NCBI GenBank assembly: GCA_020341815.1
Contig: CP070837.1
Span: 780,954-844,953 of the forward strand
Reading direction: 5' to 3'
Source of the DNA: Candidatus Omnitrophota bacterium
GTDB lineage: Bacteria; Omnitrophota; Gorgyraeia; JAFGHF01
Length of the DNA stretch: 64,000 nucleotides
In this document: piece after piece, positions 1-64,000 of the stretch
How positions within the stretch are numbered: position 1 is the first letter of the stretch
How the letters are laid out: every line of letters starts with the position of its first letter
The notes under the pieces: generated by a model
The model's input: the letters and a program-made list of their open reading frames with translations, nothing else
Databases searched by the model: none
Told to the model about the DNA's origin: nothing
Position numbers and translations under genes: made by a program

Positions 1-1483
1 GACCTCTCAAAAAACCTATTTCTTGAATTGTATTATAAAAGCTAACTCCCGAGACTCTCATATCAGGATGCTCATCGGTCAGTTCTCCGCCCACAAAGAC
101 CTCTGTTTCCCTGGCCTCTGTTACCCTGCCAGCCAGATAAATCGCAATGCCTATTATAATTCCCGCCAGAAGAAGAGCCGTAGCCAGATTCACATTCCAT
201 ATACCTAAGAACTCTACACTTTGTCCTATACTCGGAACAATAAACGCCCCCAGCGGCATGCGATAGGCAAATACTCCGAAGATAATGCACAATAGCGCAA
301 GAAAAGCCGAAGGCATCCATATTGCCGGACTCGTTTCTTTCCCTAAAGGCAGCAGCTTCTGGTCTCTGACTTGCGAAGAAGTCTGCCCCAAAAACACGGT
401 GTGAACTAATTTCATAAAACTGGCTAGCGTCAAGGCGCTGCCAAACAGAGCCGCCACCAGCCAGACTATCCAGAGATATCCTCCATTTGAGGCCGTCTTT
501 ATTATACCCTGATAAACCAGCCATTTTGAAGCAAATCCATTAAAAGGCGGCACACCCGATATGGCCAGGGAAGCTATTAAAAATGAAACAAAAGTAATAG
601 GCATAAACTTAACAAAACCGCCTAAATTATCTAAATTGGTGGTTCCGCTTTTCTTTTCTACGGCCCCGCCCGATAAGAATAAACAGGACTTATACACCGC
701 ATTGTTAAGCATATGAAACAAGCCTCCGGCAATACCTATGGGATTGCCCGTTCCGATACCCAAGACCATATACCCTACCTGACTGACTGCATGATATCCC
801 AATAGACGCTTTAAATCGTGTTGGATAAGTGCCATCATTACTGCGGCCACTATAGTAAAACTTCCCACGGCCATCAAGAGGGTATTCATCGCGCTATTCA
901 TCTGAAACAAATCCAGAGAAATCCTGGCCAGAAAATATATTCCCAGTAGCTTATCCAGAGATGCCGGCAAATACGCGGTAACAGGCGTGGGGGCGTCTTC
1001 CGCCGTATCGGGAATCCAGGTATGAAGCGGCATTGCTCCGGCCTTGGCAAATGCACCGGCGGCAAAACACAGGTATGCCCAGACTGCCGGCTTAGAGGTT
1101 AAGGCTATGCTTATTTTATCCATCTGGAGCGTCCCGGTGAGTTGACCTACAAAAGCCAATCCCAAAATCATCAGGGCATCCGCTGCACCGATTATAATAA
1201 ATGTCTTCTTGGCCGTATAAAGAGTATTTTCCTTCTGCCCGAAACCAATCAGCAAGTAGAGAAGCAACCCCAGAAATCCCCAGAATACCATAAACAAAAT
1301 AAGATTATTTGAAAACACCGCGCCCAATGAAGACAGTAAAGTAAGCACAAGATAGGAATAATAGCGCCAAAGACCTTTTCTTCCCCGCATAAAGGCGGAT
1401 GAATAAAAAATAATCAAGAGAGAAAAGATACCGATGAATATTCCTACAAAATTGGAGAGATTGTCAAATCTAAAAAACTGCAT
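1..1483 (-). CDS. Antiporter-like membrane subunit of energy-converting hydrogenase (NuoL/M/N - Mrp - HyfB/EchA family); C-terminus lies beyond the window start
   Basis: Minus-strand frame open from ATG at 1483..1481 to the window edge; absent from the ORF track because it has no in-window stop. Hand translation begins MQFFRFDNLSNFVGIFIGIF and contains AYLCFAAGAFAKAGAMPLH, the conserved motif of complex I/Mrp antiporter-like subunits. Start overlaps the stop of the upstream large subunit (TGATG). Confidence 0.75.
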   Translation of the reverse strand, partial: MQFFRFDNLSNFVGIFIGIFSLLIIFYSSAFMRGRKGLWRYYSYLVLTLLSSLGAVFSNNLILFMVFWGFLGLLLYLLIGFGQKENTLYTAKKTFIIIGAADALMILGLAFVGQLTGTLQMDKISIALTSKPAVWAYLCFAAGAFAKAGAMPLHTWIPDTAEDAPTPVTAYLPASLDKLLGIYFLARISLDLFQMNSAMNTLLMAVGSFTIVAAVMMALIQHDLKRLLGYHAVSQVGYMVLGIGTGNPIGIAGGLFHMLNNAVYKSCLFLSGGAVEKKSGTTNLDNLGGFVKFMPITFVSFLIASLAISGVPPFNGFASKWLVYQGIIKTASNGGYLWIVWLVAALFGSALTLASFMKLVHTVFLGQTSSQVRDQKLLPLGKETSPAIWMPSAFLALLCIIFGVFAYRMPLGAFIVPSIGQSVEFLGIWNVNLATALLLAGIIIGIAIYLAGRVTEARETEVFVGGELTDEHPDMRVSGVSFYNTIQEIGFLRG

Positions 1484-2664
1484 CAATACCCCATCTTCTT
1501 TCTTAGTTTTTCGGTCTTTGCCTGCGAAAGCTTAACCAGCTCTTCGCCATTATAAAGTTTTTTGCCTTTGGTAGTACGCACGGCCATTCTTTCGGTGCAG
1601 CAGTAACAGGGGTCGATGGCCGCTAAAATTATAGTTGCGTCCGAGATAGTCTCACCCACCACAGTAGCCTTATATGTGGGCAGGTTCATAAATGTAGGCG
1701 CCCTGACCTTATGGCGCACGGGTCTATTTGTGCCGTCACTCCTTATATAATGGAAGGTCTCTCCCCGGGGTGCCTCGATATGGCCGATGCCTTCCCCTGC
1801 GGGGATATTCTTTAGCTTCAGGTCTATCTCTCCCGCAGGCAGATTAAGCAGGCAATATTTAATTATCTTTATGGACTCGAAAGTCTCCAGTATCCTTACT
1901 ACCGCCTTATCAAAGACATCACCGTTTTGCGTAACTATCATCTTCCAGCCTATCTTATCATAGGCTCCGTAGGGTGAATCCTTTCTAACATCCCTGGCCA
2001 CCCCTGAAGCTCTTGCGGTAGGGCCAAGGGCGCTGAAATTTATAGCCTCCTCTTTGGAAAGGATACCTATTCCCTTGGTGCGGGCATGAAGCACCGGGTC
2101 GTCTATCACGGCCTTCTTCAGCATCTCAAGAGTAGGCACGATGGAATCTATCTTTTCAATAACACCTGTTATGTCTTCGGTCTTAATATCCCGTCTTACT
2201 CCCCCGGGCTTAAACATGGCATAGTTATTTCTGTTTCCGGATAAAATCTCCATTACGTCCAGAATTTCCTCTCGCAGTTTCCAGGCCCACATATATACCG
2301 TATTGTACCCCAGAAAGTGTCCGGCCAGGCCCAGCCACAAAAGATGCGAATGTATCCTTTCCCCCTCGGCAATTATCGTCCTGATATATTTTGCACGCTC
2401 AGGCACCTCAACAGGAATAATATCTTCTACTGCCCTTGTGCAGGCAAAGGGATGACTGGTGGAGCATATCCCGCAAATCCTCTCCACCAGAAATGTTGTC
2501 TGGTCAAAGCTTTTGCTTTCGGAGAGTTTCTCTATACCCCGGTGATTGTATCCCAGCTGCACATCGATATCCACAACCGTCTCGCCCTCAACGGTAAGGG
2601 TAAAAAACTCCGGCTCTTCCTGCAGCGGATGATACGGTCCTATCGGAACTATGGTTCTTCCCAT
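1483..2664 (-). CDS. [NiFe] hydrogenase group 4 large subunit (NuoD-like, EchE/MbhL type)
   Basis: Track ORF 1483..2667 (TTG); ATG at 2664 gives [13 protein letters not shown]. Contains both Ni-binding motifs: N-terminal RICGICSTSH (RxCGxCxxxH) and C-terminal DPCYCCTER (DPCxxCxxR), so it is a true hydrogenase rather than a cysteine-less NuoD. Start overlaps upstream stop (TGATG). Confidence 0.85.
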   Translation of the reverse strand: MGRTIVPIGPYHPLQEEPEFFTLTVEGETVVDIDVQLGYNHRGIEKLSESKSFDQTTFLVERICGICSTSHPFACTRAVEDIIPVEVPERAKYIRTIIAEGERIHSHLLWLGLAGHFLGYNTVYMWAWKLREEILDVMEILSGNRNNYAMFKPGGVRRDIKTEDITGVIEKIDSIVPTLEMLKKAVIDDPVLHARTKGIGILSKEEAINFSALGPTARASGVARDVRKDSPYGAYDKIGWKMIVTQNGDVFDKAVVRILETFESIKIIKYCLLNLPAGEIDLKLKNIPAGEGIGHIEAPRGETFHYIRSDGTNRPVRHKVRAPTFMNLPTYKATVVGETISDATIILAAIDPCYCCTERMAVRTTKGKKLYNGEELVKLSQAKTEKLRKKMGY

Positions 2665-3137
2665 CAAACTCCTCTATCTCTTATTGCGCTTTTGTCCCAT
2701 TCTTTATAATCGCCTCTTAAAGGATGAACTCCTTCGGGCCACGCCTCAGGTAAAAGAAGCCTTCTTAAATCGGGATGTCCCCGGAAATGTATCCCTAAAA
2801 GCTCATACATTTCTCTTTCTATCCAGTTTGCCGCCTCAAAGAGAGGGGCGAGTGAGTCTATTTCCAGCTTTGGTTTTGGCAGTTTTACCCGTAGAGAAAT
2901 AAGCAGGTTTATATCTTCAATAGTAAAATGATAGAGAATCTCCATATGATATCTTGCGTCTATCCCTGAGGCAATGTTGAACCTTGCCTTCAAGTCGCCA
3001 AAGATGTAACCGGCGACCTTAGTAATTGCTGAGGGCTTAATCTCAATATACACCCTCCTGGCGGATTTATCCAAAACCTCGATTATCTCTTCGGCAAATC
3101 TCTCTTTTATATCATTTAAGACTTCTTCTCTGGTCAT
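2664..3137 (-). CDS. NuoC-like subunit of energy-converting hydrogenase (EchD/MbhK, 30 kDa subunit family)
   Basis: 157 aa [17 protein letters not shown]...; size and position between small and large subunit genes; ATG start, 4-nt gap to upstream gene. Confidence 0.7.
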
Positions 3138-3141
3138 TTTT

Positions 3142-3564
3142 CTACTTCTTTTTAATTTTCTCTATCAATTTAACCACGCCGGCAATAATCGCCTCCGGCT
3201 TGGGCGGACAGCCGGGAATATAAACATCCACAGGGATAATCTTATCCAGCGGCAGGGGGCAATTATAACTATGGATGAACATACCGCGGGACAAGGAACA
3301 TTCTCCTATCGCCACCACAAGACAGGGCTTGGGCGCCTGCTCATATAACCTCTTTAATCTGACAACCGACTGGCGGTTACAGGAGCCGGTAATCAAAAGC
3401 ACATCGGCGTGCTTGATACTGGGGGCCAGAAGCATCCCGAATCTTTCAATATCAAATCTCGGCGTAAGGCAGTCCAGTATCTCTATATCACAGTTATTGC
3501 AGCTGCCCGTAGATAAGTGAAATACCCAGGGAGATTTTAATAATGCCTTCAGCTTCAAGCTCAT
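3142..3564 (-). CDS. [NiFe] hydrogenase group 4 small subunit (NuoB-like, EchC/MbhJ type)
   Basis: 140 aa; cysteine ligands for a proximal Fe-S cluster (GSCNNCD ... GEC ... GCPP), typical of NuoB/HycG-type small subunits. Confidence 0.8.
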
Positions 3565-3575
3565 ATCTTTATCCT

Positions 3576-4499
3576 TTACAAACCTTTTAAAGCCAGCAAA
3601 ACTGCTGCGGCGGCAATAATGGTCAAAGGTCCCCAGAAGAACCTTACCGCCTGGTCAATCCTGACACGGGGATTGGTATTCCTTATTACCGTAATCAAGG
3701 CAACCAGGCCCACAACCTTCAGCAGGCCGTTTAAAAGATGCAAACCGTCAGATCTTAAACCGCCCATAAATATAATTGCCAGAAAAAAGGGCAGCGTAAA
3801 CAAAAGCATATTCTTCATCAATCTATAAATGCCTAAGGCGCTGCCGGAATACTCTACCAAGGGGCCGGAGACAATTTCTGTCTCGGCCTCAGGGATATCA
3901 AAAGGAACCAGGGCCAGCTTTGCCTGCACACAAAAAACAGCCACCACCAAAGCTAAAGTTCCGGAGAGGCTTCCCGTAATAGCCCCGTTTTGGGTCTGAT
4001 AAGCCAGAATCTCTGCCAGTCTTATGGAAAAGCCGGATTTTATTACCGGCACAAACACCGCAAGCACAAAAGGGAGCTCATAACCTAAGATAAGCTTCAT
4101 CTCCCGCGAGGCCCCCAGGCTTGCTAAGGGGTTTCGCGAGGCAAAGCCACCCATTATTATACTGATAGAAGGGATAGTCAATAGATATAATACCACTATC
4201 AAATCCCCTAAGAATGTATCGCCCGAGCCGAGATTATTTATCCATAATAAAGTAGCTACCAGGATTACGCTGGTCAAGCCCGCAACAGGGGCCATCAAGA
4301 AGGTTGCCCTTGAGGCGCCCCGGGGGATAAGTGTTTCTTTGCCTAAGAGTTTTACGATATCGATTAAAGGTTGTAAAATGGGCGGACCCACGCGATATTG
4401 TACCCTGGCGGTAACCTTTCTATCCACCCAGCTGGCCAAGAGGCCTATAATAGCCGTTAACAAAAACCCATAAAAAATAAAATACAATATGTATATCAT
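3576..4499 (-). CDS. NuoH-like integral membrane subunit of energy-converting hydrogenase (EchB/HycD type)
   Basis: 307 aa polytopic membrane protein (MIYILYFIFYGFLLTAIIGLLASW...RVQYRVGPP...), NuoH/HycD family signature; ATGA overlap with upstream ferredoxin gene. Confidence 0.8.
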   Translation of the reverse strand: MIYILYFIFYGFLLTAIIGLLASWVDRKVTARVQYRVGPPILQPLIDIVKLLGKETLIPRGASRATFLMAPVAGLTSVILVATLLWINNLGSGDTFLGDLIVVLYLLTIPSISIIMGGFASRNPLASLGASREMKLILGYELPFVLAVFVPVIKSGFSIRLAEILAYQTQNGAITGSLSGTLALVVAVFCVQAKLALVPFDIPEAETEIVSGPLVEYSGSALGIYRLMKNMLLFTLPFFLAIIFMGGLRSDGLHLLNGLLKVVGLVALITVIRNTNPRVRIDQAVRFFWGPLTIIAAAAVLLALKGL

Positions 4500-5002
4500 G
4501 CCTTTTCTCTATCCCAGTGCGTAGAATGGACGATAAGATTATCCCCAACAAGAAAGGTGTGCTCATTCAGCTTCAAATCGGCATCTTTCAAACTCAGCGC
4601 CCCGTAAGGACAACTCTGGATGCAAAGCGGATCACTAAGCCAGGCCCTTCTGTCCAGGCAAAAATCACAACTATGCGTCAATAAAGGAACCAGCTCCGGA
4701 TATATCGTGCCGTAAGGGCAGGCATGACTGCAGGATTTGCAACTTACGCAGCGCATATTGTGCCTGGTGAGAAGTTTTTCCTTATCTTCCTGCTCCTCAA
4801 GCGCCTCTACCGGACAGGCATTGACGCAATGCGGCTCCTCACACCTGCGGCAGACCAGATAATATGTAGCCACTTCCGCCACCGAAACGATTCCGTTATT
4901 CCCGGGATGATAAAAATAACTGCATTTTACGACACACTCTTCGCATTCGCCGCTAGCACAAACATCCAGATCAATAAACAAGCGTTTATCTTTAGCGCCC
5001 AT
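4496..5002 (-). CDS. 4Fe-4S ferredoxin-type subunit (HycB/EchF-like)
   Basis: 168 aa with several CxxCxxCxxxCP-type clusters (CVSCKSCSHACP, CDFC...CIQSCP). Confidence 0.7.
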   Translation of the reverse strand: MGAKDKRLFIDLDVCASGECEECVVKCSYFYHPGNNGIVSVAEVATYYLVCRRCEEPHCVNACPVEALEEQEDKEKLLTRHNMRCVSCKSCSHACPYGTIYPELVPLLTHSCDFCLDRRAWLSDPLCIQSCPYGALSLKDADLKLNEHTFLVGDNLIVHSTHWDREKA

Positions 5003-5003
5003 A

Positions 5004-5822
5004 TCAGTCCCAGATATTAGGAAAGTTTTTTATCTTAGAATATTTAAAAACAGGCCCGTCTTTACAGGCATAATAAATCCCCAGACGGCAATGGCCGCAC
5101 TTTCCGATGCCGCAGGACATATTCTTTTCCATAGAAAGATAGATATTCTCTTCTTTAAAGCCCATCTCCTGTAGTTTCCTAGTGGCGAATTTCATCATTA
5201 CCGGCGGGCCGCAGACAATAGCAATGCCTGATGCGTAATCCATATCTACATCATCTAAAATAGTAGTAACCAGCCCCACATGACCCTGCCAGCTTTCATC
5301 CCCGGCATCAACCGTCAGCTTCAAATTCAGGTCTTTTCTTTCCCGCCACTTCTCTGTCTCGCTTCTATATACAAGCTCACGGGGCGTTTTACAACCCCCT
5401 CTAAAAAATAACTTCTTAAACTCATCCGAACGCTCCAGCAAAGAATACATCAGGCTTCTTAAAGGGGCAAAGCCGCATCCGCCTCCCACAACCAATAGCT
5501 CTTTGCCTTTAAAATCATCCAGGGGATAACCTTTGCCAAAAGGCCCGCGCAGACCCACGATATCGCCTTTTTTAAGCTGGTGAATCCTCTCGGTAACCCT
5601 GCCCACCTTCATTACGGTCACTTCCATAGTATCTTTCACCGAAGGCCTTGATGAAGGGGTAAAAGGGGCCTCGCCTACTCCGGGAATAGTCAATTCTATA
5701 AATTGACCGGTGGCAAAGGAAATTTCTTCTTTGGGTTTAAGCTTGATTGTCTTTATGGTCGGGGTCTCTGTGGTAACTTCGAGGACCTTTGTCTCTATGG
5801 GGCTGTAAGGATTATTGGGCAT
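5004..5822 (-). CDS. FAD/NAD(P)-binding ferredoxin-reductase-like subunit with C-terminal [2Fe-2S] motif (AsrB / sulfhydrogenase gamma HydG-like)
   Basis: 272 aa; FNR-like barrel plus GGGCGFAP nucleotide-binding motif and C-terminal CGIGKCGHC cluster, as in PyrK/AsrB/HydG proteins. Confidence 0.75.
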   Translation of the reverse strand: MPNNPYSPIETKVLEVTTETPTIKTIKLKPKEEISFATGQFIELTIPGVGEAPFTPSSRPSVKDTMEVTVMKVGRVTERIHQLKKGDIVGLRGPFGKGYPLDDFKGKELLVVGGGCGFAPLRSLMYSLLERSDEFKKLFFRGGCKTPRELVYRSETEKWRERKDLNLKLTVDAGDESWQGHVGLVTTILDDVDMDYASGIAIVCGPPVMMKFATRKLQEMGFKEENIYLSMEKNMSCGIGKCGHCRLGIYYACKDGPVFKYSKIKNFPNIWD

Positions 5823-6843
5823 TGCCTACCAGTTTTTTGAGAACCTTTCTGATGTCTATCTTTGCCGGACACGCCGAGATACAGCGGCCGCAGCCTGTGC
5901 AGGCATAGATATCGGCTACCTTGGGGAAAAAATCAAATTTTTTTTCAAACCTGTTTCTTAATCTCATCCATAACTTCGGCCGGGGATTGGCCCCGCCGGC
6001 AACCTCGGCAAAATCCTTTATCATACACGAATCCCAGATGCGCAGGCGCGCCATATGCTGCGGGCTTTTCTGGTCATATAGGAGAAAGCAATGGCAGGTC
6101 GGACAGATAGTATTGCATGCCCCGCACTCTACGCAAGTCTTGGCTTCATCTTTCCAGATGTCCGACTCATATTTCTTCTCAATTATGCCTTTATATGATT
6201 CCTGATGTGGAATATCGTTTTCCTTAATATTATCCTCTACCTTTTTGGCTACCCAGTTCCTTTGCCCGTCTCTTTCGGAAAGGGCCTCATCAGGCATCTC
6301 TTCAAAGAGCGAGGAATGTTTATCGATAAGCGTTTCTCCTTTTTGTGAACCCACCTCCACAAGAAAACCTTCCTTGCCCTGAGAAAGATTAATATCAAAG
6401 TTCTCTCTGGGGTAAGGCTGAATACCTAAGGCCATACAAAAGCAGGTCTCGATGGCAGAGGTGCAGTCTGCGGATATAATAAGGTTTTGCTGGCGATTCC
6501 TGATATAGAAAGGGTCTTTATAATCATGATTTGTGAATACATGGTCTTGAACCTTGAAGCCTTTGAGGTCGCAGGCCTTAACTCCCACAATGGCAAATGG
6601 CTTGTTTGTTGAGGAAGGAACTTTATCGGTCTTGAAGTCTTCGGCAACTATTTCTCTGGCCCGCGAAAAAAAGGCCTTCAGGGGTTCATATGCTCTGACC
6701 TCGCCAATTACAACATTATCCGAAGATTGATTAAACTTTTTATAAAAACGCTGCTTATCCTTTTTAACAGGAACATAGACCTCATAATCGGCCTGTAATG
6801 CCTCGAGCAGCTTAACAAAATTATTTTTGGAAATATAATGCAT
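5812..6843 (-). CDS. Fe-S subunit, AsrA / sulfhydrogenase beta (HydB)-like
   Basis: 343 aa with C-terminal cysteine clusters CVECGACNTICPTCHC and CTGCGRCISACP; partner of the FNR-like subunit directly downstream (11-nt overlap). Confidence 0.65.
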   Translation of the reverse strand: MHYISKNNFVKLLEALQADYEVYVPVKKDKQRFYKKFNQSSDNVVIGEVRAYEPLKAFFSRAREIVAEDFKTDKVPSSTNKPFAIVGVKACDLKGFKVQDHVFTNHDYKDPFYIRNRQQNLIISADCTSAIETCFCMALGIQPYPRENFDINLSQGKEGFLVEVGSQKGETLIDKHSSLFEEMPDEALSERDGQRNWVAKKVEDNIKENDIPHQESYKGIIEKKYESDIWKDEAKTCVECGACNTICPTCHCFLLYDQKSPQHMARLRIWDSCMIKDFAEVAGGANPRPKLWMRLRNRFEKKFDFFPKVADIYACTGCGRCISACPAKIDIRKVLKKLVGNAQ

Positions 6844-6844
6844 A

Positions 6845-7483
6845 TTATTTTTTCATTTCTTCTCTCTTTACCAGAAAATAAGAGAGCGTCTCCAGTTCTC
6901 TGGAGAGATCCACATCTTTTACTTTGACATTATCCGGCACAATCAGTGTCGCCGGGGCAAAGTTCAGAATACATTCCACTCCTGCCTTAATCAACTTATC
7001 CGCCACTCCTTGAGCCTCTTTCGCCGGCACGGCTATAATGCCGATAGATATCTTTTTTGCCGGGATTGCTCTGGAAAGCTCATCTATGGACTGAACAACA
7101 ATATCTTTTACCTGCTTGCCTATTTTCCTGGCATCCACATCAAAGGCCGCTACTATATTCAGTCCGCGCTCCTTAAGTCCCGGATAAGCCAGAAGCGCCG
7201 AACCCAGATGCCCCGCCCCTACAACCGCAACATTCCAGGTACTGTCTTTTCCCAGTATCTTCTCCAAAGCGGCTTTTAACTCATCGGTATTGTAGCCGGC
7301 GCCGCTTACACCGAATTGACCAAAGTAGCCCAGGTCCTTCCTTACCTGCGCATCGCTTAAGTTGGTCCTCTCGCCTAATTCCGCAGAAGATATGGTGTGA
7401 ATATTCATTTTGGTTAATTCACTAATTTCTCTCAAGTAAATAAAAAGACGCGAGATGACCCCTTCAGGAACCTTTTTGTTCAT
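6845..7483 (-). CDS. rex: Redox-sensing transcriptional repressor Rex
   Basis: Track ORF 6845..7615; likely start is the internal ATG at 7483 (MNKKVPEGVISRLFIYLREI...). Winged-helix N-terminus plus Rossmann motif VAVVGAGHLG, typical of Rex. Stop is 1 nt before the next gene. Confidence 0.8.
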   Translation of the reverse strand: MNKKVPEGVISRLFIYLREISELTKMNIHTISSAELGERTNLSDAQVRKDLGYFGQFGVSGAGYNTDELKAALEKILGKDSTWNVAVVGAGHLGSALLAYPGLKERGLNIVAAFDVDARKIGKQVKDIVVQSIDELSRAIPAKKISIGIIAVPAKEAQGVADKLIKAGVECILNFAPATLIVPDNVKVKDVDLSRELETLSYFLVKREEMKK

Positions 7484-7496
7484 CTGCCGCCTCTGT

Positions 7497-7514
7497 TTGT
7501 AACAATATTCACAG
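7497..7514. promoter_or_regulatory. Rex-box-like palindrome A (TTGTAACAATATTCACAG)
   Basis: Matches the Rex operator consensus TTGTGAA-N4-TTCACAA at 5/7 and 6/7 half-site positions; lies 14-31 nt upstream of the rex ATG. Confidence 0.45.
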
Positions 7515-7517
7515 ACT

Positions 7518-7535
7518 TTGTGCCACTTTTCACAA
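7518..7535. promoter_or_regulatory. Rex-box-like palindrome B (TTGTGCCACTTTTCACAA)
   Basis: Left half 5/7, right half 7/7 to TTGTGAA-N4-TTCACAA; directly adjacent to box A and just downstream of a candidate -10. Confidence 0.5.
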
Positions 7536-7564
7536 AGAATAACAAATAAAAAAGGCTTTGTCAA
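7536..7564 (-). promoter_or_regulatory. Candidate sigma70-type promoter for the rex-hydrogenase operon
   Basis: Minus strand reads TTGACA-N17-TATTCT (-35 perfect, -10 at 4/6); the Rex boxes sit immediately downstream. Confidence 0.3.
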
Positions 7565-7628
7565 GGAAAATCTGTAAGGATTTTCCGCAGACCTCGCCGC
7601 TTTTTGGCGGGGCAAAATATAATTTCTA

Positions 7629-8660
7629 TCAGCAAATCCTGCCGCCGCCTATCACAACATCCCCCTGATAAAATACTGCCGATTGGCCCGGCGCAGGCGC
7701 CCATTGGGGATGTGCAAATCTTACCTTCGCCTTTTCCTTTCCCTGCGGAATAATGCTGGCGGGTGCTGCCAGATGCAGGTATCTTATCTTAACCTCTGCC
7801 TCAAGATGCGCCTCTAACCTACCTCCATATATAAAACTTACATTATCGACAATTAATTCATCTTTATAAAGTTCTTGCTTGAGCCCTACCACGATACTGT
7901 TATTTTCCCTATCGATAGAACTTACATATAAAGGCTCTTTATGGGAGAGGCCTATCCCCTTGCGCTGGCCGACAGTATAAAAAATAATCCCCTGATGTTC
8001 ACCGATAACCTCACCACCCTTCCTTAAGATAGGCCCGGGCCTGTAGAGCTCTTCGGGAATATATTCCTTAAGAAACTCTCCATAGCGATTATTAGGGATA
8101 AAGCATATTTCCTGGGATTCCGTGCTTTCCGCTGCCGGCAAATCTTTCTTGCGGGCAATCTCTCTTACCTGTTCCTTGGTTAAATTGCCCAGGGGCATTA
8201 AAGTCCTCTCCAGCTCTTCCTCATTCATTAAATACAGAAAATAAGACTGGTCCTTTCGGGAATCAATCCCCCTTTTAAGAAGGTGCCTTTGTCCATTATG
8301 TTCTATGCAGGTATAATGGCCGGTAGCTATATAATCTGCGCCTAAGGCCCCGGCCTTTCTAATTAACGTATCGAACTTTATATATTTATTACATCTGACA
8401 CAGGGATTGGGCGTGTGTCCTCTTTTATATTCTTCGCAGAAGTCGCTAATCACCCTCTCCTTAAATATATCCTCAAGATTCAGGACATAATGGGGTATTC
8501 CCAATCTGCGACCTTGAGCTCTTGCCTCTTCCAGTCTGGAATCTTTAGTCATCTGCATAGTCAGACCGATGACCTCAAAGCCCTCATCCTTAAGCAGACT
8601 GGCCGCAACCGATGAGTCTACGCCCCCGCTCATTGCTATAACAACTTTTTTTCGCTTCAC
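7629..8660 (-). CDS. mnmA: tRNA 2-thiouridine(34) synthase MnmA
   Basis: Track ORF starts at TTG 8708; GTG at 8660 preceded by GAGAGGT gives VKRKKVVIAMSGGVDSS, the PP-loop SGGxDS motif typical of the MnmA N-terminus. Confidence 0.85.
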   Translation of the reverse strand: MKRKKVVIAMSGGVDSSVAASLLKDEGFEVIGLTMQMTKDSRLEEARAQGRRLGIPHYVLNLEDIFKERVISDFCEEYKRGHTPNPCVRCNKYIKFDTLIRKAGALGADYIATGHYTCIEHNGQRHLLKRGIDSRKDQSYFLYLMNEEELERTLMPLGNLTKEQVREIARKKDLPAAESTESQEICFIPNNRYGEFLKEYIPEELYRPGPILRKGGEVIGEHQGIIFYTVGQRKGIGLSHKEPLYVSSIDRENNSIVVGLKQELYKDELIVDNVSFIYGGRLEAHLEAEVKIRYLHLAAPASIIPQGKEKAKVRFAHPQWAPAPGQSAVFYQGDVVIGGGRIC

Positions 8661-8735
8661 TTTAAAACCTCTCAATATAAAAAGCGCCCTTGCCCACTTC
8701 CCTTCCAATTCAAAAAGGCATCAGGCGCCTGCTTT

Positions 8736-9674
8736 TTACTCCTGGCTCAAATAACGCTCGCCGGTGTCCGGTAAAATTACTACGATAAGCTTACCTTTGT
8801 TTTCTTTTCTCTTGGCTACTTTAATTGCCGCAAAAACAGCAGCTCCTGAGGAAATCCCCGCTAATATACCCTCTTTGAGGGCCAACTGCCGCATGGCCCT
8901 CAAGGCATCCTCATCGCTGACCTGAATTACCTCATCAATCAGCTCTTTTTTTAAAACCTGGGGAATAAATCCAGCGCCGATACCCTGAATCTTATGCTTA
9001 CCCGGTTTTTTTCCCGCCTGCTCGCCATATTTTTGGCGAGAAAGAACTGCAGATTCTTTAGGCTCAACTGCGATAGCGCGAAATCCCGGCTTTCTTTTTT
9101 TGATAGCTTCGGCCACTCCGGTAATAGTTCCACCTGTGCCCACACCGCTAACCAAAATATCTACCTTTCCCTCCGTATCACGCCAAATCTCCTGGGCTGT
9201 AGTCTGGCTATGAGCTTTAGGGTTAGCCGGATTTTCAAACTGCTGCGGCATAAAGGAATTAGGAGTCTTTTTTATGAGCCCTTCCGCCTTTTTGATTGCC
9301 CCGGGCATCCCTGCTTTGCCGGGTGTCAAGATAACTTTGGCACCCAAAAGAGATAAAATTTTTCTACGCTCAACGGACGTCTTATCCGGCATAGTTAAAA
9401 TTAAGTTATAACCTCTTACTGCCGAGACAAAGGCCAGACCAATGCCTGTATTGCCGCTGGTCGGCTCAATAATGGTAGTGCTTTTTTTAATCAATCCCTT
9501 TTTCTCGGCATCCTCAATCATACTCAAGCCGATTCTATCCTTTACGCTGGATAAAGGATTGAAGAACTCAAGTTTTCCTGCCAGATGGGCCTTTAATCCG
9601 GGGCTTATCCTATTTAGGCTCACTAAAGGGGTATTTCCTATCAGAGCGGTTATATCTTTTGCTATCTTTGCCAT
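8736..9674 (-). CDS. cysK: Cysteine synthase A (O-acetylserine sulfhydrylase)
   Basis: 312 aa; [18 protein letters not shown]..., PLP-lysine region SVKDR and GNTG glycine loop characteristic of CysK/CysM. Confidence 0.85.
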
Positions 9675-9693
9675 TAACTTTCTCTCCTTGCAA

Positions 9694-10596
9694 CTATCTT
9701 TTTCGACTTAAATATCTGAATGCGCCCAATGCTGCCTTGGAGCCTTCTCCTGCGGCGATGATAATCTGTTTCTCTACAACATCGGTAACGTCACCGGCGG
9801 CAAAAACCCCCGGGATATTGGTTTCATTGCGGCAATTCACTTTAATTTCGCCGTTTTCGTTTATATCTATGCCCCTGGCAAAGGCGGAATTGGGTTTTAG
9901 GCCCACTTCTACAAAGATTCCCTCAACAGCTAAGGATTCCTCTTTGTCTTTCTTTTCTATCTTAATACCTTTGACCATCTTATCGCCAAAGATAGAGGTT
10001 ATGCGCGTATTATTAAGGATAGATACCTTTTTACTAGAGTTGACTTTCTCCTGCATGATGGCGTCGCCCGTAAGATTATCGGCAATATTAATAATATAGA
10101 CGCGCCTGGCTATCTTTACTAACTGTAAAGCCGCATCCAGCGCAGAATTCCCCCCACCGACAACAGCAACGTCTTTGCCGGTGAATAAAGGGCCATCGCA
10201 GGTAGCACAATAAGTAAGCCCCCTGTTTTTAAACTCTTTCTCACCCGGAACGCCAAGCTCTTTTGAGGTTTTTCCGGAAGCAATTATCAGTGTTGCGGTC
10301 TCATATTTGCCCTTATCCGTCTTAACCAGAATAGAGTTTTCTTTTCTCTCAAGCGCCAGGGCCTGTTCGTTTTCTTTCAAGTCGATATTGTATTTCTTCA
10401 TGTGTTCTTCGAACTTTGCGGTCAACTCCGGACCGCTAATAAATTGATAACCGGTGTAATTCTCAATATTTCCGCTCCAGGCGGTTTGTCCGCCGATATC
10501 TTTGGTGATGACCAGAAAGTTCATCCTCTTGCGGGCGGCATATACGCTGGCGGTTATGCCTGCGGGGCCCGCCCCGATAATGATTAAATCATACAT
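9694..10596 (-). CDS. trxB: Thioredoxin-disulfide reductase-like flavoprotein
   Basis: 300 aa; FAD-binding GAGPAG, redox-active CATCDG and NAD(P)-binding GGGNSA motifs. Confidence 0.8.
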
Positions 10597-10600
10597 AATT

Positions 10601-10837
10601 TTACAATCCTAACAGCTGGCTTATTCTGTCTTTATCAAAGCCCGTTACGATTTCCCCGTTGATGTCCAGTACCGGAACACCCATCTGTCCGGATTTATCT
10701 ATCATCTCTTGCGCGGCTTCCTGATTTTCCGAGACGTCAACGTCTTCGAAAGGTATATTATTTTCCTTTAAGAATTGCTTGGCCCTGATGCAGTATGGAC
10801 AGGTAGGGATGCTGTATATCTTTACCTTATTATCCAT
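10601..10837 (-). CDS. Glutaredoxin-like protein (NrdH/Grx family)
   Basis: 78 aa with CPYC active site and thioredoxin-fold length. Confidence 0.75.
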   Translation of the reverse strand: MDNKVKIYSIPTCPYCIRAKQFLKENNIPFEDVDVSENQEAAQEMIDKSGQMGVPVLDINGEIVTGFDKDRISQLLGL

Positions 10838-10852
10838 TTTGGCCTCTCTTTT

Positions 10853-11296
10853 TTACAAATCCGTCTCTTTAATCCAGGCGCCATGCAGATTGCACAGCTC
10901 TATTACACTTAAACGCCCTTTATTCGCCTTAAGATGAAGTGCGCCGGCCGGATTGAGCTTATCAGGGGTAAGCGCAATTCTGGAGATAAACTCCTTGTCT
11001 ATGTAGAAATCGATATGCAGGATATAGTGCTCCGGCTGCATCGGATGCTGAATCTCACCCATCTTTACGTGCACGTCTTCGCAGCCCTCGGGTATCAGGC
11101 CGCATTTTTTTACCAGATTGATTACGGGGATGTGCTTCTTTTCCAAGTCGCTGAGATTATTTTTATCTTTGGGCAGCTTTATGGCATCTTCTTTTTCCTC
11201 AAAGGCGCTTTGAGGTGCCCCGCATACGGGGCATTTATCGGGTGCAGTGCCATTGATTGAGATAAACTTGCAAACCTTGCAAACCAGACCTTTCAT
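10853..11296 (-). CDS. Superoxide reductase (desulfoferrodoxin/neelaredoxin type) with N-terminal Cys4 domain
   Basis: 147 aa; N-terminal CKVC...CPVC pair; SOR centre motifs EKKHIPV and CNLHGAW. Confidence 0.7.
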   Translation of the reverse strand: MKGLVCKVCKFISINGTAPDKCPVCGAPQSAFEEKEDAIKLPKDKNNLSDLEKKHIPVINLVKKCGLIPEGCEDVHVKMGEIQHPMQPEHYILHIDFYIDKEFISRIALTPDKLNPAGALHLKANKGRLSVIELCNLHGAWIKETDL

Positions 11297-11313
11297 GGTT
11301 CACCCCCCTTTTT

Positions 11314-11889
11314 TTAATAATTTTCACAGAGGAGCTCGTAATAGCTCTGCGGATGGGCGCAGGCAGGACACTCCTCGGGTGCTTCTTTTCCTTCATGCAC
11401 ATATCCGCAATTGCGGCATTTCCATTTAACCACTGCATCTTTTTTGAACACAGTGCCTTCTTTTACATTTTTAAGTAATTTCCGATATCTTTTCTCATGC
11501 TGCTCTTCCACTTCGGCTATTTCCTTAAACTGCTTGGCTACCTCTTCAAAACCTTCACTCCGGGCGACCTCTTCGGCCTCTTTATAAAGCTTGGACCACT
11601 CCAGGTGCTCTCCGGCGGCTGCGGCTTGCAAGTTCTGCGGCGTATCCCCGATTATGCCTGCCGGGTAAGAAGCGGTAATCTCTACATCGCCCCCTTCCAA
11701 GAGTTTGAAAAACCTCTTGGCGTGCTCTTTCTCATTGTCGGCGGTCTCTAAGAAAATTGCCGCTATCTGCTCATAACCCGCCTTTTTTGCTACCGAAGCA
11801 AAATATGTATAACGGTTCCTGGCCTGGGACTCCCCGGCAAAAGAGGCAAGTAGGTGCTTTTCCGTCTTTGTTCCTTTTACGCTTTTCAT
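11314..11889 (-). CDS. rbr: Rubrerythrin
   Basis: 191 aa; diiron four-helix bundle E..EXXH motifs plus C-terminal rubredoxin-like CRNCGY...CPAC. Confidence 0.85.
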   Translation of the reverse strand: MKSVKGTKTEKHLLASFAGESQARNRYTYFASVAKKAGYEQIAAIFLETADNEKEHAKRFFKLLEGGDVEITASYPAGIIGDTPQNLQAAAAGEHLEWSKLYKEAEEVARSEGFEEVAKQFKEIAEVEEQHEKRYRKLLKNVKEGTVFKKDAVVKWKCRNCGYVHEGKEAPEECPACAHPQSYYELLCENY

Positions 11890-11902
11890 CCTTTTCCCTC
11901 CT

Positions 11903-12364
11903 TTATTTCAGGTGTGCCGGTGTAAGGTCGACTATTTTTTCCGTATCCATCACAATCATATATTCGGGCGTAGGCAAAAGTGCCTCCGGATGATGGCGGT
12001 GCCCTTTTTCCCCGGCAACATTCTTAAGAACCCTTTTTGTAATCCTCTGGGCAATCTTTTTCTCCCAGTCCGTAATAATATGGGAACCGAGCTTATCTTT
12101 TTTTATGAGCTTTGCCTTACCCTTCAGGGAAAAACCTCTAAACTTATGTTCATCGACAGCCGTAACTGCTATATTGGGATTACTTCTTAAGTTTTCGAAA
12201 GTCTGGGCATTATAAAGGTCAAGGAGATAAATTTGGCCGTTTTTGTTTATCTTCACTATGCCTTTACAGGAATTGTGAGGCGAGCCTGCTTTATCAATGG
12301 TCGAGACGATAACAAAACTCTGCTTATGAAAAAACTGGATTAAATCATCGCTAAGCGCTTTCAC
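11903..12364 (-). CDS. Pyridoxamine 5'-phosphate oxidase-like FMN-binding protein
   Basis: 153 aa, GTG start 2 nt after the desulforedoxin stop; split-barrel FMN-binding family by length and sequence character. Function unknown. Confidence 0.55.
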   Translation of the reverse strand: MKALSDDLIQFFHKQSFVIVSTIDKAGSPHNSCKGIVKINKNGQIYLLDLYNAQTFENLRSNPNIAVTAVDEHKFRGFSLKGKAKLIKKDKLGSHIITDWEKKIAQRITKRVLKNVAGEKGHRHHPEALLPTPEYMIVMDTEKIVDLTPAHLK

Positions 12365-12366
12365 GG

Positions 12367-12492
12367 TCAGCCTGAGACCTTTTCCATAGGCTGATTGCAG
12401 CAGACCAGCTCCCCTCCGCCCACCTTTGTTACGGTAACTTCATTGCCGCAGACATTGCACTTGTAATGCTCACCAACCTTTTCTACCGCCAT
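12367..12492 (-). CDS. Desulforedoxin-like small Cys4 metalloprotein (41 aa)
   Basis: Below the ORF-track cut-off. Hand translation MAVEKVGEHYKCNVCGNEVTVTKVGGGELVCCNQPMEKVSG* carries the desulforedoxin CxxCG ... CC cysteine pattern; strong SD (GAGGGAGG) upstream; stop 2 nt before the next gene. Confidence 0.55.
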   Translation of the reverse strand: MAVEKVGEHYKCNVCGNEVTVTKVGGGELVCCNQPMEKVSG

Positions 12493-12504
12493 ATACGCCT
12501 CCCT

Positions 12505-12921
12505 CTATTTAAAAAGATCTATGTATATCGCAAAAAGCAAAGCCAGGGCTGAAAGCGCAAATATAAACATATAATTTATTCTTTCTTTTCCGGAACTCAG
12601 CGCGCAAAGAATTGCGCCCAGCAAATCGTAATCCTCTTGGCTTAACTTTTCTTTAAGATTTATCTTATCCAAAAGCCTTCTCTGAGATATGGCGTTGTGT
12701 CTTGCCTGATTTATTCTAAACTTATACACAAAAAATAAGAAAAATCCACCCACCCCTATATACCAGGCAACCTTGGCATAAAAGGGGCTGGCGTGCATCA
12801 GAATTGTCACCACCCGAATTGCCGCCGTTGCTATAAGGCCGATAATAAAAAATAGCCAGGAAGCAAAAGAATCCCTGCAATTTTTATATTCGCTGCAGGT
12901 TATGCATTTATTTTTTTCCAT
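12505..12921 (-). CDS. Hypothetical membrane protein with N-terminal CxxC...C motif
   Basis: 138 aa; predicted transmembrane segments; no recognised family. Confidence 0.45.
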   Translation of the reverse strand: MEKNKCITCSEYKNCRDSFASWLFFIIGLIATAAIRVVTILMHASPFYAKVAWYIGVGGFFLFFVYKFRINQARHNAISQRRLLDKINLKEKLSQEDYDLLGAILCALSSGKERINYMFIFALSALALLFAIYIDLFK

Positions 12922-12929
12922 GAGACCTG

Positions 12930-13580
12930 TTAAACTATGATTTCTTTCAGCTGGGATATATTATCTATGATATAATCCGGTCTTGCTTTTAGAATATCCT
13001 CTTTTTTGCCTATTCCGTAGGTAACCGCGCAAGTTGCTATACCGGCTCTTTTGCCGGCTAATATATCTACATCCATATCCCCTACAATTATAGTTTTTTC
13101 TTTAGGCATTTTGAGCTTTTCCATGGTTTGGTCCAAAGAACAGGAAGAAGGCTTCATGCATCCGGAGTTATCTCCTCCTAAGACATCTTCAAAATAATCA
13201 TATACGCCGAGCGTCTCCAGGGCGAGCCTGGCAAATTTATACTTTTTATTGGTCACGATGGACTTTCTCTTATCCTTAAAATATTCCAATACTTCTTTTA
13301 CGCCCGGATAAAGACGGGATTTATCTACGGAATGAAGTGCGTAATATTGTTCGAACCGGAATACGGCCTCATTAAGAAGCGAATCCTTCTTTTCCCCTAA
13401 AGACTTCCCGATTAAGTCCTCTAAGCCCGTACCGATATAAGAAGTTATCTCGGATAAACTTTTCTCCTTAAGGCCAAACTGCCTTAAAGTAAAATTGACG
13501 GCACCGGCTATATCCTCTCTTGAATCAACTAAAGTGCCATCTAAATCAAATATAATCAAGCCTATAGGCTTTGCCTGCAT
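12930..13580 (-). CDS. HAD-superfamily hydrolase (phosphoglycolate phosphatase-like)
   Basis: 216 aa; HAD motif I IIFDLDGTLVDS and motif IV GDMDVD. Confidence 0.75.
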   Translation of the reverse strand: MQAKPIGLIIFDLDGTLVDSREDIAGAVNFTLRQFGLKEKSLSEITSYIGTGLEDLIGKSLGEKKDSLLNEAVFRFEQYYALHSVDKSRLYPGVKEVLEYFKDKRKSIVTNKKYKFARLALETLGVYDYFEDVLGGDNSGCMKPSSCSLDQTMEKLKMPKEKTIIVGDMDVDILAGKRAGIATCAVTYGIGKKEDILKARPDYIIDNISQLKEIIV

Positions 13581-13586
13581 CGCCTT

Positions 13587-14321
13587 TTATCCCGCAATTT
13601 TAAGCAACATCATAAAAACCAGCCCTAAGATAAAAGTGAAAAAGGCGATATTTGCCCTTTTCGCGTCCTTCTGCTTATGCAGCTCGGGGATCAAGTCCGA
13701 GGCGGCAATATAGATAAAGCCCCCGGCGGTAAATGAAATCAAAAATAAAGAAAAGTTTTGCGTGAGGCCTGAGAGAATATATCCTATAACAGCGCCTAAT
13801 ACAGCCGTAAGGGCGCAGAGAAAGTTAAAAAATAGCGCCCGGGTTTTAGTAAAGCCGCCATAAACAAGGATTCCGAAATCCCCCATCTCCTGGGGAATCT
13901 CATGAAAGATAACCGCCAGCGTAGTTATGATGCCCAATTTTATATCGGTCATAAAACTGGCGGCGATAATCAGGCCATCGGTAAAATTATGTACCCCATC
14001 ACCGATTAAGTTCAGATATGTAAAGGTGTGCACATCACACACTCCTTCGTGACAATGCCTCCAGTAAAGATATCTTTCCATCAGGAAAAAGGTGGTAAAA
14101 CCGATTAAGGTATAGAAAAATACAAGGTTGCATGCACATCGGGTGAGAGCCTCAGGCAGAAGGTGCAGGAAGGCTCCACCAATTAATCCACCGGCGGCAA
14201 AACCGACCAATAAAACCAGTATGTTATCAAATGTCTTTGTCTTTACTCCTAAAGTAAAAACACCGATTAACGAAATAAGGCTGACCACTATTGTAGCCGA
14301 TAAAATCCAAATCAGCGTCAT
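13587..14321 (-). CDS. ZIP-family divalent metal transporter (ZupT-like)
   Basis: 244 aa polytopic membrane protein with HNFTDG and HEIPQEMGDF motifs typical of ZIP transporters. Confidence 0.75.
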   Translation of the reverse strand: MTLIWILSATIVVSLISLIGVFTLGVKTKTFDNILVLLVGFAAGGLIGGAFLHLLPEALTRCACNLVFFYTLIGFTTFFLMERYLYWRHCHEGVCDVHTFTYLNLIGDGVHNFTDGLIIAASFMTDIKLGIITTLAVIFHEIPQEMGDFGILVYGGFTKTRALFFNFLCALTAVLGAVIGYILSGLTQNFSLFLISFTAGGFIYIAASDLIPELHKQKDAKRANIAFFTFILGLVFMMLLKIAG

Positions 14322-15518
14322 TTAAAACACCTCTTTCTCACAGGCGGTTATGGCCTCATCCACCTCTTTTTGAAGTGTATCGGGTAAGCCCATTATTGAT
14401 GTATCCAGGAACCCTCTGACAATAGCTGCCTGGGCTTCGCCCTGACTTAAGCCCCGGGACATAAGATATTCTATTTCATCCTTGGCAATCTTACCCACTG
14501 CTGCTTCGTGCGAAAGGTCTACGCCTTCCACAGTCCCCTCAAGCTCCGGAATAGCATGGATGCGTCCTTTTTCCGTAACCATCAGCCCGCGGCATTCCAG
14601 ATGCGCCTTTATCCCGGCTACCTCTCCTTTTAAATGGCCCCTGGCAATAATATCTCCTCCGGCTGAGACTGCCCGGGCTACAACCTCGGCCCTTGAGCCC
14701 TCCGCCTTTAATATTACTCTTGAACCCACATCCAAAACTCCGCCGGGATGAGCAAAAAGTATAGAATTATACCGTCCCACGGCACCCCGCCCAACAAGTT
14801 CGGCCCTGGGATACATCTGCAGGTTCTTTACCGGCTTAAGGCAGATATAATTTGATAGAAATGTGCCTCCCTCTTCTACTAAGGCTGCGGTCCGCGGGCG
14901 CACACATACATCCTCTGCCCAGTTATGAATCATGGTAAAGGTGAGCTTCGCCCCGCGCTTTACATAAAACTCGGAAATCCCGATATGCAGACCTCTTTTT
15001 ACGTCGCTGGCCGTGGCGCATCCGGTAATAATCTGCAGGTCCGAACCTTCCTCGGCAATTATTACATTATGGACATTTTGAATTATGTTATTGTCATTTA
15101 TAAAAAGGCAGGCCTGCAAGGGATAAGTCGCCTTGACGCCGGGAAGAGCCCTTAAGAAATAACCATGATGGGGTTGATTATGCGCCTGCCTGGTAAACTC
15201 ATCGGCATCAAGGGCAACCACCTTCCAGAAATAATTATCCACCCACTCATATTTTTTAATGGCCTCGGTGGTGCTCATTACCTCTACTCCCGGATAAAGG
15301 CTCTCAGAATGCACTACGCTGTGGTCCATCTGAAGATAAGTCCCTGAGCGCCCTTTCTGCGAAGGGTCGACTCCGGCAGAAAGCATATTCTTTTTCTGGT
15401 CAGCGCTGACTTTCGCTAAGTCTTCCAGATAACCCAGAGACTTGGCCTTGGACTTATAGGAGGGGATGTCTATTTTTCCGGCCTGTGAGAGCCCTTTCTT
15501 GGTTTTTCTCTTTGGCAT
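14322..15518 (-). CDS. sufB: Fe-S cluster assembly protein, SufB/SufD family
   Basis: Track ORF 14322..15530; SufB-like sequence character (EAIKKYEWVDNYFWK). Start uncertain: the ORF overlaps the sufC 3' end by about 50 nt. Confidence 0.65.
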   Translation of the reverse strand: MPKRKTKKGLSQAGKIDIPSYKSKAKSLGYLEDLAKVSADQKKNMLSAGVDPSQKGRSGTYLQMDHSVVHSESLYPGVEVMSTTEAIKKYEWVDNYFWKVVALDADEFTRQAHNQPHHGYFLRALPGVKATYPLQACLFINDNNIIQNVHNVIIAEEGSDLQIITGCATASDVKRGLHIGISEFYVKRGAKLTFTMIHNWAEDVCVRPRTAALVEEGGTFLSNYICLKPVKNLQMYPRAELVGRGAVGRYNSILFAHPGGVLDVGSRVILKAEGSRAEVVARAVSAGGDIIARGHLKGEVAGIKAHLECRGLMVTEKGRIHAIPELEGTVEGVDLSHEAAVGKIAKDEIEYLMSRGLSQGEAQAAIVRGFLDTSIMGLPDTLQKEVDEAITACEKEVF

Positions 15519-16216
15519 GTTATGCACCATTCATAACCGTGTTTCTTTACGGTTTTCAATATCTCCTTGGGCTCGCCCATACAATGAAGCCTGCCGCCCA
15601 CTAAGATACAACCTTCATCTGCCTTTACATAATCCAATATATATCCCGTATGCGTGATAATCAGGGCGCTATTATCCTTATCTCTTTTTAGTATCCGGTT
15701 CATAATCTCACCCACCAGGGCAATGTTTTCCAAATCAACGCCTGATTCGGGCTCATCAAAAAGACTTAAGCGCGCCCCACCCGCCAAAAGCTGCAAGAGT
15801 TCCGAGCGTTTTATCTCCCCTCCGGAAAACCCTAAGTTTATATCCCTCTCCAGAAACTCTCTTAAGTTAAGCTCACCGGCTGCCCTGTCAATATCAAAAT
15901 CTCCGCCCTTTATCAAATCCACCATCTGCCTTACCTTTACCCCTCTTATGGTAGGAGGCCTCTGAAACATCATCCCTATCCCTAAGCGGGCGCGCTCATC
16001 GATGGAGAGGTCGTTTATTTTCCTGCCTTTGAATATAATACTTCCCTGGGTAATTTCATAATTAGAAAAGCCGATAATGGTCATGAGCAGAGAGGTTTTT
16101 CCTGAGCCGTTAGGACCGAGCAGGGCAATAGTCTGGCCCTTCTTGACCCGCAGATTTATGTCGGTCAATACCTCTTTGCCCGATACTTTTACGGTTAAGT
16201 TCTTTATCTTTAACAT
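15470..16216 (-). CDS. sufC: Fe-S cluster assembly ATPase SufC
   Basis: 248 aa; Walker A GPNGSGKTS, ABC signature FSGGE, Walker B SLFDEPESGVD. Confidence 0.85.
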   Translation of the reverse strand: MLKIKNLTVKVSGKEVLTDINLRVKKGQTIALLGPNGSGKTSLLMTIIGFSNYEITQGSIIFKGRKINDLSIDERARLGIGMMFQRPPTIRGVKVRQMVDLIKGGDFDIDRAAGELNLREFLERDINLGFSGGEIKRSELLQLLAGGARLSLFDEPESGVDLENIALVGEIMNRILKRDKDNSALIITHTGYILDYVKADEGCILVGGRLHCMGEPKEILKTVKKHGYEWCITCQREKPRKGSHRPEK

Positions 16217-16217
16217 A

Positions 16218-17384
16218 TTAAAATATCGTATTTGCTAATATACCCATGGCTACTACCTGAGGCACAGTAACTACAGGAAGCCAGATGGCTACCCTTCGGC
16301 CAACATTATGCCAGAGCAGGCCTATCTCTGTATAGTCGGTAACAACCCCGGCCATTAAAAATACGAAGGCATTTCCTAAAGCACGCGTCTGCCTGTATAT
16401 CTCAAAGGCAAGAGGTGCTGTGCCTTCGGAACAAACCTCAAGGATAGTGGCAACAACTAAGGTTATGGTTAAGCCGAGAGCGTTGGGCCCCATATAATTT
16501 TGAAATATGTTCTGGGGTATGTAGGCCGCAGAAAGTGAGGCCAGGCCCATGCCTATCAGTATCCACCATAATACCATATTAGCCAGGGAAATTGAACCGG
16601 AAAATACACCTTTTATATCCTGCCTTATTCCTATAGAAGTAAGCTTATATGAGCTAAATCTTGCCTTTAAGTCCTTAAATACAGAAAAACCTTCCTCTAT
16701 TTCTCTTATATTTTTATTTTTTTCTATCAGGTCTTTTGATTCCAGGAATTGAAAAATGAAACCGGTGATAATTGCGATAATCAGGGCAGAGATTATAATA
16801 AATAAGGCCTTTGCTCCGAAGAAACCGATTAACATTATAGTCAAAGTGAAGTTTGCCCAGGGTGAGGCCAGGAGAAAAGCCACTACAGCCGGGTTTGAGG
16901 CGCCTTTTTTGTGCAATTCAATGGAAAGCGCCAGAATCCCGTGGCTGCAGGCGCTCATAAAGAAACCCAATATCACCGAATAGAATATCGTGCTTCTTTT
17001 AGGCTTGGCCAAAAAGTAAGAGATATATTCCCGGGGTATAAAATGGTCAATAATTCCACCCAGGATAAACCCCAGTAAAATAGCCCACCAGATGCGCTCG
17101 AAATACATCAATAATGATTTCCTGAAGGGCTCAAGGATAGGCACAATATAGGAAAGAATGCAAAGTGCGCTCAAGACAGATGCCACAATAGTCGTCTTAT
17201 TTTTATACCATTTTACCTTTGGCTGCACAAGGCAGGTGGCTACTTCCCTGTCACTGATTTTATTCTGCCGGGCAAACTTCTTAAGGCAATTTTCACTGCA
17301 AAAATAATGGGTTTGGCCGTCTTTTGTCAGCTTTAGGCTTTGCGCTTCACTTACATCCATTCCGCAAACAGGGTCTTTTGCCAT
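16218..17384 (-). CDS. Predicted permease with N-terminal TRASH/YHS metal-binding domain
   Basis: 388 aa; N-terminal DPVCGMDV...HYFCSENC followed by a polytopic permease domain. Confidence 0.6.
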   Translation of the reverse strand: MAKDPVCGMDVSEAQSLKLTKDGQTHYFCSENCLKKFARQNKISDREVATCLVQPKVKWYKNKTTIVASVLSALCILSYIVPILEPFRKSLLMYFERIWWAILLGFILGGIIDHFIPREYISYFLAKPKRSTIFYSVILGFFMSACSHGILALSIELHKKGASNPAVVAFLLASPWANFTLTIMLIGFFGAKALFIIISALIIAIITGFIFQFLESKDLIEKNKNIREIEEGFSVFKDLKARFSSYKLTSIGIRQDIKGVFSGSISLANMVLWWILIGMGLASLSAAYIPQNIFQNYMGPNALGLTITLVVATILEVCSEGTAPLAFEIYRQTRALGNAFVFLMAGVVTDYTEIGLLWHNVGRRVAIWLPVVTVPQVVAMGILANTIF

Positions 17385-17385
17385 T

Positions 17386-18129
17386 TTAATACCCCGTAAA
17401 GTTCTCTGCTTTAATTTTACCTTCGGGAAGACCTAATTTATTCTTCAGGATGCCAGTTAAGCTGCTCACCATGCCCGGCGGGCCGCAGATATAAAATACT
17501 CTTTCTTTATAATCGCCCACCTCTTCTTTTATTACTTTATCATCAATAAGCCCGACTCTTCCGGGCCATTTTTTTCTATCGATATCCTCAGAGGTCAACC
17601 CAGCCCCTGCGCGCAGGGGCTGGGTCAAGGTATAGACGATGCGAATATTTTTATTACTCCTGCTTATTCCGTCTAAATCCTCTCTAAATATAATATCTTC
17701 TTCCTTGTTGTTACCGTAAAGCAAAATTATATCTGAAGGTATGCGCTTATCTGCAACAAATTTACAAATGCTTCTTATCGGGGTTATTCCTATGCCTCCG
17801 GAAAGAAAGGCAATTTTTTCGTATTCTCCCGTAAATGTGAAAGAGCCGTAAGGCATCTTAAGCTGCGCCCAGTCACCAACCTTTAAGCCTTCAAGAGCCT
17901 TTGAAAACTCACTTTCGGTTATCCTCTTGGTAAATTCCACATAGCCCTTCTCGGTAGGAGAATTGGAAAAGGAAAAATGTTTTGTCTGTTCTTTCCCTCC
18001 TATCTTTATACTTACAAAAAAGAACTGCCCAGGCTTAAAATCTACATCCTTATTCAGCTTAAAGCGAAAACTCTTTACGTTAGGCGTTCTCTGGATTATA
18101 TCCCGCACCTCTGTCTCAAACTGAATCAA
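17386..18129 (-). CDS. FAD/NAD(P)-binding oxidoreductase (ferredoxin-NADP reductase-like)
   Basis: 247 aa; FNR-like barrel and nucleotide-binding motifs (GGIGITP, ICGPPGM); no Fe-S motif. Confidence 0.65.
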   Translation of the reverse strand: MIQFETEVRDIIQRTPNVKSFRFKLNKDVDFKPGQFFFVSIKIGGKEQTKHFSFSNSPTEKGYVEFTKRITESEFSKALEGLKVGDWAQLKMPYGSFTFTGEYEKIAFLSGGIGITPIRSICKFVADKRIPSDIILLYGNNKEEDIIFREDLDGISRSNKNIRIVYTLTQPLRAGAGLTSEDIDRKKWPGRVGLIDDKVIKEEVGDYKERVFYICGPPGMVSSLTGILKNKLGLPEGKIKAENFTGY

Positions 18130-18144
18130 ATTAAACCACTCCCT

Positions 18145-18417
18145 TTATCCAAAGCTATAGTGTTTCTTCACCGCCTCCTGAATATCCCAGAGGCAACTTA
18201 GGCCCTTGGGGAAAACCACAAAATCGCCTGCGCCGAAATTGACGGTCTTTGCGTCTTTGGTGGTAACAGTAACCTTGCCTTTTAAAAGATAGCAGCTTTC
18301 CTTATCATCATAATGCCAGTTGAATCTGGATACCTCTTTCTCCCATATCGGCCAGCTGGATACATTCAAGTCCCTCAATTTATCCTGAGTAGGTTTCTCG
18401 ATCTTTATCTCGGACAT
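18145..18417 (-). CDS. Cupin-domain protein
   Basis: 90 aa small beta-barrel protein; family assignment tentative. Confidence 0.5.
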   Translation of the reverse strand: MSEIKIEKPTQDKLRDLNVSSWPIWEKEVSRFNWHYDDKESCYLLKGKVTVTTKDAKTVNFGAGDFVVFPKGLSCLWDIQEAVKKHYSFG

Positions 18418-18434
18418 CTTCTTATGCCTCCTTT

Positions 18435-19586
18435 TTATCCTTCGCTTTCCATCTGCGATAAGAATACTTCTTTAAACAGGCCTTGCTTATGCGCCTCCCA
18501 AAATGCCTCTATTACTTTAGGGTCGAATTTTGTACCTGAGCCGGCCTTAAGTTCGGAAATTGCCTTGTGATAAGCCAGCGCCTTCCTGTAGGGCCTGTCG
18601 GTCATCATAGCATCTAAAGAATCCGCCACCCTGATTATTTTGGCCAGGATATTTATATCTTTTTCCTTCTTTCCGTAAGGATAACCGGTTCCGTCGCAAT
18701 TCTCATGGTGCGAAATGACTCCTTCCACTACTATATCCCCCAGCCATTTTTTTAAAGGTTTAATTATATTTGCGGACTCCAGGGGGTGGCGCTTCATCTG
18801 CTTCCATTCCTCAGCATTCAGCTTGTCCTCTTTCTTAAGCACGCTGGCGGAAAGTGCGACCTTGCCTATGTCATGAAATTCGGCAGCATAATATAAAGAT
18901 ATCTCGCCATACGGGATTTTCTCCAGTTCCCCGCTAAGCTGCGAGCCGATAATCACAGAAATCCGGGCAACCCTGTCAGAATGCCCTTTGGTATAAACAT
19001 CCTTATCTTCCAAGGCCTTATTTATCTTGCGTATAGAACTGACAAAAAGCTCTACTTCTTTCTTCACGGCGTTAAAATCATTGATCAGCTTTGCGCAATG
19101 CTGCGCCACCAGAGAAAAGGAGGCTATTTCTTCATTAGCATAGTCTTGCTCTGAGAGTTTTTTTCCTAAAATAAATACGGTTAGCAACTTCTCTTTAGCA
19201 AAACCCGGCAGGCAAACTTCGCCCTCCATCCTCTCTAATTTATTCTTAACTAAAGACAAAAAGCCCTGCCTTTCCTTTGTTAAGGCAACTGCAATATTCT
19301 CATCCACCTCCCTGGCCAAAAAAGGCTTTTTTATATCCAAGATGTGCTTTATCAAGGGGTCTGTCAGGCTAAAACTTGCCTCTTTTATGCTTGAGGCGCT
19401 GTCTTTTCTTGCTATATTCCTCTTGAGAATATATTTACGTTTTACTTCATCCAGGACGAATATCCTGATAAGCTCCATGGCGGAAAAGCTCTTGGCCTCA
19501 TTTTCCAAAAAGGCAAAAAGTTCCTTAGGAGTCTCTAATTTTGATATCTTCTCAATATCTTTTTTTAGCATCCCCGGCTCTTTCAT
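18435..19586 (-). CDS. HD-GYP domain phosphodiesterase with N-terminal sensor region
   Basis: 383 aa; HD motif HDIGK and downstream GYP-type motif (DGTGYP). Confidence 0.75.
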   Translation of the reverse strand: MKEPGMLKKDIEKISKLETPKELFAFLENEAKSFSAMELIRIFVLDEVKRKYILKRNIARKDSASSIKEASFSLTDPLIKHILDIKKPFLAREVDENIAVALTKERQGFLSLVKNKLERMEGEVCLPGFAKEKLLTVFILGKKLSEQDYANEEIASFSLVAQHCAKLINDFNAVKKEVELFVSSIRKINKALEDKDVYTKGHSDRVARISVIIGSQLSGELEKIPYGEISLYYAAEFHDIGKVALSASVLKKEDKLNAEEWKQMKRHPLESANIIKPLKKWLGDIVVEGVISHHENCDGTGYPYGKKEKDINILAKIIRVADSLDAMMTDRPYRKALAYHKAISELKAGSGTKFDPKVIEAFWEAHKQGLFKEVFLSQMESEG

Positions 19587-19594
19587 AAAAGAAC

Positions 19595-20965
19595 CTATCT
19601 TTCCAATATACTTTTTGATAACCTTTTTACGGGTTTGACAGGATATGCTCCATTAAAACAGGCGGTGCAGAAGTGCTCTCTCGGCAGTAACATTGCCCCA
19701 AGCATCCCTTCAAGGCTTAAATAAGCCAGGCTATCCAGATTGATAAAGTTTCTAATCCATTCTACACTGTGACCTGAAGCAATCAGTTCTTTCTTGGTGG
19801 GAAAATCGATACCGTAGAAGCAGGGATATCTCAAAGGCGGACAGCTCACGCGCATATGCACCTGTTTCGCCCCGGCCCGGCGCAATGTTTTTACGCGCAA
19901 GCGGCTTGTTGTGCCGCGGACAATGGAATCCTCAATGATAACTATACGTTTTCCTTTAAGCGCGTCACTTACAGGATTAAGCTTTACGCGCACGCGAAAA
20001 TCCCTGACAAATTGCGAAGGTTGAATAAAAGTCCTGCCTACATAATGATTCCTCACCAGGGCCATCTCCAGAGGAATGTTGCATTCCTGGCTGTAACCTA
20101 AGGCGGCATAATTTCCCGAGTCAGGAACAGGCATCACCAAATCGCAATCCGCCGGGCATTCACGACCAAGCTGACGGCCTAAACACTTGCGCGTTAAGTA
20201 CACATTCTTGCCGAATATATTGCTGTCTGGCCGGGCGAAATAGATATATTCAAAGATGCACAGAGCGGGCTTGTGCGCAGAGGGAAGCCTGAAGGATTTC
20301 ACTTCATTTTTATTGATAAATATAATCTCACCCGGCTCAACCTCCCTGATATATTTGGCGCCGATTAAGTCCAGAGCACAGGTCTCACTGGCCAAAACAT
20401 AAGCCCCATCAAGCCTGCCCAGACACAGCGGCCTCCATCCATAAGGGTCTCTTGCGCCAATCAATAAATCATTAAACATCAAAACCAGCGAATAGGCGCC
20501 TTCAGCTTGACTGAGAGCCTCGATTACAATTTTACTGATTTCTTTTTCCTTTGATTTAACTAAAAGGTGGGCAATCAGCTCCGAATCCATTGTGCTCTGA
20601 AATATAGAGCCTTTTTCCTCGAGAGTATGATGTAATTTCAGGGTGTTGGTAAGGTTGCCGTTATGGGCAATAGCGATATTGGCTTTTCTGTGTTTTGCCA
20701 AAAACGGCTGGATATTTTTTGCGGAACTTGCGCCGGTAGTGGAATAACGCGTATGGCCCACGGCGAGGGTACCCCGCAAAGGCTTAATTGCCCTCTCATC
20801 AAAGACGTCACTCACCAAACCCATACCTTTATGCTGACGGACTCTTTTTCCGTCGTAAGTGACAATCCCGGCGCTTTCTTCCCCGCGATGCTGCAGGGCA
20901 TAAAGGCCAAGATAAGTGAGCCTGGCTGCATCCTTATGTCCGGTTATACCGAATATTGCGCACAT
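19595..20965 (-). CDS. purF: Amidophosphoribosyltransferase
   Basis: 456 aa; N-terminal MCAIFGI with catalytic Cys and a PRTase domain. Confidence 0.9.
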   Translation of the reverse strand: MCAIFGITGHKDAARLTYLGLYALQHRGEESAGIVTYDGKRVRQHKGMGLVSDVFDERAIKPLRGTLAVGHTRYSTTGASSAKNIQPFLAKHRKANIAIAHNGNLTNTLKLHHTLEEKGSIFQSTMDSELIAHLLVKSKEKEISKIVIEALSQAEGAYSLVLMFNDLLIGARDPYGWRPLCLGRLDGAYVLASETCALDLIGAKYIREVEPGEIIFINKNEVKSFRLPSAHKPALCIFEYIYFARPDSNIFGKNVYLTRKCLGRQLGRECPADCDLVMPVPDSGNYAALGYSQECNIPLEMALVRNHYVGRTFIQPSQFVRDFRVRVKLNPVSDALKGKRIVIIEDSIVRGTTSRLRVKTLRRAGAKQVHMRVSCPPLRYPCFYGIDFPTKKELIASGHSVEWIRNFINLDSLAYLSLEGMLGAMLLPREHFCTACFNGAYPVKPVKRLSKSILER

Positions 20966-20976
20966 GCTTTCTTCAG

Positions 20977-21747
20977 CTAAATCCTAACTTTTATTCCTTT
21001 TTGCTTAAGGTACTCTTTTGCCTGCGGGATGGTAATTTCACCAAAATGAAATACCGATGCGCATAAGACATTGGCAGCCTTAGCCTGGCTCACCGCCTGA
21101 TAAAGATGTTCTAATTTACCTGCGCCGCCTGAAGCGGTAACGGGAATCTTAACGGTCTCGGCCACGGCCCGGGTCATCTCTATATCATAACCTTCTTTGG
21201 TACCGTCGGCATCCTTGCTGGTCAGGAGGATCTCCCCCGCTCCTAATGTTTCAACCCGCCTGGCCCATTGCACTACATCCAAGCCCGTTGCCTTTTCTCC
21301 TCCCATAATTAGAACCTCTAATCTCGGAGACCCGCTTTGAGGAGAATTTTTCCTGCCGTCAATAGCTACGACAAGCTTTTCCCTGCCGAACCTTTCGCTT
21401 GCCTGCTTAATTAAATCGGGATTTTTAACTGCGGCGGTATTGATAGAAACCTTATCTACGCCAAGATTAAAAAGGGCTTCCATATCCTCTAAGTTTCCGA
21501 TACCTCCCCCGACACAAAAAGGCACCGTGGTTACTTCCTTTACCTTTTTTACCCAATCCAGGCGCGTTGCCCTTGATTCTACGGAAGCAGCGATGTCTAA
21601 AAAAACAAGCTCGTCTGCGCCTTGAGCGCAATAAGCAGCTGCTGCCTCTACCGGATCGCGGGCATCTTTCAAATCCACAAACTTTATGCCTTTAACCACC
21701 CGCCCATTCTTGATATCCAGGCAGGGGATAACCTTTACCGCTTGCAT
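20977..21747 (-). CDS. hisF: Imidazole glycerol phosphate synthase cyclase subunit HisF
   Basis: 256 aa; HisF-type (beta/alpha)8 sequence (IPCLDIKNGRVVKG ... GADE ... SGGAG). Confidence 0.8.
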   Translation of the reverse strand: MQAVKVIPCLDIKNGRVVKGIKFVDLKDARDPVEAAAAYCAQGADELVFLDIAASVESRATRLDWVKKVKEVTTVPFCVGGGIGNLEDMEALFNLGVDKVSINTAAVKNPDLIKQASERFGREKLVVAIDGRKNSPQSGSPRLEVLIMGGEKATGLDVVQWARRVETLGAGEILLTSKDADGTKEGYDIEMTRAVAETVKIPVTASGGAGKLEHLYQAVSQAKAANVLCASVFHFGEITIPQAKEYLKQKGIKVRI

Positions 21748-21762
21748 TTTATCCTCACTTTG

Positions 21763-24000
21763 TTATTTTAACCTTGAAGGAATTGCCTCTCTCCAGGTTT
21801 TGCTTAATTTATCCAGCGGCAGGTTAATTATCGTTTTCCCTTCGGATTGGACCGTAAGTTTTTCCCCGCCGACATTACCTAAAATCTGATACGGGACTGA
21901 ATGCTTCCTTGCTATCTCCTCCAAGCTGCCGAGATTATCCTTATTCAGAGAGACTACTATTCTGGAAGGCGCCTCGCCAAAGAGAATCTCATCCATCCTT
22001 ATATTGCCTTCTCCTATCTCCCCTAAAGTTATGGCTGCGCCCAGCATTTGATCTGCCTTTGTAATACAGGCCTCAGCCAAAGCAACCATCAACCCGCCTT
22101 CGGAACAATCGTGGGCGGAATTGACAACACTCTCCTCAATTGCCGAAAGCACAGCTTCCTGAACGGCCTTTTCTTTTTCTATATCTATCTGGGGATTGCC
22201 TTTCTTCTGGTTGTGCACCAGGTATAGATATTCGCTGCCTGAGAGGTCGGCTTTATTCTCACCCAAAAGGACTATTAAGTCACCTTCTTTCTTAAAATCC
22301 TGGGTAACACATTTATCTGCGTCTTTTATCAACCCTACCATTCCCACCATAGGGGTTGGGTCCACCGCCCCTTTGGGGTTTTCGTTATAAAAGCTGGCAT
22401 TGCCGCTTATAACAGGAGTATTCAGGGTTCGACAGGCCGCGGAAAGCCCTTCTATACACTTCTGGAACTGCCAGTAGTTTTCCGGCTTCATCGGATTGCC
22501 AAAATTGAGACCATCGGTAATCGCCAGGGGCCGGCCTCCTGCGCAGACTATGTTTCTTGCCGCCTCCGCCACCGCCATCATTGCGCCGTTATAAGGATTT
22601 AGATAGCAATAGCGGCCATTGCAATCCACGCTTATCGCTAAGGCCATTTTGGTATCCTTAATTTTAATCACGGCCCCATCGGAACCTGCGCCCACTATCA
22701 CTTCCTCTTTATCGATAGCGGTAAAATTTTTATAAGCTGATTCCTTGCTGGCAATAGTCGGAGAATCGAGCAACTGCAACAATACCTTATTAAAATCATC
22801 GGGCTCTGTTATGGATTCACGATTTAACTGCTGGGCCTCTTTTAGATAGAGAGGCTCTTTAACTTCACGATCATAAAGCGGAGCTTCCTCGGTAAGTGCT
22901 TTGGCCGGAACTTCGCAAACCACCACACCTTTTTCCTTAACGCGCATAATCTTATCATCCGTTACCTGTCCAATTTTTACGGCATTAACTTCCCACTTCT
23001 TTAATATGTCCAGCGCTTCCTTTTCTCTGCCTTCTTTTAAAATAGCCAGCATCCTCTCCTGAGATTCAGAAAGGAGAATTTCATAAGGCGTCATCCCCTT
23101 CTCGCGCTGAGGAATAAGGGCCACATCTATTTCAATACCGGTTGCGCTTCTTGAGGCTGTCTCGCAAGAAGAGCAAGTAAGCCCGGCCGCGCCCATATCC
23201 TGCATCCCCACGACCAGGTCTTTTTCTATCAATTCCAGACAGGCCTCTCTTAAGCGCCTTCCCAATTCCGGGTCGCCTATAGCCACAGCGCTCTTTTCCG
23301 AAGCCGACTCCTCCGTTATCTCCTTGGAAGCAAAACTGGCTCCGCCGACACCGTCTCTGCCCGTATCCCCTCCTATATAATATACAGGATTACCTATTCC
23401 GGAGGCTGCGCCTTTGATAATATTGCCATGCTTTACAATGCCCACAACAAAGGCATTAACCAGGGGGTTGCCCGCATAGCTCTCATCAAAATAGGTATCA
23501 CCCCCAACGGCGTTAATCTTGGCAATATTGGCATAATGTGCCAGGCCCCTGATAACTTCTTTAAAGAGGAATTTCACCCGCTCGTTATCTAAACTTCCAA
23601 ATCTTAAGGCCCCCAAAACCGCTACGGGCCTGGCTCCGGTAGTAAATATATCCCTAACGCACCCCCCTATGCCTGTGGCTGAGGCCTCAAAAGGCTCTAC
23701 TGCCGAGGGGTGATTGTGCGATTCTATCTTAAAGGCGACTCCCAAGCCATCGCCTATATCAACGATTCCGGAATTTTCTTCACCTGCACCGACTAATACA
23801 TGACTTGCCTTTGTAGGGAAAAGCTTGAATAATTTGCGTGAATTTTTATAACTGCAGTGCTCCGACCACATCGCCGAGAAAACGCCTAATTCCGTAACAT
23901 TCGGCTCTCTGCCGAGCAATTCCTTTATTCTACTAAATTCCTCTTCGCTGAGGCCCATTTCTTTTGCCAGCTCCACATCAACCTTAATCTCCGTTTCCAT
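21763..24000 (-). CDS. purL: Phosphoribosylformylglycinamidine synthase subunit PurL
   Basis: Track ORF from 24030; ATG at 24000 (METEIKVDVELAKEMGLSEEEF...) matches the usual PurL N-terminus and leaves a 20-nt gap after guaA. Confidence 0.9.
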   Translation of the reverse strand: METEIKVDVELAKEMGLSEEEFSRIKELLGREPNVTELGVFSAMWSEHCSYKNSRKLFKLFPTKASHVLVGAGEENSGIVDIGDGLGVAFKIESHNHPSAVEPFEASATGIGGCVRDIFTTGARPVAVLGALRFGSLDNERVKFLFKEVIRGLAHYANIAKINAVGGDTYFDESYAGNPLVNAFVVGIVKHGNIIKGAASGIGNPVYYIGGDTGRDGVGGASFASKEITEESASEKSAVAIGDPELGRRLREACLELIEKDLVVGMQDMGAAGLTCSSCETASRSATGIEIDVALIPQREKGMTPYEILLSESQERMLAILKEGREKEALDILKKWEVNAVKIGQVTDDKIMRVKEKGVVVCEVPAKALTEEAPLYDREVKEPLYLKEAQQLNRESITEPDDFNKVLLQLLDSPTIASKESAYKNFTAIDKEEVIVGAGSDGAVIKIKDTKMALAISVDCNGRYCYLNPYNGAMMAVAEAARNIVCAGGRPLAITDGLNFGNPMKPENYWQFQKCIEGLSAACRTLNTPVISGNASFYNENPKGAVDPTPMVGMVGLIKDADKCVTQDFKKEGDLIVLLGENKADLSGSEYLYLVHNQKKGNPQIDIEKEKAVQEAVLSAIEESVVNSAHDCSEGGLMVALAEACITKADQMLGAAITLGEIGEGNIRMDEILFGEAPSRIVVSLNKDNLGSLEEIARKHSVPYQILGNVGGEKLTVQSEGKTIINLPLDKLSKTWREAIPSRLK

Positions 24001-24020
24001 TCGTTGCCTCCTTTTCACTC

Positions 24021-25562
24021 TTACTCCCATTCTATTGTGCTCGGCGGCTTTGATGAAACATCATAGACCACCCGGTTTATCCCTTTAACTTCATTAATAA
24101 TACGGTTGGAAACTCGCTCTAAGACTTCATACGGAAGCTTTGCCCAATGCGCAGTCATGGCGTCAACGCTTGTCACGGCTCTTACGGCCACAACGTTTTC
24201 GTAAGTCCTCTTATCTCCCATTACACCCACTGTCTTAACCGGCAGAAACACGCAGAACGACTGCCAAAGCTTGCGGTATAACTTTGCCTTCTTTATTTCA
24301 TCGATTAAAATCCAGTCCGCTTCGCGCAGGATATCCAGCCGCTCTTTGGTAATTGCTCCTAAAACCCTTACCGCCAGGCCCGGGCCGGGAAAGGGCTGGC
24401 GATAAACAACCTCATCCGGCAGGCCCAATTCCTTGCCTACCAGCCTTACTTCGTCTTTGAATAAATCCTTTAAGGGTTCGATTAACTCAAATTTTAGATG
24501 CGGCGGCAAGCCCCCCACATTATGATGGGTCTTGATTGTCGCCGAGGGTCCGCCCAAGGCAGAGCGCGATTCGATTACATCGGGATACAAGGTGCCCTGG
24601 GCCAGAAACTTAAACTTCCCCAGCTTCTTGGCCTCTTTCTCAAAGACGCGGATAAATAATCTTCCGATAATCTTGCGTTTTAACTCCGGGTCTCTTATTC
24701 CCCTTAGTCCGTCTAAAAAAATATCCTGGGCGTTGACAGTTTTTAAATTAAGCCGGTAGTAATTCTTAAATCTCTTTTTTACCAGGGCAGCCTCATTTTT
24801 GCGCAAGAGGCCATTATCGATAAAGATAGCCTTTAAGTTCTTGCCTATTGCCTTATGTAAGAGTAAGGTCAGAACCGAGGAATCCACGCCGCCGCTTAAG
24901 GCACAGAGGACTTTATCTATGCCTATTCTCGCTCTCAATTCCTCGATGGAGCTTTTGACAAACGAGTGCATATCCCAGCTTTTTCGGCAGGCGGCTATAT
25001 CAAAGAGGAAATTGTTTATTATTCTCTTGCCTTTGGGGGTATGCATCACTTCCGGATGAAACTGCAGGCCGTAAAACCTTCTTTTCTCATCAGCCATGGC
25101 GGCGATCTTAGCATTTTCAGTCGAACCGATTATCTTAAATCCGTCCCCGAGTTTCGTAATCTTATCGCCGTGGCTCATCCAGACCGGCTCACTTTTATTT
25201 AAGCCCTTAAATAGGCCCTTTCTTGAGCTAACCTTAAGAATTGCCTTGCCGTATTCTCTGGCCCGAGCTCCGGAAACCTTACCCCCCAGCATCTTAGCCA
25301 TAAGCTGGGCACCATAGCAGATACCCAGAACAGGCACTCCCATATTAAAAGTATCCTTGCCGCAGGCGGGGCTGCGTCTTTCCGTAACGCTGGCCGGGCC
25401 GCCCGATAAAATTAAGGCAGAAGGCCTTCTGGATAAAAGCTCCTCGGCCTTAATATTATACGGCAGTATCTCTGAATAAACCCCGCATTCTCTGACGCGG
25501 CGGGCAATCAGGTGGGTGTATTGCGAACCGAAATCCAAAATCCCTACCCAGTCTTTATACAT
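24021..25562 (-). CDS. guaA: GMP synthase (glutamine-hydrolysing)
   Basis: 513 aa; class I glutamine amidotransferase domain (GICYGAQ) plus ATP pyrophosphatase SGGVDSS motif. Start overlaps the carB 3' end, so it may lie slightly downstream. Confidence 0.9.
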
Positions 25563-28500
25563 TCTTTCACTCCCGGGAGTACCCGATAATAATCCTGCAG
25601 GGCCTTGGGGAAAACCTTGGCTTTAGAGATAGCCTCAATGCCTTCGATGCTGGCCCCGGCAGCGGTTAAAGATGTAATGTAAGGTATTTTATACTGAATT
25701 GCCTTGATGCGGATATAACTGTCGTCGTATTTTCCGCTTCTGCCCAAAGGGGTATTAATAATCAACTGGACTTCACTATTCTTAATCGCATCGGCAATAT
25801 TCGGTCTTCCCTCGTGCAGCTTTCTCACCAGGGTATTATCTATCCCTTTTTCTTTCAAAAAGCGGCTGGTGCCTTCGGTAGCGCAGATATTGAATCCGAG
25901 TTTCCTGATGCGCTGGGCCAGAGGCACCAAAGCGGGCTTATCCTTATCGGTCACGGTTAAAAGGACGGCTCCCTTAACAGGCAATTTTGTGCCTGCGGCC
26001 TCTTCTGCTTTGTAGAAAGCCAGGCCGAATGTATCGGCAATACCCATTACCTCCCCCGTTGCCCTCATTTCCGGACCCAACAAAGGATCCACCTCGGGAA
26101 ACATATTAAAAGGAAAGACCGCCTCCTTGACTCCCACATAAGGAAGCGCTCGCTTCTTTAGTTCGGGAAAGTCGGAAAGCTTTTTACCCAGCATCAATTG
26201 AGTGGCTATGCGCGCTATGGGCATCCCGGTTATCTTGGAAACCAGAGGAACCGTGCGTGATGCCCTGGGATTGGCTTCCAGGATATAAACCTTATCGTCG
26301 CAGATGGCATACTGGATATTCATCAGCCCCACCACATTCAGCTCTTTGGCGATTTGCTCGGTGTATTTCTCAATCGTTTTCAGGTGCTTGGGCTTGATGG
26401 TGCGGGCAGGAATTACGCAGGCCGAATCCCCTGAATGCACCCCGGCCAGCTCAATATGCTCCATAATCGCAGCCACAAATGTCTCTTCCCCGTCGGAGAG
26501 GGCATCCACCTCTGCCTCAACGGCCTGCTCAAGGAATCTGTCAATCAGCATCGGATGTTCCGGGCTCACCCTTATGGCCTCCCGGGCATAAGTGCCTAAT
26601 CTCTCTTCATCATAGATAATCTCCATGCCTCTGCCGCCCAGGACATAAGAGGGGCGCACCATTAAAGGATAGCCGATTTTCTTAGCTATGCTTAAGGCCT
26701 CTTCCAGGGAACGGGCAGTGCCGCTTTCGGGCTGAAGTATGTTCAAGGCAATCATCTTTTCGCGAAAACGCTCTCTGTCCTCGGCCAGGTGAATGTTTTC
26801 CGGGCTGGTGCCTAAGATATTTATCCCATTATCTTTTAACTCCTGGGCGATATTCAAAGGGGTCTGTCCCCCGAACTGGACAATTACGCCTTCGGGTTTT
26901 TCCTTTTCATGAATTGCCAAAACATCCTCAACTGTTAACGGCTCAAAGTAAAGCTTATCGGAGGTATCGTAATCGGTAGATACCGTCTCGGGATTACAGT
27001 TAACCATAATTGACTCGAAAGCCTCGTCGCGCAGGGTGAAAGCCGCATGCACGCAGGTATAATCGAATTCAATCCCCTGGCCAATCCTGTTGGGCCCGCC
27101 GCCTAAAATCATTATTTTTCTATTTTTAGAGACTTCAACTTTATCTTCGGCGTTGTAAGTGGAATAATAATAAGCCGCATTTCCCACTCCGCTTACAGGC
27201 ACCGGCTCAAAGGCCGCCTTTTTCCCAAGTGCAAGTCTCTTAAGACGGACTTCTTTTTCCTTCACATTAAAAAGTCCGGCCAGATACTTATCACTAAAAC
27301 CCCATTCCTTGGCTTGAGTGAGCTTCTCATCGGGAAGCTCCTGCCAGTTATATTCAAGCAGCTCTTCCTCAAAATCAACCAGTTCTTTCATCTGTTTAAT
27401 AAACCAGCGGCCGATGAAGGTAAGCTGATAGAGCTCTTCTATATCTGCACCTTTGCGCAGGGCCTCATACATCAGAAAGACGCGCTCACTTGAAGGCTGA
27501 ACCAGCCTTTCTTTTAAGGCCTCCAGGGAAAGCGATTTGAAATCCTTAGCACCTCCTAAGCCATATCTTTTTATCTCCAGCGAGCGGATGGACTTCTGAA
27601 AGGCCTCTTTAAAGTTCTTGGCAATGCTCATTGCCTCACCCACGGCCTTCATCTGCGTCCCTAAGACATCCTTAGCGCGGGGAAACTTTTCAAAGGCCCA
27701 GCGGGCAAACTTAATTACTACATAGTCCCCCCAGGGCTCGTATTTCTCCAATGTCCCTTTTCGCCAATAAGGAATCTCATTCATAGTTATACCTGCAGCC
27801 AGCTTTGTGGAAATACGCGCAATGGGAAAACCGGTCGCTTTGGAAGCCAGGGCGGAAGAACGGGATGTGCGGGGATTAATCTCGATTACCACCAGGCGGT
27901 CGTCTTTTAGGTTATGGGCAAACTGGATATTTGTCCCGCCGACCACGCCAATTGCATCCACTATTCTATAAGAAAGCTCCTGCATCCTTTTCTGTAATTC
28001 TTCAGGGACGGTAAGCATAGGGGCGGAGCAAAAGCTGTCTCCCGTATGCACGCCCATGGCATCTATATTTTCAATAAAACAGACGGTGATTTTTTGATTC
28101 TTCTGATCCCTGACTACTTCAAGCTCAAGCTCCTCCCAGCCCAGAACAGACTCTTCAACCAAAACCTGATGCACCAGGCTCACCGCCAGTCCACGGCTGA
28201 CAATCGTTCTTAATTCTTCTATATTATAGGCAATTCCGCCGCCGGTTCCGCCCATGGTATAAGCAGGACGAAGCACTACCGGATAACCCAACTTCTCGGC
28301 TATTTTTTCTGCCTCTTCCACGGAATAGCAGGGCTCGGACTCAGCGATAGGTACGTCCAAGTTCTTCATCGTCTCTTTAAAGGCAATTCGGTCCTCACCG
28401 CGCTCAATAGCATCGGCCTTCACCCCGATAATCTCCACGCCGTATTTTTCCAATATCCCTGCCTTATATAGACTGGAACTGAGATTGAGACCGGTCTGGC

Positions 28501-28774
28501 CTCCTAAGTTTGAAAGGAGCCCATCGGGTCTTTCTTTTTCGATAATCTTCTCCAGGCTCTCAACCGTCAAGGGCTCTATATATGTCTTATCCGCCATGCC
28601 CGGATCCGTCATTATGGTGGCAGGATTGGAATTGACCAGCACCACCTCATATCCTTCTTCTTTCAAGGCCTTGCAGGCCTGGGTGCCGGAATAGTCAAAC
28701 TCACAGGCCTGACCGATAATAATAGGCCCTGAGCCGATAATTAACACCTTGTGGATGTCTTTTCTTTTTGCCAT
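25544..28774 (-). CDS. carB: Carbamoyl-phosphate synthase large subunit
   Basis: 1076 aa; duplicated ATP-grasp halves, N-terminus [33 protein letters not shown]. Confidence 0.95.
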
Positions 28775-28821
28775 AGTTCCCCTCTTATTCTTTCTAGATT
28801 AAATAAGATAACTAAGGGCAT

Positions 28822-28851
28822 ATTATATCATATTCTTTAACTATCTTGCAA
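28822..28851 (-). promoter_or_regulatory. Candidate promoter upstream of carB
   Basis: Minus strand reads TTGCAA-N18-TATAAT with TGA immediately upstream of the -10 (extended -10); followed by RBS AAGAGGGGAACT and the carB ATG. Confidence 0.35.
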
Positions 28852-28878
28852 TAGCCAAAAATTGAGTCTGTCTCAACT

Positions 28879-30471
28879 TTATCTCCCATCAAGAATTGCC
28901 TCGGCCTCCCGGCGATAAGCATCCATCACATAAGGGATGCCGGAGACTTTCGCTGCTTCCTCCGTCAAAGCCATTAAGTCTTCTCTGGAAATCGTCTCTA
29001 TCTTGAAATTTCTGCTGCCGGCCATAAGTTGCTGCAGGCCAACCCTGATTTTCTGGACAAAAGAATAAATCCCCAGGGCCCCCAGAGGAATATTATCTAC
29101 ATCTTTACCGTATTTATCTCTCAACTCTTCGTAGCAGACAAAAATCTCCTTTACCGTTTTGCCAAATTCCGATACGGTAGGTGGAAGCTTATTTTCTTTA
29201 AGCCATCTGCCGATATTTTTACCAACGAAAGCGGGAATTACAAGGGCGCGGCCCATACATACCGCTTTAACATATGGGGCGCCCATTGCTATTACTTTGA
29301 AGATATGGTCTTCCGTGGAAAAACCGCCGGCAATAGCGATATCGGGCAGGTGCATACCTTTTTTCGCCAGTTTTTGACAGAACTCATAAGCCAGGGCCTG
29401 TAAGTAAAAGGTAGGGATGCCCCATTCTTCCATCATTCTCCAGGGGCTCATTCCTGTGCCGCCGGGCGCCCCGTCAATGGTCAAAAGGTCAAGCTGAGCC
29501 ATTGAGCTATATTTAACAGCCATAGCCAATTCTCTCATCGAATAAGCGCCTGTTTTTAAACTGATGCGCTTGAACCCCAGGTCCCTTAAGCGCTTAACCT
29601 CCTTCAGGAAGGCATCTTCAGATACAAACCCCAAGCGCGAATGCCGCTCAAACTCTTTTATAGCTCCGTCTTTAAACGCCTCTTGATTGGCGTGCAGGGA
29701 TGGATCGGGGGTTACGATATAACCTCTTTTCTGAAGCTCAAGGGCGCGCCTTAAGCTCCCTACTTTTATTTCTCCGCCGATACATTTGGCGCCCTGGCCC
29801 CACTTTAATTCAATAGCATCCAGCTTATGCTGCTTCCTTATATATTCAGCCACGCCCAGGCGCGTATCCTCCACATTCATCTGCACTAATATTTCGCCAT
29901 AACCTTCGTGGAATCTTTTATAAGTTTCTATCCGCCGGTCCATCTCCGGAGATTTTTTAATCTTTCCTTCTGCGTCCAGCCGAAGGCCCGGGTCAATGCC
30001 GCAAACATTCTCCCCGCAGACTAAAGTAATTCCGGAAATAGCCGCTCCGACTGCGCAATGCTCCCAGTTCTTAGCGGCAATTTCCGTTGAACCAAGGGCA
30101 CCGGTGAAAATAGGCGCTCGCATTTTAATCTTTTTCTTCCAGCCATACTGTGTTTCGGTATTTACATCGGGAAATCTCGCCGTATCGGGGCTTGCCTCCA
30201 CCCCTTCAGGCAAACCCTTTGCCCCTTGCGCATACCCCTGGATATTCAGGTGTGAATAATCCAGGGGGTAATTTTTATCGGCTGCGGCCGTTATCTCGCC
30301 GTAAGGGCCGGGATAAATCACCTCCCGGCCCCTGAAAGAGGCCTTAAAGATTTCGCAACTGCCCCTGCATCCGTCAATACAGCGGGAGCATATCCCCGAA
30401 CCCGGTACAACATGCTTAGAACGATTAAATGTTCTTGTTGCATCGTTTGCATTCGGTCTTTGTAAATTCAT
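28879..30471 (-). CDS. Glutamate synthase domain-2-like FMN-dependent oxidoreductase (GltB-like) with N-terminal Cys cluster
   Basis: 530 aa; GltB central-domain-like sequence; N-terminal CSRCIDGCRGSC; RBS AAGGAGGAA before the ATG. Confidence 0.7.
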   Translation of the reverse strand: MNLQRPNANDATRTFNRSKHVVPGSGICSRCIDGCRGSCEIFKASFRGREVIYPGPYGEITAAADKNYPLDYSHLNIQGYAQGAKGLPEGVEASPDTARFPDVNTETQYGWKKKIKMRAPIFTGALGSTEIAAKNWEHCAVGAAISGITLVCGENVCGIDPGLRLDAEGKIKKSPEMDRRIETYKRFHEGYGEILVQMNVEDTRLGVAEYIRKQHKLDAIELKWGQGAKCIGGEIKVGSLRRALELQKRGYIVTPDPSLHANQEAFKDGAIKEFERHSRLGFVSEDAFLKEVKRLRDLGFKRISLKTGAYSMRELAMAVKYSSMAQLDLLTIDGAPGGTGMSPWRMMEEWGIPTFYLQALAYEFCQKLAKKGMHLPDIAIAGGFSTEDHIFKVIAMGAPYVKAVCMGRALVIPAFVGKNIGRWLKENKLPPTVSEFGKTVKEIFVCYEELRDKYGKDVDNIPLGALGIYSFVQKIRVGLQQLMAGSRNFKIETISREDLMALTEEAAKVSGIPYVMDAYRREAEAILDGR

Positions 30472-30497
30472 GACGTTCCTCCTTCTTAGAAAAAGAA

Positions 30498-30535
30498 AAG
30501 CCCTCTTTTAGACATCTATGTCCAAAAAAGGGCTT
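30498..30535 (-). terminator. Leader hairpin T2 (18-bp imperfect palindrome) followed by a U-rich tract, directly 5' of the gltB-like RBS
   Basis: Plus strand aagccctcttttagacat-ct-atgtccaaaaaagggctt, arms complementary at 16/18; on the minus-strand RNA it is followed by UUUCUUUUUCU and then the SD. Confidence 0.45.
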
Positions 30536-30542
30536 CCTTGCC
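30531..30542 (-). promoter_or_regulatory. ANTAR-target-like hexaloop hairpin GGC-AAGGAA-GCC overlapping the 5' arm of T2
   Basis: Minus-strand RNA GGCAAGGAAGCC: 3-bp stem with 6-nt loop having A at position 1 and G at position 4; its 3' arm shares nucleotides with the T2 5' arm. Confidence 0.35.
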
Positions 30543-30567
30543 TTATTTTTCCCTTACAAAGGGAGCT

Positions 30568-30599
30568 AAAAATAAAAAACCCCAAACATTTCTTTGGGG
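30568..30599 (-). terminator. Rho-independent terminator T1
   Basis: Minus-strand RNA CCCCAAA-GAAAUG-UUUGGGG (7-bp stem) followed by UUUUUUAUUUUU. Confidence 0.6.
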
Positions 30600-30609
30600 C
30601 TGCTTTGCC
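30598..30609 (-). promoter_or_regulatory. ANTAR-target-like hexaloop hairpin GGC-AAAGCA-GCC overlapping the 5' arm of T1
   Basis: Minus-strand RNA GGCAAAGCAGCC: 3-bp stem, hexaloop with A1 and G4; shares 2 nt with the T1 5' arm. A second hexaloop hairpin AAC-AAUGAA-GUU lies 14 nt upstream (30624..30635). Confidence 0.35.
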
Positions 30610-30641
30610 TTATTAACTTTATTAACTTCATTGTTGCTTTA

Positions 30642-30669
30642 AGTATACCACAAAAAGATATTTTGTCAA
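30642..30669 (-). promoter_or_regulatory. Candidate promoter for the gltB-like leader transcript
   Basis: Minus strand reads TTGACA-N16-TGgTATACT (perfect -35, extended -10), between the GAF-ANTAR stop and terminator T1. Confidence 0.4.
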
Positions 30670-30688
30670 GACCTTTTTTAACTTTTTA

Positions 30689-31393
30689 TTATTTCCCTTT
30701 CCTTAATTCATAAGAAAGTATTATCGCCTCGGCGATATCTTTCATCTGAACCCGCTTATCCATGCTGGATTTACGCATTAAATTGAAGGCTTTTTCTTCG
30801 CTTAAATTTTGCTCCTTCATCAATAATCCTTTTGCCTTTTCTATTTTTTTTCTTGATTCTAATTCTTCCTGAATAATCTTGGTCTTAACCAAAAGCTCCG
30901 TGTTCATAATAGCTACAGCCGCCTGATTGGCCACGGCGCTTAAAAGGTCGATATCGCTTTTCGTAAAATTATACCTGCTTGTAGTATAACAATTAATTAC
31001 CCCGATTAATCTTCTTTTCACCATCATCGGGACACTAAGCATAGAGACTAATTTTTCCTTCTTTGCCAACTTTCTTTCCTTATACTTGGGGTCTTTAACG
31101 ACATCCGGGATAGCTATTGGCTTTCTCTCTTTTGCCACCAGGCCGACAACACCCTCTCCCAAGAGCAAAGTCCTTTCTTTCAAGTATTCTTCACTCATGG
31201 CCTGGGTAGCCCTTATCTTCAACTCTTTGGTTTTTTCGTCCAAAAGCCACAATGAACATATCTTTGCCCCCATTACATTGGCTGTCAATGTAACAATGAG
31301 CTTAAGCACATCCCCAAGATAAAGGTCGGAAGTTATGGCCTTGCTTATCTTGCTTAATGTATCGACATAGTTTTTGTAAGAAGACTGCTTCAT
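30689..31393 (-). CDS. GAF-domain / ANTAR-domain RNA-binding antitermination regulator
   Basis: 234 aa; N-terminal GAF-like region and a C-terminal segment resembling the ANTAR helical domain (KIEKAKGLLMKEQNLSEEKAFNLMRKSSMDKRVQMKDIAEAII). Terminator T1 lies downstream. Confidence 0.65.
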   Translation of the reverse strand: MKQSSYKNYVDTLSKISKAITSDLYLGDVLKLIVTLTANVMGAKICSLWLLDEKTKELKIRATQAMSEEYLKERTLLLGEGVVGLVAKERKPIAIPDVVKDPKYKERKLAKKEKLVSMLSVPMMVKRRLIGVINCYTTSRYNFTKSDIDLLSAVANQAAVAIMNTELLVKTKIIQEELESRKKIEKAKGLLMKEQNLSEEKAFNLMRKSSMDKRVQMKDIAEAIILSYELRKGK

Positions 31394-31416
31394 TTAATCC
31401 TCTGAATCCTCTTATA

Positions 31417-32757
<1,341 letters not shown>

Positions 32758-32788
32758 CTACAACCTCCTTCTATATTATTGCCATTAA

Positions 32789-32797
32789 ATTATATCA
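32789..32797 (-). promoter_or_regulatory. Extended -10 element (TGATATAAT) upstream of gdh
   Basis: Minus strand reads TGaTATAAT about 30 nt upstream of the gdh RBS; no good -35. Confidence 0.3.
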
Positions 32798-32828
32798 AAA
32801 AAAGATAAAATATACTATAACATTTATG

Positions 32829-34655
32829 TCAAAATAGATTTTTGCCATAACTTCTAAGGTAGACTGTCAAAATCATAATTGCCACAGGGGTAATGCCGGA
32901 GATGCGATTGGCCTGGCCCAGGGTCAGGGGCCTGAATTTATTCAGCTTCTCTTTAACCTCGCGAGAGAGTCCGCCGACCGTATTATAGTTAAGGCCCTGG
33001 GGTATCCTTATCTTCTCTAAATGCCTGAAAGTGCGCACCTCGGCAAGCTGGCGCCGGATAAATCCGGAATACTTTGCCTCTATCTCTATTCCTTTAAGGG
33101 CATCGGGCGCGATACTCAAAGGAAACTCTACCTTTAAATCTTCGATTCCTATCCCCGGCCTCTTTAATAATTGATAAAGAGCGATCTTTTTATCGTTTTT
33201 GGTTTCTTTCAGGAACTTTATGCCTTCCTGAATCTGAATCTCTTTCTCCCGGGTCTCCTCATATTCCTGAGCGCTCACCAGGCCTAATTCATAGCCGAGT
33301 TTTCTCAGGCGCAAATCGGCATTGTCCTGGCGCAGCATCAAGCGGTATTCTACGCGCGAAGTAAACATCCGGTAAGGCTCAAAGGTCCCTTTGGTAGTCA
33401 AATCGTCAATCAACACCCCGATGTAACTCGTGGAACGGCCTAAGATAAAAGGAGCTCTACCTTTAACCCGCAAGGCAGCGTTTATTCCGGCGATCAGTCC
33501 CTGGGCCGCTGCCTCTTCATATCCGGTGGTACCGTTAATCTGCCCGGCGAGATATAGATTTTTTATCAGTTTTGTCTCTAACGTAGGATAAACCTGGGTA
33601 GAATCCACTACATCGTGCTCAATCCCGTAGCCGAAACGGTTAATCCCGGCCTCTTCCAGCCCGGGAATAGAATGGATAAATTTATCCTGCACCTCTTCAG
33701 ACATATTGGTAAAAAGCCCGTTGGGGTAATACTCATCCGTATCCTTTCCTTCGGGCTCCAAAAATATTTGATGCCGCGGGTGGTGGGGAAACTTGACTAT
33801 TTTTTCTTCGAAAGAGGGGCAGTAGCGTACGCTGGGGGCGTCAATCTTTCCGCTTAAAAGGGCCGAAGACTTTAAATTCTTACGAATAATCTCGTGAGTC
33901 TTTTCGGTAGTATAGGTAAGATAGCAGGGCAACTGCTTTAATTTCAGCTGCTTGCCGGAAAAAGAAAAACCTTGCGGGAGAGTATCACCATTTTGAAGCT
34001 GCATTCGGGAAAAATCTATCGTCTTACCGTCAAGGCGGGCGCTGGTACAGGTATTAAAGCGTAAAAGCCTAAAGCCCAAATCTCGCAAAGAACGGGAAAG
34101 GCCGCAGCTTACATCCTGCTCCTCAATCCTTCCCCCGGGAAAACTGTGCTTACCGATATGGATTAGCCCATTGAGAAATGTGCCCGGGGTAATTACTAAT
34201 GTCTCACCCCATAACTTTTCTCCCTTAGAGGTTTCAATGCCGCAGGCGATATTATCTTTAATAAGGATATTAACTACTTCTGCGCAATGAACTTTGAGAT
34301 TTTTTTGTTTTCTTAAGGCCCTTTGCATATATAAGCTGTATCTTTTTCTGTCTACCTGGGCCCTTAAGGAGTGGACTGCGGCGCCCTTGGAGGCATTAAG
34401 GGTTCTAAACTGGATACCGCAGGCGTCCGTAGCGCGGGCCATCTCGCCACCCAAGGCATCAATCTCTTTAACTAACTGGGCCTTGCCTATTCCCCCGACT
34501 GCCGGATTGCAGGACATAAGGCCGATATTATCCTTATGCAGGGTGATGACCAGAGTAGACAATCCCATCCGCGCAGTAGCTAAAGCAGCTTCGCAGCCGG
34601 CATGCCCTGCACCAATAACTATAACAGGATAGACTTCGCCCTTTGTGCTTTTCAT
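32829..34655 (-). CDS. mnmG: tRNA uridine-5-carboxymethylaminomethyl modification enzyme MnmG (GidA)
   Basis: 608 aa; N-terminal FAD-binding VIGAGHAGCEAA and full-length MnmG-like sequence. Confidence 0.9.
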   Translation of the reverse strand: MKSTKGEVYPVIVIGAGHAGCEAALATARMGLSTLVITLHKDNIGLMSCNPAVGGIGKAQLVKEIDALGGEMARATDACGIQFRTLNASKGAAVHSLRAQVDRKRYSLYMQRALRKQKNLKVHCAEVVNILIKDNIACGIETSKGEKLWGETLVITPGTFLNGLIHIGKHSFPGGRIEEQDVSCGLSRSLRDLGFRLLRFNTCTSARLDGKTIDFSRMQLQNGDTLPQGFSFSGKQLKLKQLPCYLTYTTEKTHEIIRKNLKSSALLSGKIDAPSVRYCPSFEEKIVKFPHHPRHQIFLEPEGKDTDEYYPNGLFTNMSEEVQDKFIHSIPGLEEAGINRFGYGIEHDVVDSTQVYPTLETKLIKNLYLAGQINGTTGYEEAAAQGLIAGINAALRVKGRAPFILGRSTSYIGVLIDDLTTKGTFEPYRMFTSRVEYRLMLRQDNADLRLRKLGYELGLVSAQEYEETREKEIQIQEGIKFLKETKNDKKIALYQLLKRPGIGIEDLKVEFPLSIAPDALKGIEIEAKYSGFIRRQLAEVRTFRHLEKIRIPQGLNYNTVGGLSREVKEKLNKFRPLTLGQANRISGITPVAIMILTVYLRSYGKNLF

Positions 34656-34674
34656 TGGAATAAGAAGTTATATT

Positions 34675-35031
34675 TTAGCGAACAAGAAACCTATTTTTTA
34701 CTCTTTTTGCCTGGAAAAACTGGCGGGTGAACTTTTTTGCGGCTATGCGGTCGAACTTCTGGCAGGAAAAGATATTAATATAAGCCCTGGCCCAAAAATC
34801 GGAAAAATGCCCGGTAATGGAGCTGGTTTCTATTAACTGCACTAAGGAATAGCCTTTGGTAAAGGCCTCTTTTTCTCCGAAATAGGGAATTAAGGTTTCT
34901 CCGTATTGCTTCATCTTTATCAGCTTGCATAGCTTATCTGCATATTCCTTGAGCTTCTTCCTGGAGCCGATTATCTTTTTATTGCATTCGTAAAGGTCCA
35001 TAACTAACTCATAACCATAGGTTTTTTTCAT
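34675..35031 (-). CDS. S-adenosylmethionine decarboxylase-like (SpeH-family) paralog, function uncertain
   Basis: 118 aa; SpeH-like fold signature (DLYECN, ETSSITGHF) but lacks the canonical ESHxxxHTWPE processing motif of the adjacent speH; ATGA overlap with the speE stop. Confidence 0.5.
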   Translation of the reverse strand: MKKTYGYELVMDLYECNKKIIGSRKKLKEYADKLCKLIKMKQYGETLIPYFGEKEAFTKGYSLVQLIETSSITGHFSDFWARAYINIFSCQKFDRIAAKKFTRQFFQAKRVKNRFLVR

Positions 35032-35870
35032 TCACCCAATCCCCCTTTTACGTAAGTGGGTAGTTTAGTGCTTGCAAAATGGATGTCCGGATTATAATAT
35101 TTTGTCTCCAGATTCAGCTGCTTAAACCTATTCATTATTTCATCGTAAGAGATGTCTTTCTGGTTAATCTTCTTAGAGCCGACGAGAAAACTAAAGAATC
35201 CGCCGATATAAGTGGGAATAGCCGCCAGATGCACTGATACATATGGAAATTTCTCTTTCATTATTCGCCAGTTTTCTTTCAATTCCTTCAACTGCAAAGT
35301 TGTCGAGCCGCTTTGCCTGGCCATTATCCCGTCGTCCTTCAGTATGGAAAAAATATCCCGATAAAACTTTCTGGAAAAAAGCACCTTGGCCACGCCAATA
35401 GGGTCGGGCGAATCCACAATAACAACGTCAAACTTTTTCTTTGTCTGGCGAATAAACTTTGCCCCGTCAGCGATAATTATTTCCACTCTTCCATTTGCTG
35501 CAAAAGCACCGCTACTTATGGAAGGAAGATATTTTTTGGAAGTGCGGATTACCTCATCATCAATCTCCACAAGATATACCTTTTTGACATTGTGCTTTAA
35601 GACTTCTCTTAATATTCCACCGTCACCGGCGCCGATGACAAGGACTTCCTTCGGTTCAGGGTAACTCAAAAGCGAAGGATGGGTAAGCATCTCATGATAA
35701 ATAAACTCGTCCTTTTCCGTTGTCTGGATTGCTCCGTCCAAGACAAGCGTCTTTCCGTAACGAGGGGTTTTATATATCCGCAAGTCCTGGTAAGGCGTCT
35801 TTTTCCTGTGGATAAGCTCACCCTTAATTCCCAGTTTTACATCGGGGTATAAGTTCTCGTAAAACCACAT
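35028..35870 (-). CDS. speE: Spermidine synthase (aminopropyltransferase)
   Basis: 280 aa; GAGDGG SAM-binding motif and aminopropyltransferase acidic loop VVIVDSPDPIG. Confidence 0.85.
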   Translation of the reverse strand: MWFYENLYPDVKLGIKGELIHRKKTPYQDLRIYKTPRYGKTLVLDGAIQTTEKDEFIYHEMLTHPSLLSYPEPKEVLVIGAGDGGILREVLKHNVKKVYLVEIDDEVIRTSKKYLPSISSGAFAANGRVEIIIADGAKFIRQTKKKFDVVIVDSPDPIGVAKVLFSRKFYRDIFSILKDDGIMARQSGSTTLQLKELKENWRIMKEKFPYVSVHLAAIPTYIGGFFSFLVGSKKINQKDISYDEIMNRFKQLNLETKYYNPDIHFASTKLPTYVKGGLGE

Positions 35871-36244
35871 TAGAATATACCTCTCTTTAATTCCGCTATT
35901 TGAATGTTCTTGGCAGTAAAGCCTTTCTTTATTACGTCGATGGCGTCATAGGGATTGACGCTGCCACAGACAAAGATATCCATTGCGGCATATTTATATT
36001 CCGGCCAGGTATGAATACTTATATGGGATTCCTTAAGGAGGGCTGCTCCGGATATACCTCCGGAAGAAGAGAATTTATGCAGGTTTATTTTTAGAAGTGT
36101 AGCTCCGCAGGCCTTGACGGCATCTTCCAATATCTTTTTTATTCTCAGAAGAGAAGAAAAATTCTTGCCATCCCAGAGTTCGATAATTAAATGAGTGCCG
36201 GCATATTTTATATGGCTATTGGAAGAACAGTATTCTTTCTTCAT
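35870..36244 (-). CDS. speH: S-adenosylmethionine decarboxylase proenzyme (small, SpeH type)
   Basis: Track ORF from GTG 36250; ATG at 36244 with RBS GAGAGGGG. Processing/active-site motif ESHISIHTWPEY present. Confidence 0.8.
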   Translation of the reverse strand: MKKEYCSSNSHIKYAGTHLIIELWDGKNFSSLLRIKKILEDAVKACGATLLKINLHKFSSSGGISGAALLKESHISIHTWPEYKYAAMDIFVCGSVNPYDAIDVIKKGFTAKNIQIAELKRGIF

Positions 36245-36305
36245 TCCCACCCCTCTCTAATTACCATATTAAAGCAAATATCCCCGTTTTTCGCAAGATT
36301 TTTTT

Positions 36306-36824
36306 TTAAATTATGCTTGAAGCTATTATGGAAAGCATAATTATCGCTATGGCCACTTTGGCAATTATGGAACCGACTCTTCCGATTACGCCTCCGGCAC
36401 CGGATTTAAGCGATTTTACAAGATTCCTCTGGATAAAAAGCTCAACTAAAAAGGCACCCAGGAAAATTCCCAGAAAAGTACCGGCAAGCAGCCCCACTCC
36501 GAAAAAGCCTACCGCACCCAATATGGCCCCAAAGATACCTCCGATAAGTGCACCGAAGGCTGCGGCATTTGAGGCGCCGAGCTTCTTGGCGCCGATTATA
36601 ATAAAAAAATACTCCAGCACCTCACCGCATAAATAAAAAATCGTCAGGATTATAAGCGTCTTTACGCTGATGATGGAAAAATTGGTCAAAAGCGCATATA
36701 AAAGAGAACCGATAAGGATAATTAGGGTACCAAAGGTGGTAAAAAATATAGCCGCTAGTCCCGCTAAACTAAAAATTATCAAGATAGCCAAGGCCAATGC
36801 TTCCATAACATTATTCCCTTGCAT
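36306..36824 (-). CDS. Hypothetical integral membrane protein (glycine-rich helices)
   Basis: 172 aa hydrophobic ORF; possible alternative start at the second Met. Confidence 0.45.
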   Translation of the reverse strand: MQGNNVMEALALAILIIFSLAGLAAIFFTTFGTLIILIGSLLYALLTNFSIISVKTLIILTIFYLCGEVLEYFFIIIGAKKLGASNAAAFGALIGGIFGAILGAVGFFGVGLLAGTFLGIFLGAFLVELFIQRNLVKSLKSGAGGVIGRVGSIIAKVAIAIIMLSIIASSII

Positions 36825-36832
36825 AAAGATAA

Positions 36833-36855
36833 AGCCCGACTGTAAACGCCGGGCT
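36833..36855 (-). terminator. Candidate terminator hairpin downstream of csp
   Basis: Inverted repeat AGCCCG-N11-CGGGCT, 22 nt after the csp stop; flanking T-richness is stronger on the plus strand, so orientation is ambiguous. Confidence 0.3.
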
Positions 36856-36878
36856 CATTTGTCTTTTTTACTTTCAGA

Positions 36879-37079
36879 TTACAACTTTACTACTTTTACA
36901 GCCTGTTCGCCTTTGGGGCCCTGCTGGACCTCAAATTCGACTTCCTGCCCTTCGTCTAAAGTTTTGTATCCTTCACCCTCGATTGCACTATGATGCACGA
37001 ATACATCCTTACCTGACTCGGAAGTAATAAATCCATAACCTTTTTGGTTGCTGAACCACTTAACTTTTCCTTTTGGCAC
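36879..37079 (-). CDS. Cold-shock protein (CspA family)
   Basis: 66 aa; RNP motifs KGYGFI and VFVHHS; GTG start with RBS AAAGGGGG. Confidence 0.85.
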
Positions 37080-37267
37080 TACTTGTTACCCCCTTTCGTA
37101 TCAAATTATAGTAAATAATGGCAGAAACAAGAAAACCGTAAAGAGCGAATTTTCCTCCGCCTTACGGCCCCAGGGACTTCTACTCCTTTACTTACTACCA
37201 TCTTTAATATAGACCAACTTCTTCTATTTGTCAACAAAATTTTATAGATTTTAAAGTAAACCTTTAG

Positions 37268-37273
37268 TATAAT
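37268..37273 (+). promoter_or_regulatory. Candidate -10 (TATAAT) for the plus-strand adhesin/PLD genes
   Basis: Perfect TATAAT 22 nt upstream of the adhesin ATG, with RBS AAAGGAG; no convincing -35. Confidence 0.25.
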
Positions 37274-37295
37274 ATTAGCCGACAAAGGAGCTGCT

Positions 37296-39014
37296 ATGCC
37301 GAATAGAATTAAAGCGTGCATACTAATCCTCCTGTTGCTTGGTCTAATTTTATTCTATAATTCCGGGGCTATCGGGGAAGAAGGAACAAATCGTAATGAA
37401 CTCCCCGAGTGGCTAAAGAGAATATATTATGGGCTGAAGATCGAAACCGATCGCAAGCCCTTTTTTTATTTTGAAACTATCCAACCGCTCTGGAGATTCA
37501 AAAAAGACGATGCGGTAATCTTTACCCAACCGCATATTACCATCAAAGACAGGACAGGTTACTATAGCCTTGGCCTGGGATATCGCAGATTACTTGGCTT
37601 AAACAGGGCCATACTGGGCTTCAATGTCTTCTTTGACTATCAGGAAGGGCGCCATCATCAGATAGGTTTAGGAGCAGAGAGCTTAGGAGATGACCTGGAG
37701 GCCAGAATAAACTATTATTTAGGGACTTCCCATGAAAAACAGATTGAGGAAACCGACACATATTTTAAATATGCAGAGGTAGTTGATGGCCTGGATGCGG
37801 AAGTCGGAATCAGACTGCCTCATCTGTCCTGGGCGAAGTTTTTCGCAGGAGGATACTATTACGGCGCAGATTATACCGATGACCTGCAGGGTTGGAAGGC
37901 AAGATTAGAGCTGAAGCCCTTAAGACATCTAACCCTGGATATAGGTGTTAGAAATGACAATTCTTCCGATGAACGCTGGTTTATGGAAATGCAATGGCGC
38001 ATCCCCTTTGGCGAAGAAGAAGCTGCAACAGAAGAGGCTGCACCCAAAGAAGCTCTTTATAGTAGGATGCTTGAGCCTGTGGAGAGGAATTTCATGCCCA
38101 CCTTAGAGGAATGGACATCGGATAAGACTGCCACAGTAACAGGAGTAATCCTTGATCAAAACGGCAATCCCGTAATTAACGCCAAGGTAGAGATACACTC
38201 CAAGGTAGTAACGGTCTATACTGATGATAGCGGAAGATTCAACGCCACGGTTCCCGTAGGAGAGCACACCCTTTATGCCTGGAATGCAGATGGTGAACAG
38301 ATTATATCCGGAGAGCCCATTAATGTCAGCGAAGATGAAGAAGATATCCTGGATGTTAGAACATATAATGTAGAAGATCCCGCTGCAGCTCCTGCCCCGC
38401 CAGCCAATCAAGGCCCTGTGGTAAGCAATATACTGGATCAAACTATAAATGAAGGTGGAACATTTGACTCTATAAATCTGGATGATTATGTAACCGATCC
38501 GGATGATGACGATGATCAGATAGTCTGGACTTGCTCCGGAAATACCTATATCACAGTCTCCATCTTAAACCGGGTAGCTACATTAACTTTCCCTTCGGGC
38601 TGGAGCGGCTATGAGACCATCACCTTTATAGCTAAAGATCCCGAGGGTCTCTCAGCTTCAAACTCCGCTACTTTCACTGTGAATGAGGCAGTAAATCACG
38701 CCCCGGAAATTAGCGACCTCAAGGCCGAGCCTTATATTATAAAGAAAAAGGACAAGAATAAATCCACAATCAGCTTTGATGTTTCCGATGCTGACGGTGA
38801 TAGAATTACATGGTATGCCAGCGTCTCACCTCAAGACAAAGGAGATGTCAGTCCTGATACTGGCTATGTAAATGGGGGTTCGGGATGCGGCGAAACCACA
38901 TTTACCGCCCATAAACATGAGAAGGGTACTGTTACAATTACCATTGAGTTAAACGACGGCCACGGCGGAACTGATAGTGAATCGATTAACATTACCATTA
39001 AAAAAGATGATTAA
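37296..39014 (+). CDS. Putative outer-membrane adhesin: signal peptide, N-terminal beta-barrel-like domain, Ig-like and acidic cadherin-like repeats
   Basis: 572 aa; hydrophobic N-terminus; aromatic/Gly-rich region (GYYSLGLGYRRL, GGYYYGADY) reminiscent of inverse-autotransporter barrels; carboxypeptidase-regulatory-like beta-sandwich and DPDDDDD stretch. Confidence 0.55.
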   Translation: MPNRIKACILILLLLGLILFYNSGAIGEEGTNRNELPEWLKRIYYGLKIETDRKPFFYFETIQPLWRFKKDDAVIFTQPHITIKDRTGYYSLGLGYRRLLGLNRAILGFNVFFDYQEGRHHQIGLGAESLGDDLEARINYYLGTSHEKQIEETDTYFKYAEVVDGLDAEVGIRLPHLSWAKFFAGGYYYGADYTDDLQGWKARLELKPLRHLTLDIGVRNDNSSDERWFMEMQWRIPFGEEEAATEEAAPKEALYSRMLEPVERNFMPTLEEWTSDKTATVTGVILDQNGNPVINAKVEIHSKVVTVYTDDSGRFNATVPVGEHTLYAWNADGEQIISGEPINVSEDEEDILDVRTYNVEDPAAAPAPPANQGPVVSNILDQTINEGGTFDSINLDDYVTDPDDDDDQIVWTCSGNTYITVSILNRVATLTFPSGWSGYETITFIAKDPEGLSASNSATFTVNEAVNHAPEISDLKAEPYIIKKKDKNKSTISFDVSDADGDRITWYASVSPQDKGDVSPDTGYVNGGSGCGETTFTAHKHEKGTVTITIELNDGHGGTDSESINITIKKDD

Positions 39015-39028
39015 ATGGGGAGATCATT

Positions 39029-40102
39029 ATGAAAAAGATAGGTAATGTAGAAGTATATATGGGGCCGCAGGAACTTAACCAGCCTGATGCCTTAGGAGAA
39101 GTCATTATTAATTTCATAAAGAAGGCAAAAAAGGCTTTATTTATTGCTGTTCAGGAACTGGATTCAGCATCAATTGCCAAGGCAATCATTGAAGCCAAAT
39201 CAAGAGGCATCTCCGTCTCTCTTATTATGGAGGCGGATTACTTGACGGTGCAAAAGCCCCTTAATGACCCCTGGCAGCTCACCGGAAAGAACGAAAAGAA
39301 CCGCGAAATCCATAATGCTTTGATGCGCGCTAAGGTAGATGTTAAAACCGACTATAACCCAAAAATCTTTCATCAAAAGTTTATAGTCAGGGACCCTCTT
39401 GGTGCGCAAGCAGCAGTCTTGACCGGCTCTACCAACTTTACCGACACAGGCACACACAGCAACCTTAATCATATCGTGATTATAAGAGGTAAAAGACACG
39501 CACAAATCTATCTGGATGAGTTTAAGGAAATGGCCACAGGCACCTTTGGACGGCTCAGGTTAAGATTTGATGCGCCCCCAAAGACTTATTCAGTCTCCGG
39601 GGTGCGCATTAAGACACTCTTTGCCCCCGACCACTCCCCTGAGATGGAAATAATGAAGCAGATGCTTAAGGCAAAGGAGCAGATAGATTTTGCGATTTTT
39701 ACCTTTGCAAAATCTTCCGGCATAGACGATACCATGGTCTCCCTTCAGAAATCAGGCATAAAAGTAAGAGGGATTTTTGACCCCGGCCAGGGTAATCAAA
39801 AATGGGCGGCTACTCGTGTATTGGCAAGCAATAAGATTAAGGTTTATCTGGCTAAAAAGAGCCCCCAATTAAATAAGCTCCATCATAAATTGATGGTAAT
39901 AGATAAACAAGTCGTTATCGCAGGCAGTTTCAATTATACCGACCCCGCCAATACGCTTAATGATGAAAATATAATCATTATCGGCGACCTTGACGAAAAA
40001 AGGAAAAACAGCATTAAGCGGCAGAAACAGATAGGCCAATATGTTTATGGCTGGATAGATAAAATGGTCAAGGATAATGGCAAATTAATCTCGAAACCGT
40101 AA
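39029..40102 (+). CDS. Phospholipase D superfamily protein with two HKD motifs
   Basis: 357 aa; HQKFIVRD...GSTNFT and HHKLMVIDKQ...GSFNYT (two HxK(x)4D...GSxN motifs); no obvious signal peptide; 14 nt after the adhesin gene. Confidence 0.75.
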   Translation: MKKIGNVEVYMGPQELNQPDALGEVIINFIKKAKKALFIAVQELDSASIAKAIIEAKSRGISVSLIMEADYLTVQKPLNDPWQLTGKNEKNREIHNALMRAKVDVKTDYNPKIFHQKFIVRDPLGAQAAVLTGSTNFTDTGTHSNLNHIVIIRGKRHAQIYLDEFKEMATGTFGRLRLRFDAPPKTYSVSGVRIKTLFAPDHSPEMEIMKQMLKAKEQIDFAIFTFAKSSGIDDTMVSLQKSGIKVRGIFDPGQGNQKWAATRVLASNKIKVYLAKKSPQLNKLHHKLMVIDKQVVIAGSFNYTDPANTLNDENIIIIGDLDEKRKNSIKRQKQIGQYVYGWIDKMVKDNGKLISKP

Positions 40103-40155
40103 CTCTCATCTGTTTTTTCCCCTTCCAAATAATAAGTCTGGAGAAAATTTTTCCC

Positions 40156-40185
40156 TTGACAAACTATTCCCCCTTTGTCTATAAT
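40156..40185 (+). promoter_or_regulatory. Consensus sigma70-type promoter upstream of the Rrf2 regulator
   Basis: TTGACA-N18-TATAAT, both hexamers perfect, about 30 nt upstream of the Rrf2 ATG. Confidence 0.5.
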
Positions 40186-40196
40186 CTCTATAGACA
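40176..40196. promoter_or_regulatory. Perfect inverted repeat TGTCTATA-N5-TATAGACA overlapping the -10; candidate Rrf2 operator
   Basis: 8-bp arms are exact reverse complements with a 5-bp spacer and overlap the TATAAT box. Confidence 0.4.
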
Positions 40197-40217
40197 ATAT
40201 AGGAAAGGAGCCGAAAA

Positions 40218-40619
40218 ATGAAACTTACCACAAAAAGCGAATATTCACTCTTAGCCCTTATGCATATTGCCCGCCACGAAAAAAACGGCTTTATAAAGAT
40301 AGAGGATATCTGCGCAAAATATGGTATCTCCAAAAAATACCTGGAGCAACTCTTTTTGATACTAAAACAGAACCGTTATCTGAAGACTAAAAGAGGCGCC
40401 TCGGGAGGGTACAAACTGGCAATACCCGCGCAAAAAATAACTGTTGCTCAAATCGCAAGGCTTATGGACGGGGCTTTGGCGCCTACGGAATCTGTGAGCA
40501 AGTATTTCTTCTCGCATACCCCCCTGGAGAAAGAAAAGAACATTATGAGAGCCTTCAAAGAAATAAGGAATTACATCTCAAATAAATTGGAAAATCTGAA
40601 GCTTACAGACTTAATCTGA
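40218..40619 (+). CDS. Rrf2-family transcriptional regulator
   Basis: 133 aa; N-terminal winged helix (MKLTTKSEYSLLALMHIARHE...). No cysteine triad, so probably not an Fe-S-binding IscR type. Confidence 0.8.
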   Translation: MKLTTKSEYSLLALMHIARHEKNGFIKIEDICAKYGISKKYLEQLFLILKQNRYLKTKRGASGGYKLAIPAQKITVAQIARLMDGALAPTESVSKYFFSHTPLEKEKNIMRAFKEIRNYISNKLENLKLTDLI

Positions 40620-40634
40620 TTAAAAGGAGAAAAA

Positions 40635-41396
40635 ATGGACCCTAAAGTGCTTCTTCTTATGCCACTGGCCTTTGTTTGCGAGTTTATTGATTCAAGTTTG
40701 GGCATGGGCTATGGCACAAGCCTCACCCCTATCTTGTTACTTATGGGCTTTGAACCACTACAGGTTGTGCCGGCTGTGCTTTTATCGGAATTTGTCTCCG
40801 GCATTACGGCTGCCTCCTTTCATCATAGCATAGAAAATGTAAGCTTTAAGCCGGGTTCCAAAGATACCAAAGTAGCTCTGGCCCTTTCGGCTTTTGCCGT
40901 TTTAGGCACAATCATAGCCGTATTCTTGGCGGTCAAGCTTCCTGCCAAAACACTCAAGCTCTGGATTGGCGCTATAGTTTTATTTATGGGCATTTTTATT
41001 CTGGCTACATTCAACCGCAAGCCCCGCTTTACATGGAGAAAGATTGCCACATTAGGAACAGTTGCCTCTTTCAATAAGGGAATGAGCGGAGGAGGTTACG
41101 GCCCTTTAGTAATGGGAGGACAGCTTCTTTCCGGAATCAGCGCCAAGAATGCCGTAGGCATCACTTCGCTTTCCGAAGGCGTAACCTGTCTTGTGGGGAT
41201 AATCTTATACTTTTTCCTGAAATCACAGGCCGATTGGACACTGGCCCCCTGGCTTATGGCGGGTGCGGTGCTTTCGGTCCCCTTAGCTGCCCATACCTTA
41301 AAAAGGCTTCCCGAAAGAAAAGTAAAGATTGCCATAGCAGTTATAATAGTTACTCTTGGATGCCTGACATTAGCTAAGGCGCTCTTCCGTGGCTAA
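40635..41396 (+). CDS. TauE/SafE-family (sulfite-exporter-like) membrane transporter
   Basis: 253 aa polytopic protein with duplicated 4-TM halves; 15 nt after Rrf2, RBS AAAAGGAG. Confidence 0.7.
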   Translation: MDPKVLLLMPLAFVCEFIDSSLGMGYGTSLTPILLLMGFEPLQVVPAVLLSEFVSGITAASFHHSIENVSFKPGSKDTKVALALSAFAVLGTIIAVFLAVKLPAKTLKLWIGAIVLFMGIFILATFNRKPRFTWRKIATLGTVASFNKGMSGGGYGPLVMGGQLLSGISAKNAVGITSLSEGVTCLVGIILYFFLKSQADWTLAPWLMAGAVLSVPLAAHTLKRLPERKVKIAIAVIIVTLGCLTLAKALFRG

Positions 41397-41444
41397 ATGT
41401 GCTTTCCTGTTTTTTGCTTCCCTGCCATTCTTATGCCTTTGATC

Positions 41445-42497
41445 TTACCACCTATCACCCTGAAACTCGACATTAGTAAGGCCCGCTTCTTTCGCCCAGC
41501 GTTTTGCCTGGCTGTATTCCTCACGGCTTAGGCGCCGCGCAATGTCAGGGTATTCGAAGGCCTTATAAAAGGGCTGATATTGCGACATCAGATTAACATA
41601 AGTATCTTTGGGAAGATTTTCCGCAATCCACTCAAGCACTTCTTTGGTATGGCTTACATTGTTGGGCATAACCAGATGGCGAATCATCAGCCCCCGGCGC
41701 ATAATTCCATCGGAGCCGGCTCTGGCAACACCGACCTGGCGATTCATCTCAATCAAGGCCTGTTTAGTTACCTCAGGATACCAGCTGGCCCCTGAAGAAT
41801 ATTTTGCAGCCATCTCGCTTGAGAAATACTTAAAATCAGGCAAATAAATATCTATAACGCCATCGAGCATCTTTAATATCTCAAGGCGCTCTGCGCCGCA
41901 TGTATTATACACCAGGGGGATATTTAAACCCTCCTCAGTTGCCATATCAAGGGCTAAAATAATATGGGGTAAATAATGGGTGGGTGTTACAAGATTGATA
42001 TTATGGCAGCCCATTTCCTGAAGCGAAATCATCATACCCGCTAAATCTTCGATAGTATGGCACTTGCCCTCTCCGCCGATACTTATATTCCAGTTTATAC
42101 AGAAAACGCATCGCAATCCGCAATTTGCGAAGAAAATCGTGCCGGAACCGCGCCTTCCCACCAGAGCAGCCTCTTCTCCGAAATGCGGATGATATGACGC
42201 TATCTTAAGCCTTGCGTCTGCCTGACAAAAACCCTTTTCCCCTTCCAGGCGACTCACCCCGCAGCTTCTGGGGCAAAGCTGGCAGCTGGCCAGCATAGAC
42301 ATAAGCTCCTCACCTCGCCTGCGCAATTCGCCGCTACGATGCAGCGCCAGATAAGCCGGCTCAAAGCTTGCTTCCGCTCTATTCATTGATTTCGCTTCTT
42401 TTTTATAAGCTTTGCTTGTCCAAAAGAAAGAGGCTGCAGCTGAAATAACAAAAATCCCGATAAAAAGGCACCATTTAATAAGCTTTCCTTCGGACAT
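41445..42497 (-). CDS. Radical SAM protein (PflX/activase-like) with hydrophobic N-terminal segment
   Basis: 350 aa; radical SAM CGLRCVFC motif plus upstream CQLCPRSC; N-terminal 35 aa hydrophobic. Start could instead be the internal Met at residue 38. Confidence 0.65.
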   Translation of the reverse strand: MSEGKLIKWCLFIGIFVISAAASFFWTSKAYKKEAKSMNRAEASFEPAYLALHRSGELRRRGEELMSMLASCQLCPRSCGVSRLEGEKGFCQADARLKIASYHPHFGEEAALVGRRGSGTIFFANCGLRCVFCINWNISIGGEGKCHTIEDLAGMMISLQEMGCHNINLVTPTHYLPHIILALDMATEEGLNIPLVYNTCGAERLEILKMLDGVIDIYLPDFKYFSSEMAAKYSSGASWYPEVTKQALIEMNRQVGVARAGSDGIMRRGLMIRHLVMPNNVSHTKEVLEWIAENLPKDTYVNLMSQYQPFYKAFEYPDIARRLSREEYSQAKRWAKEAGLTNVEFQGDRW

Positions 42498-42521
42498 AAA
42501 GCTACCATTTCAGAGTTATTG

Positions 42522-43367
42522 TTATCTGGCTGCGGCGCTTATTCTTTTTATTATCTTTTTGGCCAGTTCTGTATTGGGAATAATGATCTCTTCGTTTTTA
42601 TCGGATACGAGCTTTGTGGAAACTGCATTAACGGCCTCTACCCTCCCCGAGAGCGAATCACATTCTATAATATCCCCTTTTTTTAGTTCGTGCGAGAGCA
42701 GCCTTCCGTTAATCACATTGGACATCACTTCTTTCCCGGATACTAAAAAAATGAGGAAGAATCCCAGCGGTATTACGCCGAAAATTACGATTAATGATTC
42801 GGACATAACAAACCGGGAAACATTCAAATGTTCTAAAATGATGATTACGACAAATCCCAATACCGCATAACGCGCAATCGTCCCTAATAAAGAATGAATC
42901 GGAATATTTGCCAGATGTGCGGTCCTATCCACAAATCTAAACGCAAACTTGCTGATAAATACACCCAAAGCGAGGATAATTATCGCCACAACGACATTCG
43001 GTATATATAAAACGATATTTTGAATAAGTTGTGAGGTAACCTTTAAATCCAGGGCATCCTGAGCCATAATCAGCGTATTCAAAAGAATTATCCAGTAAAA
43101 AATATTTCCGATAAGCGCAGAAGGAGATTTCTTCAATCCTCCTTTTTCTAAGAATTTCTTAAATCCTGTCTTTTCCGAAAGCACGTCAAACCCAAAAGCC
43201 CTCAAGAGCTTAGTGATGATTTTTCTGATTATTACAGCGCAAATCCAGCCAAACAGAATAAGCGAAAGCGAAAAGGCAATCCCCGGACCATACTGGCTAA
43301 TAAAATTGTTAACCTGGCTGAATGACTGAACGACAAGATTATTGAAAATTTCTACAAACCTGTTCAT
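42522..43367 (-). CDS. Mechanosensitive ion channel (MscS family)
   Basis: 281 aa; three N-terminal TM helices followed by an MscS-like beta domain. Confidence 0.75.
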   Translation of the reverse strand: MNRFVEIFNNLVVQSFSQVNNFISQYGPGIAFSLSLILFGWICAVIIRKIITKLLRAFGFDVLSEKTGFKKFLEKGGLKKSPSALIGNIFYWIILLNTLIMAQDALDLKVTSQLIQNIVLYIPNVVVAIIILALGVFISKFAFRFVDRTAHLANIPIHSLLGTIARYAVLGFVVIIILEHLNVSRFVMSESLIVIFGVIPLGFFLIFLVSGKEVMSNVINGRLLSHELKKGDIIECDSLSGRVEAVNAVSTKLVSDKNEEIIIPNTELAKKIIKRISAAAR

Positions 43368-43393
43368 TATTCGCCTCCTTTAATTGACATTTT

Positions 43394-44917
43394 TTAATCT
43401 TCTCTGAAGAAATCCTTTATTTTATCCCATGGTTTTTTTACGATTTTTTCACCCTTATCCAGGACTTTTCCGATTTGCTGTTCTGATCTTCCCGCCAGCT
43501 CATCTGTAACCCTATCGAGTTTTCTTAGTACTCCTTCGCCTTTTTTCAGCTCAACCATTAAGAAATCGGCCGTGCCGCCAATTCCTGCCTGGGGGTTTAA
43601 GTCATTCTTAAGCTGCATAATTACCGCAACCGGCGTTGCCGCAGCCGGCTCTTTAACCTTAAGGATGAAGAATATAGTCAATATCTGCAGGGCCGATGAA
43701 AGCAGGAAAATCAGCTGCAGGTTTGATATATTATAACTATAAAAATTAAAATTGATGCCCTCGGTCATTTTGGATATGCTGCCTCCGACAATAGGGGCAA
43801 CTGCGCCCACAAATCCGGTAATCGCCGCAAATAAAGCCAAATATACAGAACGGCCCTCTTTAGGAGAAAGCTTGATGAGAATATTAAACTGGGAAAGGCT
43901 GACTCCCGCCATAAATGCCCCTGAAAGCAGGTGCGCGGTCAATACAGGCAGGTAGTATTTTCCCGGCAAGGCCAAAATCCAGATAAAGGGAACAAGTATC
44001 AAAATCCACCCGGAAACGATAATTATGGGCTTATTGCCCATTTTATCCGAGATAGGCCCCCAGATCTTCATCATAAAAAGCGTAGCCAGTGTGGCAAATG
44101 TCCCGAATATGGTAATATTCGAAAAATCTATCTTTAGATGCTCGATCATAAATACGCCGTAAAATGGTGCGGCAATCTGGATGGCAAACATCCAGGCAGA
44201 AACAAACAGGATTAAGGTGAGGAAGTTTCTGTCTTTTAAGGGCTGGAAAAAGAGGGAAAAGTTCAAGCTCTTACCTTCTTGGCGAACGGTGCTTTCGGTC
44301 TCGGGTATGCGCCACAAAAACCATACCGCTGCAAGCCCTGAGGCCAGCCCAGCGATAAAAAGCAAAATAAATCCGAAAGCATTCTGCGCGGAAAAGCGCC
44401 CCTCCCACATAGTAATAAACTTTCCGCCCAAAAGCACAACCACCATGCCGCAGGCAGAGGCAATCATATTGCGCCTGCCAAAATAACTGCCTCTGATATT
44501 TTCGGGCACCAAATCGCTCATCCAGGCAAGCCAGGACACGCCGGATAAAGAAGCAAAAACGCTTGAGGCCGCTATAACCCCCACCAATACCCAGATACGA
44601 GAATCCGTCAAAGGGGCAAATATGGCAAAGGGAAGTAATATTACTAAAATCCAAAGGGTTCGGCTCACCAAGAGCGAGAAAAAACAAAGTACCTTTTTTC
44701 TGCCGGTTTTTTCGATTATGATGGAGCCGAAAATCTGCGCCAGATTGGCAAAGAAAGGAAGGGAAGCCAGGATGCCTACCTGCTGTGCTGAGGCATTTAA
44801 TATCTTTAAGGCAAATCCCATCAGGAATATACCACCGGCCAAAGAACCCATAACTGCCGAAAGGGCTCCATCGATAACAGAAAGCCTAAGCGCCCTATTG
44901 GTCTGGTCTATGTCCAA
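43394..44917 (-). CDS. MFS transporter with C-terminal soluble extension
   Basis: 507 aa; about 12 TM segments, MFS-like loop (GRKKV); about 80-aa hydrophilic C-terminal tail. Confidence 0.7.
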   Translation of the reverse strand: MDIDQTNRALRLSVIDGALSAVMGSLAGGIFLMGFALKILNASAQQVGILASLPFFANLAQIFGSIIIEKTGRKKVLCFFSLLVSRTLWILVILLPFAIFAPLTDSRIWVLVGVIAASSVFASLSGVSWLAWMSDLVPENIRGSYFGRRNMIASACGMVVVLLGGKFITMWEGRFSAQNAFGFILLFIAGLASGLAAVWFLWRIPETESTVRQEGKSLNFSLFFQPLKDRNFLTLILFVSAWMFAIQIAAPFYGVFMIEHLKIDFSNITIFGTFATLATLFMMKIWGPISDKMGNKPIIIVSGWILILVPFIWILALPGKYYLPVLTAHLLSGAFMAGVSLSQFNILIKLSPKEGRSVYLALFAAITGFVGAVAPIVGGSISKMTEGINFNFYSYNISNLQLIFLLSSALQILTIFFILKVKEPAAATPVAVIMQLKNDLNPQAGIGGTADFLMVELKKGEGVLRKLDRVTDELAGRSEQQIGKVLDKGEKIVKKPWDKIKDFFRED

Positions 44918-44924
44918 GAACCGC

Positions 44925-45674
44925 TTACTCCTGATTGTTCTTTTCTGCCTCCTCAGGCAAAAGCTGCAGTATCTTCCTTATGCTATCTAATTTGCCGAAG
45001 CAGATAAGCTTATCACCAGATAAAATTCTATTTTCTGCGGAGGGATTGGGGATCATTTCCTTTCCCCGATCTCTTTCTATGGCCAATACGGTAATATCCT
45101 GCCTGCGCAACTCGGCTTCTCTCAATGATTGATTGACTACAGGGCTTTCTCTTCCGATTTCAATGCTTGATATCCCGTAACCGCCTGTAGTAACCAAAAG
45201 TTCCTCAAAGGAAACCGGCTTCACGATTTCAGTCTTTATAATACGCTTTTTAAGAAATTGCGTTAACCTTCTCGTAAAACGCGAATGTGTAAAAATTCTA
45301 TAGAGAGAATAAATGGAAATCACCACAATTAATAAATTTATATACGGCAGGAGAAAAGACGGAAATACTAAATGTGTAAGGGGAATATTAATTTTTGGCA
45401 AATAAGACGGGCGCAGGGTATTGGCAAAAGTCGCGATTAAGGTTACCAACCCGGCATTGCCCAATACCATAAGCACTGAAGCGATGCGGCGCCTTTGGGG
45501 ATTGCCCGTTATCAGCTCTGCCTCTTTTGTGGTAAAGCCTGTGCCGCTGAAGCAGGATAGCGACTGGAATTTCGCCAGGGACCATTCAAGCCCTGTCAAT
45601 TGAAAAGCAATCGCCCCGATTCTCACCGCTATAAAAGCAATAATAATTGTAACAATAAAAAGCAATAGATTCAT
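44925..45674 (-). CDS. Membrane protein with C-terminal TrkA-C (RCK_C)-like domain; putative ion channel/transporter
   Basis: 249 aa; N-terminal TM region with pore-like SGTGFTT segment; C-terminal RCK_C-like domain. Confidence 0.5.
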   Translation of the reverse strand: MNLLLFIVTIIIAFIAVRIGAIAFQLTGLEWSLAKFQSLSCFSGTGFTTKEAELITGNPQRRRIASVLMVLGNAGLVTLIATFANTLRPSYLPKINIPLTHLVFPSFLLPYINLLIVVISIYSLYRIFTHSRFTRRLTQFLKKRIIKTEIVKPVSFEELLVTTGGYGISSIEIGRESPVVNQSLREAELRRQDITVLAIERDRGKEMIPNPSAENRILSGDKLICFGKLDSIRKILQLLPEEAEKNNQE

Positions 45675-45692
45675 AATTTTTTCTCCTAAGTT

Positions 45693-45890
45693 TTATTCCT
45701 TTGATTTAAAGTGGTATCCCCCGATCCATCCGATAATAATGCCCAAAAAGAGCGTGGCAAATATAATTATGGCCCTGCTTGTTTGAAATGACCATAAAAG
45801 AAATTTAATCTCTACCACCTCATAATTCTGCGCCGCAAAAATGACCAAAAATAGCATCAAAATAAGTACGACTACCCACTTCCAGCTCAT
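45693..45890 (-). CDS. Small membrane protein (LapA/DUF1049-like)
   Basis: 65 aa with two hydrophobic helices. Confidence 0.45.
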   Translation of the reverse strand: MSWKWVVVLILMLFLVIFAAQNYEVVEIKFLLWSFQTSRAIIIFATLFLGIIIGWIGGYHFKSKE

Positions 45891-45912
45891 TGCATACCTC
45901 CTTAAACTATGA

Positions 45913-46977
45913 TTACATCCACTTCTTCTTCCTGAAGTACGCTATCATATAAATGGCAATTGCGCCGATAATAAACCACACCGCAGGATATCCGAACCGC
46001 CACTGCAACTCCGGCATATACCTGAAGTTCATTCCGTAAATACCGACAATAAAGGTCAGAGGAATAAATATCGTGGCTATAACGGTCAAGACCTTCATCA
46101 CCTCGTTCATTCTGTTGCTCACGCTGGAAAGATAAATATCCAACATGCCTGAGACTACATCCCTGTATGTCTCTATGGTATCGATGACCTGAACAGTATG
46201 GTCATATACATCGCGCAGGAATATGCGGGTTGGTTTTTTAATTAGCTTTGATTCGGAGCGCTCCAGAACACTGACTACTTCGCGCAGGGGCCAAACGGAC
46301 TTCCTTAAGAAGATGATGTCTCCTTTTAAGCGATGAATTATTTGTAAGGTTTTGGGGATGGGGTTAGCTATTATCCTCTCTTCCATGTCCCCTATTTTTT
46401 CTCCAGATTTTTCCAGAATAAGAAAATAATTATCCACGACCGCATCCATCAAGGAATAGACAAGATAATCCGCCCCTGCCCCTCTGATTCTGCTTTTGGC
46501 GTTTCTGATGCGCTCTCTTACATGATCGAATACATCGCCCTCTTTCTCCTGGAATGAAATAACAAAGTTAGAGCCTAAAACCAAACTCACCTGCTCGGCG
46601 TTGATTTCCCCTGCTTTTTCGTCAAAATAAAGCATTTTTAAAACGATAAATATATAACTTTCGAAATCTTCCAGTTTTGGCCTTTGGCCGGTATTAACGA
46701 TATCTTCCAACATCAAAGGATGAAATCCAAAGTGCTTGCCTATTTTCTCTATAATCTCTATATTGTGGATGCCGTCAATATTTATCCATGTGACTGTTGA
46801 GGTATCTCTAAAAGAAAAGCATTCCTCCGGCGCCTTTATTTCTTTCTCCTGAACTTGCTTCTCGTCATAATCGATAACTGTTATCTTTACGCGTTCGGTC
46901 CTTTTCTCTCCCACATGCATCAATGTTCCCGGGGCAAGGCCTATGGTTTTGGAAATTCTTTTAATCAATCGGGGCAT
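45913..46977 (-). CDS. corA: Magnesium/cobalt transporter CorA
   Basis: 354 aa; C-terminal two TM helices with the GMN motif (YGMNF). Confidence 0.85.
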   Translation of the reverse strand: MPRLIKRISKTIGLAPGTLMHVGEKRTERVKITVIDYDEKQVQEKEIKAPEECFSFRDTSTVTWINIDGIHNIEIIEKIGKHFGFHPLMLEDIVNTGQRPKLEDFESYIFIVLKMLYFDEKAGEINAEQVSLVLGSNFVISFQEKEGDVFDHVRERIRNAKSRIRGAGADYLVYSLMDAVVDNYFLILEKSGEKIGDMEERIIANPIPKTLQIIHRLKGDIIFLRKSVWPLREVVSVLERSESKLIKKPTRIFLRDVYDHTVQVIDTIETYRDVVSGMLDIYLSSVSNRMNEVMKVLTVIATIFIPLTFIVGIYGMNFRYMPELQWRFGYPAVWFIIGAIAIYMIAYFRKKKWM

Positions 46978-47013
46978 GATAATCGCTCCCTTTATAAAAA
47001 GATTAAATATATA

Positions 47014-49338
47014 CTAATAATAATACTGCTTTTTGCCGATGGGCGTGCGCCTTATAAAACTAAACCATTTTCCCGGGCTTATAGTAGTCTTTCTGCCGAA
47101 TATATAGATTTCCAATATTTTTTTCTTTTGAGAAACATTTTTAATTTTAACGCAATCATTTGTTAATTTGAGATTCAAAATATTGCCCTGCCAAAAAAGA
47201 CAAAACTCTAATGTATGCCAACTCAAAGGCATCCTTGGAGTTATGGATAATTTATCTTTCATTATCTTAACGCCCCCGAATCCAAAGATTACTGTCTGCC
47301 AGGTGCCGCCTAGAGAAGCTGCATGCACTCCTTCATGGCTATTGCCAAAGATATTACTGATATCTATATGAAGCGCTACATTAAAAAGGCTGTAGGCCTT
47401 TGGCAAGTCATACGCCTCACAAGCATTAAGCGCGGATACAGAAGGGCTTAAAGAAGAATTATGAGTAACCTTATTAATATAAAACTTGTAGTTGGCAATC
47501 TTTGTTTTATCATTAAAGTCTTCGCCTAGTAAATATAGAAGCATCAATACATCCGGCTGTTTAATTAGCTGGGTCTTGCTAAAATCTTCCGAACCCCAAT
47601 CTTTGGGTATAATGGGCAAGCCATTTTCATCGAACTTATCAAAAATTACTTTTTTCAATTTGAAATACCCGTCAAATTGCTCAATGAGGCCGCTTTTAGC
47701 TATCCTGAGTTTCAACCTTTGAGAAATGCGCTTCCAATCTATTGCTTCTTTATTTTCCAATGCCAGTTTTTCTTTTAGGTGTTTGAATAAATGGGTATTT
47801 TTCTTAAGCTTATTGAATAAATTGTAAGCAGTAATCAAGTTCCACCTTGCTATCATATTAGTATAGGCATTATTCTTTACATTTATATGGAACTCATCCG
47901 GGCCGATAATATTGGGGATTTCATATTTTGCGCGTTTCTTATTAAATTTTACCCTTGAAGCCCAGAAGCGCGCGGTCTCAAAAAGAACCTCATACCCGTA
48001 ATCTTCCATAAACTTCTCATCTTTTGTAACCACAAAGTATTTATAAAAAGCATAAGCCACATCAGCGGTAATATGGTGCTCCATCTGCTGGGTATGAATT
48101 GGGATAATCTTCCCGTTAATATCGGTTGACCATTCGGGAGTTTCCTCTTCGCCATTTCTTGCCGACTCCCAGGCAAACTTTGCCCCTTTAAAGCCTTCCT
48201 CTTGCGCCAGGGCGCGAGATTTATTCAGCCTTCTATAGCGGTACATGAGCATATTCTTGGCAATATCGGGGAAATTAAACAGGAAGAACGGAAAAACGAA
48301 TATCTCTGCATCCCAAAAGACATGCCCGCGATAACCTTCCCCGCTCAAAGTACGCGCAGCGATACTGGAGAAACCGTTATCACGCCATCCGCAAATAAGC
48401 ATGTGGTATATATTAAAGCGCAGGTTCTGCTGGATATTGGCGGTTCCCTTGACCAATACATCGGCCCTCTTCCAGGCTCTCTCCCACAGGCGCATATGTT
48501 CTGCAAGAAGCCTTGTGAAGTCCTCATGAAAAACTTTTCTAAACGCTTTCCTGGTTTGTGTCTTAATATTTGCAATATCCTGTTTATACGGAAAGTGCTT
48601 AATAAAGAATAATTTTGTAAATATAATAGGGTGATTTTTCTTGAGATGGATTTTAAATACATTGTCTTTGGCAAAAACTTTTTTTCCTTCGACCTCATAA
48701 TAAAATCCGCTCCGGAAGACTACAATGTGTTTTTTCTGAAGCGTCTCTATCGCCAGATATCCGGCATTATCCTCCTGCCCAAGCTCTCTTACCCGAAAAT
48801 GCTTTTTATATCCTTCGCTTAAGCGGGGTATATTGGAAACCGAAGTATCAATTCCTGTGTTAATATCAGCCGAACAGTCTTCGTCAAGCGAAGTCAGGAT
48901 AATCTGCATTACCCCGATATTTTTATCTTTCATAGACATAAATCTTAGAGACTGGTAATCAAATTGTCTTTTTTTTCTATCTCTATAAAGAGTGCGTTGT
49001 ACTAAAATTGCTTTTTTCATATTAAGGGTTCTGTTATGGCTGGCGACATCCATTGCGATTGCATCAAGCTTGTGCCCTTCGATAGTAAACTTAAAATTTA
49101 TTGGGTTAGGCAGATTGACCAGCTCATCGACCTGCGAGCCCATCTTATCATATAGCCCGGCAATATAAAGGCCCGGTATTGCTCCCACAGGCATATCGGC
49201 CAAAATACCCCGCGCCCCCAGATATCCATTACCCAGAGCAAACTGGCTTTCCCGTTTATTCTGAAGCTCTTTTGCCCATTCCGTTTCCTTTATCAGCCAG
49301 CGCTCATCCTGAATATAATCAGCATAGAAATCTTTCAT
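47014..49338 (-). CDS. Glycoside hydrolase family 65 disaccharide phosphorylase (maltose/kojibiose/trehalose phosphorylase-like)
   Basis: 774 aa; GH65-like N-terminal beta-sandwich, (alpha/alpha)6 barrel and C-terminal domain; substrate not assignable. Confidence 0.8.
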   Translation of the reverse strand: MKDFYADYIQDERWLIKETEWAKELQNKRESQFALGNGYLGARGILADMPVGAIPGLYIAGLYDKMGSQVDELVNLPNPINFKFTIEGHKLDAIAMDVASHNRTLNMKKAILVQRTLYRDRKKRQFDYQSLRFMSMKDKNIGVMQIILTSLDEDCSADINTGIDTSVSNIPRLSEGYKKHFRVRELGQEDNAGYLAIETLQKKHIVVFRSGFYYEVEGKKVFAKDNVFKIHLKKNHPIIFTKLFFIKHFPYKQDIANIKTQTRKAFRKVFHEDFTRLLAEHMRLWERAWKRADVLVKGTANIQQNLRFNIYHMLICGWRDNGFSSIAARTLSGEGYRGHVFWDAEIFVFPFFLFNFPDIAKNMLMYRYRRLNKSRALAQEEGFKGAKFAWESARNGEEETPEWSTDINGKIIPIHTQQMEHHITADVAYAFYKYFVVTKDEKFMEDYGYEVLFETARFWASRVKFNKKRAKYEIPNIIGPDEFHINVKNNAYTNMIARWNLITAYNLFNKLKKNTHLFKHLKEKLALENKEAIDWKRISQRLKLRIAKSGLIEQFDGYFKLKKVIFDKFDENGLPIIPKDWGSEDFSKTQLIKQPDVLMLLYLLGEDFNDKTKIANYKFYINKVTHNSSLSPSVSALNACEAYDLPKAYSLFNVALHIDISNIFGNSHEGVHAASLGGTWQTVIFGFGGVKIMKDKLSITPRMPLSWHTLEFCLFWQGNILNLKLTNDCVKIKNVSQKKKILEIYIFGRKTTISPGKWFSFIRRTPIGKKQYYY

Positions 49339-49349
49339 TATCTTTTCCT

Positions 49350-50411
49350 CTATCTTTGTAAGGACTTTTTATATATATTCAAATAATTCCTGGCCATGCT
49401 TTCTCTTGAAAAGTTCTTCTCGACATACTTTCGGCAAGTTTCCGGTTTGATTTTATCCAGTTTTCCTTCTTTGATGACGCTTACCATATCGTCTTCGGTA
49501 TCCACGCAATACCCTGTCTTGCCATCGATAATAACTTCGGGTGCCGCCCCCCGGCGCAAAGCAATAACCGGTGTTCCGCAGGCCAGCGACTCCAGCATTA
49601 CAAGACCGAACGGCTCTTCCCACTGGCTGGTAAAAAGGGTGCATCTTGCGCGTCTTAAAAGGTCAAATATCATGTGGCGAGGAAGCTCTTTCTGAAACTG
49701 GAAAAATAGGTGCTGAGGGTATTTCTCTATCCAGGGTAAAATCTCCTTTCTGAAGAACTCTTTTTCGAATTGCTCGGTCATCTTTACTGCCATAATAAGA
49801 TTCACGCCCGCTTTGCTTGCTACCCTGATAGCAAGATCCAAGCCTTTTTCCCAATTTACTCTTCCCACAAAAAGAAAAAAATCCTCTTTTTTCTTTTTCC
49901 ATTCAATAGGTTTTGCATTAATGCAGTTGTATACGGTATCTGCAAATCGAATATTTTTATTCAACATAAGATATAATTCCTTTTGCCTTTTTGAAATAGA
50001 GACAAAGTTGTTTTTAGGATTTTTTGACAGTTCCTCGCATCGAACAACCGAGGGTTCGTTTGCCGGCCCGTGAATGGTATAGATAACAGGGATATCTGCC
50101 AGGGGAATGTCCATTGTATGGCAGTGAATGATATCTACGCCTTCATATCCTGCCCGGGAAAAGGCATATTTAGCAATGAGCTCCGTCACGAAAGCCTTGG
50201 TTCTATCCTCAGAATCCAATCCAAAATAATATTCACTCTCAATATAAGGCATAAGGCGACAGGAAACCTTAGAGTCTTTAGCGGCAAAAAGTATCACCTC
50301 CTGACCCAGCTCGGTTAAACCTTCAACAAGATTGTAAATAACAAGTTCGGTTCCCCCATATTTAGGCGGCGGCACAGGAATCCAGGGCGGCGCTATAACT
50401 GCTATTTTCAT
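49350..50411 (-). CDS. Glycosyltransferase family 4 (paralog a)
   Basis: Track ORF from TTG 50426; ATG at 50411 gives MKIAVIAPPWIPVPPPKYGG; C-terminal GT-B EX7E-type region. Confidence 0.8.
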   Translation of the reverse strand: MKIAVIAPPWIPVPPPKYGGTELVIYNLVEGLTELGQEVILFAAKDSKVSCRLMPYIESEYYFGLDSEDRTKAFVTELIAKYAFSRAGYEGVDIIHCHTMDIPLADIPVIYTIHGPANEPSVVRCEELSKNPKNNFVSISKRQKELYLMLNKNIRFADTVYNCINAKPIEWKKKKEDFFLFVGRVNWEKGLDLAIRVASKAGVNLIMAVKMTEQFEKEFFRKEILPWIEKYPQHLFFQFQKELPRHMIFDLLRRARCTLFTSQWEEPFGLVMLESLACGTPVIALRRGAAPEVIIDGKTGYCVDTEDDMVSVIKEGKLDKIKPETCRKYVEKNFSRESMARNYLNIYKKSLQR

Positions 50412-50426
50412 TACAATCTCCCGCAA

Positions 50427-51485
50427 CTATTTTCTAGAAATAATATCCTTATAAAGGTCGAGGTATTTCTTGGCCATACGCTTCCTTGAGAAGTTCTCTT
50501 CAACATACTTGCGGCAATTTTCCGGCTTAATTGAATCTATCTTTTTTATTGCTTCCAGCATTTCATCCTCGGTATTGACAACAAAGCCTGTTTCTCTGTC
50601 CTTAATTATCTCGGGAGCGGAGCCTTTGCGGAAGGCAATAACCGGCGTGCCGCAGGCCATAGATTCAAGCATAACAATACCAAAGGGCTGCTCCCATTTG
50701 TCGCCCGTCAAAGTACACTTAGCGCGTCTTAGTAAATCCAGGAGACTCTCTCTGGGAATTTCATGATGAAGCTGGAAAAGAAGGTCTTTCGGATGCTTTG
50801 CTATTAACGGCTCTATTTCTTTCCTCATATATTCTTCCTCTTCTTCTTCGATTGTCTTAACAGCCATAATCAAACCGATCTTTGCGCGGGCAGCAATCCT
50901 GATTATCGTATCAAATCCCTTCTCCCAGCTGGCCCTGCCTATGCAAAGAAAAAAATCCTCCTTTTTATCCGACCATTTAATAGCTTTAACATTAATACTA
51001 GGATGGACGAAATCGGCAAATTTAATATTTTGATTTAACGTAGTATAAAGCTCTTTTTGCCTGTTTGATATAGCGACTAAATATTCTCTTTCGCCCTTTA
51101 ATAATTCGAGGCACTGCATCAAGGCCCCTTCTGTAGCTGTGCTATAGATGGTATGCACTACGGGCGTACTAACAGTAGATTTAAACATTGTATGGTCATG
51201 GATAATGTCAACCTTTTCGTATCCTGCCCGGGAAAAGGCGTATTTAAGAGCAAGCTCCCTCACAAAAGATTTTTCATCCGCAGGTGAATCCATGCCAAAA
51301 TGTATTGGGCTTTTAGTATAGGGATAGAATGGACAGGAAACTTTTGAATCCTTGTGCCCAAAGAAAATCACCTCTTCGCCCAATTCCCTCAGTCCTTCCA
51401 CGAGATTCCATACTACTATTTCTATGCCGCCATACTTAGGCGGCGGCACAGGAATCCAAGGCGGCGCTACAACTGCTATTTTCAT
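50427..51485 (-). CDS. Glycosyltransferase family 4 (paralog b)
   Basis: 352 aa; N-terminus MKIAVVAPPWIPVPPPKYGG nearly identical to paralog a; abuts paralog a with no gap. Confidence 0.8.
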   Translation of the reverse strand: MKIAVVAPPWIPVPPPKYGGIEIVVWNLVEGLRELGEEVIFFGHKDSKVSCPFYPYTKSPIHFGMDSPADEKSFVRELALKYAFSRAGYEKVDIIHDHTMFKSTVSTPVVHTIYSTATEGALMQCLELLKGEREYLVAISNRQKELYTTLNQNIKFADFVHPSINVKAIKWSDKKEDFFLCIGRASWEKGFDTIIRIAARAKIGLIMAVKTIEEEEEEYMRKEIEPLIAKHPKDLLFQLHHEIPRESLLDLLRRAKCTLTGDKWEQPFGIVMLESMACGTPVIAFRKGSAPEIIKDRETGFVVNTEDEMLEAIKKIDSIKPENCRKYVEENFSRKRMAKKYLDLYKDIISRK

Positions 51486-51499
51486 GCCTACGTTTCCTC

Positions 51500-54226
51500 T
51501 TAGTAATTCTCACCTGAACAGACAGAGAGTATCTCTTTTCTGGTTATGCAGCCAACTAAAGTCTTTCCTTTTACAACGGGAAGAAGCTGAAAAGAGCGTT
51601 CCGTAAAAAGACGAAGCGCTATCTCCACATGGTCGGATAAGTTGACATATTCAACGGATTTATTCATGATATCCTTGGCTTTTAGCTGGGCAAGGTCCTC
51701 TCTTTCGGTGACGCCAACGATATCTTTCTTCGAAATAATCCCGCAAAGCTGGTTATTAGCTTTGACAACAGGAACGCTACTTGCGTTCTTCTCCTTCAAT
51801 ACATGGCTGACTCTCTTTATAGGATCATTTTCATTGACGAATATTAGATTCTCTTCTCTAATTATATCTTTAAGGCGCTTTGCTGAAACCATAACAGCCT
51901 CCTTTCGCCCGATTTTTACTTTAATGGTTTTGAAAGGTTCTATAGAATAATTTTTCTCGAATATCCCAATCTGAATATTAGCATTTTTGGCCTGATTAGG
52001 ATAATAAGTCACTTCCACCTCTTTATTATTGAGAGCCAGTCTTAATAAGCTTTTTCCCCGGAATATCTTAAACTGCATAAGCTTCCAATGGGCGGGCAAG
52101 CGGGGATTAATTGTCAGCTTATTATCCTCAAAGCTTATGCCGGCAAACCCAAATATGGCTGCCTGCCAGATGCCGCCTGCATTTGCCATATGCATACCGC
52201 CATCGCTGTTATTGTGTAAATTTTTCAAGTCAATCTGGCTTGAAAAAAGGAAAAATAAATAGGCCCTTAAGCAATCGCCGAACTCGCTGGCTAAAAGGGC
52301 ATGGATTGAGGGGCTTAGAGAGGACTGATGAAGAGTCCGTTTTATATAATACTGGTAATTTTTTATTTTCTGCTCCCAGTCGAAACGCTGGGGCAGAAGA
52401 TAAAATAAAAATAAAACATCGGCCTGCTTAATAAATTGTGTCTTATCAAAGTCTTTATAAGACAAATGCTGCGGCGCTTCCGGCATAAAAAAATCGCTGT
52501 AACTTCTTATAGATATCTGCTTTTTTTTAAAATAACCTTTAAATTGCTCAATAATTCCCTCTTTGGGCTTGGGGATATAAATGTCTTTGGCAATATCTCT
52601 CCAGCCGTCAACTTCCCTTTCATGTAATCTTAAATTGTGCTCCAATCTATAAAAGGCGTCCGGGTATTTCTCTTTAATTTCATAATAAAGGGAACGGGCA
52701 TATTCCATATTCCAGGAAGCCAGGATATTGGTATAAAAATCATTTTTCACGCGCGTATGAAATTCATCCGGACCAATTACATCCAAAATCTCATATTTTT
52801 TCATTTTTTCATTGAAAGTTACGCAACTTGCCCAAAATCGGGCAGTGGAAAAAACAATTTCTGCACCATGATGGATAATGAAATCGAAATCATCTGTTGC
52901 CCGATAATAATTAAAAACGGCATAGGCAATATCTGCTGAGATATGGTGTTCGTAATCCATGGTCTCTACTTTCATAATAGTGCCGTCTGTGTCCTTGGCA
53001 TAGCGCAGCGTTACCTCATCGCCAATTGATGCAGATTGCCAGGGAAATAAAGCGCCTTTATAATTTCTTTTTTTGGCATTGGCTATTGCCTGACTTAAGC
53101 GCTTATATCGGTACAAAAGCATATTCTTCGCCATAGGCGGGTCCGTATAAAGATAAAAGGGGAGCATAAAAATCTCGGAATCCCAGAAGATATGACCCCT
53201 ATAGCCCTGGCCGCTGAGGGCGCGCGCGCCGATGCTCATAGGAAAATTACCTTTGTAAGCGGCAATAATAAGGTGATATATGTTAAGGCGCAAGGCCTTA
53301 TCGCTTAACTTGTCTCCTTTGATTGTAACGTTTGCCTGCTCCCATCTTCTTTTCCATTCCTCGACATGTTCCTTCAGGCTTTCTTGGAGGCCTCGGGAAC
53401 TAGTCTCCTTGAGTAAACGCAAGCTCTTCTCTTTAAGTTCTCCGACATGGTGTTGTAAAGATGTGTTTATTGTAAATACTTTTGTAAATGTGATAGTCTC
53501 GCCCTTCTGTAGTTCAAAATTATGGGCTCTATCATGAAGCAGCATCTGATTTGAGTTTTTTTCCACAAAAAGCCTGTCGGCATATGCAACCCAGATCTTT
53601 GAAGTTATGGTCCTATAGGCATAATAGTTAATTTCATTTTTTGTATCGGCATCCATTAAACGCATATGCCTTCTTGTTCCATAAACCAGGCCGCCGTAAT
53701 TAGTAGCTGAATCATCCAGAAAATCCAGTGCGGTAACTTCGGCTTTGCCGTTTAAGAGGGTTAAGGAGACTTTCATCCAGCCGATATGAGGGTTTTTCAT
53801 GTTAAAAAAACGCAAAGATTGATACAGAAACTTTCTGTTTTTTCCGTCTTTAAAAAGCGTCTTGCGCACCAGAAGACCTTTATGCATATCCAGATAACGC
53901 ACATGCTTAAGAAATCCCATGAAATGCATGTCAAGCTTTTCTCCCTCGACCGCAAAAATAAAATGGATGGGATTGGGAAGATTGACCAATTCTTCTACCT
54001 GCGCACCGGATTTATCGTAAATGCCGGTAATAAATGTGCCAGGCATTGCTCTTTCAGGATACTCCTCAAGGACACCTCTTGAGCCGATAAATCCATTTCC
54101 CAGGGTAAATATTGACTCCTGGGTATGCTGTTCATCAAGCCCGAAGGAAGTCTCTTTTATAAGCCATTCGGGCGAAGAAAGACTAATTCCAAAAAAATCT
54201 TTCGTATTAAAATATTCTTTTTTCAT
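51500..54226 (-). CDS. GH65-family phosphorylase fused to a C-terminal CBS-domain pair
   Basis: 908 aa; N-terminal about 770 aa collinear with the GH65 ORF at 47014..49338 (shared ELVNLPNPI and other blocks); C-terminal about 130 aa has two CBS-like repeats. Confidence 0.8.
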   Translation of the reverse strand: MKKEYFNTKDFFGISLSSPEWLIKETSFGLDEQHTQESIFTLGNGFIGSRGVLEEYPERAMPGTFITGIYDKSGAQVEELVNLPNPIHFIFAVEGEKLDMHFMGFLKHVRYLDMHKGLLVRKTLFKDGKNRKFLYQSLRFFNMKNPHIGWMKVSLTLLNGKAEVTALDFLDDSATNYGGLVYGTRRHMRLMDADTKNEINYYAYRTITSKIWVAYADRLFVEKNSNQMLLHDRAHNFELQKGETITFTKVFTINTSLQHHVGELKEKSLRLLKETSSRGLQESLKEHVEEWKRRWEQANVTIKGDKLSDKALRLNIYHLIIAAYKGNFPMSIGARALSGQGYRGHIFWDSEIFMLPFYLYTDPPMAKNMLLYRYKRLSQAIANAKKRNYKGALFPWQSASIGDEVTLRYAKDTDGTIMKVETMDYEHHISADIAYAVFNYYRATDDFDFIIHHGAEIVFSTARFWASCVTFNEKMKKYEILDVIGPDEFHTRVKNDFYTNILASWNMEYARSLYYEIKEKYPDAFYRLEHNLRLHEREVDGWRDIAKDIYIPKPKEGIIEQFKGYFKKKQISIRSYSDFFMPEAPQHLSYKDFDKTQFIKQADVLFLFYLLPQRFDWEQKIKNYQYYIKRTLHQSSLSPSIHALLASEFGDCLRAYLFFLFSSQIDLKNLHNNSDGGMHMANAGGIWQAAIFGFAGISFEDNKLTINPRLPAHWKLMQFKIFRGKSLLRLALNNKEVEVTYYPNQAKNANIQIGIFEKNYSIEPFKTIKVKIGRKEAVMVSAKRLKDIIREENLIFVNENDPIKRVSHVLKEKNASSVPVVKANNQLCGIISKKDIVGVTEREDLAQLKAKDIMNKSVEYVNLSDHVEIALRLFTERSFQLLPVVKGKTLVGCITRKEILSVCSGENY

Positions 54227-54234
54227 AAGGAAGG

Positions 54235-54882
54235 TTATTTAAATAACTTCTCAAGTGTCATATGATCTATTTTTGATAGGTCATCTACTACAATAGTTGC
54301 TTTTTTGAGTCTTTCGGCAGTGCCATAACGGTCAATGCCTACGCAAAGCATTTTCCCATTTATTGCGGCCTCAACGCCCAATACGGCATCTTCAAAAACG
54401 ACACATTCCTGATAGCCACATCCGATTCTGTCTGCGGCAAGCTGAAAAATCTGCGGGTCCGGCTTTCCCCTCTTGAGGTCATTGCCGTCCACTATGGCAT
54501 CCGCCAGCTTGATAATTCCTGTCTTTTGCAGGATTTTCTTGCAATTACGGCTTGAGGAAGCAATGGCAATCTTCTTATTGTGCCTTTTCAGCTCTTTGAT
54601 TAAATCCAGAGAGGAATTATATATGTCAATCTCTCCTTTTTCCAATAGCTCAAGGAAATATCTTTGCTTTTTATCGCCTGCTTTTTTTATCTCTGCATCG
54701 CTAAGGCCGGTCAAGATTGCCTTGGTGCCGTCATATCTGGGGATGCCGTCAACCTTGGCTTTATAGTCATCGAAGCTAAACTCTATTCCGTAATCGGAAA
54801 AAAGCTTCTTCCAGGCCTTAAAATGCAAGGGCACAGTATTTACTATTACCCCATCTAAATCAAATATTGCCGCTTTAAACAT
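54235..54882 (-). CDS. pgmB: Beta-phosphoglucomutase (HAD family)
   Basis: 215 aa; HAD motif I AIFDLDGVIV and a beta-PGM-like cap; RBS GAGG. Confidence 0.8.
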   Translation of the reverse strand: MFKAAIFDLDGVIVNTVPLHFKAWKKLFSDYGIEFSFDDYKAKVDGIPRYDGTKAILTGLSDAEIKKAGDKKQRYFLELLEKGEIDIYNSSLDLIKELKRHNKKIAIASSSRNCKKILQKTGIIKLADAIVDGNDLKRGKPDPQIFQLAADRIGCGYQECVVFEDAVLGVEAAINGKMLCVGIDRYGTAERLKKATIVVDDLSKIDHMTLEKLFK

Positions 54883-54893
54883 TATTCTGCCTC

Positions 54894-54927
54894 AATAAAA
54901 AACCCTCGAACTTTTTAGATTCGAGGG
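54894..54927 (-). terminator. Terminator/attenuator hairpin directly 5' of the pgmB RBS
   Basis: Minus-strand RNA CCCUCGAA-UCUAAAAAG-UUCGAGGG (perfect 8-bp stem) followed by UUUUUUAUU, which runs into the pgmB SD. Confidence 0.45.
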
Positions 54928-54938
54928 GGCCGGAACTA

Positions 54939-54959
54939 ATATCCAAAAAGTTCGGATAT
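54939..54959 (-). promoter_or_regulatory. Upstream hairpin whose loop is complementary to the terminator loop/3' arm (candidate antiterminator element)
   Basis: ATATCC-N9-GGATAT hairpin; its 9-nt loop (GAACUUUUU on the RNA) is the exact reverse complement of AAAAAGUUC in the downstream terminator hairpin. Confidence 0.35.
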
Positions 54960-55018
54960 TGTATACTGTTTTAATCTTACCAAATACAATTTATAATTGC
55001 AAGCAAAACATGCGAAAT

Positions 55019-55056
55019 AAGAAGGGCTGGCCGTGCGCATATAGCCAACCCTTCTT
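55019..55056 (-). terminator. Candidate terminator hairpin downstream of the small membrane protein gene
   Basis: Inverted repeat aagaagggctgg-N14-ccaacccttctt (11/12 complementary), about 34 nt after the stop at 55090; weak U-tract. Confidence 0.3.
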
Positions 55057-55089
55057 ATTTGAGTCTTACAGAACCTGAATTGCTTGGTG

Positions 55090-55284
55090 CTATCCCAGCA
55101 TTTTTTTGGCATTCATTGCGATAACAATTGCCGATAGGCCAACCAGCGTATAAACAACCCTGGAAATTACAGACATTACACCGAATATTGCAGCTACAAG
55201 GTCAAAGCTGAAAAGGCCCACCAAACCCCAATTTAAACCGCCCACCACAAGAAGAATAAGCGCTATCAAGTTTATAGCCTTCAT
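55090..55284 (-). CDS. Small membrane protein (DUF378-like)
   Basis: 64 aa with two hydrophobic helices; strong RBS AAAGGAGGG and candidate promoter upstream. Confidence 0.5.
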   Translation of the reverse strand: MKAINLIALILLVVGGLNWGLVGLFSFDLVAAIFGVMSVISRVVYTLVGLSAIVIAMNAKKMLG

Positions 55285-55339
55285 TACTCACCCTCCTTTC
55301 TTTAAAATACCCTTTAAAACAAAGAATCCTCCCTGTTTG

Positions 55340-55367
55340 TATTGTAGCACCAACCTAATTTAAGTCA
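55340..55367 (-). promoter_or_regulatory. Candidate promoter for the small membrane protein gene
   Basis: Minus strand reads TTGACT-N16-TGcTACAAT (extended -10). Confidence 0.4.
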
Positions 55368-55385
55368 AGCTAAAATGAATATTAA

Positions 55386-57346
<1,961 letters not shown>

Positions 57347-57350
<4 letters not shown>

Positions 57351-58306
57351 CTTCTTCTTCTGCCGAAAGGCATAAAGGGGCTGCTGGTTGTGTTATTATT
57401 TCTTGAAGGTAAATATCTTTGTGTCTTAACTATTATTTTATCCTTCAGGCTGAGCCCTGAGACAATCTCTGCATTCTTTTCATCATAAATGCCGAGTTTT
57501 ACCTTCCGCCTTAAGGGTTCCTCGCCCGGGCCCTGACTTACGGATACAAAGGCCCCCTCTTTGGTCTGCTCAATGGCCTCAAGAGGCACGATTAAGACCT
57601 CTTGTTTCTCCACCTCTACGATATCCACGTTTGCGCTCATACCTGAACGAAAGACTTCGGGTATTTCTTTCGGAAGGATATCCACTTCATAAATAGTAAC
57701 ATTATTGACAACCTCGGATTCATAAGATATGTGATCGACTTTGGCATCCACCTTTATTTGAGGATAGGCATCTAAACTCACCCGTGCCGCCTGGCCGATT
57801 TTTACTCTGCCTATATCGGTCTCATCCACCTGGGCCTTGACAATAAGGCGGTCGGATAATACAACTATGACATCGCCTGAGGCAACTGTCTGGCCCGGCT
57901 CAACTGCTCTTACGATTACTTCTGCATCAATAGGGGCTATTAAAGGAGTAGATTTGTAGGCCTCCTGCCAATACTTCAAGCTTTCTTCGCCCTGAGCGCG
58001 GGCTGCGTCTAAAAGGGCGGCCCTTTCGGTTGAGCTCATCAAGGCCAATGTCTGGCCGGCCTTTACCTTTTCCCCTTCCGAGACCATGATTTCTTCGATG
58101 CGCCCGTTAATCGGCGGCTTGATTTCCAGGCGGTTCTGCGGCTCTACTATGCCGGTAGTGGATATGAGGCTCTGGATACTGCCGATTTCAGGGGTTATTT
58201 CTCTGGCAGTCTGCAAAGGATATTTAGTGTCTTTCTTTTTCATTATTAAGACTGCCGCAGCTATTAAAATTACTAAAATAAAACAGATCTTTTTACTTCT
58301 TAACAT
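57347..58306 (-). CDS. macA: Periplasmic adaptor subunit (MacA/HlyD family)
   Basis: 319 aa; N-terminal TM anchor, biotinyl/lipoyl-like and beta-barrel adaptor sequence; 4-nt overlap with macB. Confidence 0.8.
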
Positions 58307-59549
58307 AATCCAGGGTCCCTCCTTTTGCCTGAACCCATTCGGCTTCTTTGACCAGGGTATCGGCTTTGGTATCCAAAAGGGTCTTTTTGGCGCTGGCTAA
58401 ATTATCTTCGATAATCGACCAGTCATCAAAAGAAATAAGGCCGATGGCATATTGCGCCTGGGCAATCTTGGCCCGCTCCTCGGCCGCCTCTAAAAACTTC
58501 TCTTCCACTTTTACCTTATCTATTGCATCCTGCCAGCCTTTCCAGGTATCCTCCATGGTGAAAATAACGCTATCCTTTCCGCTCCTTTCATCTGCCTGGG
58601 CCTGATTAAAGGCGGCCTTGGCCTTAGAGACCTGGGCAATGCGGTTTCCGCCTTCAAATACAGGAAGGGACAGGCTCACGCCCGCCGACCATACATCATT
58701 ATGCGGCGGCCAATGCGAATCGCTCCTTCCGGCTGAGGCGTTTGCGTACACCTCCGGAAGAAACTCCGCCTCGGCGGATTTTAAATCAAATCGAGCGGAT
58801 TCTTTTCTACTCATCAAATCCAGTAAGAAAGGATTGCTTTGGGCCAGATAATCAAAGTCCGGTCTTTGCCGGTTGGGATATTCAACCTTGAAGTCCCCTT
58901 TTGCTTTAATAGGCGTCAATTTGCTGCGGCCCAATTCATTAGTCAGCTGCCTCTGGGCCAAATCGACATTTCTCCTGGCCTGAATTACTTCGAATTCGGC
59001 CTGCCCAAGATTTGCTTCGGCATTTAATAGCGACCCCCTATGTTCTCTTCCCGCCTCATAACGCAATCTTACTAATTCCAGGTTCTGTTTTCGCCGCTGG
59101 GCTGTGCTTTCTGTAATTCCTAAAAGCTCCTGGGCTTTTAAAAGCTCAACAAACGCCTCTTTCAAGCTCAGCCTTACATTGGATGAAGTTACTTCATAAT
59201 TATATCGCGCCGATTTTACATCTTCATCGGCAGAAGATATATCGTAAGAGGTCTTGAAACCGTCAAATAATAATTGCTCTGCGCTCACGCTATAGGCATA
59301 TGTATCGGTGGTGGCACCGCTGGCGGCCTTTGCAGTTGCCCCGCTCAATGCGCTATCTATCTGCGGCAGGGCGTCACTTTTGGCAATGACTTTATCGGCT
59401 ACGGCCTGATTCAGTTGTTCCCGCGCCGATATTAAATCGGGATGGTTTCGTCTGGCCTCTTTAAGGCAATCTTCCCAGGTAAGCTCCTCTTCCGCTGCGG
59501 CATTAATCGAGAAGATAAATAAAAATATAAGGATAAATATAATACGCAT
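58293..59549 (-). CDS. tolC: TolC-family outer-membrane efflux protein
   Basis: 418 aa; signal peptide and two-repeat coiled-coil/beta-barrel organisation typical of outer membrane factors. Confidence 0.8.
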   Translation of the reverse strand: MRIIFILIFLFIFSINAAAEEELTWEDCLKEARRNHPDLISAREQLNQAVADKVIAKSDALPQIDSALSGATAKAASGATTDTYAYSVSAEQLLFDGFKTSYDISSADEDVKSARYNYEVTSSNVRLSLKEAFVELLKAQELLGITESTAQRRKQNLELVRLRYEAGREHRGSLLNAEANLGQAEFEVIQARRNVDLAQRQLTNELGRSKLTPIKAKGDFKVEYPNRQRPDFDYLAQSNPFLLDLMSRKESARFDLKSAEAEFLPEVYANASAGRSDSHWPPHNDVWSAGVSLSLPVFEGGNRIAQVSKAKAAFNQAQADERSGKDSVIFTMEDTWKGWQDAIDKVKVEEKFLEAAEERAKIAQAQYAIGLISFDDWSIIEDNLASAKKTLLDTKADTLVKEAEWVQAKGGTLDYVKK

Positions 59550-59554
59550 CTTAC

Positions 59555-59794
59555 TTAATTTTTATTTGAGATTTCTGCTTTTAGCGTAGATATGTGCTTT
59601 TCAAAGTGAGACAAGAATTGGCTAAAGTCATCAGCCGGGAAAAAGCCGACCATCTTTTTGCCGGGATGCCCTGAGGTCACAATGAGCTTGTCACCCGCTT
59701 TAATGGTAAGCATTTTCCTCACCTCTTTAGGGATGACCACCTGTCCCCTTGCCCCCACTCTCACCAAGCCGTAAAACTTAGGAAACTTATGCAT
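59555..59794 (-). CDS. AbrB/MazE/SpoVT-family DNA-binding protein
   Basis: 79 aa; swapped-hairpin signature VRVGARGQVVIPKEVRKMLTIKAGDKL; first gene of the tolC-macA-macB operon. Confidence 0.7.
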   Translation of the reverse strand: MHKFPKFYGLVRVGARGQVVIPKEVRKMLTIKAGDKLIVTSGHPGKKMVGFFPADDFSQFLSHFEKHISTLKAEISNKN

Positions 59795-59811
59795 TTGTCC
59801 TCCCGTTTTTA

Positions 59812-59845
59812 GTATGATTTGTATGATAAATCATATTTATCATAC
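59812..59845. promoter_or_regulatory. Four 9-bp-phased heptamer repeats (GTATGAT x2, then ATCATAT/ATCATAC); candidate operator
   Basis: GTATGAT at 59812..59818 and 59821..59827, inverted copies at 59830..59836 and 59839..59845; lies between the candidate -10 and the AbrB RBS. Confidence 0.4.
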
Positions 59846-59847
59846 AT

Positions 59848-59876
59848 AATATATCCTCTCTTTCGCCGCTTGTCAA
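59848..59876 (-). promoter_or_regulatory. Candidate promoter of the AbrB-tolC-macAB operon
   Basis: Minus strand reads TTGACA-N17-TATATT. Confidence 0.45.
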
Positions 59877-59888
59877 TATAAATTGCAG

Positions 59889-59923
59889 GATAAAATAAAA
59901 ACCCTGTACCGTACGGTACAGGG
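59889..59923 (-). terminator. Rho-independent terminator downstream of parA (perfect 22-bp palindrome plus U-tract)
   Basis: CCCTGTACCGTACGGTACAGGG is an exact palindrome; on the minus strand it is followed by TTTTTATTTTAT, about 30 nt after the parA stop. Confidence 0.6.
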
Positions 59924-59952
59924 TTTGGTTCAACATGGCTCCCCGGGGCTTC

Positions 59953-60792
59953 TTAGGTTGCATTAAATAATCTTTTTATTCTTTTTGGTACTTTAATAGA
60001 ACGGGAAATGCCCCTTCTGTAAAATATTCTTTTTTTGTTTATAACCTCTTCGGTTACTCTTTTATAGTCTTCGGCACCTTTTGAATTATGATTGTAATCA
60101 AATATGCTCTGGCCGGCTATTGGCGCTTCGTTGAATTTAGAGCAGATTCTAATTATTGAATCGAACACTTCATTACCGAAATGCTTCCTCACCAAATCTA
60201 TGCCGTGTTTTGTCATCTTGGGCCTCATATCTACCATTGTAAAAAGTATGCCCAATATCTTCAACAAAGGGTTGAGCTCGCTTTTTATCCTGTCAAGCGA
60301 AGACTTAAGCTGCTTCAGCCCTTCCAATGAAAGATATTTCGGTTGCAAAGGTATTATTACTTCACTGGAGCAGGTAAGAGCATTTATAGGCAATAGGCTT
60401 AAAGACGGCGGGCAGTCTATGAGAATATAATCATATTTTGCTTTGATGTCAGCGAGTTTTTCTTTTAATCTATATTGCTTATTTGCGTTATCGGCTAAAT
60501 TTATATCGGTCTTTGCTAAAGAGACATGGGCGGGGGCAAGATGCAGCTTTTCTATCCCGGTAGATAAAATAATATCGTTGAAACTAATCGCTTCTTTTAA
60601 AAGAACATCGTACATAGAAAACTCAACAGACGATGGATCTACTCCTAAATATAATGTTGCACTTGCCTGCGGGTCCATATCCAGAATCAATGTTTTATAA
60701 CCCATGCGGGCAAGGTAGGCCGATATATTTACAACCGAAGTTGTTTTTCCCGTTCCGCCCTTTTGATTAACAACGCTTATAATCCTGGCCAT
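59953..60792 (-). CDS. ParA/MinD-family P-loop ATPase
   Basis: 279 aa; deviant Walker A KGGTGKTT at the N-terminus (MARIISVVNQKGGTGKTTS). Confidence 0.8.
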   Translation of the reverse strand: MARIISVVNQKGGTGKTTSVVNISAYLARMGYKTLILDMDPQASATLYLGVDPSSVEFSMYDVLLKEAISFNDIILSTGIEKLHLAPAHVSLAKTDINLADNANKQYRLKEKLADIKAKYDYILIDCPPSLSLLPINALTCSSEVIIPLQPKYLSLEGLKQLKSSLDRIKSELNPLLKILGILFTMVDMRPKMTKHGIDLVRKHFGNEVFDSIIRICSKFNEAPIAGQSIFDYNHNSKGAEDYKRVTEEVINKKRIFYRRGISRSIKVPKRIKRLFNAT

Positions 60793-60801
60793 TGGCTCTT
60801 C

Positions 60802-61851
60802 TTATTTAAATAAATCTTTATCTTCGTCTTTTTTCTTTTTCTTCAAGAAGCCTCCGAGGTCTCGCGGATCAAACTCTCTCTTTTTTTGCGTCTTCTTTGG
60901 AAATGCTTTGGCCAAGTACGGTTCAATTCTTGTCCTTGCAGTAAATTTATTTACAAAAAATAGAGCCAATAGAATCGCCGGGGCAATCAGTAAAAAGCCC
61001 TTGGATCTCGAGGGCTTTTGCTTTTTTGTCTTTTCTTTTTCAATTGGCGCCTTTTCTCTTTGCTCTAGTTTAAGATTTTCTTTCTCTTTCTTTTCTTCAT
61101 TCGCAATTCTCTCTTTAAGCTCGGCTATCTTTACGGTAATCTCGCTCGATTCGGGCAAATAAGGCAAAGTTTTATTCCACTCTGAAATTGCTTCTTCGAA
61201 TTTTCCTTCCTTATAAAACCTTTCTCCTTTAGCAAATGCGGCCCTGATAAATTCTTTTTCTTCTTCAATTTTAGTTGCAACTTCTTTCTCGATCTTCTCC
61301 TCTCTTATCTTAACATCTGCTTTTTCCAGAAGCCCGATCATCTTATTGGCGATTTTATCGAGGTCATCGATATAAGGCGTTTTAAGCCTCCTTTCCTTGT
61401 CAAGTTTATCCAATATATTGATTTGGTACCGGGCTTTTATTCGCGCCTCTTCTATTAAATCCAACACCTCTTGATTGGTTGGCTCTATGGAAAGAGCCTC
61501 GCCCCAGGTCGAAAGCGCTTTTTGATATTCCCTGTCCTGATAATAATTTTTTCCTTTTTGGATTAATTCCCTCAACTTTTGCCCTTGCGCTATTTCTTTT
61601 TCGCTCTGGGTTCCGTCTATTATTTCCTGGGCCTTGGATATGCCCTGAAGGGCCTCTTTATCGTATGAATCTATCTTTAATACTTCTGCCCAGACATCTA
61701 TTGCCTTGTAATATTCACCCCGGTCAAAATAATACTGGGCCTTTGCCTTCATCTTCCTTGTCTGATCGAATTCCGCCAAAGAAGATAAGGCACCTAGAAG
61801 AAGAAACAAGACCGTTAAACAAAATATAATGGAATATTTTCTTTTAATCAT
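60802..61851 (-). CDS. TPR-repeat protein with N-terminal signal/anchor and lysine-rich C-terminal tail
   Basis: 349 aa; hydrophobic N-terminus, TPR-like helical repeats, charged coiled-coil region and a C-terminal TM segment. Confidence 0.55.
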   Translation of the reverse strand: MIKRKYSIIFCLTVLFLLLGALSSLAEFDQTRKMKAKAQYYFDRGEYYKAIDVWAEVLKIDSYDKEALQGISKAQEIIDGTQSEKEIAQGQKLRELIQKGKNYYQDREYQKALSTWGEALSIEPTNQEVLDLIEEARIKARYQINILDKLDKERRLKTPYIDDLDKIANKMIGLLEKADVKIREEKIEKEVATKIEEEKEFIRAAFAKGERFYKEGKFEEAISEWNKTLPYLPESSEITVKIAELKERIANEEKKEKENLKLEQREKAPIEKEKTKKQKPSRSKGFLLIAPAILLALFFVNKFTARTRIEPYLAKAFPKKTQKKREFDPRDLGGFLKKKKKDEDKDLFK

Positions 61852-61894
61852 ATTTACCCCCCATTATATAATATTTGATTACAAGAAACAAGGC

Positions 61895-64000
61895 TTAATC
61901 TAAGTTCTTGCCTATTAATTTCAGCCCTTTTTCAAGTTCGTTCTTCGATTTGAGATAATTATTTCTCTTCCAATGCAAAAACGCCATATCATATATAGAT
62001 TCCAATTCATTGACCAGAATTTCTCTTTCTTCCTCCATCGCAAAATAATCTTCGGCTGCCCGCTCGGCAAGAGCAAGGCCTTCTTTCCACTCCGAAATTG
62101 CGCTTTTGTAATCTCCTATAGAATAGAATTCCTTGCCGACTTCAAGGTGCAATTTTACTGTCTTAAGTACCAATTTGGTGTCGTCTTTTTCTGCAGAAAT
62201 TCTCTCGATGCCTGCAAGCTTCATAGATAATACTTTTCTTCGCCTGGCCCTCTCTTCTCTGATTTCGTCTCTTACCTGCATCATAAGCTGCAATAGATTA
62301 TCGTCATAAGCGTTTATTTCATAAGCCTTCTCTAAATACGCAAATGCCTTATCTTTCAAATCGTATTCATAAAGTTTCTCACCCTGTTTTAAATAGAATA
62401 AAAATTCCTCCTCCTTCGCTTTAGCCCTGTCTTCATATCGTTTTGCCGCATAATATACTTCCAAACCCTGATGGAGACATTCGAGCGCCTCTTCGTATTT
62501 CTCAAATTTGTACCACTCCATTGCTTGAGCATAACAGGCATTTATCTCTTCGACGAATTTCTCATCTCCGGGAATCCGGCTGATTTGATAAAGTTGCAGC
62601 GCATACTCATCGGCAAGCCTCTTCAGCTTTTCTTCGCGGGACTCAAGGAGTTCGGTAGCGTCATCCAAAAACTTATAGGTTACCTGGATATACGGGCCTA
62701 TGCCCTGATAATCTTCGTCCGGGTATTCTTCGTCGGAATAATCAAGGAAATTAAAGCCCGCCCCGATCCTGAAGTGATCGAATACGGTAATGCCTGCTTC
62801 GGCTGCAGTGCCTTGCTTTAATATATTCGTGTTATAATTCTGCATTGCCCTGTAAATAATTGCCGTATCAAAATACGAATTAAACTTATAAGTGAATTTC
62901 AACGTTTTTAAATCGGTTAATGAGTGGGTTCTTATCCCGCTTGCCTTATCCAGCGCGCCTTTTAAGGCATATTTGCCAAAAAACTCCAGGCAGGGAGTAA
63001 TATCATATATTCCCTCTATGCTTCCTACGTGCCAGGTATAGTTTGATTTGGATATAGAGGTGTTGTCCAAATTATTTTTGTATTCGTATTTTGTCAATAG
63101 ATTCAATTTATCGTTATCCGTGGGTCTGTAACCTATGCCGCCCACAATTCGTTCGATTTTGCTTAAATTTTCCTTGTTTTTCCAATCGCGTTCCTTGTAA
63201 TATTCGGCCTTGGCAATAAAATACGTAGCGTTATCGATATCCCATTTTAAATCGGTCCCGAAGTTATACTCTTCTTTTGTCTTGTCATGCCGGAATTCAA
63301 ATTTTGTTCCCCAGGCCGTATCTTTGTCTTTCAGCCAATCGGCAGCCAGGCTTACTGCGGTTGCCTCATAATCAGTATCGCCTGTGGTCCTGGTTCTCTC
63401 AAAGGCACCCCCTAGATAAAAATCCTTAAAGAGCTTTACCTTGGAGTTATAACCTATATTTTCTTCGTTTTTATCCCTGGCGATTACCTGGTTTGCGTAA
63501 GCAGTCAGGTCGACTCTGTCATTTATAGAGATATCCTCTTCCGTGCCGAATGTGGTGTGGTCCATTCTGCCGCCAAGGAAGCCATATTCAATATAACTGC
63601 GCCTTTGGTCTTTCGCAGTTGTAATCCCTATGCTTGAGACGTTGTTTGTTAAGCTTTTATCCGTACCCCTTGTTTTTTCGCGGGTATAATCGTGCCTCGT
63701 ATATAAAGATGTATTCTCGTCGACTTTTATATCTAAGCGCGGCGAAAGCGCATTAATTGATTTTTTATATTTATCTTTATAAAGCTCTCTTTGCCAGGAG
63801 TATTCGCCGGAGGCGACTATATTATCTGTGATTTTAGTGCCTCCCTTTAAGGTAATTTCGTGTCTATGTATATCGTCTATGGCATTCTTTTCATCTATTG
63901 TTTCATCGTAACCATATCCTGTGGACAGGAACGTTTTATCGCCTTCATAGATGAAATCCGCCTTTGTTTGCCTGTCGTATATCCTGCTTGCTATAGAACG
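61895..64000 (-). CDS. Outer-membrane beta-barrel-like protein with C-terminal TPR-like domain; N-terminus beyond the window end
   Basis: Track lists 61895..63565 from the first in-window ATG, but hand translation shows the frame stays open with no stop from 63566 to 64000, so the gene starts outside the window. N-terminal part is rich in alternating aromatic/Gly beta-strand-like sequence ending ...YIQVTYKF; C-terminal third is TPR-like. Confidence 0.5.
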   Translation of the reverse strand, partial: RSIASRIYDRQTKADFIYEGDKTFLSTGYGYDETIDEKNAIDDIHRHEITLKGGTKITDNIVASGEYSWQRELYKDKYKKSINALSPRLDIKVDENTSLYTRHDYTREKTRGTDKSLTNNVSSIGITTAKDQRRSYIEYGFLGGRMDHTTFGTEEDISINDRVDLTAYANQVIARDKNEENIGYNSKVKLFKDFYLGGAFERTRTTGDTDYEATAVSLAADWLKDKDTAWGTKFEFRHDKTKEEYNFGTDLKWDIDNATYFIAKAEYYKERDWKNKENLSKIERIVGGIGYRPTDNDKLNLLTKYEYKNNLDNTSISKSNYTWHVGSIEGIYDITPCLEFFGKYALKGALDKASGIRTHSLTDLKTLKFTYKFNSYFDTAIIYRAMQNYNTNILKQGTAAEAGITVFDHFRIGAGFNFLDYSDEEYPDEDYQGIGPYIQVTYKFLDDATELLESREEKLKRLADEYALQLYQISRIPGDEKFVEEINACYAQAMEWYKFEKYEEALECLHQGLEVYYAAKRYEDRAKAKEEEFLFYLKQGEKLYEYDLKDKAFAYLEKAYEINAYDDNLLQLMMQVRDEIREERARRRKVLSMKLAGIERISAEKDDTKLVLKTVKLHLEVGKEFYSIGDYKSAISEWKEGLALAERAAEDYFAMEEEREILVNELESIYDMAFLHWKRNNYLKSKNELEKGLKLIGKNLD

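Follow-up and report, generated by a model that had tools for sequence, protein, structure and literature searches.

A rex-led operon of a Candidatus Omnitrophota bacterium encodes the front half of a probable Hun-type group 4 [NiFe] hydrogenase with a putative NADH-type flavoprotein module

The characterised Mbh and Ech enzymes work with ferredoxin, and other group 4 hydrogenases have a formate dehydrogenase or a CO dehydrogenase wired on in a way comparable to the arrangement considered here. In the formate hydrogenlyase (FHL) of E. coli (PDB 7Z0S) and the CO- or formate-linked Mbh-type enzymes of Thermococcales, a soluble oxidising module passes electrons to a HycB/CooF-type polyferredoxin and from there to the group 4 hydrogenase. 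Ech (group 4e) combines the [NiFe] site with NuoH-, NuoB-, NuoC-, NuoD- and NuoL-like subunits in a complex of six, without an Mrp module. The membrane-bound hydrogenase (MBH) of P. furiosus (group 4d, PDB 6CFW) has an Mrp-type arm together with NuoH-, NuoB-, NuoC- and NuoI-like subunits, and is fed by ferredoxin. The closest described systems are Hun, which Glass et al. (2021, bioRxiv 10.1101/536078) described from subsurface bacteria including Atribacteria, and the Mbh-Mrp-oxidoreductase type of Saganbacteria and Elusimicrobia, in which asrA-, asrB- and cooF-like genes lie beside an Mrp-containing group 4 hydrogenase, with relatives noted in Zixibacteria and Omnitrophica (PMC6349859; 10.1101/765248). 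Glass et al. proposed ferredoxin as the donor to HunABC (10.1101/536078), and Meheust et al. gave the function of the oxidoreductase part of the second type as unknown (10.1101/765248).

Positions 1-7564 of the window (the whole 64-kb stretch of DNA analysed) hold, on the minus strand, a promoter, two predicted Rex operators, rex (hunR), hunABCDEFG and most of hunH, that is, the front half of Hun (Table 1). A sequence-only reading had described a compact, co-directional unit led by rex, and this was borne out: all nine genes are present in the order rex, AsrA/HydB-like, FNR/HydG-like, polyferredoxin, NuoH-like, small subunit, NuoC-like, large subunit and antiporter-like, with Pfam and NCBIfam backing every assignment. 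Gaps of 1 nt separate rex from hunA and hunB from hunC, hunA and hunB overlap by 11 nt, hunC and hunD share ATGA, hunF/hunG and hunG/hunH share TGATG, and the other junctions are gaps of 4 and 11 nt. The rex product scored 266 bits against NCBIfam NF003995 (cut-off 126) and 253.5 against NF003993 (cut-off 217). Its ATG start gives 212 aa; the TTG start at 7615 in the ORF list is too long. Terminator-like sites were about as frequent as expected for background (12 against 10.1).

Table 1. Features of the hun locus in window coordinates.
Feature	Position	Strand	Evidence
Promoter-like site: TTGACA, 17-nt spacer, TG-extended TATTCT	7536..7564	-	10/12 positions, TG before -10
Rex operator-like box 1, TTGTGAAAAGTGGCACAA on minus strand	7518..7535	.	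2 mismatches to TTGTGAANNNNTTCACAA
Rex operator-like box 2, CTGTGAATATTGTTACAA on minus strand	7497..7514	.	3 mismatches to TTGTGAANNNNTTCACAA
rex (= hunR), redox-sensing repressor, 212 aa	6845..7483	-	NCBIfam + Pfam
hunA, AsrA/HydB-like Fe-S subunit, 343 aa	5812..6843	-	Pfam Fer4_22, PDB 9nez_B
hunB, FNR/PyrK-type flavoprotein, 272 aa	5004..5822	-	Pfam FAD_binding_6, NAD_binding_1, DHODB_Fe-S_bind
hunC, CooF/HycB-like polyferredoxin, 168 aa, 16 Cys	4496..5002	-	Pfam Fer4_11
hunD, NuoH/MbhM-like membrane subunit, 307 aa	3576..4499	-	Pfam NADHdh 1.7e-64
hunE, NuoB-like hydrogenase small subunit, 140 aa	3142..3564	-	Pfam Oxidored_q6
hunF, NuoC-like subunit, 157 aa	2664..3137	-	Pfam Complex1_30kDa
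hunG, [NiFe] large subunit, 393 aa	1483..2664	-	Pfam Complex1_49kDa + NiFeSe_Hases
hunH, antiporter-like (NuoL/MrpA/MbhH-type) subunit, cut by window edge	1..1483	-	Pfam Proton_antipo_M 6.3e-56

The membrane module had been taken for the minimal six-subunit Ech architecture. This was not supported: the operon runs off the window within its first antiporter-like gene, leaving the first 494 of about 549 aa of HunH. A collinear contig with 94.5% nucleotide identity to the window (L003) encodes a full-length 549-aa homologue and carries what the window lacks: hunI-P, made up of seven Mrp-type genes and one for a NuoI-like ferredoxin, and then hycI and hypAFCDE. In L003 and about 60 other loci, hunH is followed by genes for MbhD/E, MnhB, a NuoK-like subunit, a second antiporter-like subunit, MnhE, MrpF and MnhG, and then by a NuoI-like 2x[4Fe-4S] subunit, hycI and the hyp genes; the complex is therefore of the 16-subunit Mbh-Mrp type, and the minimal Ech reading is contradicted by this synteny. 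Going by the 94.5%-identical relative rather than by this genome itself, hunI-P followed by hycI and hypAFCDE would adjoin window position 1 on its far side. The remark that the window lacks hyp genes was thus literally true, but is an edge effect. Synteny in related genomes, which had been suggested as a check, was well kept. The hunA-P order was found in essentially all of the best 80 genome loci where the contig was long enough, and hunAB lay beside hunC-G in every locus with sufficient upstream sequence. These 80 loci are labelled Omnitrophota, Hydrogenedentota, Fermentibacteria, Spirochaetota, Elusimicrobiota, Nitrospinaceae, Nitrospirota, Margulisiibacteriota, Desantisbacteria and Kiritimatiellia, and include the isolate Desulfosarcina variabilis.

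The operon almost certainly encodes Hun, an Mbh-Mrp-type group 4 [NiFe] hydrogenase of 16 subunits. Its per-gene Pfam content matches Table S5 of Glass et al. one for one from hunR, with the pair Put_DNA-bind_N and CoA_binding, to hunP, and gene order, the CGIC-CYCC signature of HunG and the Mrp-like module are likewise the same (10.1101/536078). The architecture is thus already described, as Hun (10.1101/536078) and as the Mbh-Mrp-oxidoreductase type (PMC6349859, 10.1101/765248), with Omnitrophica among the reported carriers, and no structural difference from the Hun of Glass et al. was found. However, hunR leads the operon here and is not adjacent in their three Omnitrophica MAGs, and their main text, in which ferredoxin is the proposed donor, contains neither the name Rex nor operators (10.1101/536078). 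The Saganbacteria locus carries an extra unclassified molybdopterin oxidoreductase, whereas none is present here.

HunG is a genuine group 4 [NiFe] large subunit, as originally proposed. Among solved proteins it matched P. furiosus MbhL best (2.8e-91) and E. coli HycE second best (3.4e-85), and it is 100% identical to one NCBI Candidatus Omnitrophota protein. Both CxxC motifs, CGIC within RICGICSTSH (L1) and CYCC within DPCYCCTER (L2), are invariant across homologues; the CYCC variant of L2 distinguishes HunG from MBH, as does the presence of the HunABC module, and HunG has a 34-aa C-terminal extension. In the homologue alignments, Cys22, Cys25, Cys89 and Cys119 of HunE are invariant, as are 13 of the 16 Cys of HunC (the other three are conserved at 92-97%), which would be enough for four [4Fe-4S] clusters. 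In the PDB, HunC is related to ArrB and to HycB4 and HycB3 of HDCR; it is a CooF/HycB-like connector, not an EchF/NuoI equivalent. Pairwise identities of HunA, HunB and HunC correlate with those of HunG (r = 0.82-0.87) just as well as the identities of the core subunits HunD, HunE and HunF do, which, together with the 1-nt or overlapping spacing, argues for HunABC belonging to the hydrogenase complex.

The likeness of the Fe-S/flavoprotein pair to the beta and gamma subunits of soluble sulfhydrogenase, noted in the sequence-only reading, held over the full length of the proteins. HunA matched the beta subunit of P. furiosus sulfhydrogenase I (SHI; group 3b, PDB 9NEZ/9NF0) at 6.6e-46 across residues 4-340 (9nez_B), and HunB matched the gamma subunit at 2.7e-55 (9nez_C). 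New here are this homology to a solved enzyme and, as judged from alignment, the apparent invariance of the cofactor motifs in 65 sequences spanning many phyla. In this set all 15 Cys of HunA are 100% conserved, and PFTPSS, GGGxGxAP, CGPP, Cys237/242/245/253 and Asp172 of HunB are invariant or nearly so; the Cys clusters and the flavin and nucleotide motifs are those of the SHI pair. HunB has FAD and NAD(H) domains followed by a C-terminal [2Fe-2S] motif. Unlike the sulfhydrogenase pair, which is joined to a group 3b small subunit, HunAB are joined to a membrane group 4 enzyme by a CooF-like adaptor. Both proteins scored below the HydB, HydG, ShyB and ShyC equivalog cut-offs; HunA reached 202 (ShyB), 169 (HydB) and 141 bits (AsrA), every one under its cut-off, and the top NCBIfam match of HunB was AsrB at 240 bits. 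When the NAD domain of HunB was queried alone, the NADH enzyme NqrF came first (3.5e-14) with SHI gamma behind (7.4e-9); PyrK, nitrate reductase and NADH-cytochrome b5 reductases ranked after these. The invariant T-V-D172 of HunB aligns with L-S-D of NqrF, whereas P. furiosus HydG has S-V-T-R there, and we take an Asp at this position in the FNR family to mark NADH preference. The domain thus looks NADH-type and closest to NqrF, a call that rests on sequence similarity and this Asp rule rather than on a nucleotide-bound structure.

The promoter-like site, in the 145-nt mnmA-rex gap, was the best minus-strand match in positions 1..9000. Its -35 hexamer coincides with the right-hand limit (7564) of the segment delimited earlier. 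Box 1, also present in L003, directly abuts the -10 hexamer, and box 2 starts 3 nt past box 1; the whole window contained only four box matches, including these two. L003, L006, L017, L027 and L056 have the tandem pair too, and matching boxes were found at hun or rex promoters in 31/68 related loci. Across 67 loci (1.25 Mb), 25/29 boxes with <=2 mismatches fell inside a hun or rex promoter, which make up 2.4% of that sequence (binomial P about 1e-36). A rex gene is adjacent in only 19/68 loci, all of which have a box; where no rex gene lies within 10 kb, a box was still seen in 8/49 loci against 0.06 expected, and loci with rex downstream of the operon keep the box upstream of hunA. The proposed transcriptional tie to Rex is thus backed by operator-like sites, and these putative Rex operators on the hun promoter, including at loci without a nearby rex, are new here. 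Rex control does not identify the donor, because in Caldicellulosiruptor bescii Rex also regulates the membrane-bound NiFe hydrogenase, which depends on ferredoxin (PMC6391272). Derepression by Rex follows once NADH is high (PMC5317091).

Coupling of the hydrogenase to NAD(P)H is a plausible and reasonable inference because of the flavoprotein-pair homology, the invariant motifs, the NADH-type domain and the Rex operators. The data favour NADH, to which we would give about an even chance of being the physiological partner. Published work proposes ferredoxin instead. In the published Hun model, ferredoxin would reduce HunABC or HunP, H2 would be released and Na+/H+ exported, the nucleotide domain of HunB being vestigial or regulatory (10.1101/536078); HunP or HunC could be the ferredoxin-binding subunit. 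Ferredoxin is preferred thermodynamically for a forward pump, the nearest solved large subunit is the ferredoxin-dependent MbhL, HunP is NuoI-like as in MBH, and Rex regulates a ferredoxin-dependent NiFe hydrogenase elsewhere (PMC6391272). However, GGGxGxAP, CGPP, PFTPSS and Asp172 are invariant across phyla, unlike a vestigial site, MBH accepts ferredoxin without any such module, and HunAB are homologous over their full length to the NADPH-oxidising half of SHI; we regard this model as rather unlikely. An NAD(P)H module added to a six-subunit Ech of group 4e, or an AsrAB-like pair from an unrelated anaerobic sulfite reductase, is scarcely credible. Only six hydrogenase-type genes are visible inside the window and AsrB is the top match of HunB, but Mrp-type and NuoI-like genes come next in the relatives, the AsrB score lies under its cut-off of 288.6 bits, and hunAB always accompany hunC-G where upstream sequence suffices. 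No AsrC or NIR_SIR gene was found in the L001-L003 gene tables or the Pfam matches of the window ORFs.

The enzyme might also run in reverse, oxidising H2, reducing NAD(P)+ and exporting ions, in hydrogenotrophs or as an internal H2 recycler. Recycling of H2 is the role proposed for SHI inside P. furiosus, and reduction of NAD+ by H2 releases about 18 kJ/mol at standard conditions, enough for roughly one ion. Respiratory or autotrophic carriers such as Desulfosarcina variabilis and Nitrospinaceae, and Elusimicrobia carriers predicted to be acetogens (10.1101/765248), would suit this mode, but most carriers are predicted fermenters and derepression at high NADH (PMC5317091) suits an NADH consumer, not a producer; we consider it improbable. 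More doubtful still is a dual-substrate hub, in which ferredoxin would enter at HunP/HunC and electrons would leave to H2 or via HunAB to NAD(P)+, as in an Rnf with an H2 overflow valve, or which would draw on NADH and ferredoxin jointly. The NuoI-like subunit and the flavoprotein arm do share one Fe-S wire, and P. furiosus obtains the same net chemistry from MBH plus SHI, but Pfam searches of HunA and HunC revealed no second flavin or bifurcation-type domain, and no ferredoxin site was identifiable in the sequence.

We believe that Hun with an added soluble input module, running from NADH to H2 under Rex control, is the probable overall reading, though far from assured. Hun would then resemble P. 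furiosus MBH combined with the beta-gamma diaphorase half of hydrogenase I via a CooF/HycB-type adaptor, the input enzyme being a pyridine-nucleotide flavoprotein in place of the molybdo- or nickel-enzyme of FHL and the CO-linked types. The working set out next goes further than gene identity, conserved motifs and operator positions, and is inferred. A build-up of NADH would release Rex from the DNA, and HunB would oxidise NADH via FAD and [2Fe-2S]. Electrons would pass through HunA, with two ferredoxin-type clusters and a conserved four-Cys site like sulfhydrogenase beta, to the four-cluster HunC and the NuoI-like HunP, and then by way of the proximal cluster of HunE to the [NiFe] site of HunG, which would reduce protons to H2. 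The NuoH-like and antiporter-like subunits and the Mrp-like arm may link this reaction, which is close to equilibrium, to the movement of H+/Na+. Because H2 formation from NADH is endergonic at standard conditions, NADH alone is unlikely to drive a forward ion pump. The enzyme is probably reversible and, because the reaction is slightly uphill save at low H2, the ion gradient would most likely help to drive H2 release in the carriers, taken as fermenters.

At the left end of the window, the nine-gene hydrogenase set led by rex that the sequence-only reading had described was recovered on the minus strand, with every assignment backed by Pfam and NCBIfam. Genes within the operon are joined by 1-nt gaps, by ATGA or TGATG overlaps or otherwise by gaps of no more than 11 nt, and internal promoters and terminators occurred at background level only. 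The start of rex at TTG 7615 in the ORF list was rejected, as it lies upstream of the promoter elements and the homologues are 212 aa long. No other hydrogenase was found in the window, and no asrC or NIR_SIR-type gene was found among the ~55 window ORFs scanned with Pfam or in the gene tables of three related loci (L001-L003). A molybdopterin oxidoreductase between hunB and hunC, known from some MAGs, was seen neither in the window nor in nearly all of the 80 related loci; the 3.8-kb insertion in one of them (L061) encodes a pilin-like motif and ORFs without matches, and no molybdopterin domain.

Features of the hun operon and its promoter region in the window
Feature	Position	Strand	Remarks
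Promoter-like site	7564-7536	minus	TTGACA, 17-nt spacer, TG-extended TATTCT; best minus-strand match
Candidate Rex boxes, tandem	7518-7535 and 7497-7514		directly after the promoter-like site, beside the -10 hexamer, 14 nt before the rex ATG
rex (hunR)	7483..6845	minus	ATG start, 212 aa; both hunR domains, above NCBIfam Rex cut-offs
AsrA/HydB-like Fe-S protein (hunA)	6843..5812	minus	Pfam, NCBIfam
FNR/PyrK-type flavoprotein, C-terminal [2Fe-2S] motif (hunB)	5822..5004	minus	Pfam, NCBIfam
Polyferredoxin, 16 Cys (hunC)	5002..4496	minus	Pfam, NCBIfam
NuoH-like subunit (hunD)	4499..3576	minus	Pfam, NCBIfam
NuoB-like small subunit (hunE)	3564..3142	minus	Pfam, NCBIfam
NuoC-like subunit (hunF)	3137..2664	minus	Pfam, NCBIfam
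[NiFe] large subunit (hunG)	2664..1483	minus	Pfam, NCBIfam
Antiporter-like subunit (hunH)	from 1483, past window edge after 494 aa	minus	Pfam, NCBIfam

The remaining genes are housekeeping ones (mnmA, cysK, Suf genes, glutamate dehydrogenase, polyamine genes, GH65 phosphorylases, an efflux pump, and purine, histidine and carbamoyl-phosphate biosynthesis), and tRNA and Rfam scans of the 64 kb gave no match. Just upstream of cysK-mnmA-rex lies an oxygen/redox defence cluster typical of a strict anaerobe (9694-12364, minus), with a thioredoxin-reductase-like gene (trxB), glutaredoxin (10601-10837), desulfoferrodoxin with a rubredoxin-like N-terminus, rubrerythrin and a PNPOx-like flavoprotein. 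A second FNR-like flavoprotein (17386-18129, minus) has FAD_binding_6 and NAD_binding_1 and no Fe-S domain, and has as neighbours a gene for a small cupin protein and one for a permease that carries YHS plus ArsP domains (16218-18417, minus). Also on the minus strand are a spermidine synthase gene between two S-adenosylmethionine decarboxylase paralogues (34675-36250), two GT4 glycosyltransferase genes between two GH65 glycoside phosphorylase genes (47014-54226), the larger of which (51500-54226) encodes a C-terminal CBS pair, and two ORFs without a Pfam match (61895-63565, 556 aa; 12505-12921, 138 aa). Nearly all genes in 1-36800 and 41400-64000 are on the minus strand, and GC skew was negative in every window profiled (1-14000), consistent with one replichore.

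A Candidatus Omnitrophota MAG encodes a protein (P0001) with 100% identity to HunG of the window, which also has hundreds of relatives at 85-90% identity. The window and contig L003 are collinear, with 94.5% nucleotide identity, between trxB-cysK-mnmA-rex and the antiporter-like gene. L003, whose large subunit (P0002) is 98% identical to the window HunG, serves here as a proxy for hunI-P and the hycI/hyp genes of this genome. On L003, hunH is followed by MbhD/E-, MnhB- and NuoK-like genes, a second antiporter-like gene (492 aa), MnhE-, MrpF- and MnhG-like genes and then a gene for a 205-aa NuoI-like 2x[4Fe-4S] protein; two more Omnitrophota contigs have the same content. Because relatives continue with seven more Mrp-type genes, one of them for the second antiporter-like subunit, and with a NuoI-like gene, the enzyme is, judged by gene content, a 16-subunit Mbh-Mrp-type complex and not the minimal six-subunit Ech that had been proposed. 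Ech (group 4e) has six subunits, one of them antiporter-like, and no Mrp module, whereas Hun has 16 with an Mrp arm. The polyferredoxin in the window (HunC) is thus an extra CooF/HycB-type subunit, and the EchF/NuoI equivalent is at the far end of the operon. The earlier statement that the window lacks hyp genes is literally correct but reflects an edge effect: the group 4 maturation set lies outside the window, and on L003, as in many other loci, hunP is followed by hycI, hypA, hypF, hypC, hypD and an AIRS-domain (hypE-like) gene. In L001, another related locus, a 433-aa product with HupF_HypC and Radical_SAM Pfam matches, an unusual combination, is encoded between hypA and rex (18305-19606).

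Whether this arrangement had already been described was left undecided by the sequence-only reading; it has been, as Hun, a 16-subunit supercomplex of Atribacteria, Omnitrophica, Elusimicrobia, Bacteroidetes and Kosmotoga that includes AsrAB-like HunAB and an Mrp-like Na+ module (Glass et al., bioRxiv 10.1101/536078). Their Table S5 lists Pfam content for hunR and hunA-P. The window hunA-H match it family by family, as do hunI-P in L003, and PF02629 plus PF06971, present in both the listed hunR and the window gene, identify hunR as Rex. The AsrA-like and AsrB-like subunits occur without AsrC, as in Hun. The architecture has thus been described before, Rex-type regulator included. Matheus Carnevali et al. 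(PMC6349859) noted a group 4 hydrogenase, with relatives in Zixibacteria and Omnitrophica, that has asrA, asrB and cooF as neighbours, Meheust et al. (10.1101/765248) named an "Mbh-Mrp-oxidoreductase type" whose oxidoreductase function was unknown there, and Williams et al. (PMC8542988) reported group 4g Mrp-linked hydrogenases in Omnitrophota. HydDB places HunG in group 4g, yet distant from other 4g sequences (Glass et al., 10.1101/536078).

As in group 4 [NiFe] hydrogenases, the large subunit is NuoD-like with both Ni-binding CxxC motifs, and the small subunit is NuoB-like with four proximal-cluster Cys. The HunG motifs, RICGICSTSH and DPCYCCTER, correspond to the published CGIC-CYCC signature (Glass et al., 10.1101/536078) and were invariant in sets of 14 and of 65 sequences, in keeping with the initial view of a genuine [NiFe] hydrogenase. 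A non-hydrogenase Ehr/Mbx-like complex was rejected on account of these invariant motifs and the adjacent hycI and hyp genes. Anaerobic sulfite reductase AsrAB was also rejected (AsrA 141 bits against a cut-off of 323, AsrB 240 against 289; no asrC).

The Fe-S/flavoprotein pair had been likened to HydBG, and the comparison with solved structures agrees: residues 4-340 of HunA align with the beta subunit of P. furiosus sulfhydrogenase 1 (SHI; PDB 9nez_B, 6.6e-46), and HunB aligns end to end with the gamma subunit (9nez_C, 2.7e-55). Homology between SHI beta/gamma and HunAB is clear at the level of fold and cofactors. In NCBIfam, HunA is intermediate between ShyB/HydB and AsrA, as HunB is between AsrB and the gamma subunits of group 3b; scores for the HydBG/ShyBC equivalogs (202, 169, 184 and 178 bits) were all below the cut-offs of 600-750. 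These intermediate scores indicate that HunAB is a distinct branch of the sulfhydrogenase beta/gamma and AsrAB family. The partner of HydBG/ShyBC is group 3b alpha plus delta, whereas that of HunAB is a group 4 enzyme. Across 65 sequences, all 15 Cys of HunA, the [2Fe-2S] ligands of HunB (Cys237, Cys242, Cys245 and Cys253), its flavin motif PFTPSS, its nucleotide motif GGGxGxAP and its CGPP were invariant or nearly so, as were 13 of the 16 Cys of HunC and the four cluster Cys of HunE.

When the nucleotide domain of HunB was searched alone against solved structures, the best match was NqrF, the NADH-oxidising subunit of Na+-NQR (3.5e-14), followed by SHI gamma (7.4e-9); further matches were PyrK (an NAD+ enzyme), NADH-nitrate reductase and NADH-cytochrome b5 reductases. 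HunB carries T/S-V-D172, with Asp in 65 of 65 sequences, which aligns with L-S-D of NqrF and T-D-D of PyrK, whereas NADPH-linked HydG has S-V-T-R there. FNR-type proteins with an acidic residue here, where beta-3 ends, tend to prefer NADH, whereas an S/T-R pair clamps the 2'-phosphate of NADPH. Taken together with Rex, an NADH/NAD+ sensor, Asp172 and the matches to NADH enzymes tilt the predicted nucleotide choice of HunB toward NADH. A prior NAD(P)H proposal for Hun was not found in the literature searched.

Candidate Rex operators were scored by mismatch count against TTGTGAANNNNTTCACAA, the consensus that PMC5317091 quotes from Ravcheev et al. (2012). At up to 3 mismatches, the window contains four matches in 64 kb, which is chance level, and two of them are in tandem at the rex promoter. 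In the Omnitrophota loci L001/L002, where rex lies downstream of hun-hycI-hypA (19625-20281), as it also does in L011 and L014, the sole match in 21 kb (1 mismatch, L001 5691-5708) sits 70 nt upstream of hunA. Sufficient upstream sequence was available for 68 loci, of which 19 have an adjacent rex (upstream in 15, downstream in 5, both in 1). Counted to 3 mismatches, all 19 carry a box, and so do 12 loci without adjacent rex. In a stricter count (up to 2 mismatches; 67 loci, with the duplicate L002 left out; 1.25 Mb), 25 of the 29 matches fell in hun/rex promoters, which make up 2.4% of the sequence (binomial P about 1e-36), and 8 of the 49 loci without a rex gene within 10 kb carry a box (0.06 expected). 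Because promoter boxes are enriched, also at loci without rex nearby, the operator pattern points to Rex control of hun that would recur across phyla, and the tie of this operon to Rex suggested at the outset gains support from both the tandem boxes and the enrichment. Neither Rex operators nor cross-phylum Rex control of hun are mentioned in the literature searched; the main text of Glass et al. never uses the word "rex", and hunR appears only in their Table S5.

A scan of one genome per species returned 593 stretches encoding large-subunit relatives, and the best 80 (64-88% identity) were examined. The isolate Desulfosarcina variabilis is among them (L038, with hunA-P plus hycI); the other labels, some of which may be unreliable for MAGs, are Omnitrophota, Hydrogenedentota, Fermentibacteria/Aegiribacteria, Spirochaetota, Elusimicrobiota, Nitrospinaceae, Nitrospirota, Margulisiibacteriota, Desantisbacteria and Kiritimatiellia. 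Hun is carried by at least these best 80 loci and possibly by ~590 species genomes. With window and L003 proteins mapped onto all loci, the synteny proposed as a check held: the order hunABCDEFGH...P is kept wherever the contig reaches, and neither hunA nor hunB was ever missing in loci with upstream sequence present. Pairwise identities in 65 sequences followed those of HunG (HunA r = 0.86, HunB 0.82, HunC 0.87; HunD/E/F 0.85-0.88). The flavoprotein arm forms an integral part of the complex and is inherited together with it, and one ground on which the sequence-only reading could have fallen is therefore removed.

Operon variants were rare. In five Spirochaetota-labelled loci (L033, L036, L039, L043 and L044) the Mrp module is rearranged; hunP-hycI follow directly after hunG, and the Mrp-like genes are upstream on the opposite strand or displaced downstream. 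Some loci have an insert encoding a PhoU-domain protein (L004 11134-11796; L049 16980-17579), with similar 205-220 aa ORFs in L011, L050, L056, L067 and L070; the insert separates either hunG from hunH or hunO from hunP, and there is none in the window.

Formate hydrogenlyase and CO- or formate-linked Mbh use a HycB/CooF-type protein as the electron link between a soluble dehydrogenase and a group 4 hydrogenase. Hun has a parallel design, in which the half of a group 3b hydrogenase that acts as diaphorase takes the place of the "dehydrogenase". In the mechanism that we consider most likely, Rex would leave the promoter upon NADH build-up; HunB would oxidise NADH via FAD and its [2Fe-2S] cluster, and electrons would travel along HunA, HunC, HunP and HunE until they reduce protons to H2 at the [NiFe] site of HunG. 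The NuoH-like and antiporter-like subunits and the Mrp-like arm would couple this near-equilibrium reaction to H+/Na+ flux. H2 formation from NADH is uphill except at low H2, so the ion gradient probably assists H2 release by what is probably a reversible enzyme.

Rex by itself cannot name the electron donor, since the membrane-bound NiFe hydrogenase of C. bescii, which depends on ferredoxin, is under Rex control too (PMC6391272), a regulatory pattern that would suit the published model, in which ferredoxin is the only donor. It is unlikely that HunB is a mere ferredoxin acceptor, because its nucleotide-binding flavoprotein motifs are so strongly constrained, and on this point our nucleotide-coupling reading of HunAB differs from Glass et al. 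and sides with the sequence-only reading. Two further rivals keep a nucleotide partner. The enzyme may physiologically take up H2 and make NAD(P)H while ions are exported, or it may act as a dual ferredoxin/NAD(P) hub; the sequence is compatible with these two and with the published model. Flavin-based bifurcation was rejected as the default, as no second flavin domain was detected. A bolder reading, at somewhat less than even odds, is that Hun would be the first group 4 (energy-converting) [NiFe] hydrogenase with direct NADH exchange, a Rex-gated, ion-gradient-coupled NADH:H+ oxidoreductase that would let many uncultured fermenters, among them Omnitrophota, Atribacteria, Fermentibacteria, Hydrogenedentota, Elusimicrobia and Spirochaetota, shed the NADH of glycolysis as H2 with no need for an electron-confurcating [FeFe] hydrogenase. 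Neither Hun biochemistry nor Kosmotoga expression data were found in the literature searched.

Since the gene cluster has been described before, this locus itself adds little; the hypothesis is sharpened by the match of HunAB to a solved sulfhydrogenase, by a nucleotide domain that looks NADH-type and by candidate Rex operators in several phyla, and it is testable in the cultured carriers Desulfosarcina variabilis and Kosmotoga (K. olearia). If NADH coupling is true, Hun would represent a new site of energy coupling in anaerobic metabolism, would account in part for the re-oxidation of NADH to H2 by widespread uncultured fermenters and syntrophs, and would revise the ferredoxin-only picture of group 4 hydrogenases.

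Follow-up and report, generated by a model that had tools for sequence, protein, structure and literature searches.

The rex-hydrogenase operon

The window (the whole 64-kb stretch of Omnitrophota DNA analysed here) contains rex as the first gene of an operon that continues into hydrogenase genes. All of these genes are on the minus strand and are listed in the direction in which they would be transcribed.

6845..7483, minus strand: rex, 212 aa, at the head of the operon (Pfam, NCBIfam and PDB Rex hits)
5812..6843, minus strand: 4Fe-4S subunit like ShyB/HydB/AsrA, starting 1 nt past the rex stop (profile searches)
5004..5822, minus strand: FAD/NAD(P)-binding subunit like ShyC/HydG/AsrB (profile searches)
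4496..5002, minus strand: 4Fe-4S dicluster ferredoxin-like subunit (profile searches)
3576..4499, minus strand: NuoH-like membrane subunit (profile searches)
3142..3564, minus strand: NuoB-like hydrogenase small subunit (profile searches)
2664..3137, minus strand: NuoC-like subunit (profile searches)
1483..2667, minus strand: [NiFe] hydrogenase large subunit, NuoD-like, with the Ni-Fe ligand motifs RICGICSTSH and DPCYCCTER
1..1483, minus strand: putative NuoL/EchA-like membrane subunit (by eye from the translation)

The genes are tightly packed. Only 1 nt separates rex from the gene that follows it, and the junctions among the remaining genes (at least seven hydrogenase genes in all) are overlaps or gaps of no more than 11 nt. 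The start of the NuoL/EchA-like open reading frame overlaps the stop of the large-subunit gene, and minus frame 2 stays open from 1483 to the edge of the window, where it runs off. An earlier note on this DNA had placed the hydrogenase genes downstream of rex under the same control as rex itself, and co-regulation is indeed the natural reading of such packing, although an internal promoter may drive the hydrogenase genes independently of Rex.

By its subunits, the operon joins a membrane-bound [NiFe] core of group-4 type to NAD(P)-binding subunits of the sulfhydrogenase-like ShyB/ShyC kind (HydB/HydG, AsrA/AsrB-like). It resembles the "Mbh-oxidoreductase" type (bioRxiv 10.1101/765248), in which a NuoB/C/D/H/L-like core is joined to an extra oxidoreductase module, a likeness of gene content and not a phylogenetic classification. 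The oxidoreductase function of that type is said to be unknown (bioRxiv 10.1101/765248). The papers on the type with which we compared the operon make no mention of a link to Rex.

The first gene of the operon encodes a Rex protein

The earlier note had called the gene downstream of the boxes rex, and the domain searches bear this out. The product matches PF06971 (58 bits) and PF02629 (84 bits) in Pfam and scores 266 bits against NCBIfam model NF003995, for which the cut-off is 126; crystallised Rex proteins in the PDB are matched at E ~1e-47. Both the N-terminal Put_DNA-bind_N domain, a winged helix, and the C-terminal Rossmann fold are present, as are the NAD-binding Asp and the Tyr/Asp pair that senses NADH, placing the protein in the Rex family. 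Its sequence is 100% identical to that of a protein annotated as Rex in a metagenome-assembled genome of Candidatus Omnitrophota.

The residues that contact DNA and NAD(H) are conserved. Residues 2-122 align without a gap to Rex of Thermotoga maritima, in which R12, S33, Q46, R48, K49, G58, G61 and Y64 contact DNA, and Y100, D115, K120 and, on the last helix, Asp191 contact NAD(H) (PMC8836258). Every one of these residues is present and is invariant across 18 Omnitrophota Rex proteins, with D192 as the equivalent of Asp191. The nucleotide-binding signature GAGHLG (GxGxxG) is invariant in Omnitrophota Rex, as are Y100, D115, K120 and D192, and the recognition helix QVRKDLxYFG is the same as that of Thermus Rex. 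Because the contact residues and the recognition helix are kept, the protein should read the canonical Rex box.

Two Rex-box-like palindromes overlie the candidate rex promoter

The region between mnmA, whose stop is at 7629, 5' of the rex promoter on the minus strand, and rex contains a candidate promoter followed by two Rex-box-like palindromes, as follows.

7559..7564, minus strand: -35 hexamer TTGACA (promoter scan)
7536..7544, minus strand: extended -10 TGtTATTCT, after a 17-nt spacer from the -35 (promoter scan, TG present)
7518..7535, minus strand: Rex Box 1, TTGTGAAAAGTGGCACAA, 2 mismatches to TTGTGAA-N4-TTCACAA
7515..7517, minus strand: AGT linker between the boxes, holding them in 21-bp phase (rich in information in the anchored alignment)
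7497..7514, minus strand: Rex Box 2, CTGTGAATATTGTTACAA, 3 mismatches to TTGTGAA-N4-TTCACAA
7490..7493, minus strand: Shine-Dalgarno-like GAGG, 6 nt 5' of the rex ATG (direct reading)
7483..7481, minus strand: rex ATG, with the boxes 14-52 nt upstream

The palindromes had been reported at 7497..7514 and 7518..7535, and both coordinates and sequence proved exact, with 3 and 2 mismatches, respectively. The positions were thus right; the letters given, however, were those of the plus strand, and the functional elements are to be read along the minus one. The distance of 14-52 nt from the boxes to the rex start also stood, with the ATG at 7483..7481. Our promoter scan, run independently of the earlier note, recovered the same promoter candidate, TTGACA-17-TATTCT (7564..7536, minus strand), which matches at 10 of 12 positions and has the TG of an extended -10. 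Its spacing lies within the 16-18 nt between -35 and -10 of a sigma-70-type promoter, and the 17-nt spacer is T-rich.

The boxes lie across the predicted transcription start. Box 1 begins one nucleotide past the -10, so the two boxes, with a centre-to-centre distance of 21 bp, span approximately -6 to +33. With a start predicted near 7529, Box 1 would cover roughly -6 to +12 and Box 2 approximately +16 to +33.

The boxes are non-coding, because the N-termini of orthologous Rex proteins (MNxKKVPEG) align with the ATG at 7483. A mechanical list of open reading frames had given a 256-aa rex starting from a TTG at 7615; we rejected this as an over-extension, since the same orthologous N-termini place the start at 7483.

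A perfect 8-bp inverted repeat, GGAAAATC-N6-GATTTTCC (7565..7586, minus strand), abuts the -35. A similar repeat (GAAAATCGC...GCGATTTTC) occurs in one other locus (L001), and in many loci this position is taken by an A/T-rich "aaaaatt..cc" tract. The region 7565-7615 folds no better than shuffled sequences (z = -1.6) as a terminator or hairpin of mnmA, and a terminator scan found nothing there. The repeat may serve as a weak terminator of mnmA, as an UP-like element or as the site of a second regulator.

The pair of boxes, but not single boxes, stands out in the window

Single Rex boxes were not above chance in the window, and we therefore used a pair statistic and comparative data. At up to 3 mismatches there were 4 hits in 64 kb, where 3.0 were expected, and 36 of 100 shuffled sequences reached that number. 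Taken with the 3 mismatches in Box 2, this is what one would see if the boxes were a chance similarity within an ordinary promoter, or if just one of them were functional. The arrangement of the two boxes was another matter. None of 3000 shuffles produced two sites exactly 21 bp apart, and 16 of 3000 produced any pair within 40 bp; approximately 5e-7 pairs at 21 bp are expected in one given 150-nt region.

The two boxes were also the best matches to a scoring matrix, which we built from orthologous Rex sites with the window left out. Box 2 scored highest (25.1 bits) and Box 1 second (23.5 bits), followed by a hit of 15.0 bits; the best score from 30 shuffles was 18.7 bits. The expectation that the boxes would be among the top matrix hits was thus borne out within the 64-kb window, where they are the top two of ~128,000 positions.

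We found no further convincing Rex site in the 64-kb window by the matrix scan, and for this reason a wider regulon could not be shown. The third hit, at 11312-11329 on the minus strand (15.0 bits), is probably due to chance: its score is within the range of the shuffles and it consists of the last codons and stop of a putative rubrerythrin gene (..LLCENY*). The match is without a counterpart upstream of the superoxide-reductase orthologue in the one other locus compared for it (L021). The rubrerythrin gene belongs to a cluster (9694..11889, minus strand) that lies upstream of cysK-mnmA and appears from the translations, by eye, to consist of oxidative-stress genes.

11314..11889, minus strand: putative rubrerythrin (by eye)
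10853..11296, minus strand: putative desulfoferrodoxin/superoxide-reductase-like gene (by eye)
10601..10837, minus strand: putative glutaredoxin-like gene (by eye)
9694..10596, minus strand: putative thioredoxin-reductase-like gene (by eye)

The tandem boxes are conserved in all Omnitrophota rex loci

We compared 80 rex loci (542 kb), obtained by an alignment-based scan of species-representative genomes; 52 are from Omnitrophota and the rest mostly from Planctomycetota. Both boxes, in one orientation and at a spacing of exactly 21 bp, were present in 52 of the 52 Omnitrophota loci, which as orthologous sites are not statistically independent. In 51 of them, no more than 180 nt lay between the pair and the start of rex. 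In the 52nd (L040), it was ~230-250 nt upstream of rex, behind its own TTGACT/TATATT promoter. In an anchored alignment, the information content peaked on the GTGAA and ACAA half-sites and on the AGT linker, and was approximately zero in the flanks. Positions G3, T4, A15 and C16 were invariant in both boxes in all 52 loci.

Which of the two boxes is closer to consensus differs by clade. It is Box 1 in the clade of the window, and elsewhere Box 2 is near-canonical (for example, TTGTGAATATTATCACAA and CTGTGAAATTTTTCACAA); orthologous boxes in other clades come within 1 mismatch of the Rex consensus. Because the better box swaps between clades, both boxes appear to be under selection, and the near-canonical orthologues tie the degenerate Box 2 of the window to canonical Rex operators. 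Both this swapping and the retention of two boxes, their orientation and their 21-bp spacing in 52 of 52 loci while the flanks were randomised argue against a chance similarity or a single functional box, and we regard that explanation as highly improbable.

The boxes are specific to the region upstream of rex. The published consensus, TTGTGAA-N4-TTCACAA, provides a test of specificity that is free of circularity, as our own matrix is not used. At up to 2 mismatches it gave 33 hits in the 542 kb of the 80 loci, and all 33 were just upstream of rex. The matrix derived from orthologues gave no hit of 14 bits or more elsewhere in the 80 fetched loci.

Operators of the CRP/FNR family have the core TGTGA-N6-TCACA. 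Read directly, each box (Box 1, TGTGAaaagtgGCACA; Box 2, TGTGAatattgTTACA) departs from this core at one position, as would be expected if the boxes were operators of a regulator of that family and not of Rex. However, the element travels with rex in 52 of 52 loci with very different neighbourhoods, and also in the Phycisphaerae locus described below, and there is no such site elsewhere in the 542 kb of loci. In addition, the outer bases TT...AA are conserved in the manner of Rex boxes, and TGTGA is preceded by T or C and in no case by the A that CRP sites have there. Based on these features, we consider operators for a CRP/FNR-family protein very unlikely and Rex operators the better reading.

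The promoter is conserved with the boxes in several geometries

A TTGAC was present within 50 nt 5' of Box 1 in 52 of 52 aligned loci, and orthologues have TATACT or TATAT at the -10 position, abutting Box 1. There are three main geometries. In 32 loci, the window among them, 21-23 nt separate the -35 from Box 1, and the -10 abuts Box 1. The separation is 4 nt in 10 loci; there, Box 1 takes up the spacer, and its right half (TGGTACAAA) also serves as an extended -10. A third group of 9 loci has a separation of 28-35 nt, and one further locus (L011) has 14 nt. In all of these geometries the boxes fall between the -35 and approximately +40, which are repressing positions. The earlier note had described the region as a repressor-over-promoter arrangement; with boxes from approximately -6 to +33 in the window, and with the promoter and both boxes kept in 52 of 52 Omnitrophota rex loci, that description holds.

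The promoter appears to be autonomous. Genes upstream of rex vary by locus: cysK-mnmA is upstream only in the closest relatives, and in some loci, such as L042 and L048, the upstream gene is divergent. Because the promoter and boxes are kept whatever the upstream gene, divergent ones included, transcription of rex probably starts here and not by read-through from mnmA. This agrees with the view of the region as a promoter in its own right, against the alternative, also raised earlier, of a start upstream of mnmA.

In four loci (L028:3963-4001, L032:3966-4004, L033:2036-2074 and L043:3966-4004), Box 2 overlaps the rex start codon, and GTGAATATGGGTACAA encodes M-G-T-K. The -10 in these loci is apparently within the right half of Box 1 (TGGTACAAA). 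With Box 2 over the start and the -10 in Box 1, the rex mRNA would be leaderless or have a very short leader, and the operator would be partly coding.

The boxes do not vary as an RNA structure would. In most loci both boxes are 3' of the predicted start and would be transcribed, and each is a partial palindrome that could form a stem of 4-5 bp, so the element might act through small hairpins at the 5' end of the rex mRNA, in its leader. However, the halves do not covary: the left half (TTGTGAA) hardly changes and keeps its GTGAA, while positions 12-14 of the right half are degenerate, and these vary without a compensating change on the left. Moreover, Box 1 is between the -35 and -10 in 10 loci, upstream of any transcript. 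Rfam gave no hit, either for the whole window at the gathering threshold or for 7400-7700 at E <= 1. A function as RNA is therefore extremely improbable, and we continue to read the boxes as DNA sites for Rex.

Tandem boxes and rex outside Omnitrophota

The tandem arrangement also occurs in a Phycisphaerae locus (L054), which has two canonical boxes that are again 21 bp apart and are among the 33 hits of the published consensus. The Rex homologues of the Planctomycetota loci (L053, L055-L060 and L062-L080) are ~50% identical and have an N-terminal extension of 13-19 residues. At the thresholds used, there was no Rex box upstream of rex in the Planctomycetota loci, except in the Phycisphaerae-like L054 and L061. 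Since rex is mostly without a Rex box in Planctomycetota, its autoregulation is not shared by the whole of the PVC group.

The rex promoter module is associated with genes of hydrogen metabolism

The order of rex and the hydrogenase genes is kept in ~37 loci. Elsewhere, the genes behind rex differ in kind. In L021 (3948-8149), the tandem-box promoter and rex head genes for NuoE, NuoF and an [FeFe] hydrogenase (HydA); in L036 (3962-8433), they head hypA-hypB and a group-3b-like hydrogenase; and in L048 (3939-8322) and ~10 other loci (within L037-L051), the rex module heads the maturation genes for HypF-C, HypD and HypE. The 64-kb window itself contains no hyp or [FeFe] genes. In gene content, the rex promoter module is consistently linked to hydrogen metabolism.

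Discussion

We consider it very probable that the element of 39 bp at 7497..7535 comprises two operators through which the adjacent Rex represses the rex-hydrogenase transcript, and that repression is relieved by NADH. From the sequence comparisons we infer that Rex binds here, that it responds to NADH and that the genes are co-transcribed, as well as where transcription starts and in which direction the enzyme works in the cell. Repression by NAD+-bound Rex and release by NADH are the accepted mechanism for Rex (PMC8836258).

At a low NADH/NAD+ ratio, one NAD+-bound Rex dimer would occupy each box. With the boxes 21 bp (two helical turns) apart, both dimers would be on the same face of the DNA. 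They would occupy the DNA from the border of the -10 hexamer as far as approximately +33, covering the transcription start (predicted near 7529), and would block open-complex formation or promoter escape, with RNA polymerase either excluded or trapped. Repression would affect a single transcript, encoding Rex and the membrane-bound, group-4-type [NiFe] hydrogenase with its NAD(P)-binding ShyB/ShyC-like subunits. Once NADH builds up, Rex would bind it, change conformation and leave the DNA, the operon would be derepressed, and the hydrogenase could dispose of reducing equivalents as H2. Rex made from the same transcript would then restore repression, forming a negative feedback loop.

This arrangement has clear precedents. 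The rex-hemACD operon of Streptomyces coelicolor, rex of Caldicellulosiruptor bescii and the regulon of T. maritima all have an 18-bp inverted repeat of the TTGTGAA-N4-TTCACAA type over the rex promoter, and share with the Omnitrophota system an NAD(H)-sensing repressor with the DNA-reading residues R48 and K49, and rex as the first gene of an operon for redox metabolism. Omnitrophota differ from these systems in always having two boxes, at a fixed 21-bp phasing and with an AGT linker, and in having one strong and one degenerate half-site per box.

More than one Rex box per promoter region is also known from other bacteria. There are multiple Rex sites at Bacillus subtilis cydABCD and ldh. Similarly, two Rex sites are predicted at the ldh1 promoter of Staphylococcus aureus (PMC2883068). 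Our literature search brought up no tandem Rex unit with an invariant helical-phase spacing or with conservation throughout a phylum, and no published analysis of Rex for Omnitrophota.

Control of hydrogenases by Rex is likewise established. In C. bescii, Rex autoregulation and the binding of Rex upstream of the NiFe Ech and FeFe Hyd operons were found experimentally (PMC6391272), and, according to the same paper, Ravcheev et al. (2012) predicted Rex control of hydrogenase operons for Thermotogales and Clostridia. As in C. bescii (Ech and Hyd), Thermotogales and Clostridia, genes for an H2-evolving hydrogenase would be under a Rex box in Omnitrophota, with high NADH inducing H2 production. In anaerobes of the C. 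bescii type, however, rex is usually a separate gene and Rex has a global regulon, whereas in Omnitrophota the hydrogenase or hyp operon itself begins with rex and there was no second Rex target within the sequence compared.

Rex autoregulation and Rex control of hydrogenases are already textbook in other anaerobes, and no new mechanism is required here. The only unusual feature is the fixed tandem phasing, a modest variant that may indicate cooperative binding. Since the palindromes are imperfect, with a degenerate right half, the affinity of a single box may be low. It is possible, if on balance doubtful, that the 39-bp unit is an obligate composite operator, in which asymmetric boxes locked at 21 bp by the AGT are bound cooperatively by a dimer of Rex dimers to give a switch-like response to NADH, and that Rex in Omnitrophota (and in some Phycisphaerae, as at L054) is a dedicated local regulator of hydrogenase and hyp operons and not a global one as in Firmicutes and Actinobacteria.

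The regulation predicted here would link the sensing of NADH/NAD+ to H2 metabolism in a phylum without cultured representatives. The comparison of loci also yields a Rex motif specific to the lineage, which could serve for regulon reconstruction in Omnitrophota genomes. Across the phylum, four kinds of genes are found behind the rex promoter: group-4 [NiFe], group-3b-like and [FeFe] hydrogenases, and hyp maturation genes. That all four are behind one promoter suggests that these fermenters rely on H2 disposal as their main valve for NADH overflow.

Two metagenome-assembled genomes (MAGs) each have two rex-hydrogenase loci with their own tandem boxes (L030 and L043 in BS750m-G80, L001 and L008 in SRP256446_co1_219). 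These are either paralogous operons or a reflection of strain heterogeneity within the bins. Many of the loci (L001, L002, L005, L006, L008 and other "TPA_asm" records) have titles such as "uncultured Planctomycetia bacterium", although their Rex proteins are 78-82% identical to the Omnitrophota protein and their synteny is the same; the Planctomycetia titles are probably an artefact of taxonomic labelling.

Follow-up and report, generated by a model that had tools for sequence, protein, structure and literature searches.

Background

Does a reading frame of only 41 codons, situated in an oxidative-stress gene cluster of a Candidatus Omnitrophota bacterium, correspond to a genuine metalloprotein gene, and which redox partners could its product serve? 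The original prediction, made from the sequence alone, proposed that it encodes a desulforedoxin (Dx), a protein whose physiological role has, to our knowledge, never been established, even for the desulforedoxin of D. gigas. Enzymes detoxifying reactive oxygen species (ROS) such as rubrerythrin (Rbr) and superoxide reductase (SOR) are normally supplied with electrons by rubredoxin and NAD(P)H:rubredoxin oxidoreductase, NROR (PMC11980386). In addition, the desulforubrerythrin of C. jejuni is a single chain that contains, besides the two centres of rubrerythrin (diiron and rubredoxin), one that resembles desulforedoxin (PMC7482061; PMC6006211). We analysed the gene and its surroundings in a 64-kb stretch of DNA (hereafter, the window), together with 80 related loci taken from species-representative genomes, for which the window sequence served as the reference.

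A complete small gene encoding a desulforedoxin

The original prediction had placed the 41-codon ORF at positions 12367-12492, together with its peptide and without naming a strand. Both the position and the peptide proved exact, the ORF being carried by the minus strand, as is the whole surrounding cluster, with an ATG at 12492..12490, a TGA at 12369..12367 and the translation MAVEKVGEHYKCNVCGNEVTVTKVGGGELVCCNQPMEKVSG (41 aa). Its two features are:

12367..12492, minus strand: desulforedoxin (Dx) coding sequence, 41 aa, ATG...TGA, Fe ligands C12, C15, C31 and C32
12504..12498, minus strand: Shine-Dalgarno sequence AGGGAGG of Dx, separated from the ATG by the 5-nt spacer CGTAT

The strong Shine-Dalgarno sequence that had been announced is thus present 5 nt before the ATG, where it abuts the TAG stop (12507..12505) of the 138-aa ORF located upstream. 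An in-frame stop is found 5 codons 5' of the ATG and, on the other side, only the dinucleotide CC separates the TGA from the GTG (12364) of a 153-aa ORF of the PNPOx family. With a start, a stop and a ribosome-binding site of its own, and a length falling within ~36-45 aa, the ORF has the attributes of a stand-alone small protein. The upstream 138-aa membrane protein and Dx share the same frame in the window, TAG and 4 codons apart, and a read-through fusion of the two was considered; it was ruled out by the gaps at eight orthologous loci (10, 13, 14, 17, 17, 48, 54 and 118 nt), which are mostly not multiples of three, against 12 nt in the window. A read-through fusion of Dx with the PNPOx-family protein was also ruled out, these two ORFs lying in different frames.

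The cysteine pattern that had been recognised in the peptide (CxxCG and a vicinal CC) is formed by C12-x2-C15-G16 and C31-C32, with a CxxC-x15-CC spacing that matches exactly the motif C(xx)C(x)15CC reported for centre I (PMC11980386; PMC3116461). The profile-HMM search suggested as a check placed the peptide above the curated thresholds of both models of the family, namely Pfam PF06397 (Desulfoferrodoxin N-terminal domain; 61.6 bits vs a cut-off of 23, E 5.5e-17, profile positions 2-35 of 36) and NCBIfam TIGR00319 (desulfoferrodoxin FeS4 iron-binding domain; 47.3 vs a cut-off of 36.05). Sequence searches against the PDB retrieved the desulforedoxin of D. gigas (1CFW/1DXG, 36 aa; E 6.6e-7) as well as desulfoferrodoxins (E 5.7e-7 to 2.1e-6). 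BLASTP gave 53% identity over 32 aa with a D. gigas sequence that agrees with the coordinates of the PDB match. An alignment of 28 close homologues showed that the four cysteines, the GGG turn, N17, E18, L29 and M36 are invariant. Furthermore, the AlphaFold2 monomer model (pLDDT 87.8) had 1DXG as its best Foldseek match in the PDB (TM 0.82/0.92, rmsd 0.8 Å over 36 columns); the next five matches were desulfoferrodoxin chains, and all those below had E > 0.8.

Related families fit the peptide poorly. It displays a single CxxC followed by a vicinal CC where rubredoxins have two CxxC(G) knuckles ~28-30 residues apart, and the rubredoxin 6NW1 matched it at E 0.31 only in the PDB sequence search. 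The full desulfoferrodoxin model TIGR00320 failed on it (40.4 vs a cut-off of 146.9); the chain ends at 41 aa, with no fused Fe(His)4Cys SOR domain of the kind found in desulfoferrodoxins (2Fe-SORs), and the next gene encodes the PNPOx-family protein in another frame. Desulforubrerythrins carry three domains in a single polypeptide; here, Dx and rubrerythrin each have an ORF of their own, in the window as at all 80 of the related loci. Finally, a weak similarity to the zinc-ribbon family PF21344 remained sub-threshold (18.6 bits vs a cut-off of 27).

The 41-aa protein is a desulforedoxin, an assignment about which we have hardly any doubt. It is predicted to be a ~4.4-kDa protein that would bind one iron via its four cysteines and function as a one-electron carrier. 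The desulforedoxin of D. gigas is a homodimer in crystal and NMR structures, and by analogy the Dx of the window may also dimerise. It shares with this D. gigas (Megalodesulfovibrio) protein (1DXG, 1CFW, 1DCD, 1DHG, 2LK5/6) its stand-alone nature at ~36-41 aa, the CxxC-x15-CC spacing and the predicted fold, but differs by five extra N-terminal and C-terminal residues, by the phylum of origin and by its location inside a rubrerythrin/SOR operon. The resemblance extends to centre I of desulfoferrodoxins (1DFX, 1VZG, 2JI1), with which it has in common PF06397, the cysteine motif and 53-54% identity in structural alignment; unlike this centre, however, it is unfused to a SOR domain, and the SOR of its operon bears a rubredoxin-like domain instead.

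Purifying selection on a widespread reading frame

The original prediction had made conservation of the small ORF in syntenic regions one of its checks, and the reading frame is kept across the 80 related loci, with an ATG start at all of them, a length of 39-45 aa throughout and a Shine-Dalgarno core at 73. Relative to the window, substitutions at these loci amounted to 381, 261 and 1420 at codon positions 1, 2 and 3, respectively, giving pooled values of 0.79 for pS, 0.12 for pN and 0.15 for pN/pS. The Dx ORF is clearly under purifying selection. Relatives were found in at least 571 species genomes (571 of the 600 candidates among those listed were confirmed), and when 1.84 billion cluster representatives (50% identity clusters) were searched with a profile, 1268 clusters were recovered at E ≤ 1e-3, including 191 at E ≤ 1e-10.

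Such a short ORF could in principle have arisen by chance, or be the non-functional 5' remnant of a broken desulfoferrodoxin gene, as this domain is more familiar as the N-terminal part of a longer protein. The conserved ATG, length and Shine-Dalgarno sequence, the codon-position bias and the pN/pS of 0.15 nevertheless exclude both an accidental ORF and a degenerating remnant. The conserved stop and the breadth of the distribution in genomes and clusters argue in the same direction, and the gene found downstream, for PNPOx or rubrerythrin, is read in a different frame from a start of its own and encodes no SOR domain.

An operon combining redox enzymes and metal-related genes

Between 18129 and 7629, the minus strand carries one tightly packed cluster; its genes lie -61 to 27 nt apart, and the first of them is preceded by a gap of 305 nt. 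Fifteen genes follow one another in this order: an FNR/cytochrome-b5-reductase-like flavoprotein, a YHS-ArsP permease, SufC, SufBD, a ZIP transporter, a HAD hydrolase, the 138-aa membrane protein, Dx, the PNPOx-family protein, rubrerythrin, SOR, a glutaredoxin-like protein (CPYC), a thioredoxin-reductase-like protein (CATC), CysK and MnmA. The features considered below are:

17386..18129, minus strand: FNR/cytochrome-b5-reductase-like FAD/NAD(P)H oxidoreductase, first gene of the cluster (PF00970 and PF00175; 2EIX at E 1.1e-20)
16218..17384, minus strand: ArsP-type permease with a YHS (metal-binding) domain fused at its N-terminus, flanked by the FNR-like gene and sufC
15470..16216, minus strand: SufC, longest ORF
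14322..15530, minus strand: SufBD, longest ORF
12505..12921, minus strand: predicted membrane protein of 138 aa whose N-terminus bears C-x2-C-x5-C, its stop 12 nt 5' of the Dx ATG ("hypothetical protein JSV30_04265", UCB56429.1)
11903..12364, minus strand: PNPOx-family (FMN-binding split-barrel) protein, 153 aa, GTG start (PF01243, 51.5 bits; UCB56427.1)
11314..11889, minus strand: rubrerythrin, diiron four-helix bundle with a C-terminal rubredoxin-like FeS4 domain (NF045767, 305.8 bits; D. vulgaris Rbr 1B71 at E 1.2e-76; two ExxH and two CxxC motifs)
10853..11296, minus strand: superoxide reductase (SOR) whose N-terminal FeS4 domain is rubredoxin-like, not Dx-like (PF01880, 67.6 bits; PF21349, 38.4 bits)
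10601..10837, minus strand: glutaredoxin-like protein with a CPYC motif (PF00462, 77.1 bits)
9694..10596, minus strand: thioredoxin-reductase/AhpF-like flavoprotein (profile matches and a CATC motif)

The oxidative-stress context that had been proposed for the small ORF is borne out by these rubrerythrin, SOR, glutaredoxin and thioredoxin-reductase-like neighbours, and the FMN-binding protein expected downstream is indeed there, 2 nt away. This gap makes a translational coupling from Dx to the PNPOx gene plausible; the spacing between the two genes is not conserved in orthologous loci, where it ranges from 0 to 57 nt. The PNPOx-family protein is a candidate flavoprotein partner of Dx, and the FNR-like protein encoded at the head of the cluster a candidate NAD(P)H:Dx reductase.

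The SOR displays the full set of active-site ligands, E-K-(K-)H...H-x5-H...C-x2-H, and an FeS4 motif of the form CKVC...CPVC. Its rubredoxin-like PF21349 domain occupies the place where a desulforedoxin domain is usual, an under-annotated architecture. In GenBank this protein is only "hypothetical protein JSV30_04245" (UCB56425.1), since its TIGR00332 score of 54.1 falls below the cut-off of 61.9. Elsewhere in the cluster, the longest SufC and SufBD ORFs share 61 nt (15470..15530, minus strand), and the true start of SufBD is probably a start codon further downstream.

Promoter and terminator consensus scans of positions 7000..19500 were uninformative, with 26 promoter sites vs 20.9±4.6 in shuffles and 12 terminator sites vs 14.4±4.2, neither above expectation; the operon limits are consequently drawn from gene spacing only. 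A scan of positions 9000..19000 against Rfam matched no RNA family, leaving no competing RNA explanation. Within the 64-kb window we found no ORF for a stand-alone rubredoxin, and the remaining genome may hold one. The 138-aa membrane protein upstream of Dx matched no Pfam or NCBIfam family.

Gene neighbourhoods across related loci

Rubrerythrin is the most conspicuous neighbour of Dx, as its gene lies directly downstream (start within 120 nt) at 24-25 loci, or 25 of the 76 with enough sequence, and anywhere in the locus at 40 of 80, bearing in mind that the 80 loci come mostly from a single phylum and that such adjacency counts are not phylogenetically independent. The PNPOx gene directly follows Dx at 7 of 80 loci and is then mostly followed by rubrerythrin, and a glutaredoxin gene does so at 4 loci. 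Other immediate neighbours include a ferritin-like protein, an FMN-reductase-like protein, MsrB/A, peroxiredoxin and a 1Fe-SOR. In total, 47 of the 80 loci have at least one homologue of the oxidative-stress genes of the window, and ~40% have none inside the retrieved stretch.

The FNR-like gene, present at 22/80 loci, is located directly upstream of Dx at four of them, at a distance of 15-19 nt (L018, L022, L030) or 132 nt (L047). Homologues of the 138-aa membrane protein occur at 19 of the 80 loci and adjoin Dx at 10, making this protein a conserved companion of the Dx/Rbr cluster. Omnitrophota and Nitrospirota/Thermodesulfovibrionia both have the Dx-rubrerythrin pair, which therefore spans at least two phyla; in one Thermodesulfovibrionia genome (L031), it forms an isolated bicistronic unit, preceded by divergent genes and followed by a gap of 720 nt. 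No fusion of Dx with rubrerythrin was detected across the 80 loci, and a search with a chimeric Dx and Rbr query returned as its best 120 matches only ~191-aa rubrerythrins lacking PF06397, a list swamped by close relatives of Rbr.

Proposed role in electron transfer

The best overall explanation, which we regard as very probable, is that of a genuine stand-alone desulforedoxin gene whose product would be the electron shuttle of an oxygen-stress operon, a redox role that we infer along with its donor and acceptor. Dx is proposed as the one-electron shuttle of this operon because rubrerythrin and SOR normally use rubredoxin, because the window lacks a stand-alone rubredoxin, and because desulforubrerythrin provides a precedent for fusion. 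Considered apart from the partners involved, a function as electron carrier in ROS defence appears likely. Dx would be co-transcribed with the genes of two flavoproteins (FNR-like NAD(P)H and PNPOx-type), of rubrerythrin and SOR, and of the glutaredoxin/thioredoxin-reductase pair. An FNR-like and/or PNPOx-like NAD(P)H-dependent flavoprotein would reduce Dx, which would then hand electrons to rubrerythrin, at its rubredoxin-like FeS4 domain, so that H2O2 is reduced to H2O, and could possibly also reduce SOR. Rubrerythrin as the main acceptor comes close to an even call, falling slightly short of it.

Dx would thus take the place here that rubredoxin has in the NROR-Rd-Rbr/SOR chains of Clostridium, Desulfovibrio and Pyrococcus. 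Like this rubredoxin, it is predicted to be a small Fe(Cys)4 one-electron carrier, for which the same role is proposed, and it is encoded next to ROS-detoxifying enzymes. It differs from rubredoxin by its fold and cysteine spacing, with a vicinal CC instead of a second CPxCG knuckle. The comparison with the C. jejuni desulforubrerythrin relies on the same three metal modules, here contributed by the Dx and rubrerythrin genes of one operon, 0.5 kb apart in the window; these are, however, separate polypeptides, with the PNPOx gene in between in the window, and the likeness is one of gene neighbourhood only. We tentatively suggest, with somewhat less assurance than for the acceptor itself, that the Dx-Rbr pair of Omnitrophota and Nitrospirota/Thermodesulfovibrionia is a "split desulforubrerythrin", in which Dx, possibly reduced by the FNR-like or PNPOx-like protein, would be a dedicated reductant of rubrerythrin replacing rubredoxin. 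If true, this would represent the first defined physiological role for a stand-alone desulforedoxin.

The electrons could also be destined mainly for SOR, Dx forming with it a "split desulfoferrodoxin" that would feed the Fe(His)4Cys site, as thought for centre I in 2Fe-SORs. The homology of Dx to the N-terminal domain of desulfoferrodoxins speaks for this reading, as do the SOR gene situated 1.1 kb downstream in the same operon, the SOR homologues present at 18 of the 80 Dx loci and, at locus L064, a 1Fe-SOR gene ending 8 nt 5' of Dx. It is nevertheless rather unlikely, because the SOR of the window already possesses an N-terminal rubredoxin-like FeS4 domain of its own and because direct adjacency is overwhelmingly to rubrerythrin, far oftener (the 25/76 above) than to SOR. 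Isolated Dx-Rbr pairs devoid of SOR in the retrieved flanks (6 kb on each side for L031, shorter for some loci) also weigh against it. The metal-related genes of the operon (ZIP transporter, YHS-ArsP permease, SufC/SufBD), together with the sub-threshold zinc-ribbon similarity, evoke a different function, in which Dx would be a non-redox Zn/Fe ribbon that serves a metal-homeostasis operon by delivering metal as a chaperone, by buffering iron or by regulation. We consider this highly improbable, since such genes are not conserved neighbours of Dx: ZIP and SufBD each occur at 2/80 loci and SufC at 4/80, against 40/80 for rubrerythrin, and the characterised members of PF06397 are all Fe(Cys)4 redox centres. 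Homologues of the YHS-ArsP permease were found at 11 of the 80 Dx loci.

Annotation status and significance

The original prediction had presented the gene as untracked and of a kind often missed by automated annotation. It does fall below the 60-aa ORF filter, but it had not been missed: an exact-sequence look-up identified the identical protein as GenBank UCB56428.1 of Candidatus Omnitrophota bacterium, encoded on a contig of 1,553,238 bp and under the correct name, and gene callers had also called it on two further (Logan) contigs. Its GenBank neighbours are UCB56427.1 (PNPOx family protein), UCB56426.1 (rubrerythrin family protein) and the two hypothetical proteins UCB56425.1 and UCB56429.1 (locus tags JSV30_04245 and JSV30_04265). 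Dozens of near-identical proteins in NCBI and JGI bear the same name. The gene is therefore already known and correctly annotated, an ordinary member of a family whose motif and structure have been known for decades. The main value of the case is one of quality control, as it illustrates that a 60-aa ORF cut-off conceals genuine metalloprotein genes. In addition, the recurrent adjacency of Dx and rubrerythrin in uncultivated anaerobes offers a small lead, namely a testable partner for stand-alone desulforedoxin.

Architectural variants of the family

Among the best 150 of the 1268 cluster representatives retrieved by the profile search, nearly all were shorter than ~120 aa. A few of the retrieved proteins depart from the single-module plan. 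One of 136 aa (P0244) contains three FeS4 modules in the order Dx-like, rubredoxin-like, Dx-like, and several of 83-100 aa contain two Dx stretches, indicating that tandem Dx proteins exist; the 11 "stretches" of a 1353-aa representative (P0200) were dismissed as a low-complexity artefact of CC repeats. In another representative (P0263), an SPFH-domain protein, the Dx is located at the C-terminus; neither this protein nor P0200 has a bearing on the gene of the window. At locus L047, a second Dx-like ORF of 52 aa with extra cysteines, RYTCRVCGLVVTVDNVCGCVEACDIICCGEQM, is located 38 nt 3' of the Dx gene and has the look of a paralogue whose CxxC and CC ligands are separated by an insertion.

Follow-up and report, generated by a model that had tools for sequence, protein, structure and literature searches.

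A spacer of 217 bases separates a GAF-ANTAR regulator gene from a glutamate-synthase-like gene. It contains a promoter followed by two serial terminators, and the leader RNA that would be transcribed from it is very probably an ANTAR-type transcription attenuator that depends on a protein and has two successive checkpoints. Each terminator is overlapped by a small hairpin of the type bound by ANTAR proteins. This reading is built on the anatomy of the leader, on the mutual exclusion and the energetics of its alternative folds, and on its conservation and its association with nitrogen genes, all of which are observed in the sequence and in its comparison with relatives. The neighbouring GAF-ANTAR protein presumably binds the leader, and we infer that its binding depends on a signal.

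Gene Context and Layout of the Leader

The analysis covered a window of 64 kb (the whole stretch of DNA) from an uncultivated Omnitrophota bacterium known from a MAG. The features of the leader and its flanking genes are collected in Table 1. The gdhA gene is located 23 nt upstream of the regulator gene, and the two are probably co-transcribed. The product of the regulated gene, referred to here as gltB-like, is named "FMN-binding glutamate synthase family protein" by NCBI, and a search of the solved structures gave no PDB sequence match for it. No second ANTAR gene was found within the 64-kb window.

Table 1. Features of the leader region and the adjacent genes (positions in the window)
Feature	Position	Strand	Evidence or remark
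gdhA	31417-32757		NCBIfam 3e-233
GAF-ANTAR regulator gene, 234 aa	30689..31393	-	Pfam GAF 1.4e-22, ANTAR 7.7e-20
Promoter TTGACA (30669-30664), 16 nt, TGgTATACT (30650-30642)	30642..30669	-	sigma-70-type consensus match
P1 hairpin AAC-AAUGAA-GUU, hexaloop A1/G4	30624..30635	-	5' end of predicted transcript; part of 31.5-bit model match
P1-P2 linker, 14 nt	30610..30623	-	lengthened by 9-nt tandem duplication (AAGUUAAUA x2)
Two 19-nt elements	30614-30596 and 30547-30529	-	identical at 16/19 positions
P2 hairpin GGC-AAAGCA-GCC	30598..30609	-	3' arm GCC doubles as base of T1
Terminator T1, stem AGCCCCAAA/UUUGGGGUU, loop GAAAUG, then UUUUUUAUUUUU	30568..30601	-	terminator scan
Degenerate P1' hairpin CCC-UUUGUAA-GGG, 7-nt loop, U1/G4	30551..30563	-	precedes second element
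P2' hairpin GGC-AAGGAA-GCC	30531..30542	-	loop and 3' arm overlap 5' arm of T2
Terminator T2, 19-pair stem, GC base GCCC/GGGC, then U-rich UUUUCUUUUUCU	30489..30537	-	terminator scan
T2 apex GAC-AUAGAU-GUC, further A1/G4 hexaloop nested in terminator	30511..30522	-	
Shine-Dalgarno AGGAGG (30483-30478) and ATG (30471-30469) of gltB-like gene	in 30469..30483	-	
Regulated gltB-like gene, 530-aa FMN-binding glutamate-synthase-family protein, N-terminal Cys cluster	28879..30471	-	Pfam Glu_synthase 3.5e-15

On the minus strand the elements follow one another in the order promoter, P1, P2 overlapping T1, P2' overlapping T2, ribosome-binding site and ATG. A first-pass annotation of this DNA had placed the promoter, T1, T2, the two 19-nt elements and P1 in the spacer, and all of them were recovered at those minus-strand places, base for base. 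The same annotation was silent on the 14-nt P1-P2 linker, the CCC-UUUGUAA-GGG hairpin and the GAC-AUAGAU-GUC apex of T2.

The promoter starts 20 nt past the end of the regulator gene, scores 11/12 with an extended -10 box and is the top-scoring site in 5.5 kb; the transcript is predicted to begin at about A30635. The leader folds with an energy of -52.8 kcal/mol, compared with -36.6 +/- 3.6 kcal/mol for its shuffles (z = -4.5). No Rfam family matched the window at gathering thresholds; at permissive thresholds the best match was the rimP leader (27.8 bits vs a gathering score of 47), and no ANTAR-target family was among the matches. Leader-peptide attenuation was considered and rejected: the sole AUG is located in the P1 loop at ~+6 of the transcript, lacks a Shine-Dalgarno sequence and is not conserved, the P1 loops of relatives being mostly AAAGAA.

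Mutually Exclusive Folds of the Leader

P2 shares its GCC with the base of T1, and P2' shares its loop and GCC with the 5' arm of T2, which makes the hairpin and terminator folds mutually exclusive in both modules. The stems proper of T1 and T2 (30601-30578 and 30537-30496) have hairpin energies of -12.2 and -25.5 kcal/mol, respectively. Folding of the leader, which the first-pass annotation had suggested as a check, favoured the terminator form in each module: -13.4 kcal/mol vs -7.7 kcal/mol with P1 and P2 enforced in module 1 (a difference of 5.7 kcal/mol), and -34.9 vs -24.3 kcal/mol with P2' enforced in module 2 (a difference of 10.6 kcal/mol). In isolation P1 has an energy of +1.3 and P2 of -2.8 kcal/mol, and these hairpins therefore need protein. 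The terminators are the stable default, and the antiterminator hairpins, with their 3-bp stems, are not strong enough to displace them unaided.

Both 19-nt elements fold as GGC-hexaloop-GCC, the loop having A as its first and G as its fourth base (A1/G4; loops AAAGCA and AAGGAA), and their 3' arms overlap the terminators, as had been described. In a repeat search they came up as a direct repeat of 18 nt, with 89% identity and a spacing of 67 nt. That the element might be a common intergenic repeat had been raised as a point against the attenuator; in the 64 kb the 18-nt pattern is exact at the two leader sites only, and its sole other match carries 3 mismatches. A REP-like repeat was likewise rejected, there being only two copies, both inside the leader. 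A GnfR-type site, GGCAANGNNGCC, is present directly before and overlapping the terminator of a nitrogen gene, and the P2 sequence matches the site CAGGCAANGGCGCC, experimentally bound by GnfR (PMC2995071).

Module 1 carries every sequence-level feature of an ANTAR attenuator that could be examined, save the length of its linker. The two copies of the tandem duplication that lengthens this linker, also found by the repeat search, lie 9 nt apart at 30608-30628, and the resulting 14 nt fall outside both the range of the 46 aligned relatives (3-12 nt, mostly 3-8) and the short, length-sensitive linkers of ANTAR attenuators (5-12 nt in eut leaders). As EutV induction was lost with a 14-nt linker or with a +20-nt extension (PMC3369931, PMC8934654), module 1 may be weakened here, its linker being outside the range tolerated by EutV.

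Conservation in Related Genomes

Dozens of Omnitrophota genomes share the unit of promoter, P1, P2 and terminator, which is located 3' of the orthologous GAF-ANTAR genes and also at further nitrogen genes. Closer copies of the leader were obtained from look-ups of the nearest regulator proteins; across the fetched loci, labelled mainly Omnitrophota with a few Atribacterota or Thermodesulfobacteriota, the regulator is 62-84% identical. The genes behind the unit in relatives encode gltB-like proteins, glutamate dehydrogenase (gdh), the ammonium transporter (Amt) and an ECF-like sigma factor, in agreement with the nitrogen-gene link proposed earlier for the single locus. The gltB-like gene itself is found behind the same leader in loci L020, L161 and L164, and behind a single-module leader in L165; in a metagenome scan for the gltB-like protein its gene stood mostly behind another hairpin class or behind a second paralog of the GAF-ANTAR gene. 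Two modules stand in tandem at 11 or more loci, a recurrence that supports the double checkpoint put forward in the first-pass annotation.

A covariance model, R1, was built from 46 dual hairpins of relatives, with the window excluded. A hairpin scan had selected the hairpins that went into R1 and into the pair counts, so that the 100% pairing is circular, and only pair-type variation, position and context are informative in the alignment. In both hairpins, 45 of the 46 retain the closing C-G pair, and the outer pairs vary (AU, CG, UA, GC). At the position of P1, relatives have AAC/GAC/UAC-RNNGNN-GUU/GUA. When the 64 kb were searched with R1, another of the checks suggested beforehand, module 1 ranked first (31.5 bits, E 1.4e-4) and module 2 second (match 30560-30529, 19.5 bits, E 0.04), these E-values being rough, and all matches outside the two modules had E above 1. 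In relatives, R1 matches lie on the strand of the regulator in 80 of 82 cases. No local regulon is visible: the 18-nt pattern and R1, run with filters off, matched only this leader in the window.

It might be argued that T1 is the plain terminator of the gdhA/GAF-ANTAR operon, that the promoter is spurious and that the hairpins arose by chance in an AT-rich spacer. The terminator scan gave no other terminator behind the regulator gene; 3-bp stems easily arise by chance, and the heuristic scan gives many false matches in coding DNA. However, the promoter, the best in the region, is situated between the stop codon of the regulator gene and T1, and its place is conserved: of 25 related leaders, 20 have a -10 box that ends 5-7 nt ahead of P1. 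Among leaders chosen solely by a strong promoter after the orthologous gene, 16 of 23 have hairpins at the transcript start. The promoter-P1-P2-T1 unit also stands at sites without an upstream regulator gene (e.g. L001 at 6424, L006 at 2374, L010 at 2195, L027 at 7413, L048 at 2467 and L066 at 7680), and R1 has no comparable match in the rest of the 64 kb. The conserved position of the promoter, regulator-free loci included, led us to reject T1 as a mere operon terminator, a role that the earlier annotation had named as incompatible with its proposal, and we regard a spacer of chance hairpins as scarcely credible. The recurrence in relatives, the energetics and the match to the GnfR site all argue for the ANTAR antiterminator geometry that had been proposed for this leader.

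The Second Module and the Apex of T2

Module 2 shows most features of an ANTAR attenuator, with a canonical P2' and no canonical P1. The degenerate P1' was left unpaired by the covariance model in the window, and a clear P1' is missing in about half of the tandem relatives too; those with a hairpin at this site have CCC-AUUGUA-GGG (L066), CCC-GCGGCC-GGG (L050), CCC-GUUGGC-GGG (L058) or GUCCC-GCGGAA-GGGAC (L027). Terminators of the T2 type, GCCCUUUUU...AAAAAGGGCUUUUU, are found again in relatives.

The want of a canonical P1 could mean that module 1 alone is a true ANTAR switch, and that T2 with its lone P2' is a constitutive leaky terminator or is controlled by another factor, for which the second GAF-ANTAR paralog of many related genomes (46-59% identical, with its own hairpin class) is a candidate. 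Lone hairpins are bound weakly by NasR, which needs about 12 uM to bind P2 by itself, and L165, with equal synteny, has a single module. Nevertheless, P2' overlaps T2 exactly as P2 overlaps T1, and its form, GGC-ANNGNN-GCC, is that of P2 and also that of the P2' hairpins of 11 or more other tandem leaders. The minimal ANTAR site is now held to be a single hexaloop (PMC8934654), and the paralog, absent from the 64-kb window, is accompanied by xAC-loop-GUx rather than GGC-loop-GCC hairpins (14/15 vs 0/15). We consider a single functional module unlikely and prefer an attenuator in which both modules serve as ANTAR-type checkpoints.

The hexaloop at the apex of T2 has counterparts in relatives, namely GGC-AGAGAU-GCC (L020, L164) and AGGC-AAAGACAG-GCCU (L165). 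A G at loop position 4 of the apex occurs in 8-10 of 24 T2-type vs 1 of 21 T1-type terminators, counts for which the loop definition was chosen after the data were seen. This enrichment of ANNG-type apices, together with the compatibility of the apical hexaloop with the terminator fold, would suit hexaloops that are mainly a sink, terminated leaders titrating the regulator through P1 and the T2-apex loop like the EutX/Rli55 decoy and providing feedback in place of, or on top of, antitermination. Decoy RNAs with ANTAR sites are known (PMC8934654). Yet P2 and P2' cannot coexist with the terminators, the signature of antitermination, and the apex pattern appears in only about 40% of T2-type terminators under a loop definition set post hoc; a leader acting mainly as a decoy is thus highly improbable.

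A bolder extension of the two-checkpoint attenuator, conceivable although we find it rather doubtful, is a relay in which four or five ANTAR-type loops (P1, P2, the degenerate P1', P2' and the T2 apex) hand one GAF-ANTAR dimer across two terminators, and the regulator serves these uncultivated phyla as master nitrogen sensor. It would sense 2-oxoglutarate or glutamine via its PtsP-like GAF domain, control gltB-like, gdh, amt and ECF-like sigma genes, and act beside the second paralog with its own hairpin class. If this were true, an ANTAR loop at the tip of a T2-type terminator would be a new geometry, and the nested site might offer a second contact or act as a built-in decoy.

The GAF-ANTAR Regulator and the Proposed Mechanism

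The ANTAR domain of the regulator (PF03861, residues 175-225) aligns to EutV (6wsh), Rv1626 and NasR, and the Arg, Lys and aromatic residue that contact RNA in EutV are kept. In the AlphaFold model (pLDDT 82.7), a 51-residue helix connects the GAF fold to a three-helix ANTAR domain. The top Foldseek matches of the GAF fold, 3ci6 and 3trc, are GAF domains of PtsP and are also among its PDB sequence matches; the best partial NCBIfam matches of the regulator are PtsP (1.2e-21) and NifA (2.7e-16). By sequence and by fold, the GAF domain is nearest to those of PtsP and NifA. GAF domains of EI-Ntr and NifA sense 2-oxoglutarate or glutamine. Since the domain is closest to the PtsP/NifA type, our guess is that the signal is a nitrogen-status metabolite, either 2-oxoglutarate or glutamine. 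Amt and gdh occur together among the targets in relatives, a combination that would fit nitrogen limitation or nitrogen excess as the inducing state and does not tell the two apart.

In the mechanism that we propose, the strong promoter would be constitutive and give an RNA whose first bases fold as P1. Without active regulator, T1 would form and most polymerases would stop after about 65 nt; those escaping T1 would reach T2 at about 145 nt, and the gltB-like gene would be kept tightly off. An active GAF-ANTAR dimer would bind the A1/G4 hexaloops, P1 first and P2 second. Bound P2 would have its weak 3-bp GGC/GCC stem held closed and the GCC base of T1 withheld, and the remainder of T1 would no longer abut the U-tract, allowing polymerase to read through. 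The same step would be repeated at P2' and T2. Because both terminators must be overridden, the output would approximate the product of two read-through probabilities, and the two checkpoints would lower basal expression and make the response steeper.

Relation to Known Antitermination Systems

The closest parallel is GnfR of Geobacter sulfurreducens, which binds CAGGCAANGGCGCC overlapping terminators (Ueki & Lovley 2010, PMC2995071) and with GnfK controls antitermination in the leaders of nifH, nifEN, glnK and amtB (PMC2995071). The CAGGCAANGGCGCC site forms a GGC-AANGGC-GCC hairpin, a nearly identical cis element that lies immediately before an intrinsic terminator and overlaps it; genes of nitrogen assimilation are again the targets, and an ANTAR protein is the RNA binder, as predicted here. 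In contrast, GnfR is a phosphorylated response regulator of the REC-ANTAR type, with a histidine kinase as its activator, and belongs to another phylum, whereas the present regulator is a one-component GAF-ANTAR protein, its leader has two terminators and the promoter is a sigma-70-type one instead of being RpoN-dependent.

The dual-hairpin rule for ANTAR targets (Ramesh 2012, PMC3369931) has been refined by the finding that a single hexaloop is sufficient as a minimal site and that binding is successive (Walshe 2022, PMC8934654). The eut leaders of Enterococcus faecalis, controlled by EutV/EutW, likewise have two short A1/G4 hexaloop hairpins, a P2-terminator overlap and a conserved closing pair. 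They differ in that their terminators are spread through the operon instead of being stacked in one leader, and EutV has a REC sensor in place of GAF. NasR at nasF in Klebsiella and AmiR at amiE in Pseudomonas control nitrogen-related operons as ANTAR antiterminators of the one-component or partner-controlled kind, with the regulator gene adjoining the target leader; their sensors, though, are NIT or AmiC-controlled pseudo-receiver domains, and each leader has a single terminator.

In Desulfotomaculum, Carboxydothermus and Desulforudis, ANTAR RNA matches have been predicted ahead of genes for glutamate synthase(-like) proteins, glutamine synthetase, Amt and PII, with 13 matches in six transcription units of D. 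acetoxidans (Fig. 9 and supplementary table of PMC3369931). The gene class is the same as here, an ANTAR regulator gene is often adjacent and there are several matches per transcription unit. Those cases are predictions only, from Firmicutes with REC-ANTAR proteins; none comes from Omnitrophota and none pairs a GAF-ANTAR protein with its target. The literature searched contained no GAF-ANTAR protein with a known RNA target or signal, and a 2025 review gives only AmiR, NasR, EutV and Rv1626 as characterised.

Serial termination checkpoints are not confined to ANTAR systems. Tandem T-boxes and tandem TPP or glycine arrangements place two of them in one leader, with lower leak and a sharper response. 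The serial logic of such tandem riboswitches and attenuators is the same, but there the RNA senses ligand or tRNA directly, while here a protein would read both modules.

Concluding Remarks

Judged by its sequence, the leader is a well-conserved and essentially familiar nitrogen-gene switch, and its mechanism would be textbook ANTAR; what it adds is breadth and a testable case, and no new principle. The GAF-ANTAR gene, itself highly conserved, and the adjacent predicted target, which is conserved and unambiguous, form a ready pair for binding assays and a ligand screen. For Omnitrophota and Atribacterota, phyla without a cultured model, the leader points to a control of nitrogen assimilation by antitermination at the RNA level, often through two serial terminators.

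Architecture and Folding of the Leader

The leader spans 217 nt of the minus strand, from the stop codon of the ORF at 30689-31393 to the ATG of the gltB-like gene at 30471, and carries two modules, one with hairpins P1 and P2 and terminator T1, the other with a degenerate P1', P2' and terminator T2. In a consensus scan of 5.5 kb its promoter (11/12, extended -10) ranked first, and T2 and T1 were among the strongest terminator-like sites. The two 18-19-nt elements around P2 and P2' are direct repeats of one another at a spacing of 67 nt, and the pattern has no further exact copy anywhere in the 64 kb, so that the element is not a common repeat. Additionally, the leader folds far better than its shuffles (z = -4.5). 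On these grounds the description in the first-pass annotation, which read a promoter, P1, T1, T2 and two 19-nt elements on the minus strand, is accurate.

Features of the leader and of neighbouring or related loci
Feature	Position	Strand	Basis
Promoter TTGACA, 16 nt, TGgTATACT	30669-30664 and 30650-30642	-	sequence reading
P1 AAC-AAUGAA-GUU	30635-30624	-	sequence reading
P1-P2 linker, 14 nt	between P1 and P2	-	sequence reading
P2 GGC-AAAGCA-GCC	30609-30598	-	sequence reading
T1, 9-pair hairpin AGCCCCAAA/UUUGGGGUU, then UUUUUUAUUUUU	30601-30568	-	sequence reading
Hairpin CCC-UUUGUAA-GGG	30563-30551	-	sequence reading
P2' GGC-AAGGAA-GCC	30542-30531	-	sequence reading
T2, 19-pair hairpin, then UUUUCUUUUUCU	30537-30489	-	sequence reading
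AGGAGG, then ATG of gltB-like gene	30483-30478	-	sequence reading
9-nt tandem duplication AAGUUAAUA x2	30608-30628	-	
T2-tip hexaloop GAC-AUAGAU-GUC	30511-30522	-	
T2 tract/Shine-Dalgarno pairing	30476-30499	-	
21-codon frame from P1-loop AUG	30571-30630	-	
Promoter-like TTGCAA-18-TATAAT with TG	28822-28851	-	
carB, guaA, purL	21763-28879	-	
Paralog upstream of gltB-like gene	L081, L083, L085, L086, L090, L094-L097, L101, L103, L107, L108, L111		
Paralog, second GAF-ANTAR	L025 1212-1877		

The claimed geometry of a stabilised antiterminator is supported by ViennaRNA folding: the 3' arms of P2 and P2' are shared with T1 and T2, and the terminator form is the lower in energy in module 1 (-13.4 kcal/mol versus -7.7 with P1 and P2 enforced) as well as in module 2 (-34.9 versus -24.3 kcal/mol for the antiterminator form). 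In isolation P1 reached +1.3 and P2 -2.8 kcal/mol. Hence the terminators form by default, and unaided the small hairpins are too weak to displace them. Formation of P2 would leave T1 without its four bottom pairs and without contact with the U-tract, while formation of P2' would cost T2 its GC-rich base. This mutual exclusion follows the ANTAR logic set out by Ramesh et al. (PMC3369931).

The pyrimidines that follow T2, UUUCUUUUUC, match the Shine-Dalgarno region, GAAGGAGGAA, by complementarity, and predicted folds show the two paired; this pairing is probably incidental, as it is not kept in L020, one of the numbered loci fetched from relatives. A 21-codon frame runs from the P1-loop AUG into the T1 U-tract; it is probably meaningless, given that no ribosome-binding site precedes the AUG and that most relatives' P1 loops lack this AUG.

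The Regulator and Its Gene Neighbourhood

The ORF upstream of the leader encodes a GAF and ANTAR protein and is preceded, at a separation of 23 nt, by an NADP-glutamate dehydrogenase gene. The gltB-like ORF partially matches the glutamate-synthase FMN domain, and its product is listed at NCBI as an FMN-binding glutamate synthase family protein of a Candidatus Omnitrophota MAG. Domain and name matches agree with the adjacency to GAF-ANTAR, gdh and gltB-like genes noted at first reading. Downstream on the same strand lie carB, guaA and purL, whose enzyme families are typical users of glutamine-derived nitrogen. No terminator was found between the gltB-like gene and carB; a promoter-like sequence lies there. 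Every ORF of 150 aa or more in the first 36.8 kb (72-36824), 31 in total, is on the minus strand, and no tRNA genes were found in the 64 kb.

The ANTAR part of the regulator can be aligned to EutV, Rv1626 and NasR. It retains the Arg and Lys with which EutV, in its RNA-bound structure, touches the flipped-out G4, and a Phe occupies the position of the EutV stacking Tyr. An AlphaFold model (pLDDT 82.7) contains a GAF fold, a single 51-residue helix and a three-helix bundle, so that the predicted layout is the usual one of sensor, coiled coil and ANTAR. By sequence and fold, the nearest kin of the GAF domain are the GAF domains of PtsP (enzyme I-Ntr) and of NifA-like activators.

Conservation among Relatives

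The best 120 database relatives of the regulator are 75-100% identical and, where the source is named, labelled Omnitrophota or Omnitrophica; at such identities the regulator counts as highly conserved. The comparison covered 80 genomic loci. Downstream of the ortholog (the counterpart of the window's regulator) many of them carry a promoter, P1, a linker of a few nt, GGC-ANNGNN-GCC and a terminator rich in C. Often another GGC-loop-GCC comes next, with a long terminator of the type GCCCUUUUU...AAAAAGGGCUUUUU. The unit also occurs at sites without an upstream regulator gene, and the gene behind it varies (gltB-like, gdh, ammonium transporters, ECF-like sigma factor, small secreted proteins). 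Three loci added from the closest regulator proteins share the synteny mnmG-gdh-regulator-gltB-like-carB, two with tandem leaders as in L020 and one with a single module.

Covariance model R1, based on 46 hairpin pairs that came from relatives and not from the window, was run with filters off. It recovered module 1 (31.5 bits, E 1.4e-4) and module 2 (19.5 bits, E 0.04), and every other match in the 64 kb had E > 1. The 80 loci gave 82 matches, all but two of them on the regulator's strand. Matches paired within about 170 nt 12 times, in 11 loci; judged from this recurrence, the double terminator, proposed earlier as a double checkpoint, is a recurrent design of the lineage and not an oddity of the window locus.

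The closing C-G pair is almost invariant in both hairpins and the outer pairs vary, but the 46 rows of the alignment were picked by a hairpin scan, so their 100% pairing is no evidence in itself. Leaders were also chosen blind to hairpins, by a strong promoter within 140 nt past the orthologous stop codon; of the 23 distinct sequences, 16 had the hairpins where the transcript would begin. T1 varies in sequence among these 16, yet its arms always pair and a U-run always follows. In 20/25 leaders a gap of 5-7 nt separates a TTGACA-16/17-(TG)-10 promoter from the P1 stem downstream, which places the start of P1 at about +1.

Three serial hexaloop hairpins before a single terminator were seen in Atribacterota (L071-L079), about 50-150 nt past the regulator gene and upstream of a distant gdh homologue, and likewise in L035 (2255-2305); more than two ANTAR loops in series are therefore not unique to the window. 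Past the regulator gene in L011, L042, L044, L063 and L070 lies another conserved leader, AUUGUAGAUACAAUAUAUAGUAC...CCAAGAUAUUGUGUAGG, with a strong promoter in front and no ANTAR hairpins.

In many genomes the gene immediately upstream of the gltB-like one encodes a GAF-ANTAR paralog with 46-59% identity; in L090 both proteins are encoded side by side. Upstream of the paralog genes, 14/15 have a different hairpin class (CAC-loop-GUG plus GAC/AAC-AAAGGC-GUC/GUU) and 0/15 have GGC-loop-GCC, which is found downstream of orthologs in 30/83 loci. No paralog was found in the window, and in its lineage the ortholog's leader seems to have come to govern the gltB-like gene directly. In many Omnitrophota (L005, L006, L008, L013, L015, L019, L021, L025 and L058) a tandem leader precedes a gene for a ~175-aa ECF-like sigma factor with weak Sigma70_r2 and GerE matches. 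As a second-class hairpin pair and a terminator follow this gene in L006, L013, L015 and L025, the antiterminator may head a cascade that runs through this sigma factor.

Comparison with Known ANTAR Systems

The ANTAR rule derived from EutV, NasR and AmiR requires two A1/G4 hexaloops, with P2 overlapping the terminator; in Firmicutes, sites were predicted before glutamate synthase(-like), glutamine synthetase, amt and PII genes, and several could share one transcription unit (PMC3369931). In Geobacter, binding of GnfR to CAGGCAANGGCGCC was demonstrated, where this sequence overlaps the terminators in the nif, glnK and amtB leaders (PMC2995071); the window leader has the same hairpin. Walshe et al. 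reduced the minimal site to one hexaloop, bound successively, and found that a linker 20 nt longer abolishes antitermination (PMC8934654). NasR binds a lone P2 weakly.

The window leader departs from this scheme in several respects. A 9-nt tandem duplication extends its P1-P2 linker to 14 nt, versus 3-12 nt in the 46 dual hairpins of relatives. For EutV, induction is blocked when the linker measures 14 nt; module 1 may be weakened, or the regulator may tolerate the added length. The CCC-UUUGUAA-GGG hairpin occupies the position of the CCC-NNNGNN-GGG P1' of some relatives (L066, L050, L058, L027). About half of the tandem leaders in relatives have this P1', with nothing there in the rest; the window's hairpin resembles a degraded remnant of the hairpin that would open module 2. 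The T2 tip is itself an A1/G4 hexaloop, kept by the nearest relatives on a different stem (L020 4393-4404; L165 about 2350-2375). By a post hoc count, ANNG-type loops are commoner at T2-type apices (8-10/24) than at T1-type ones (1/21). The tip could provide a further site nested within T2, or act as a decoy once the RNA has been terminated.

The leader is real, and its best explanation, probably the right one, is ANTAR attenuation; the adjacent GAF-ANTAR protein would bind it, and both modules may answer to this regulator. No characterised GAF-ANTAR protein was found in the literature searched, in which papers mention only the architecture. As a new ANTAR attenuator, the leader extends this kind to another phylum and to a sensor class not characterised before.
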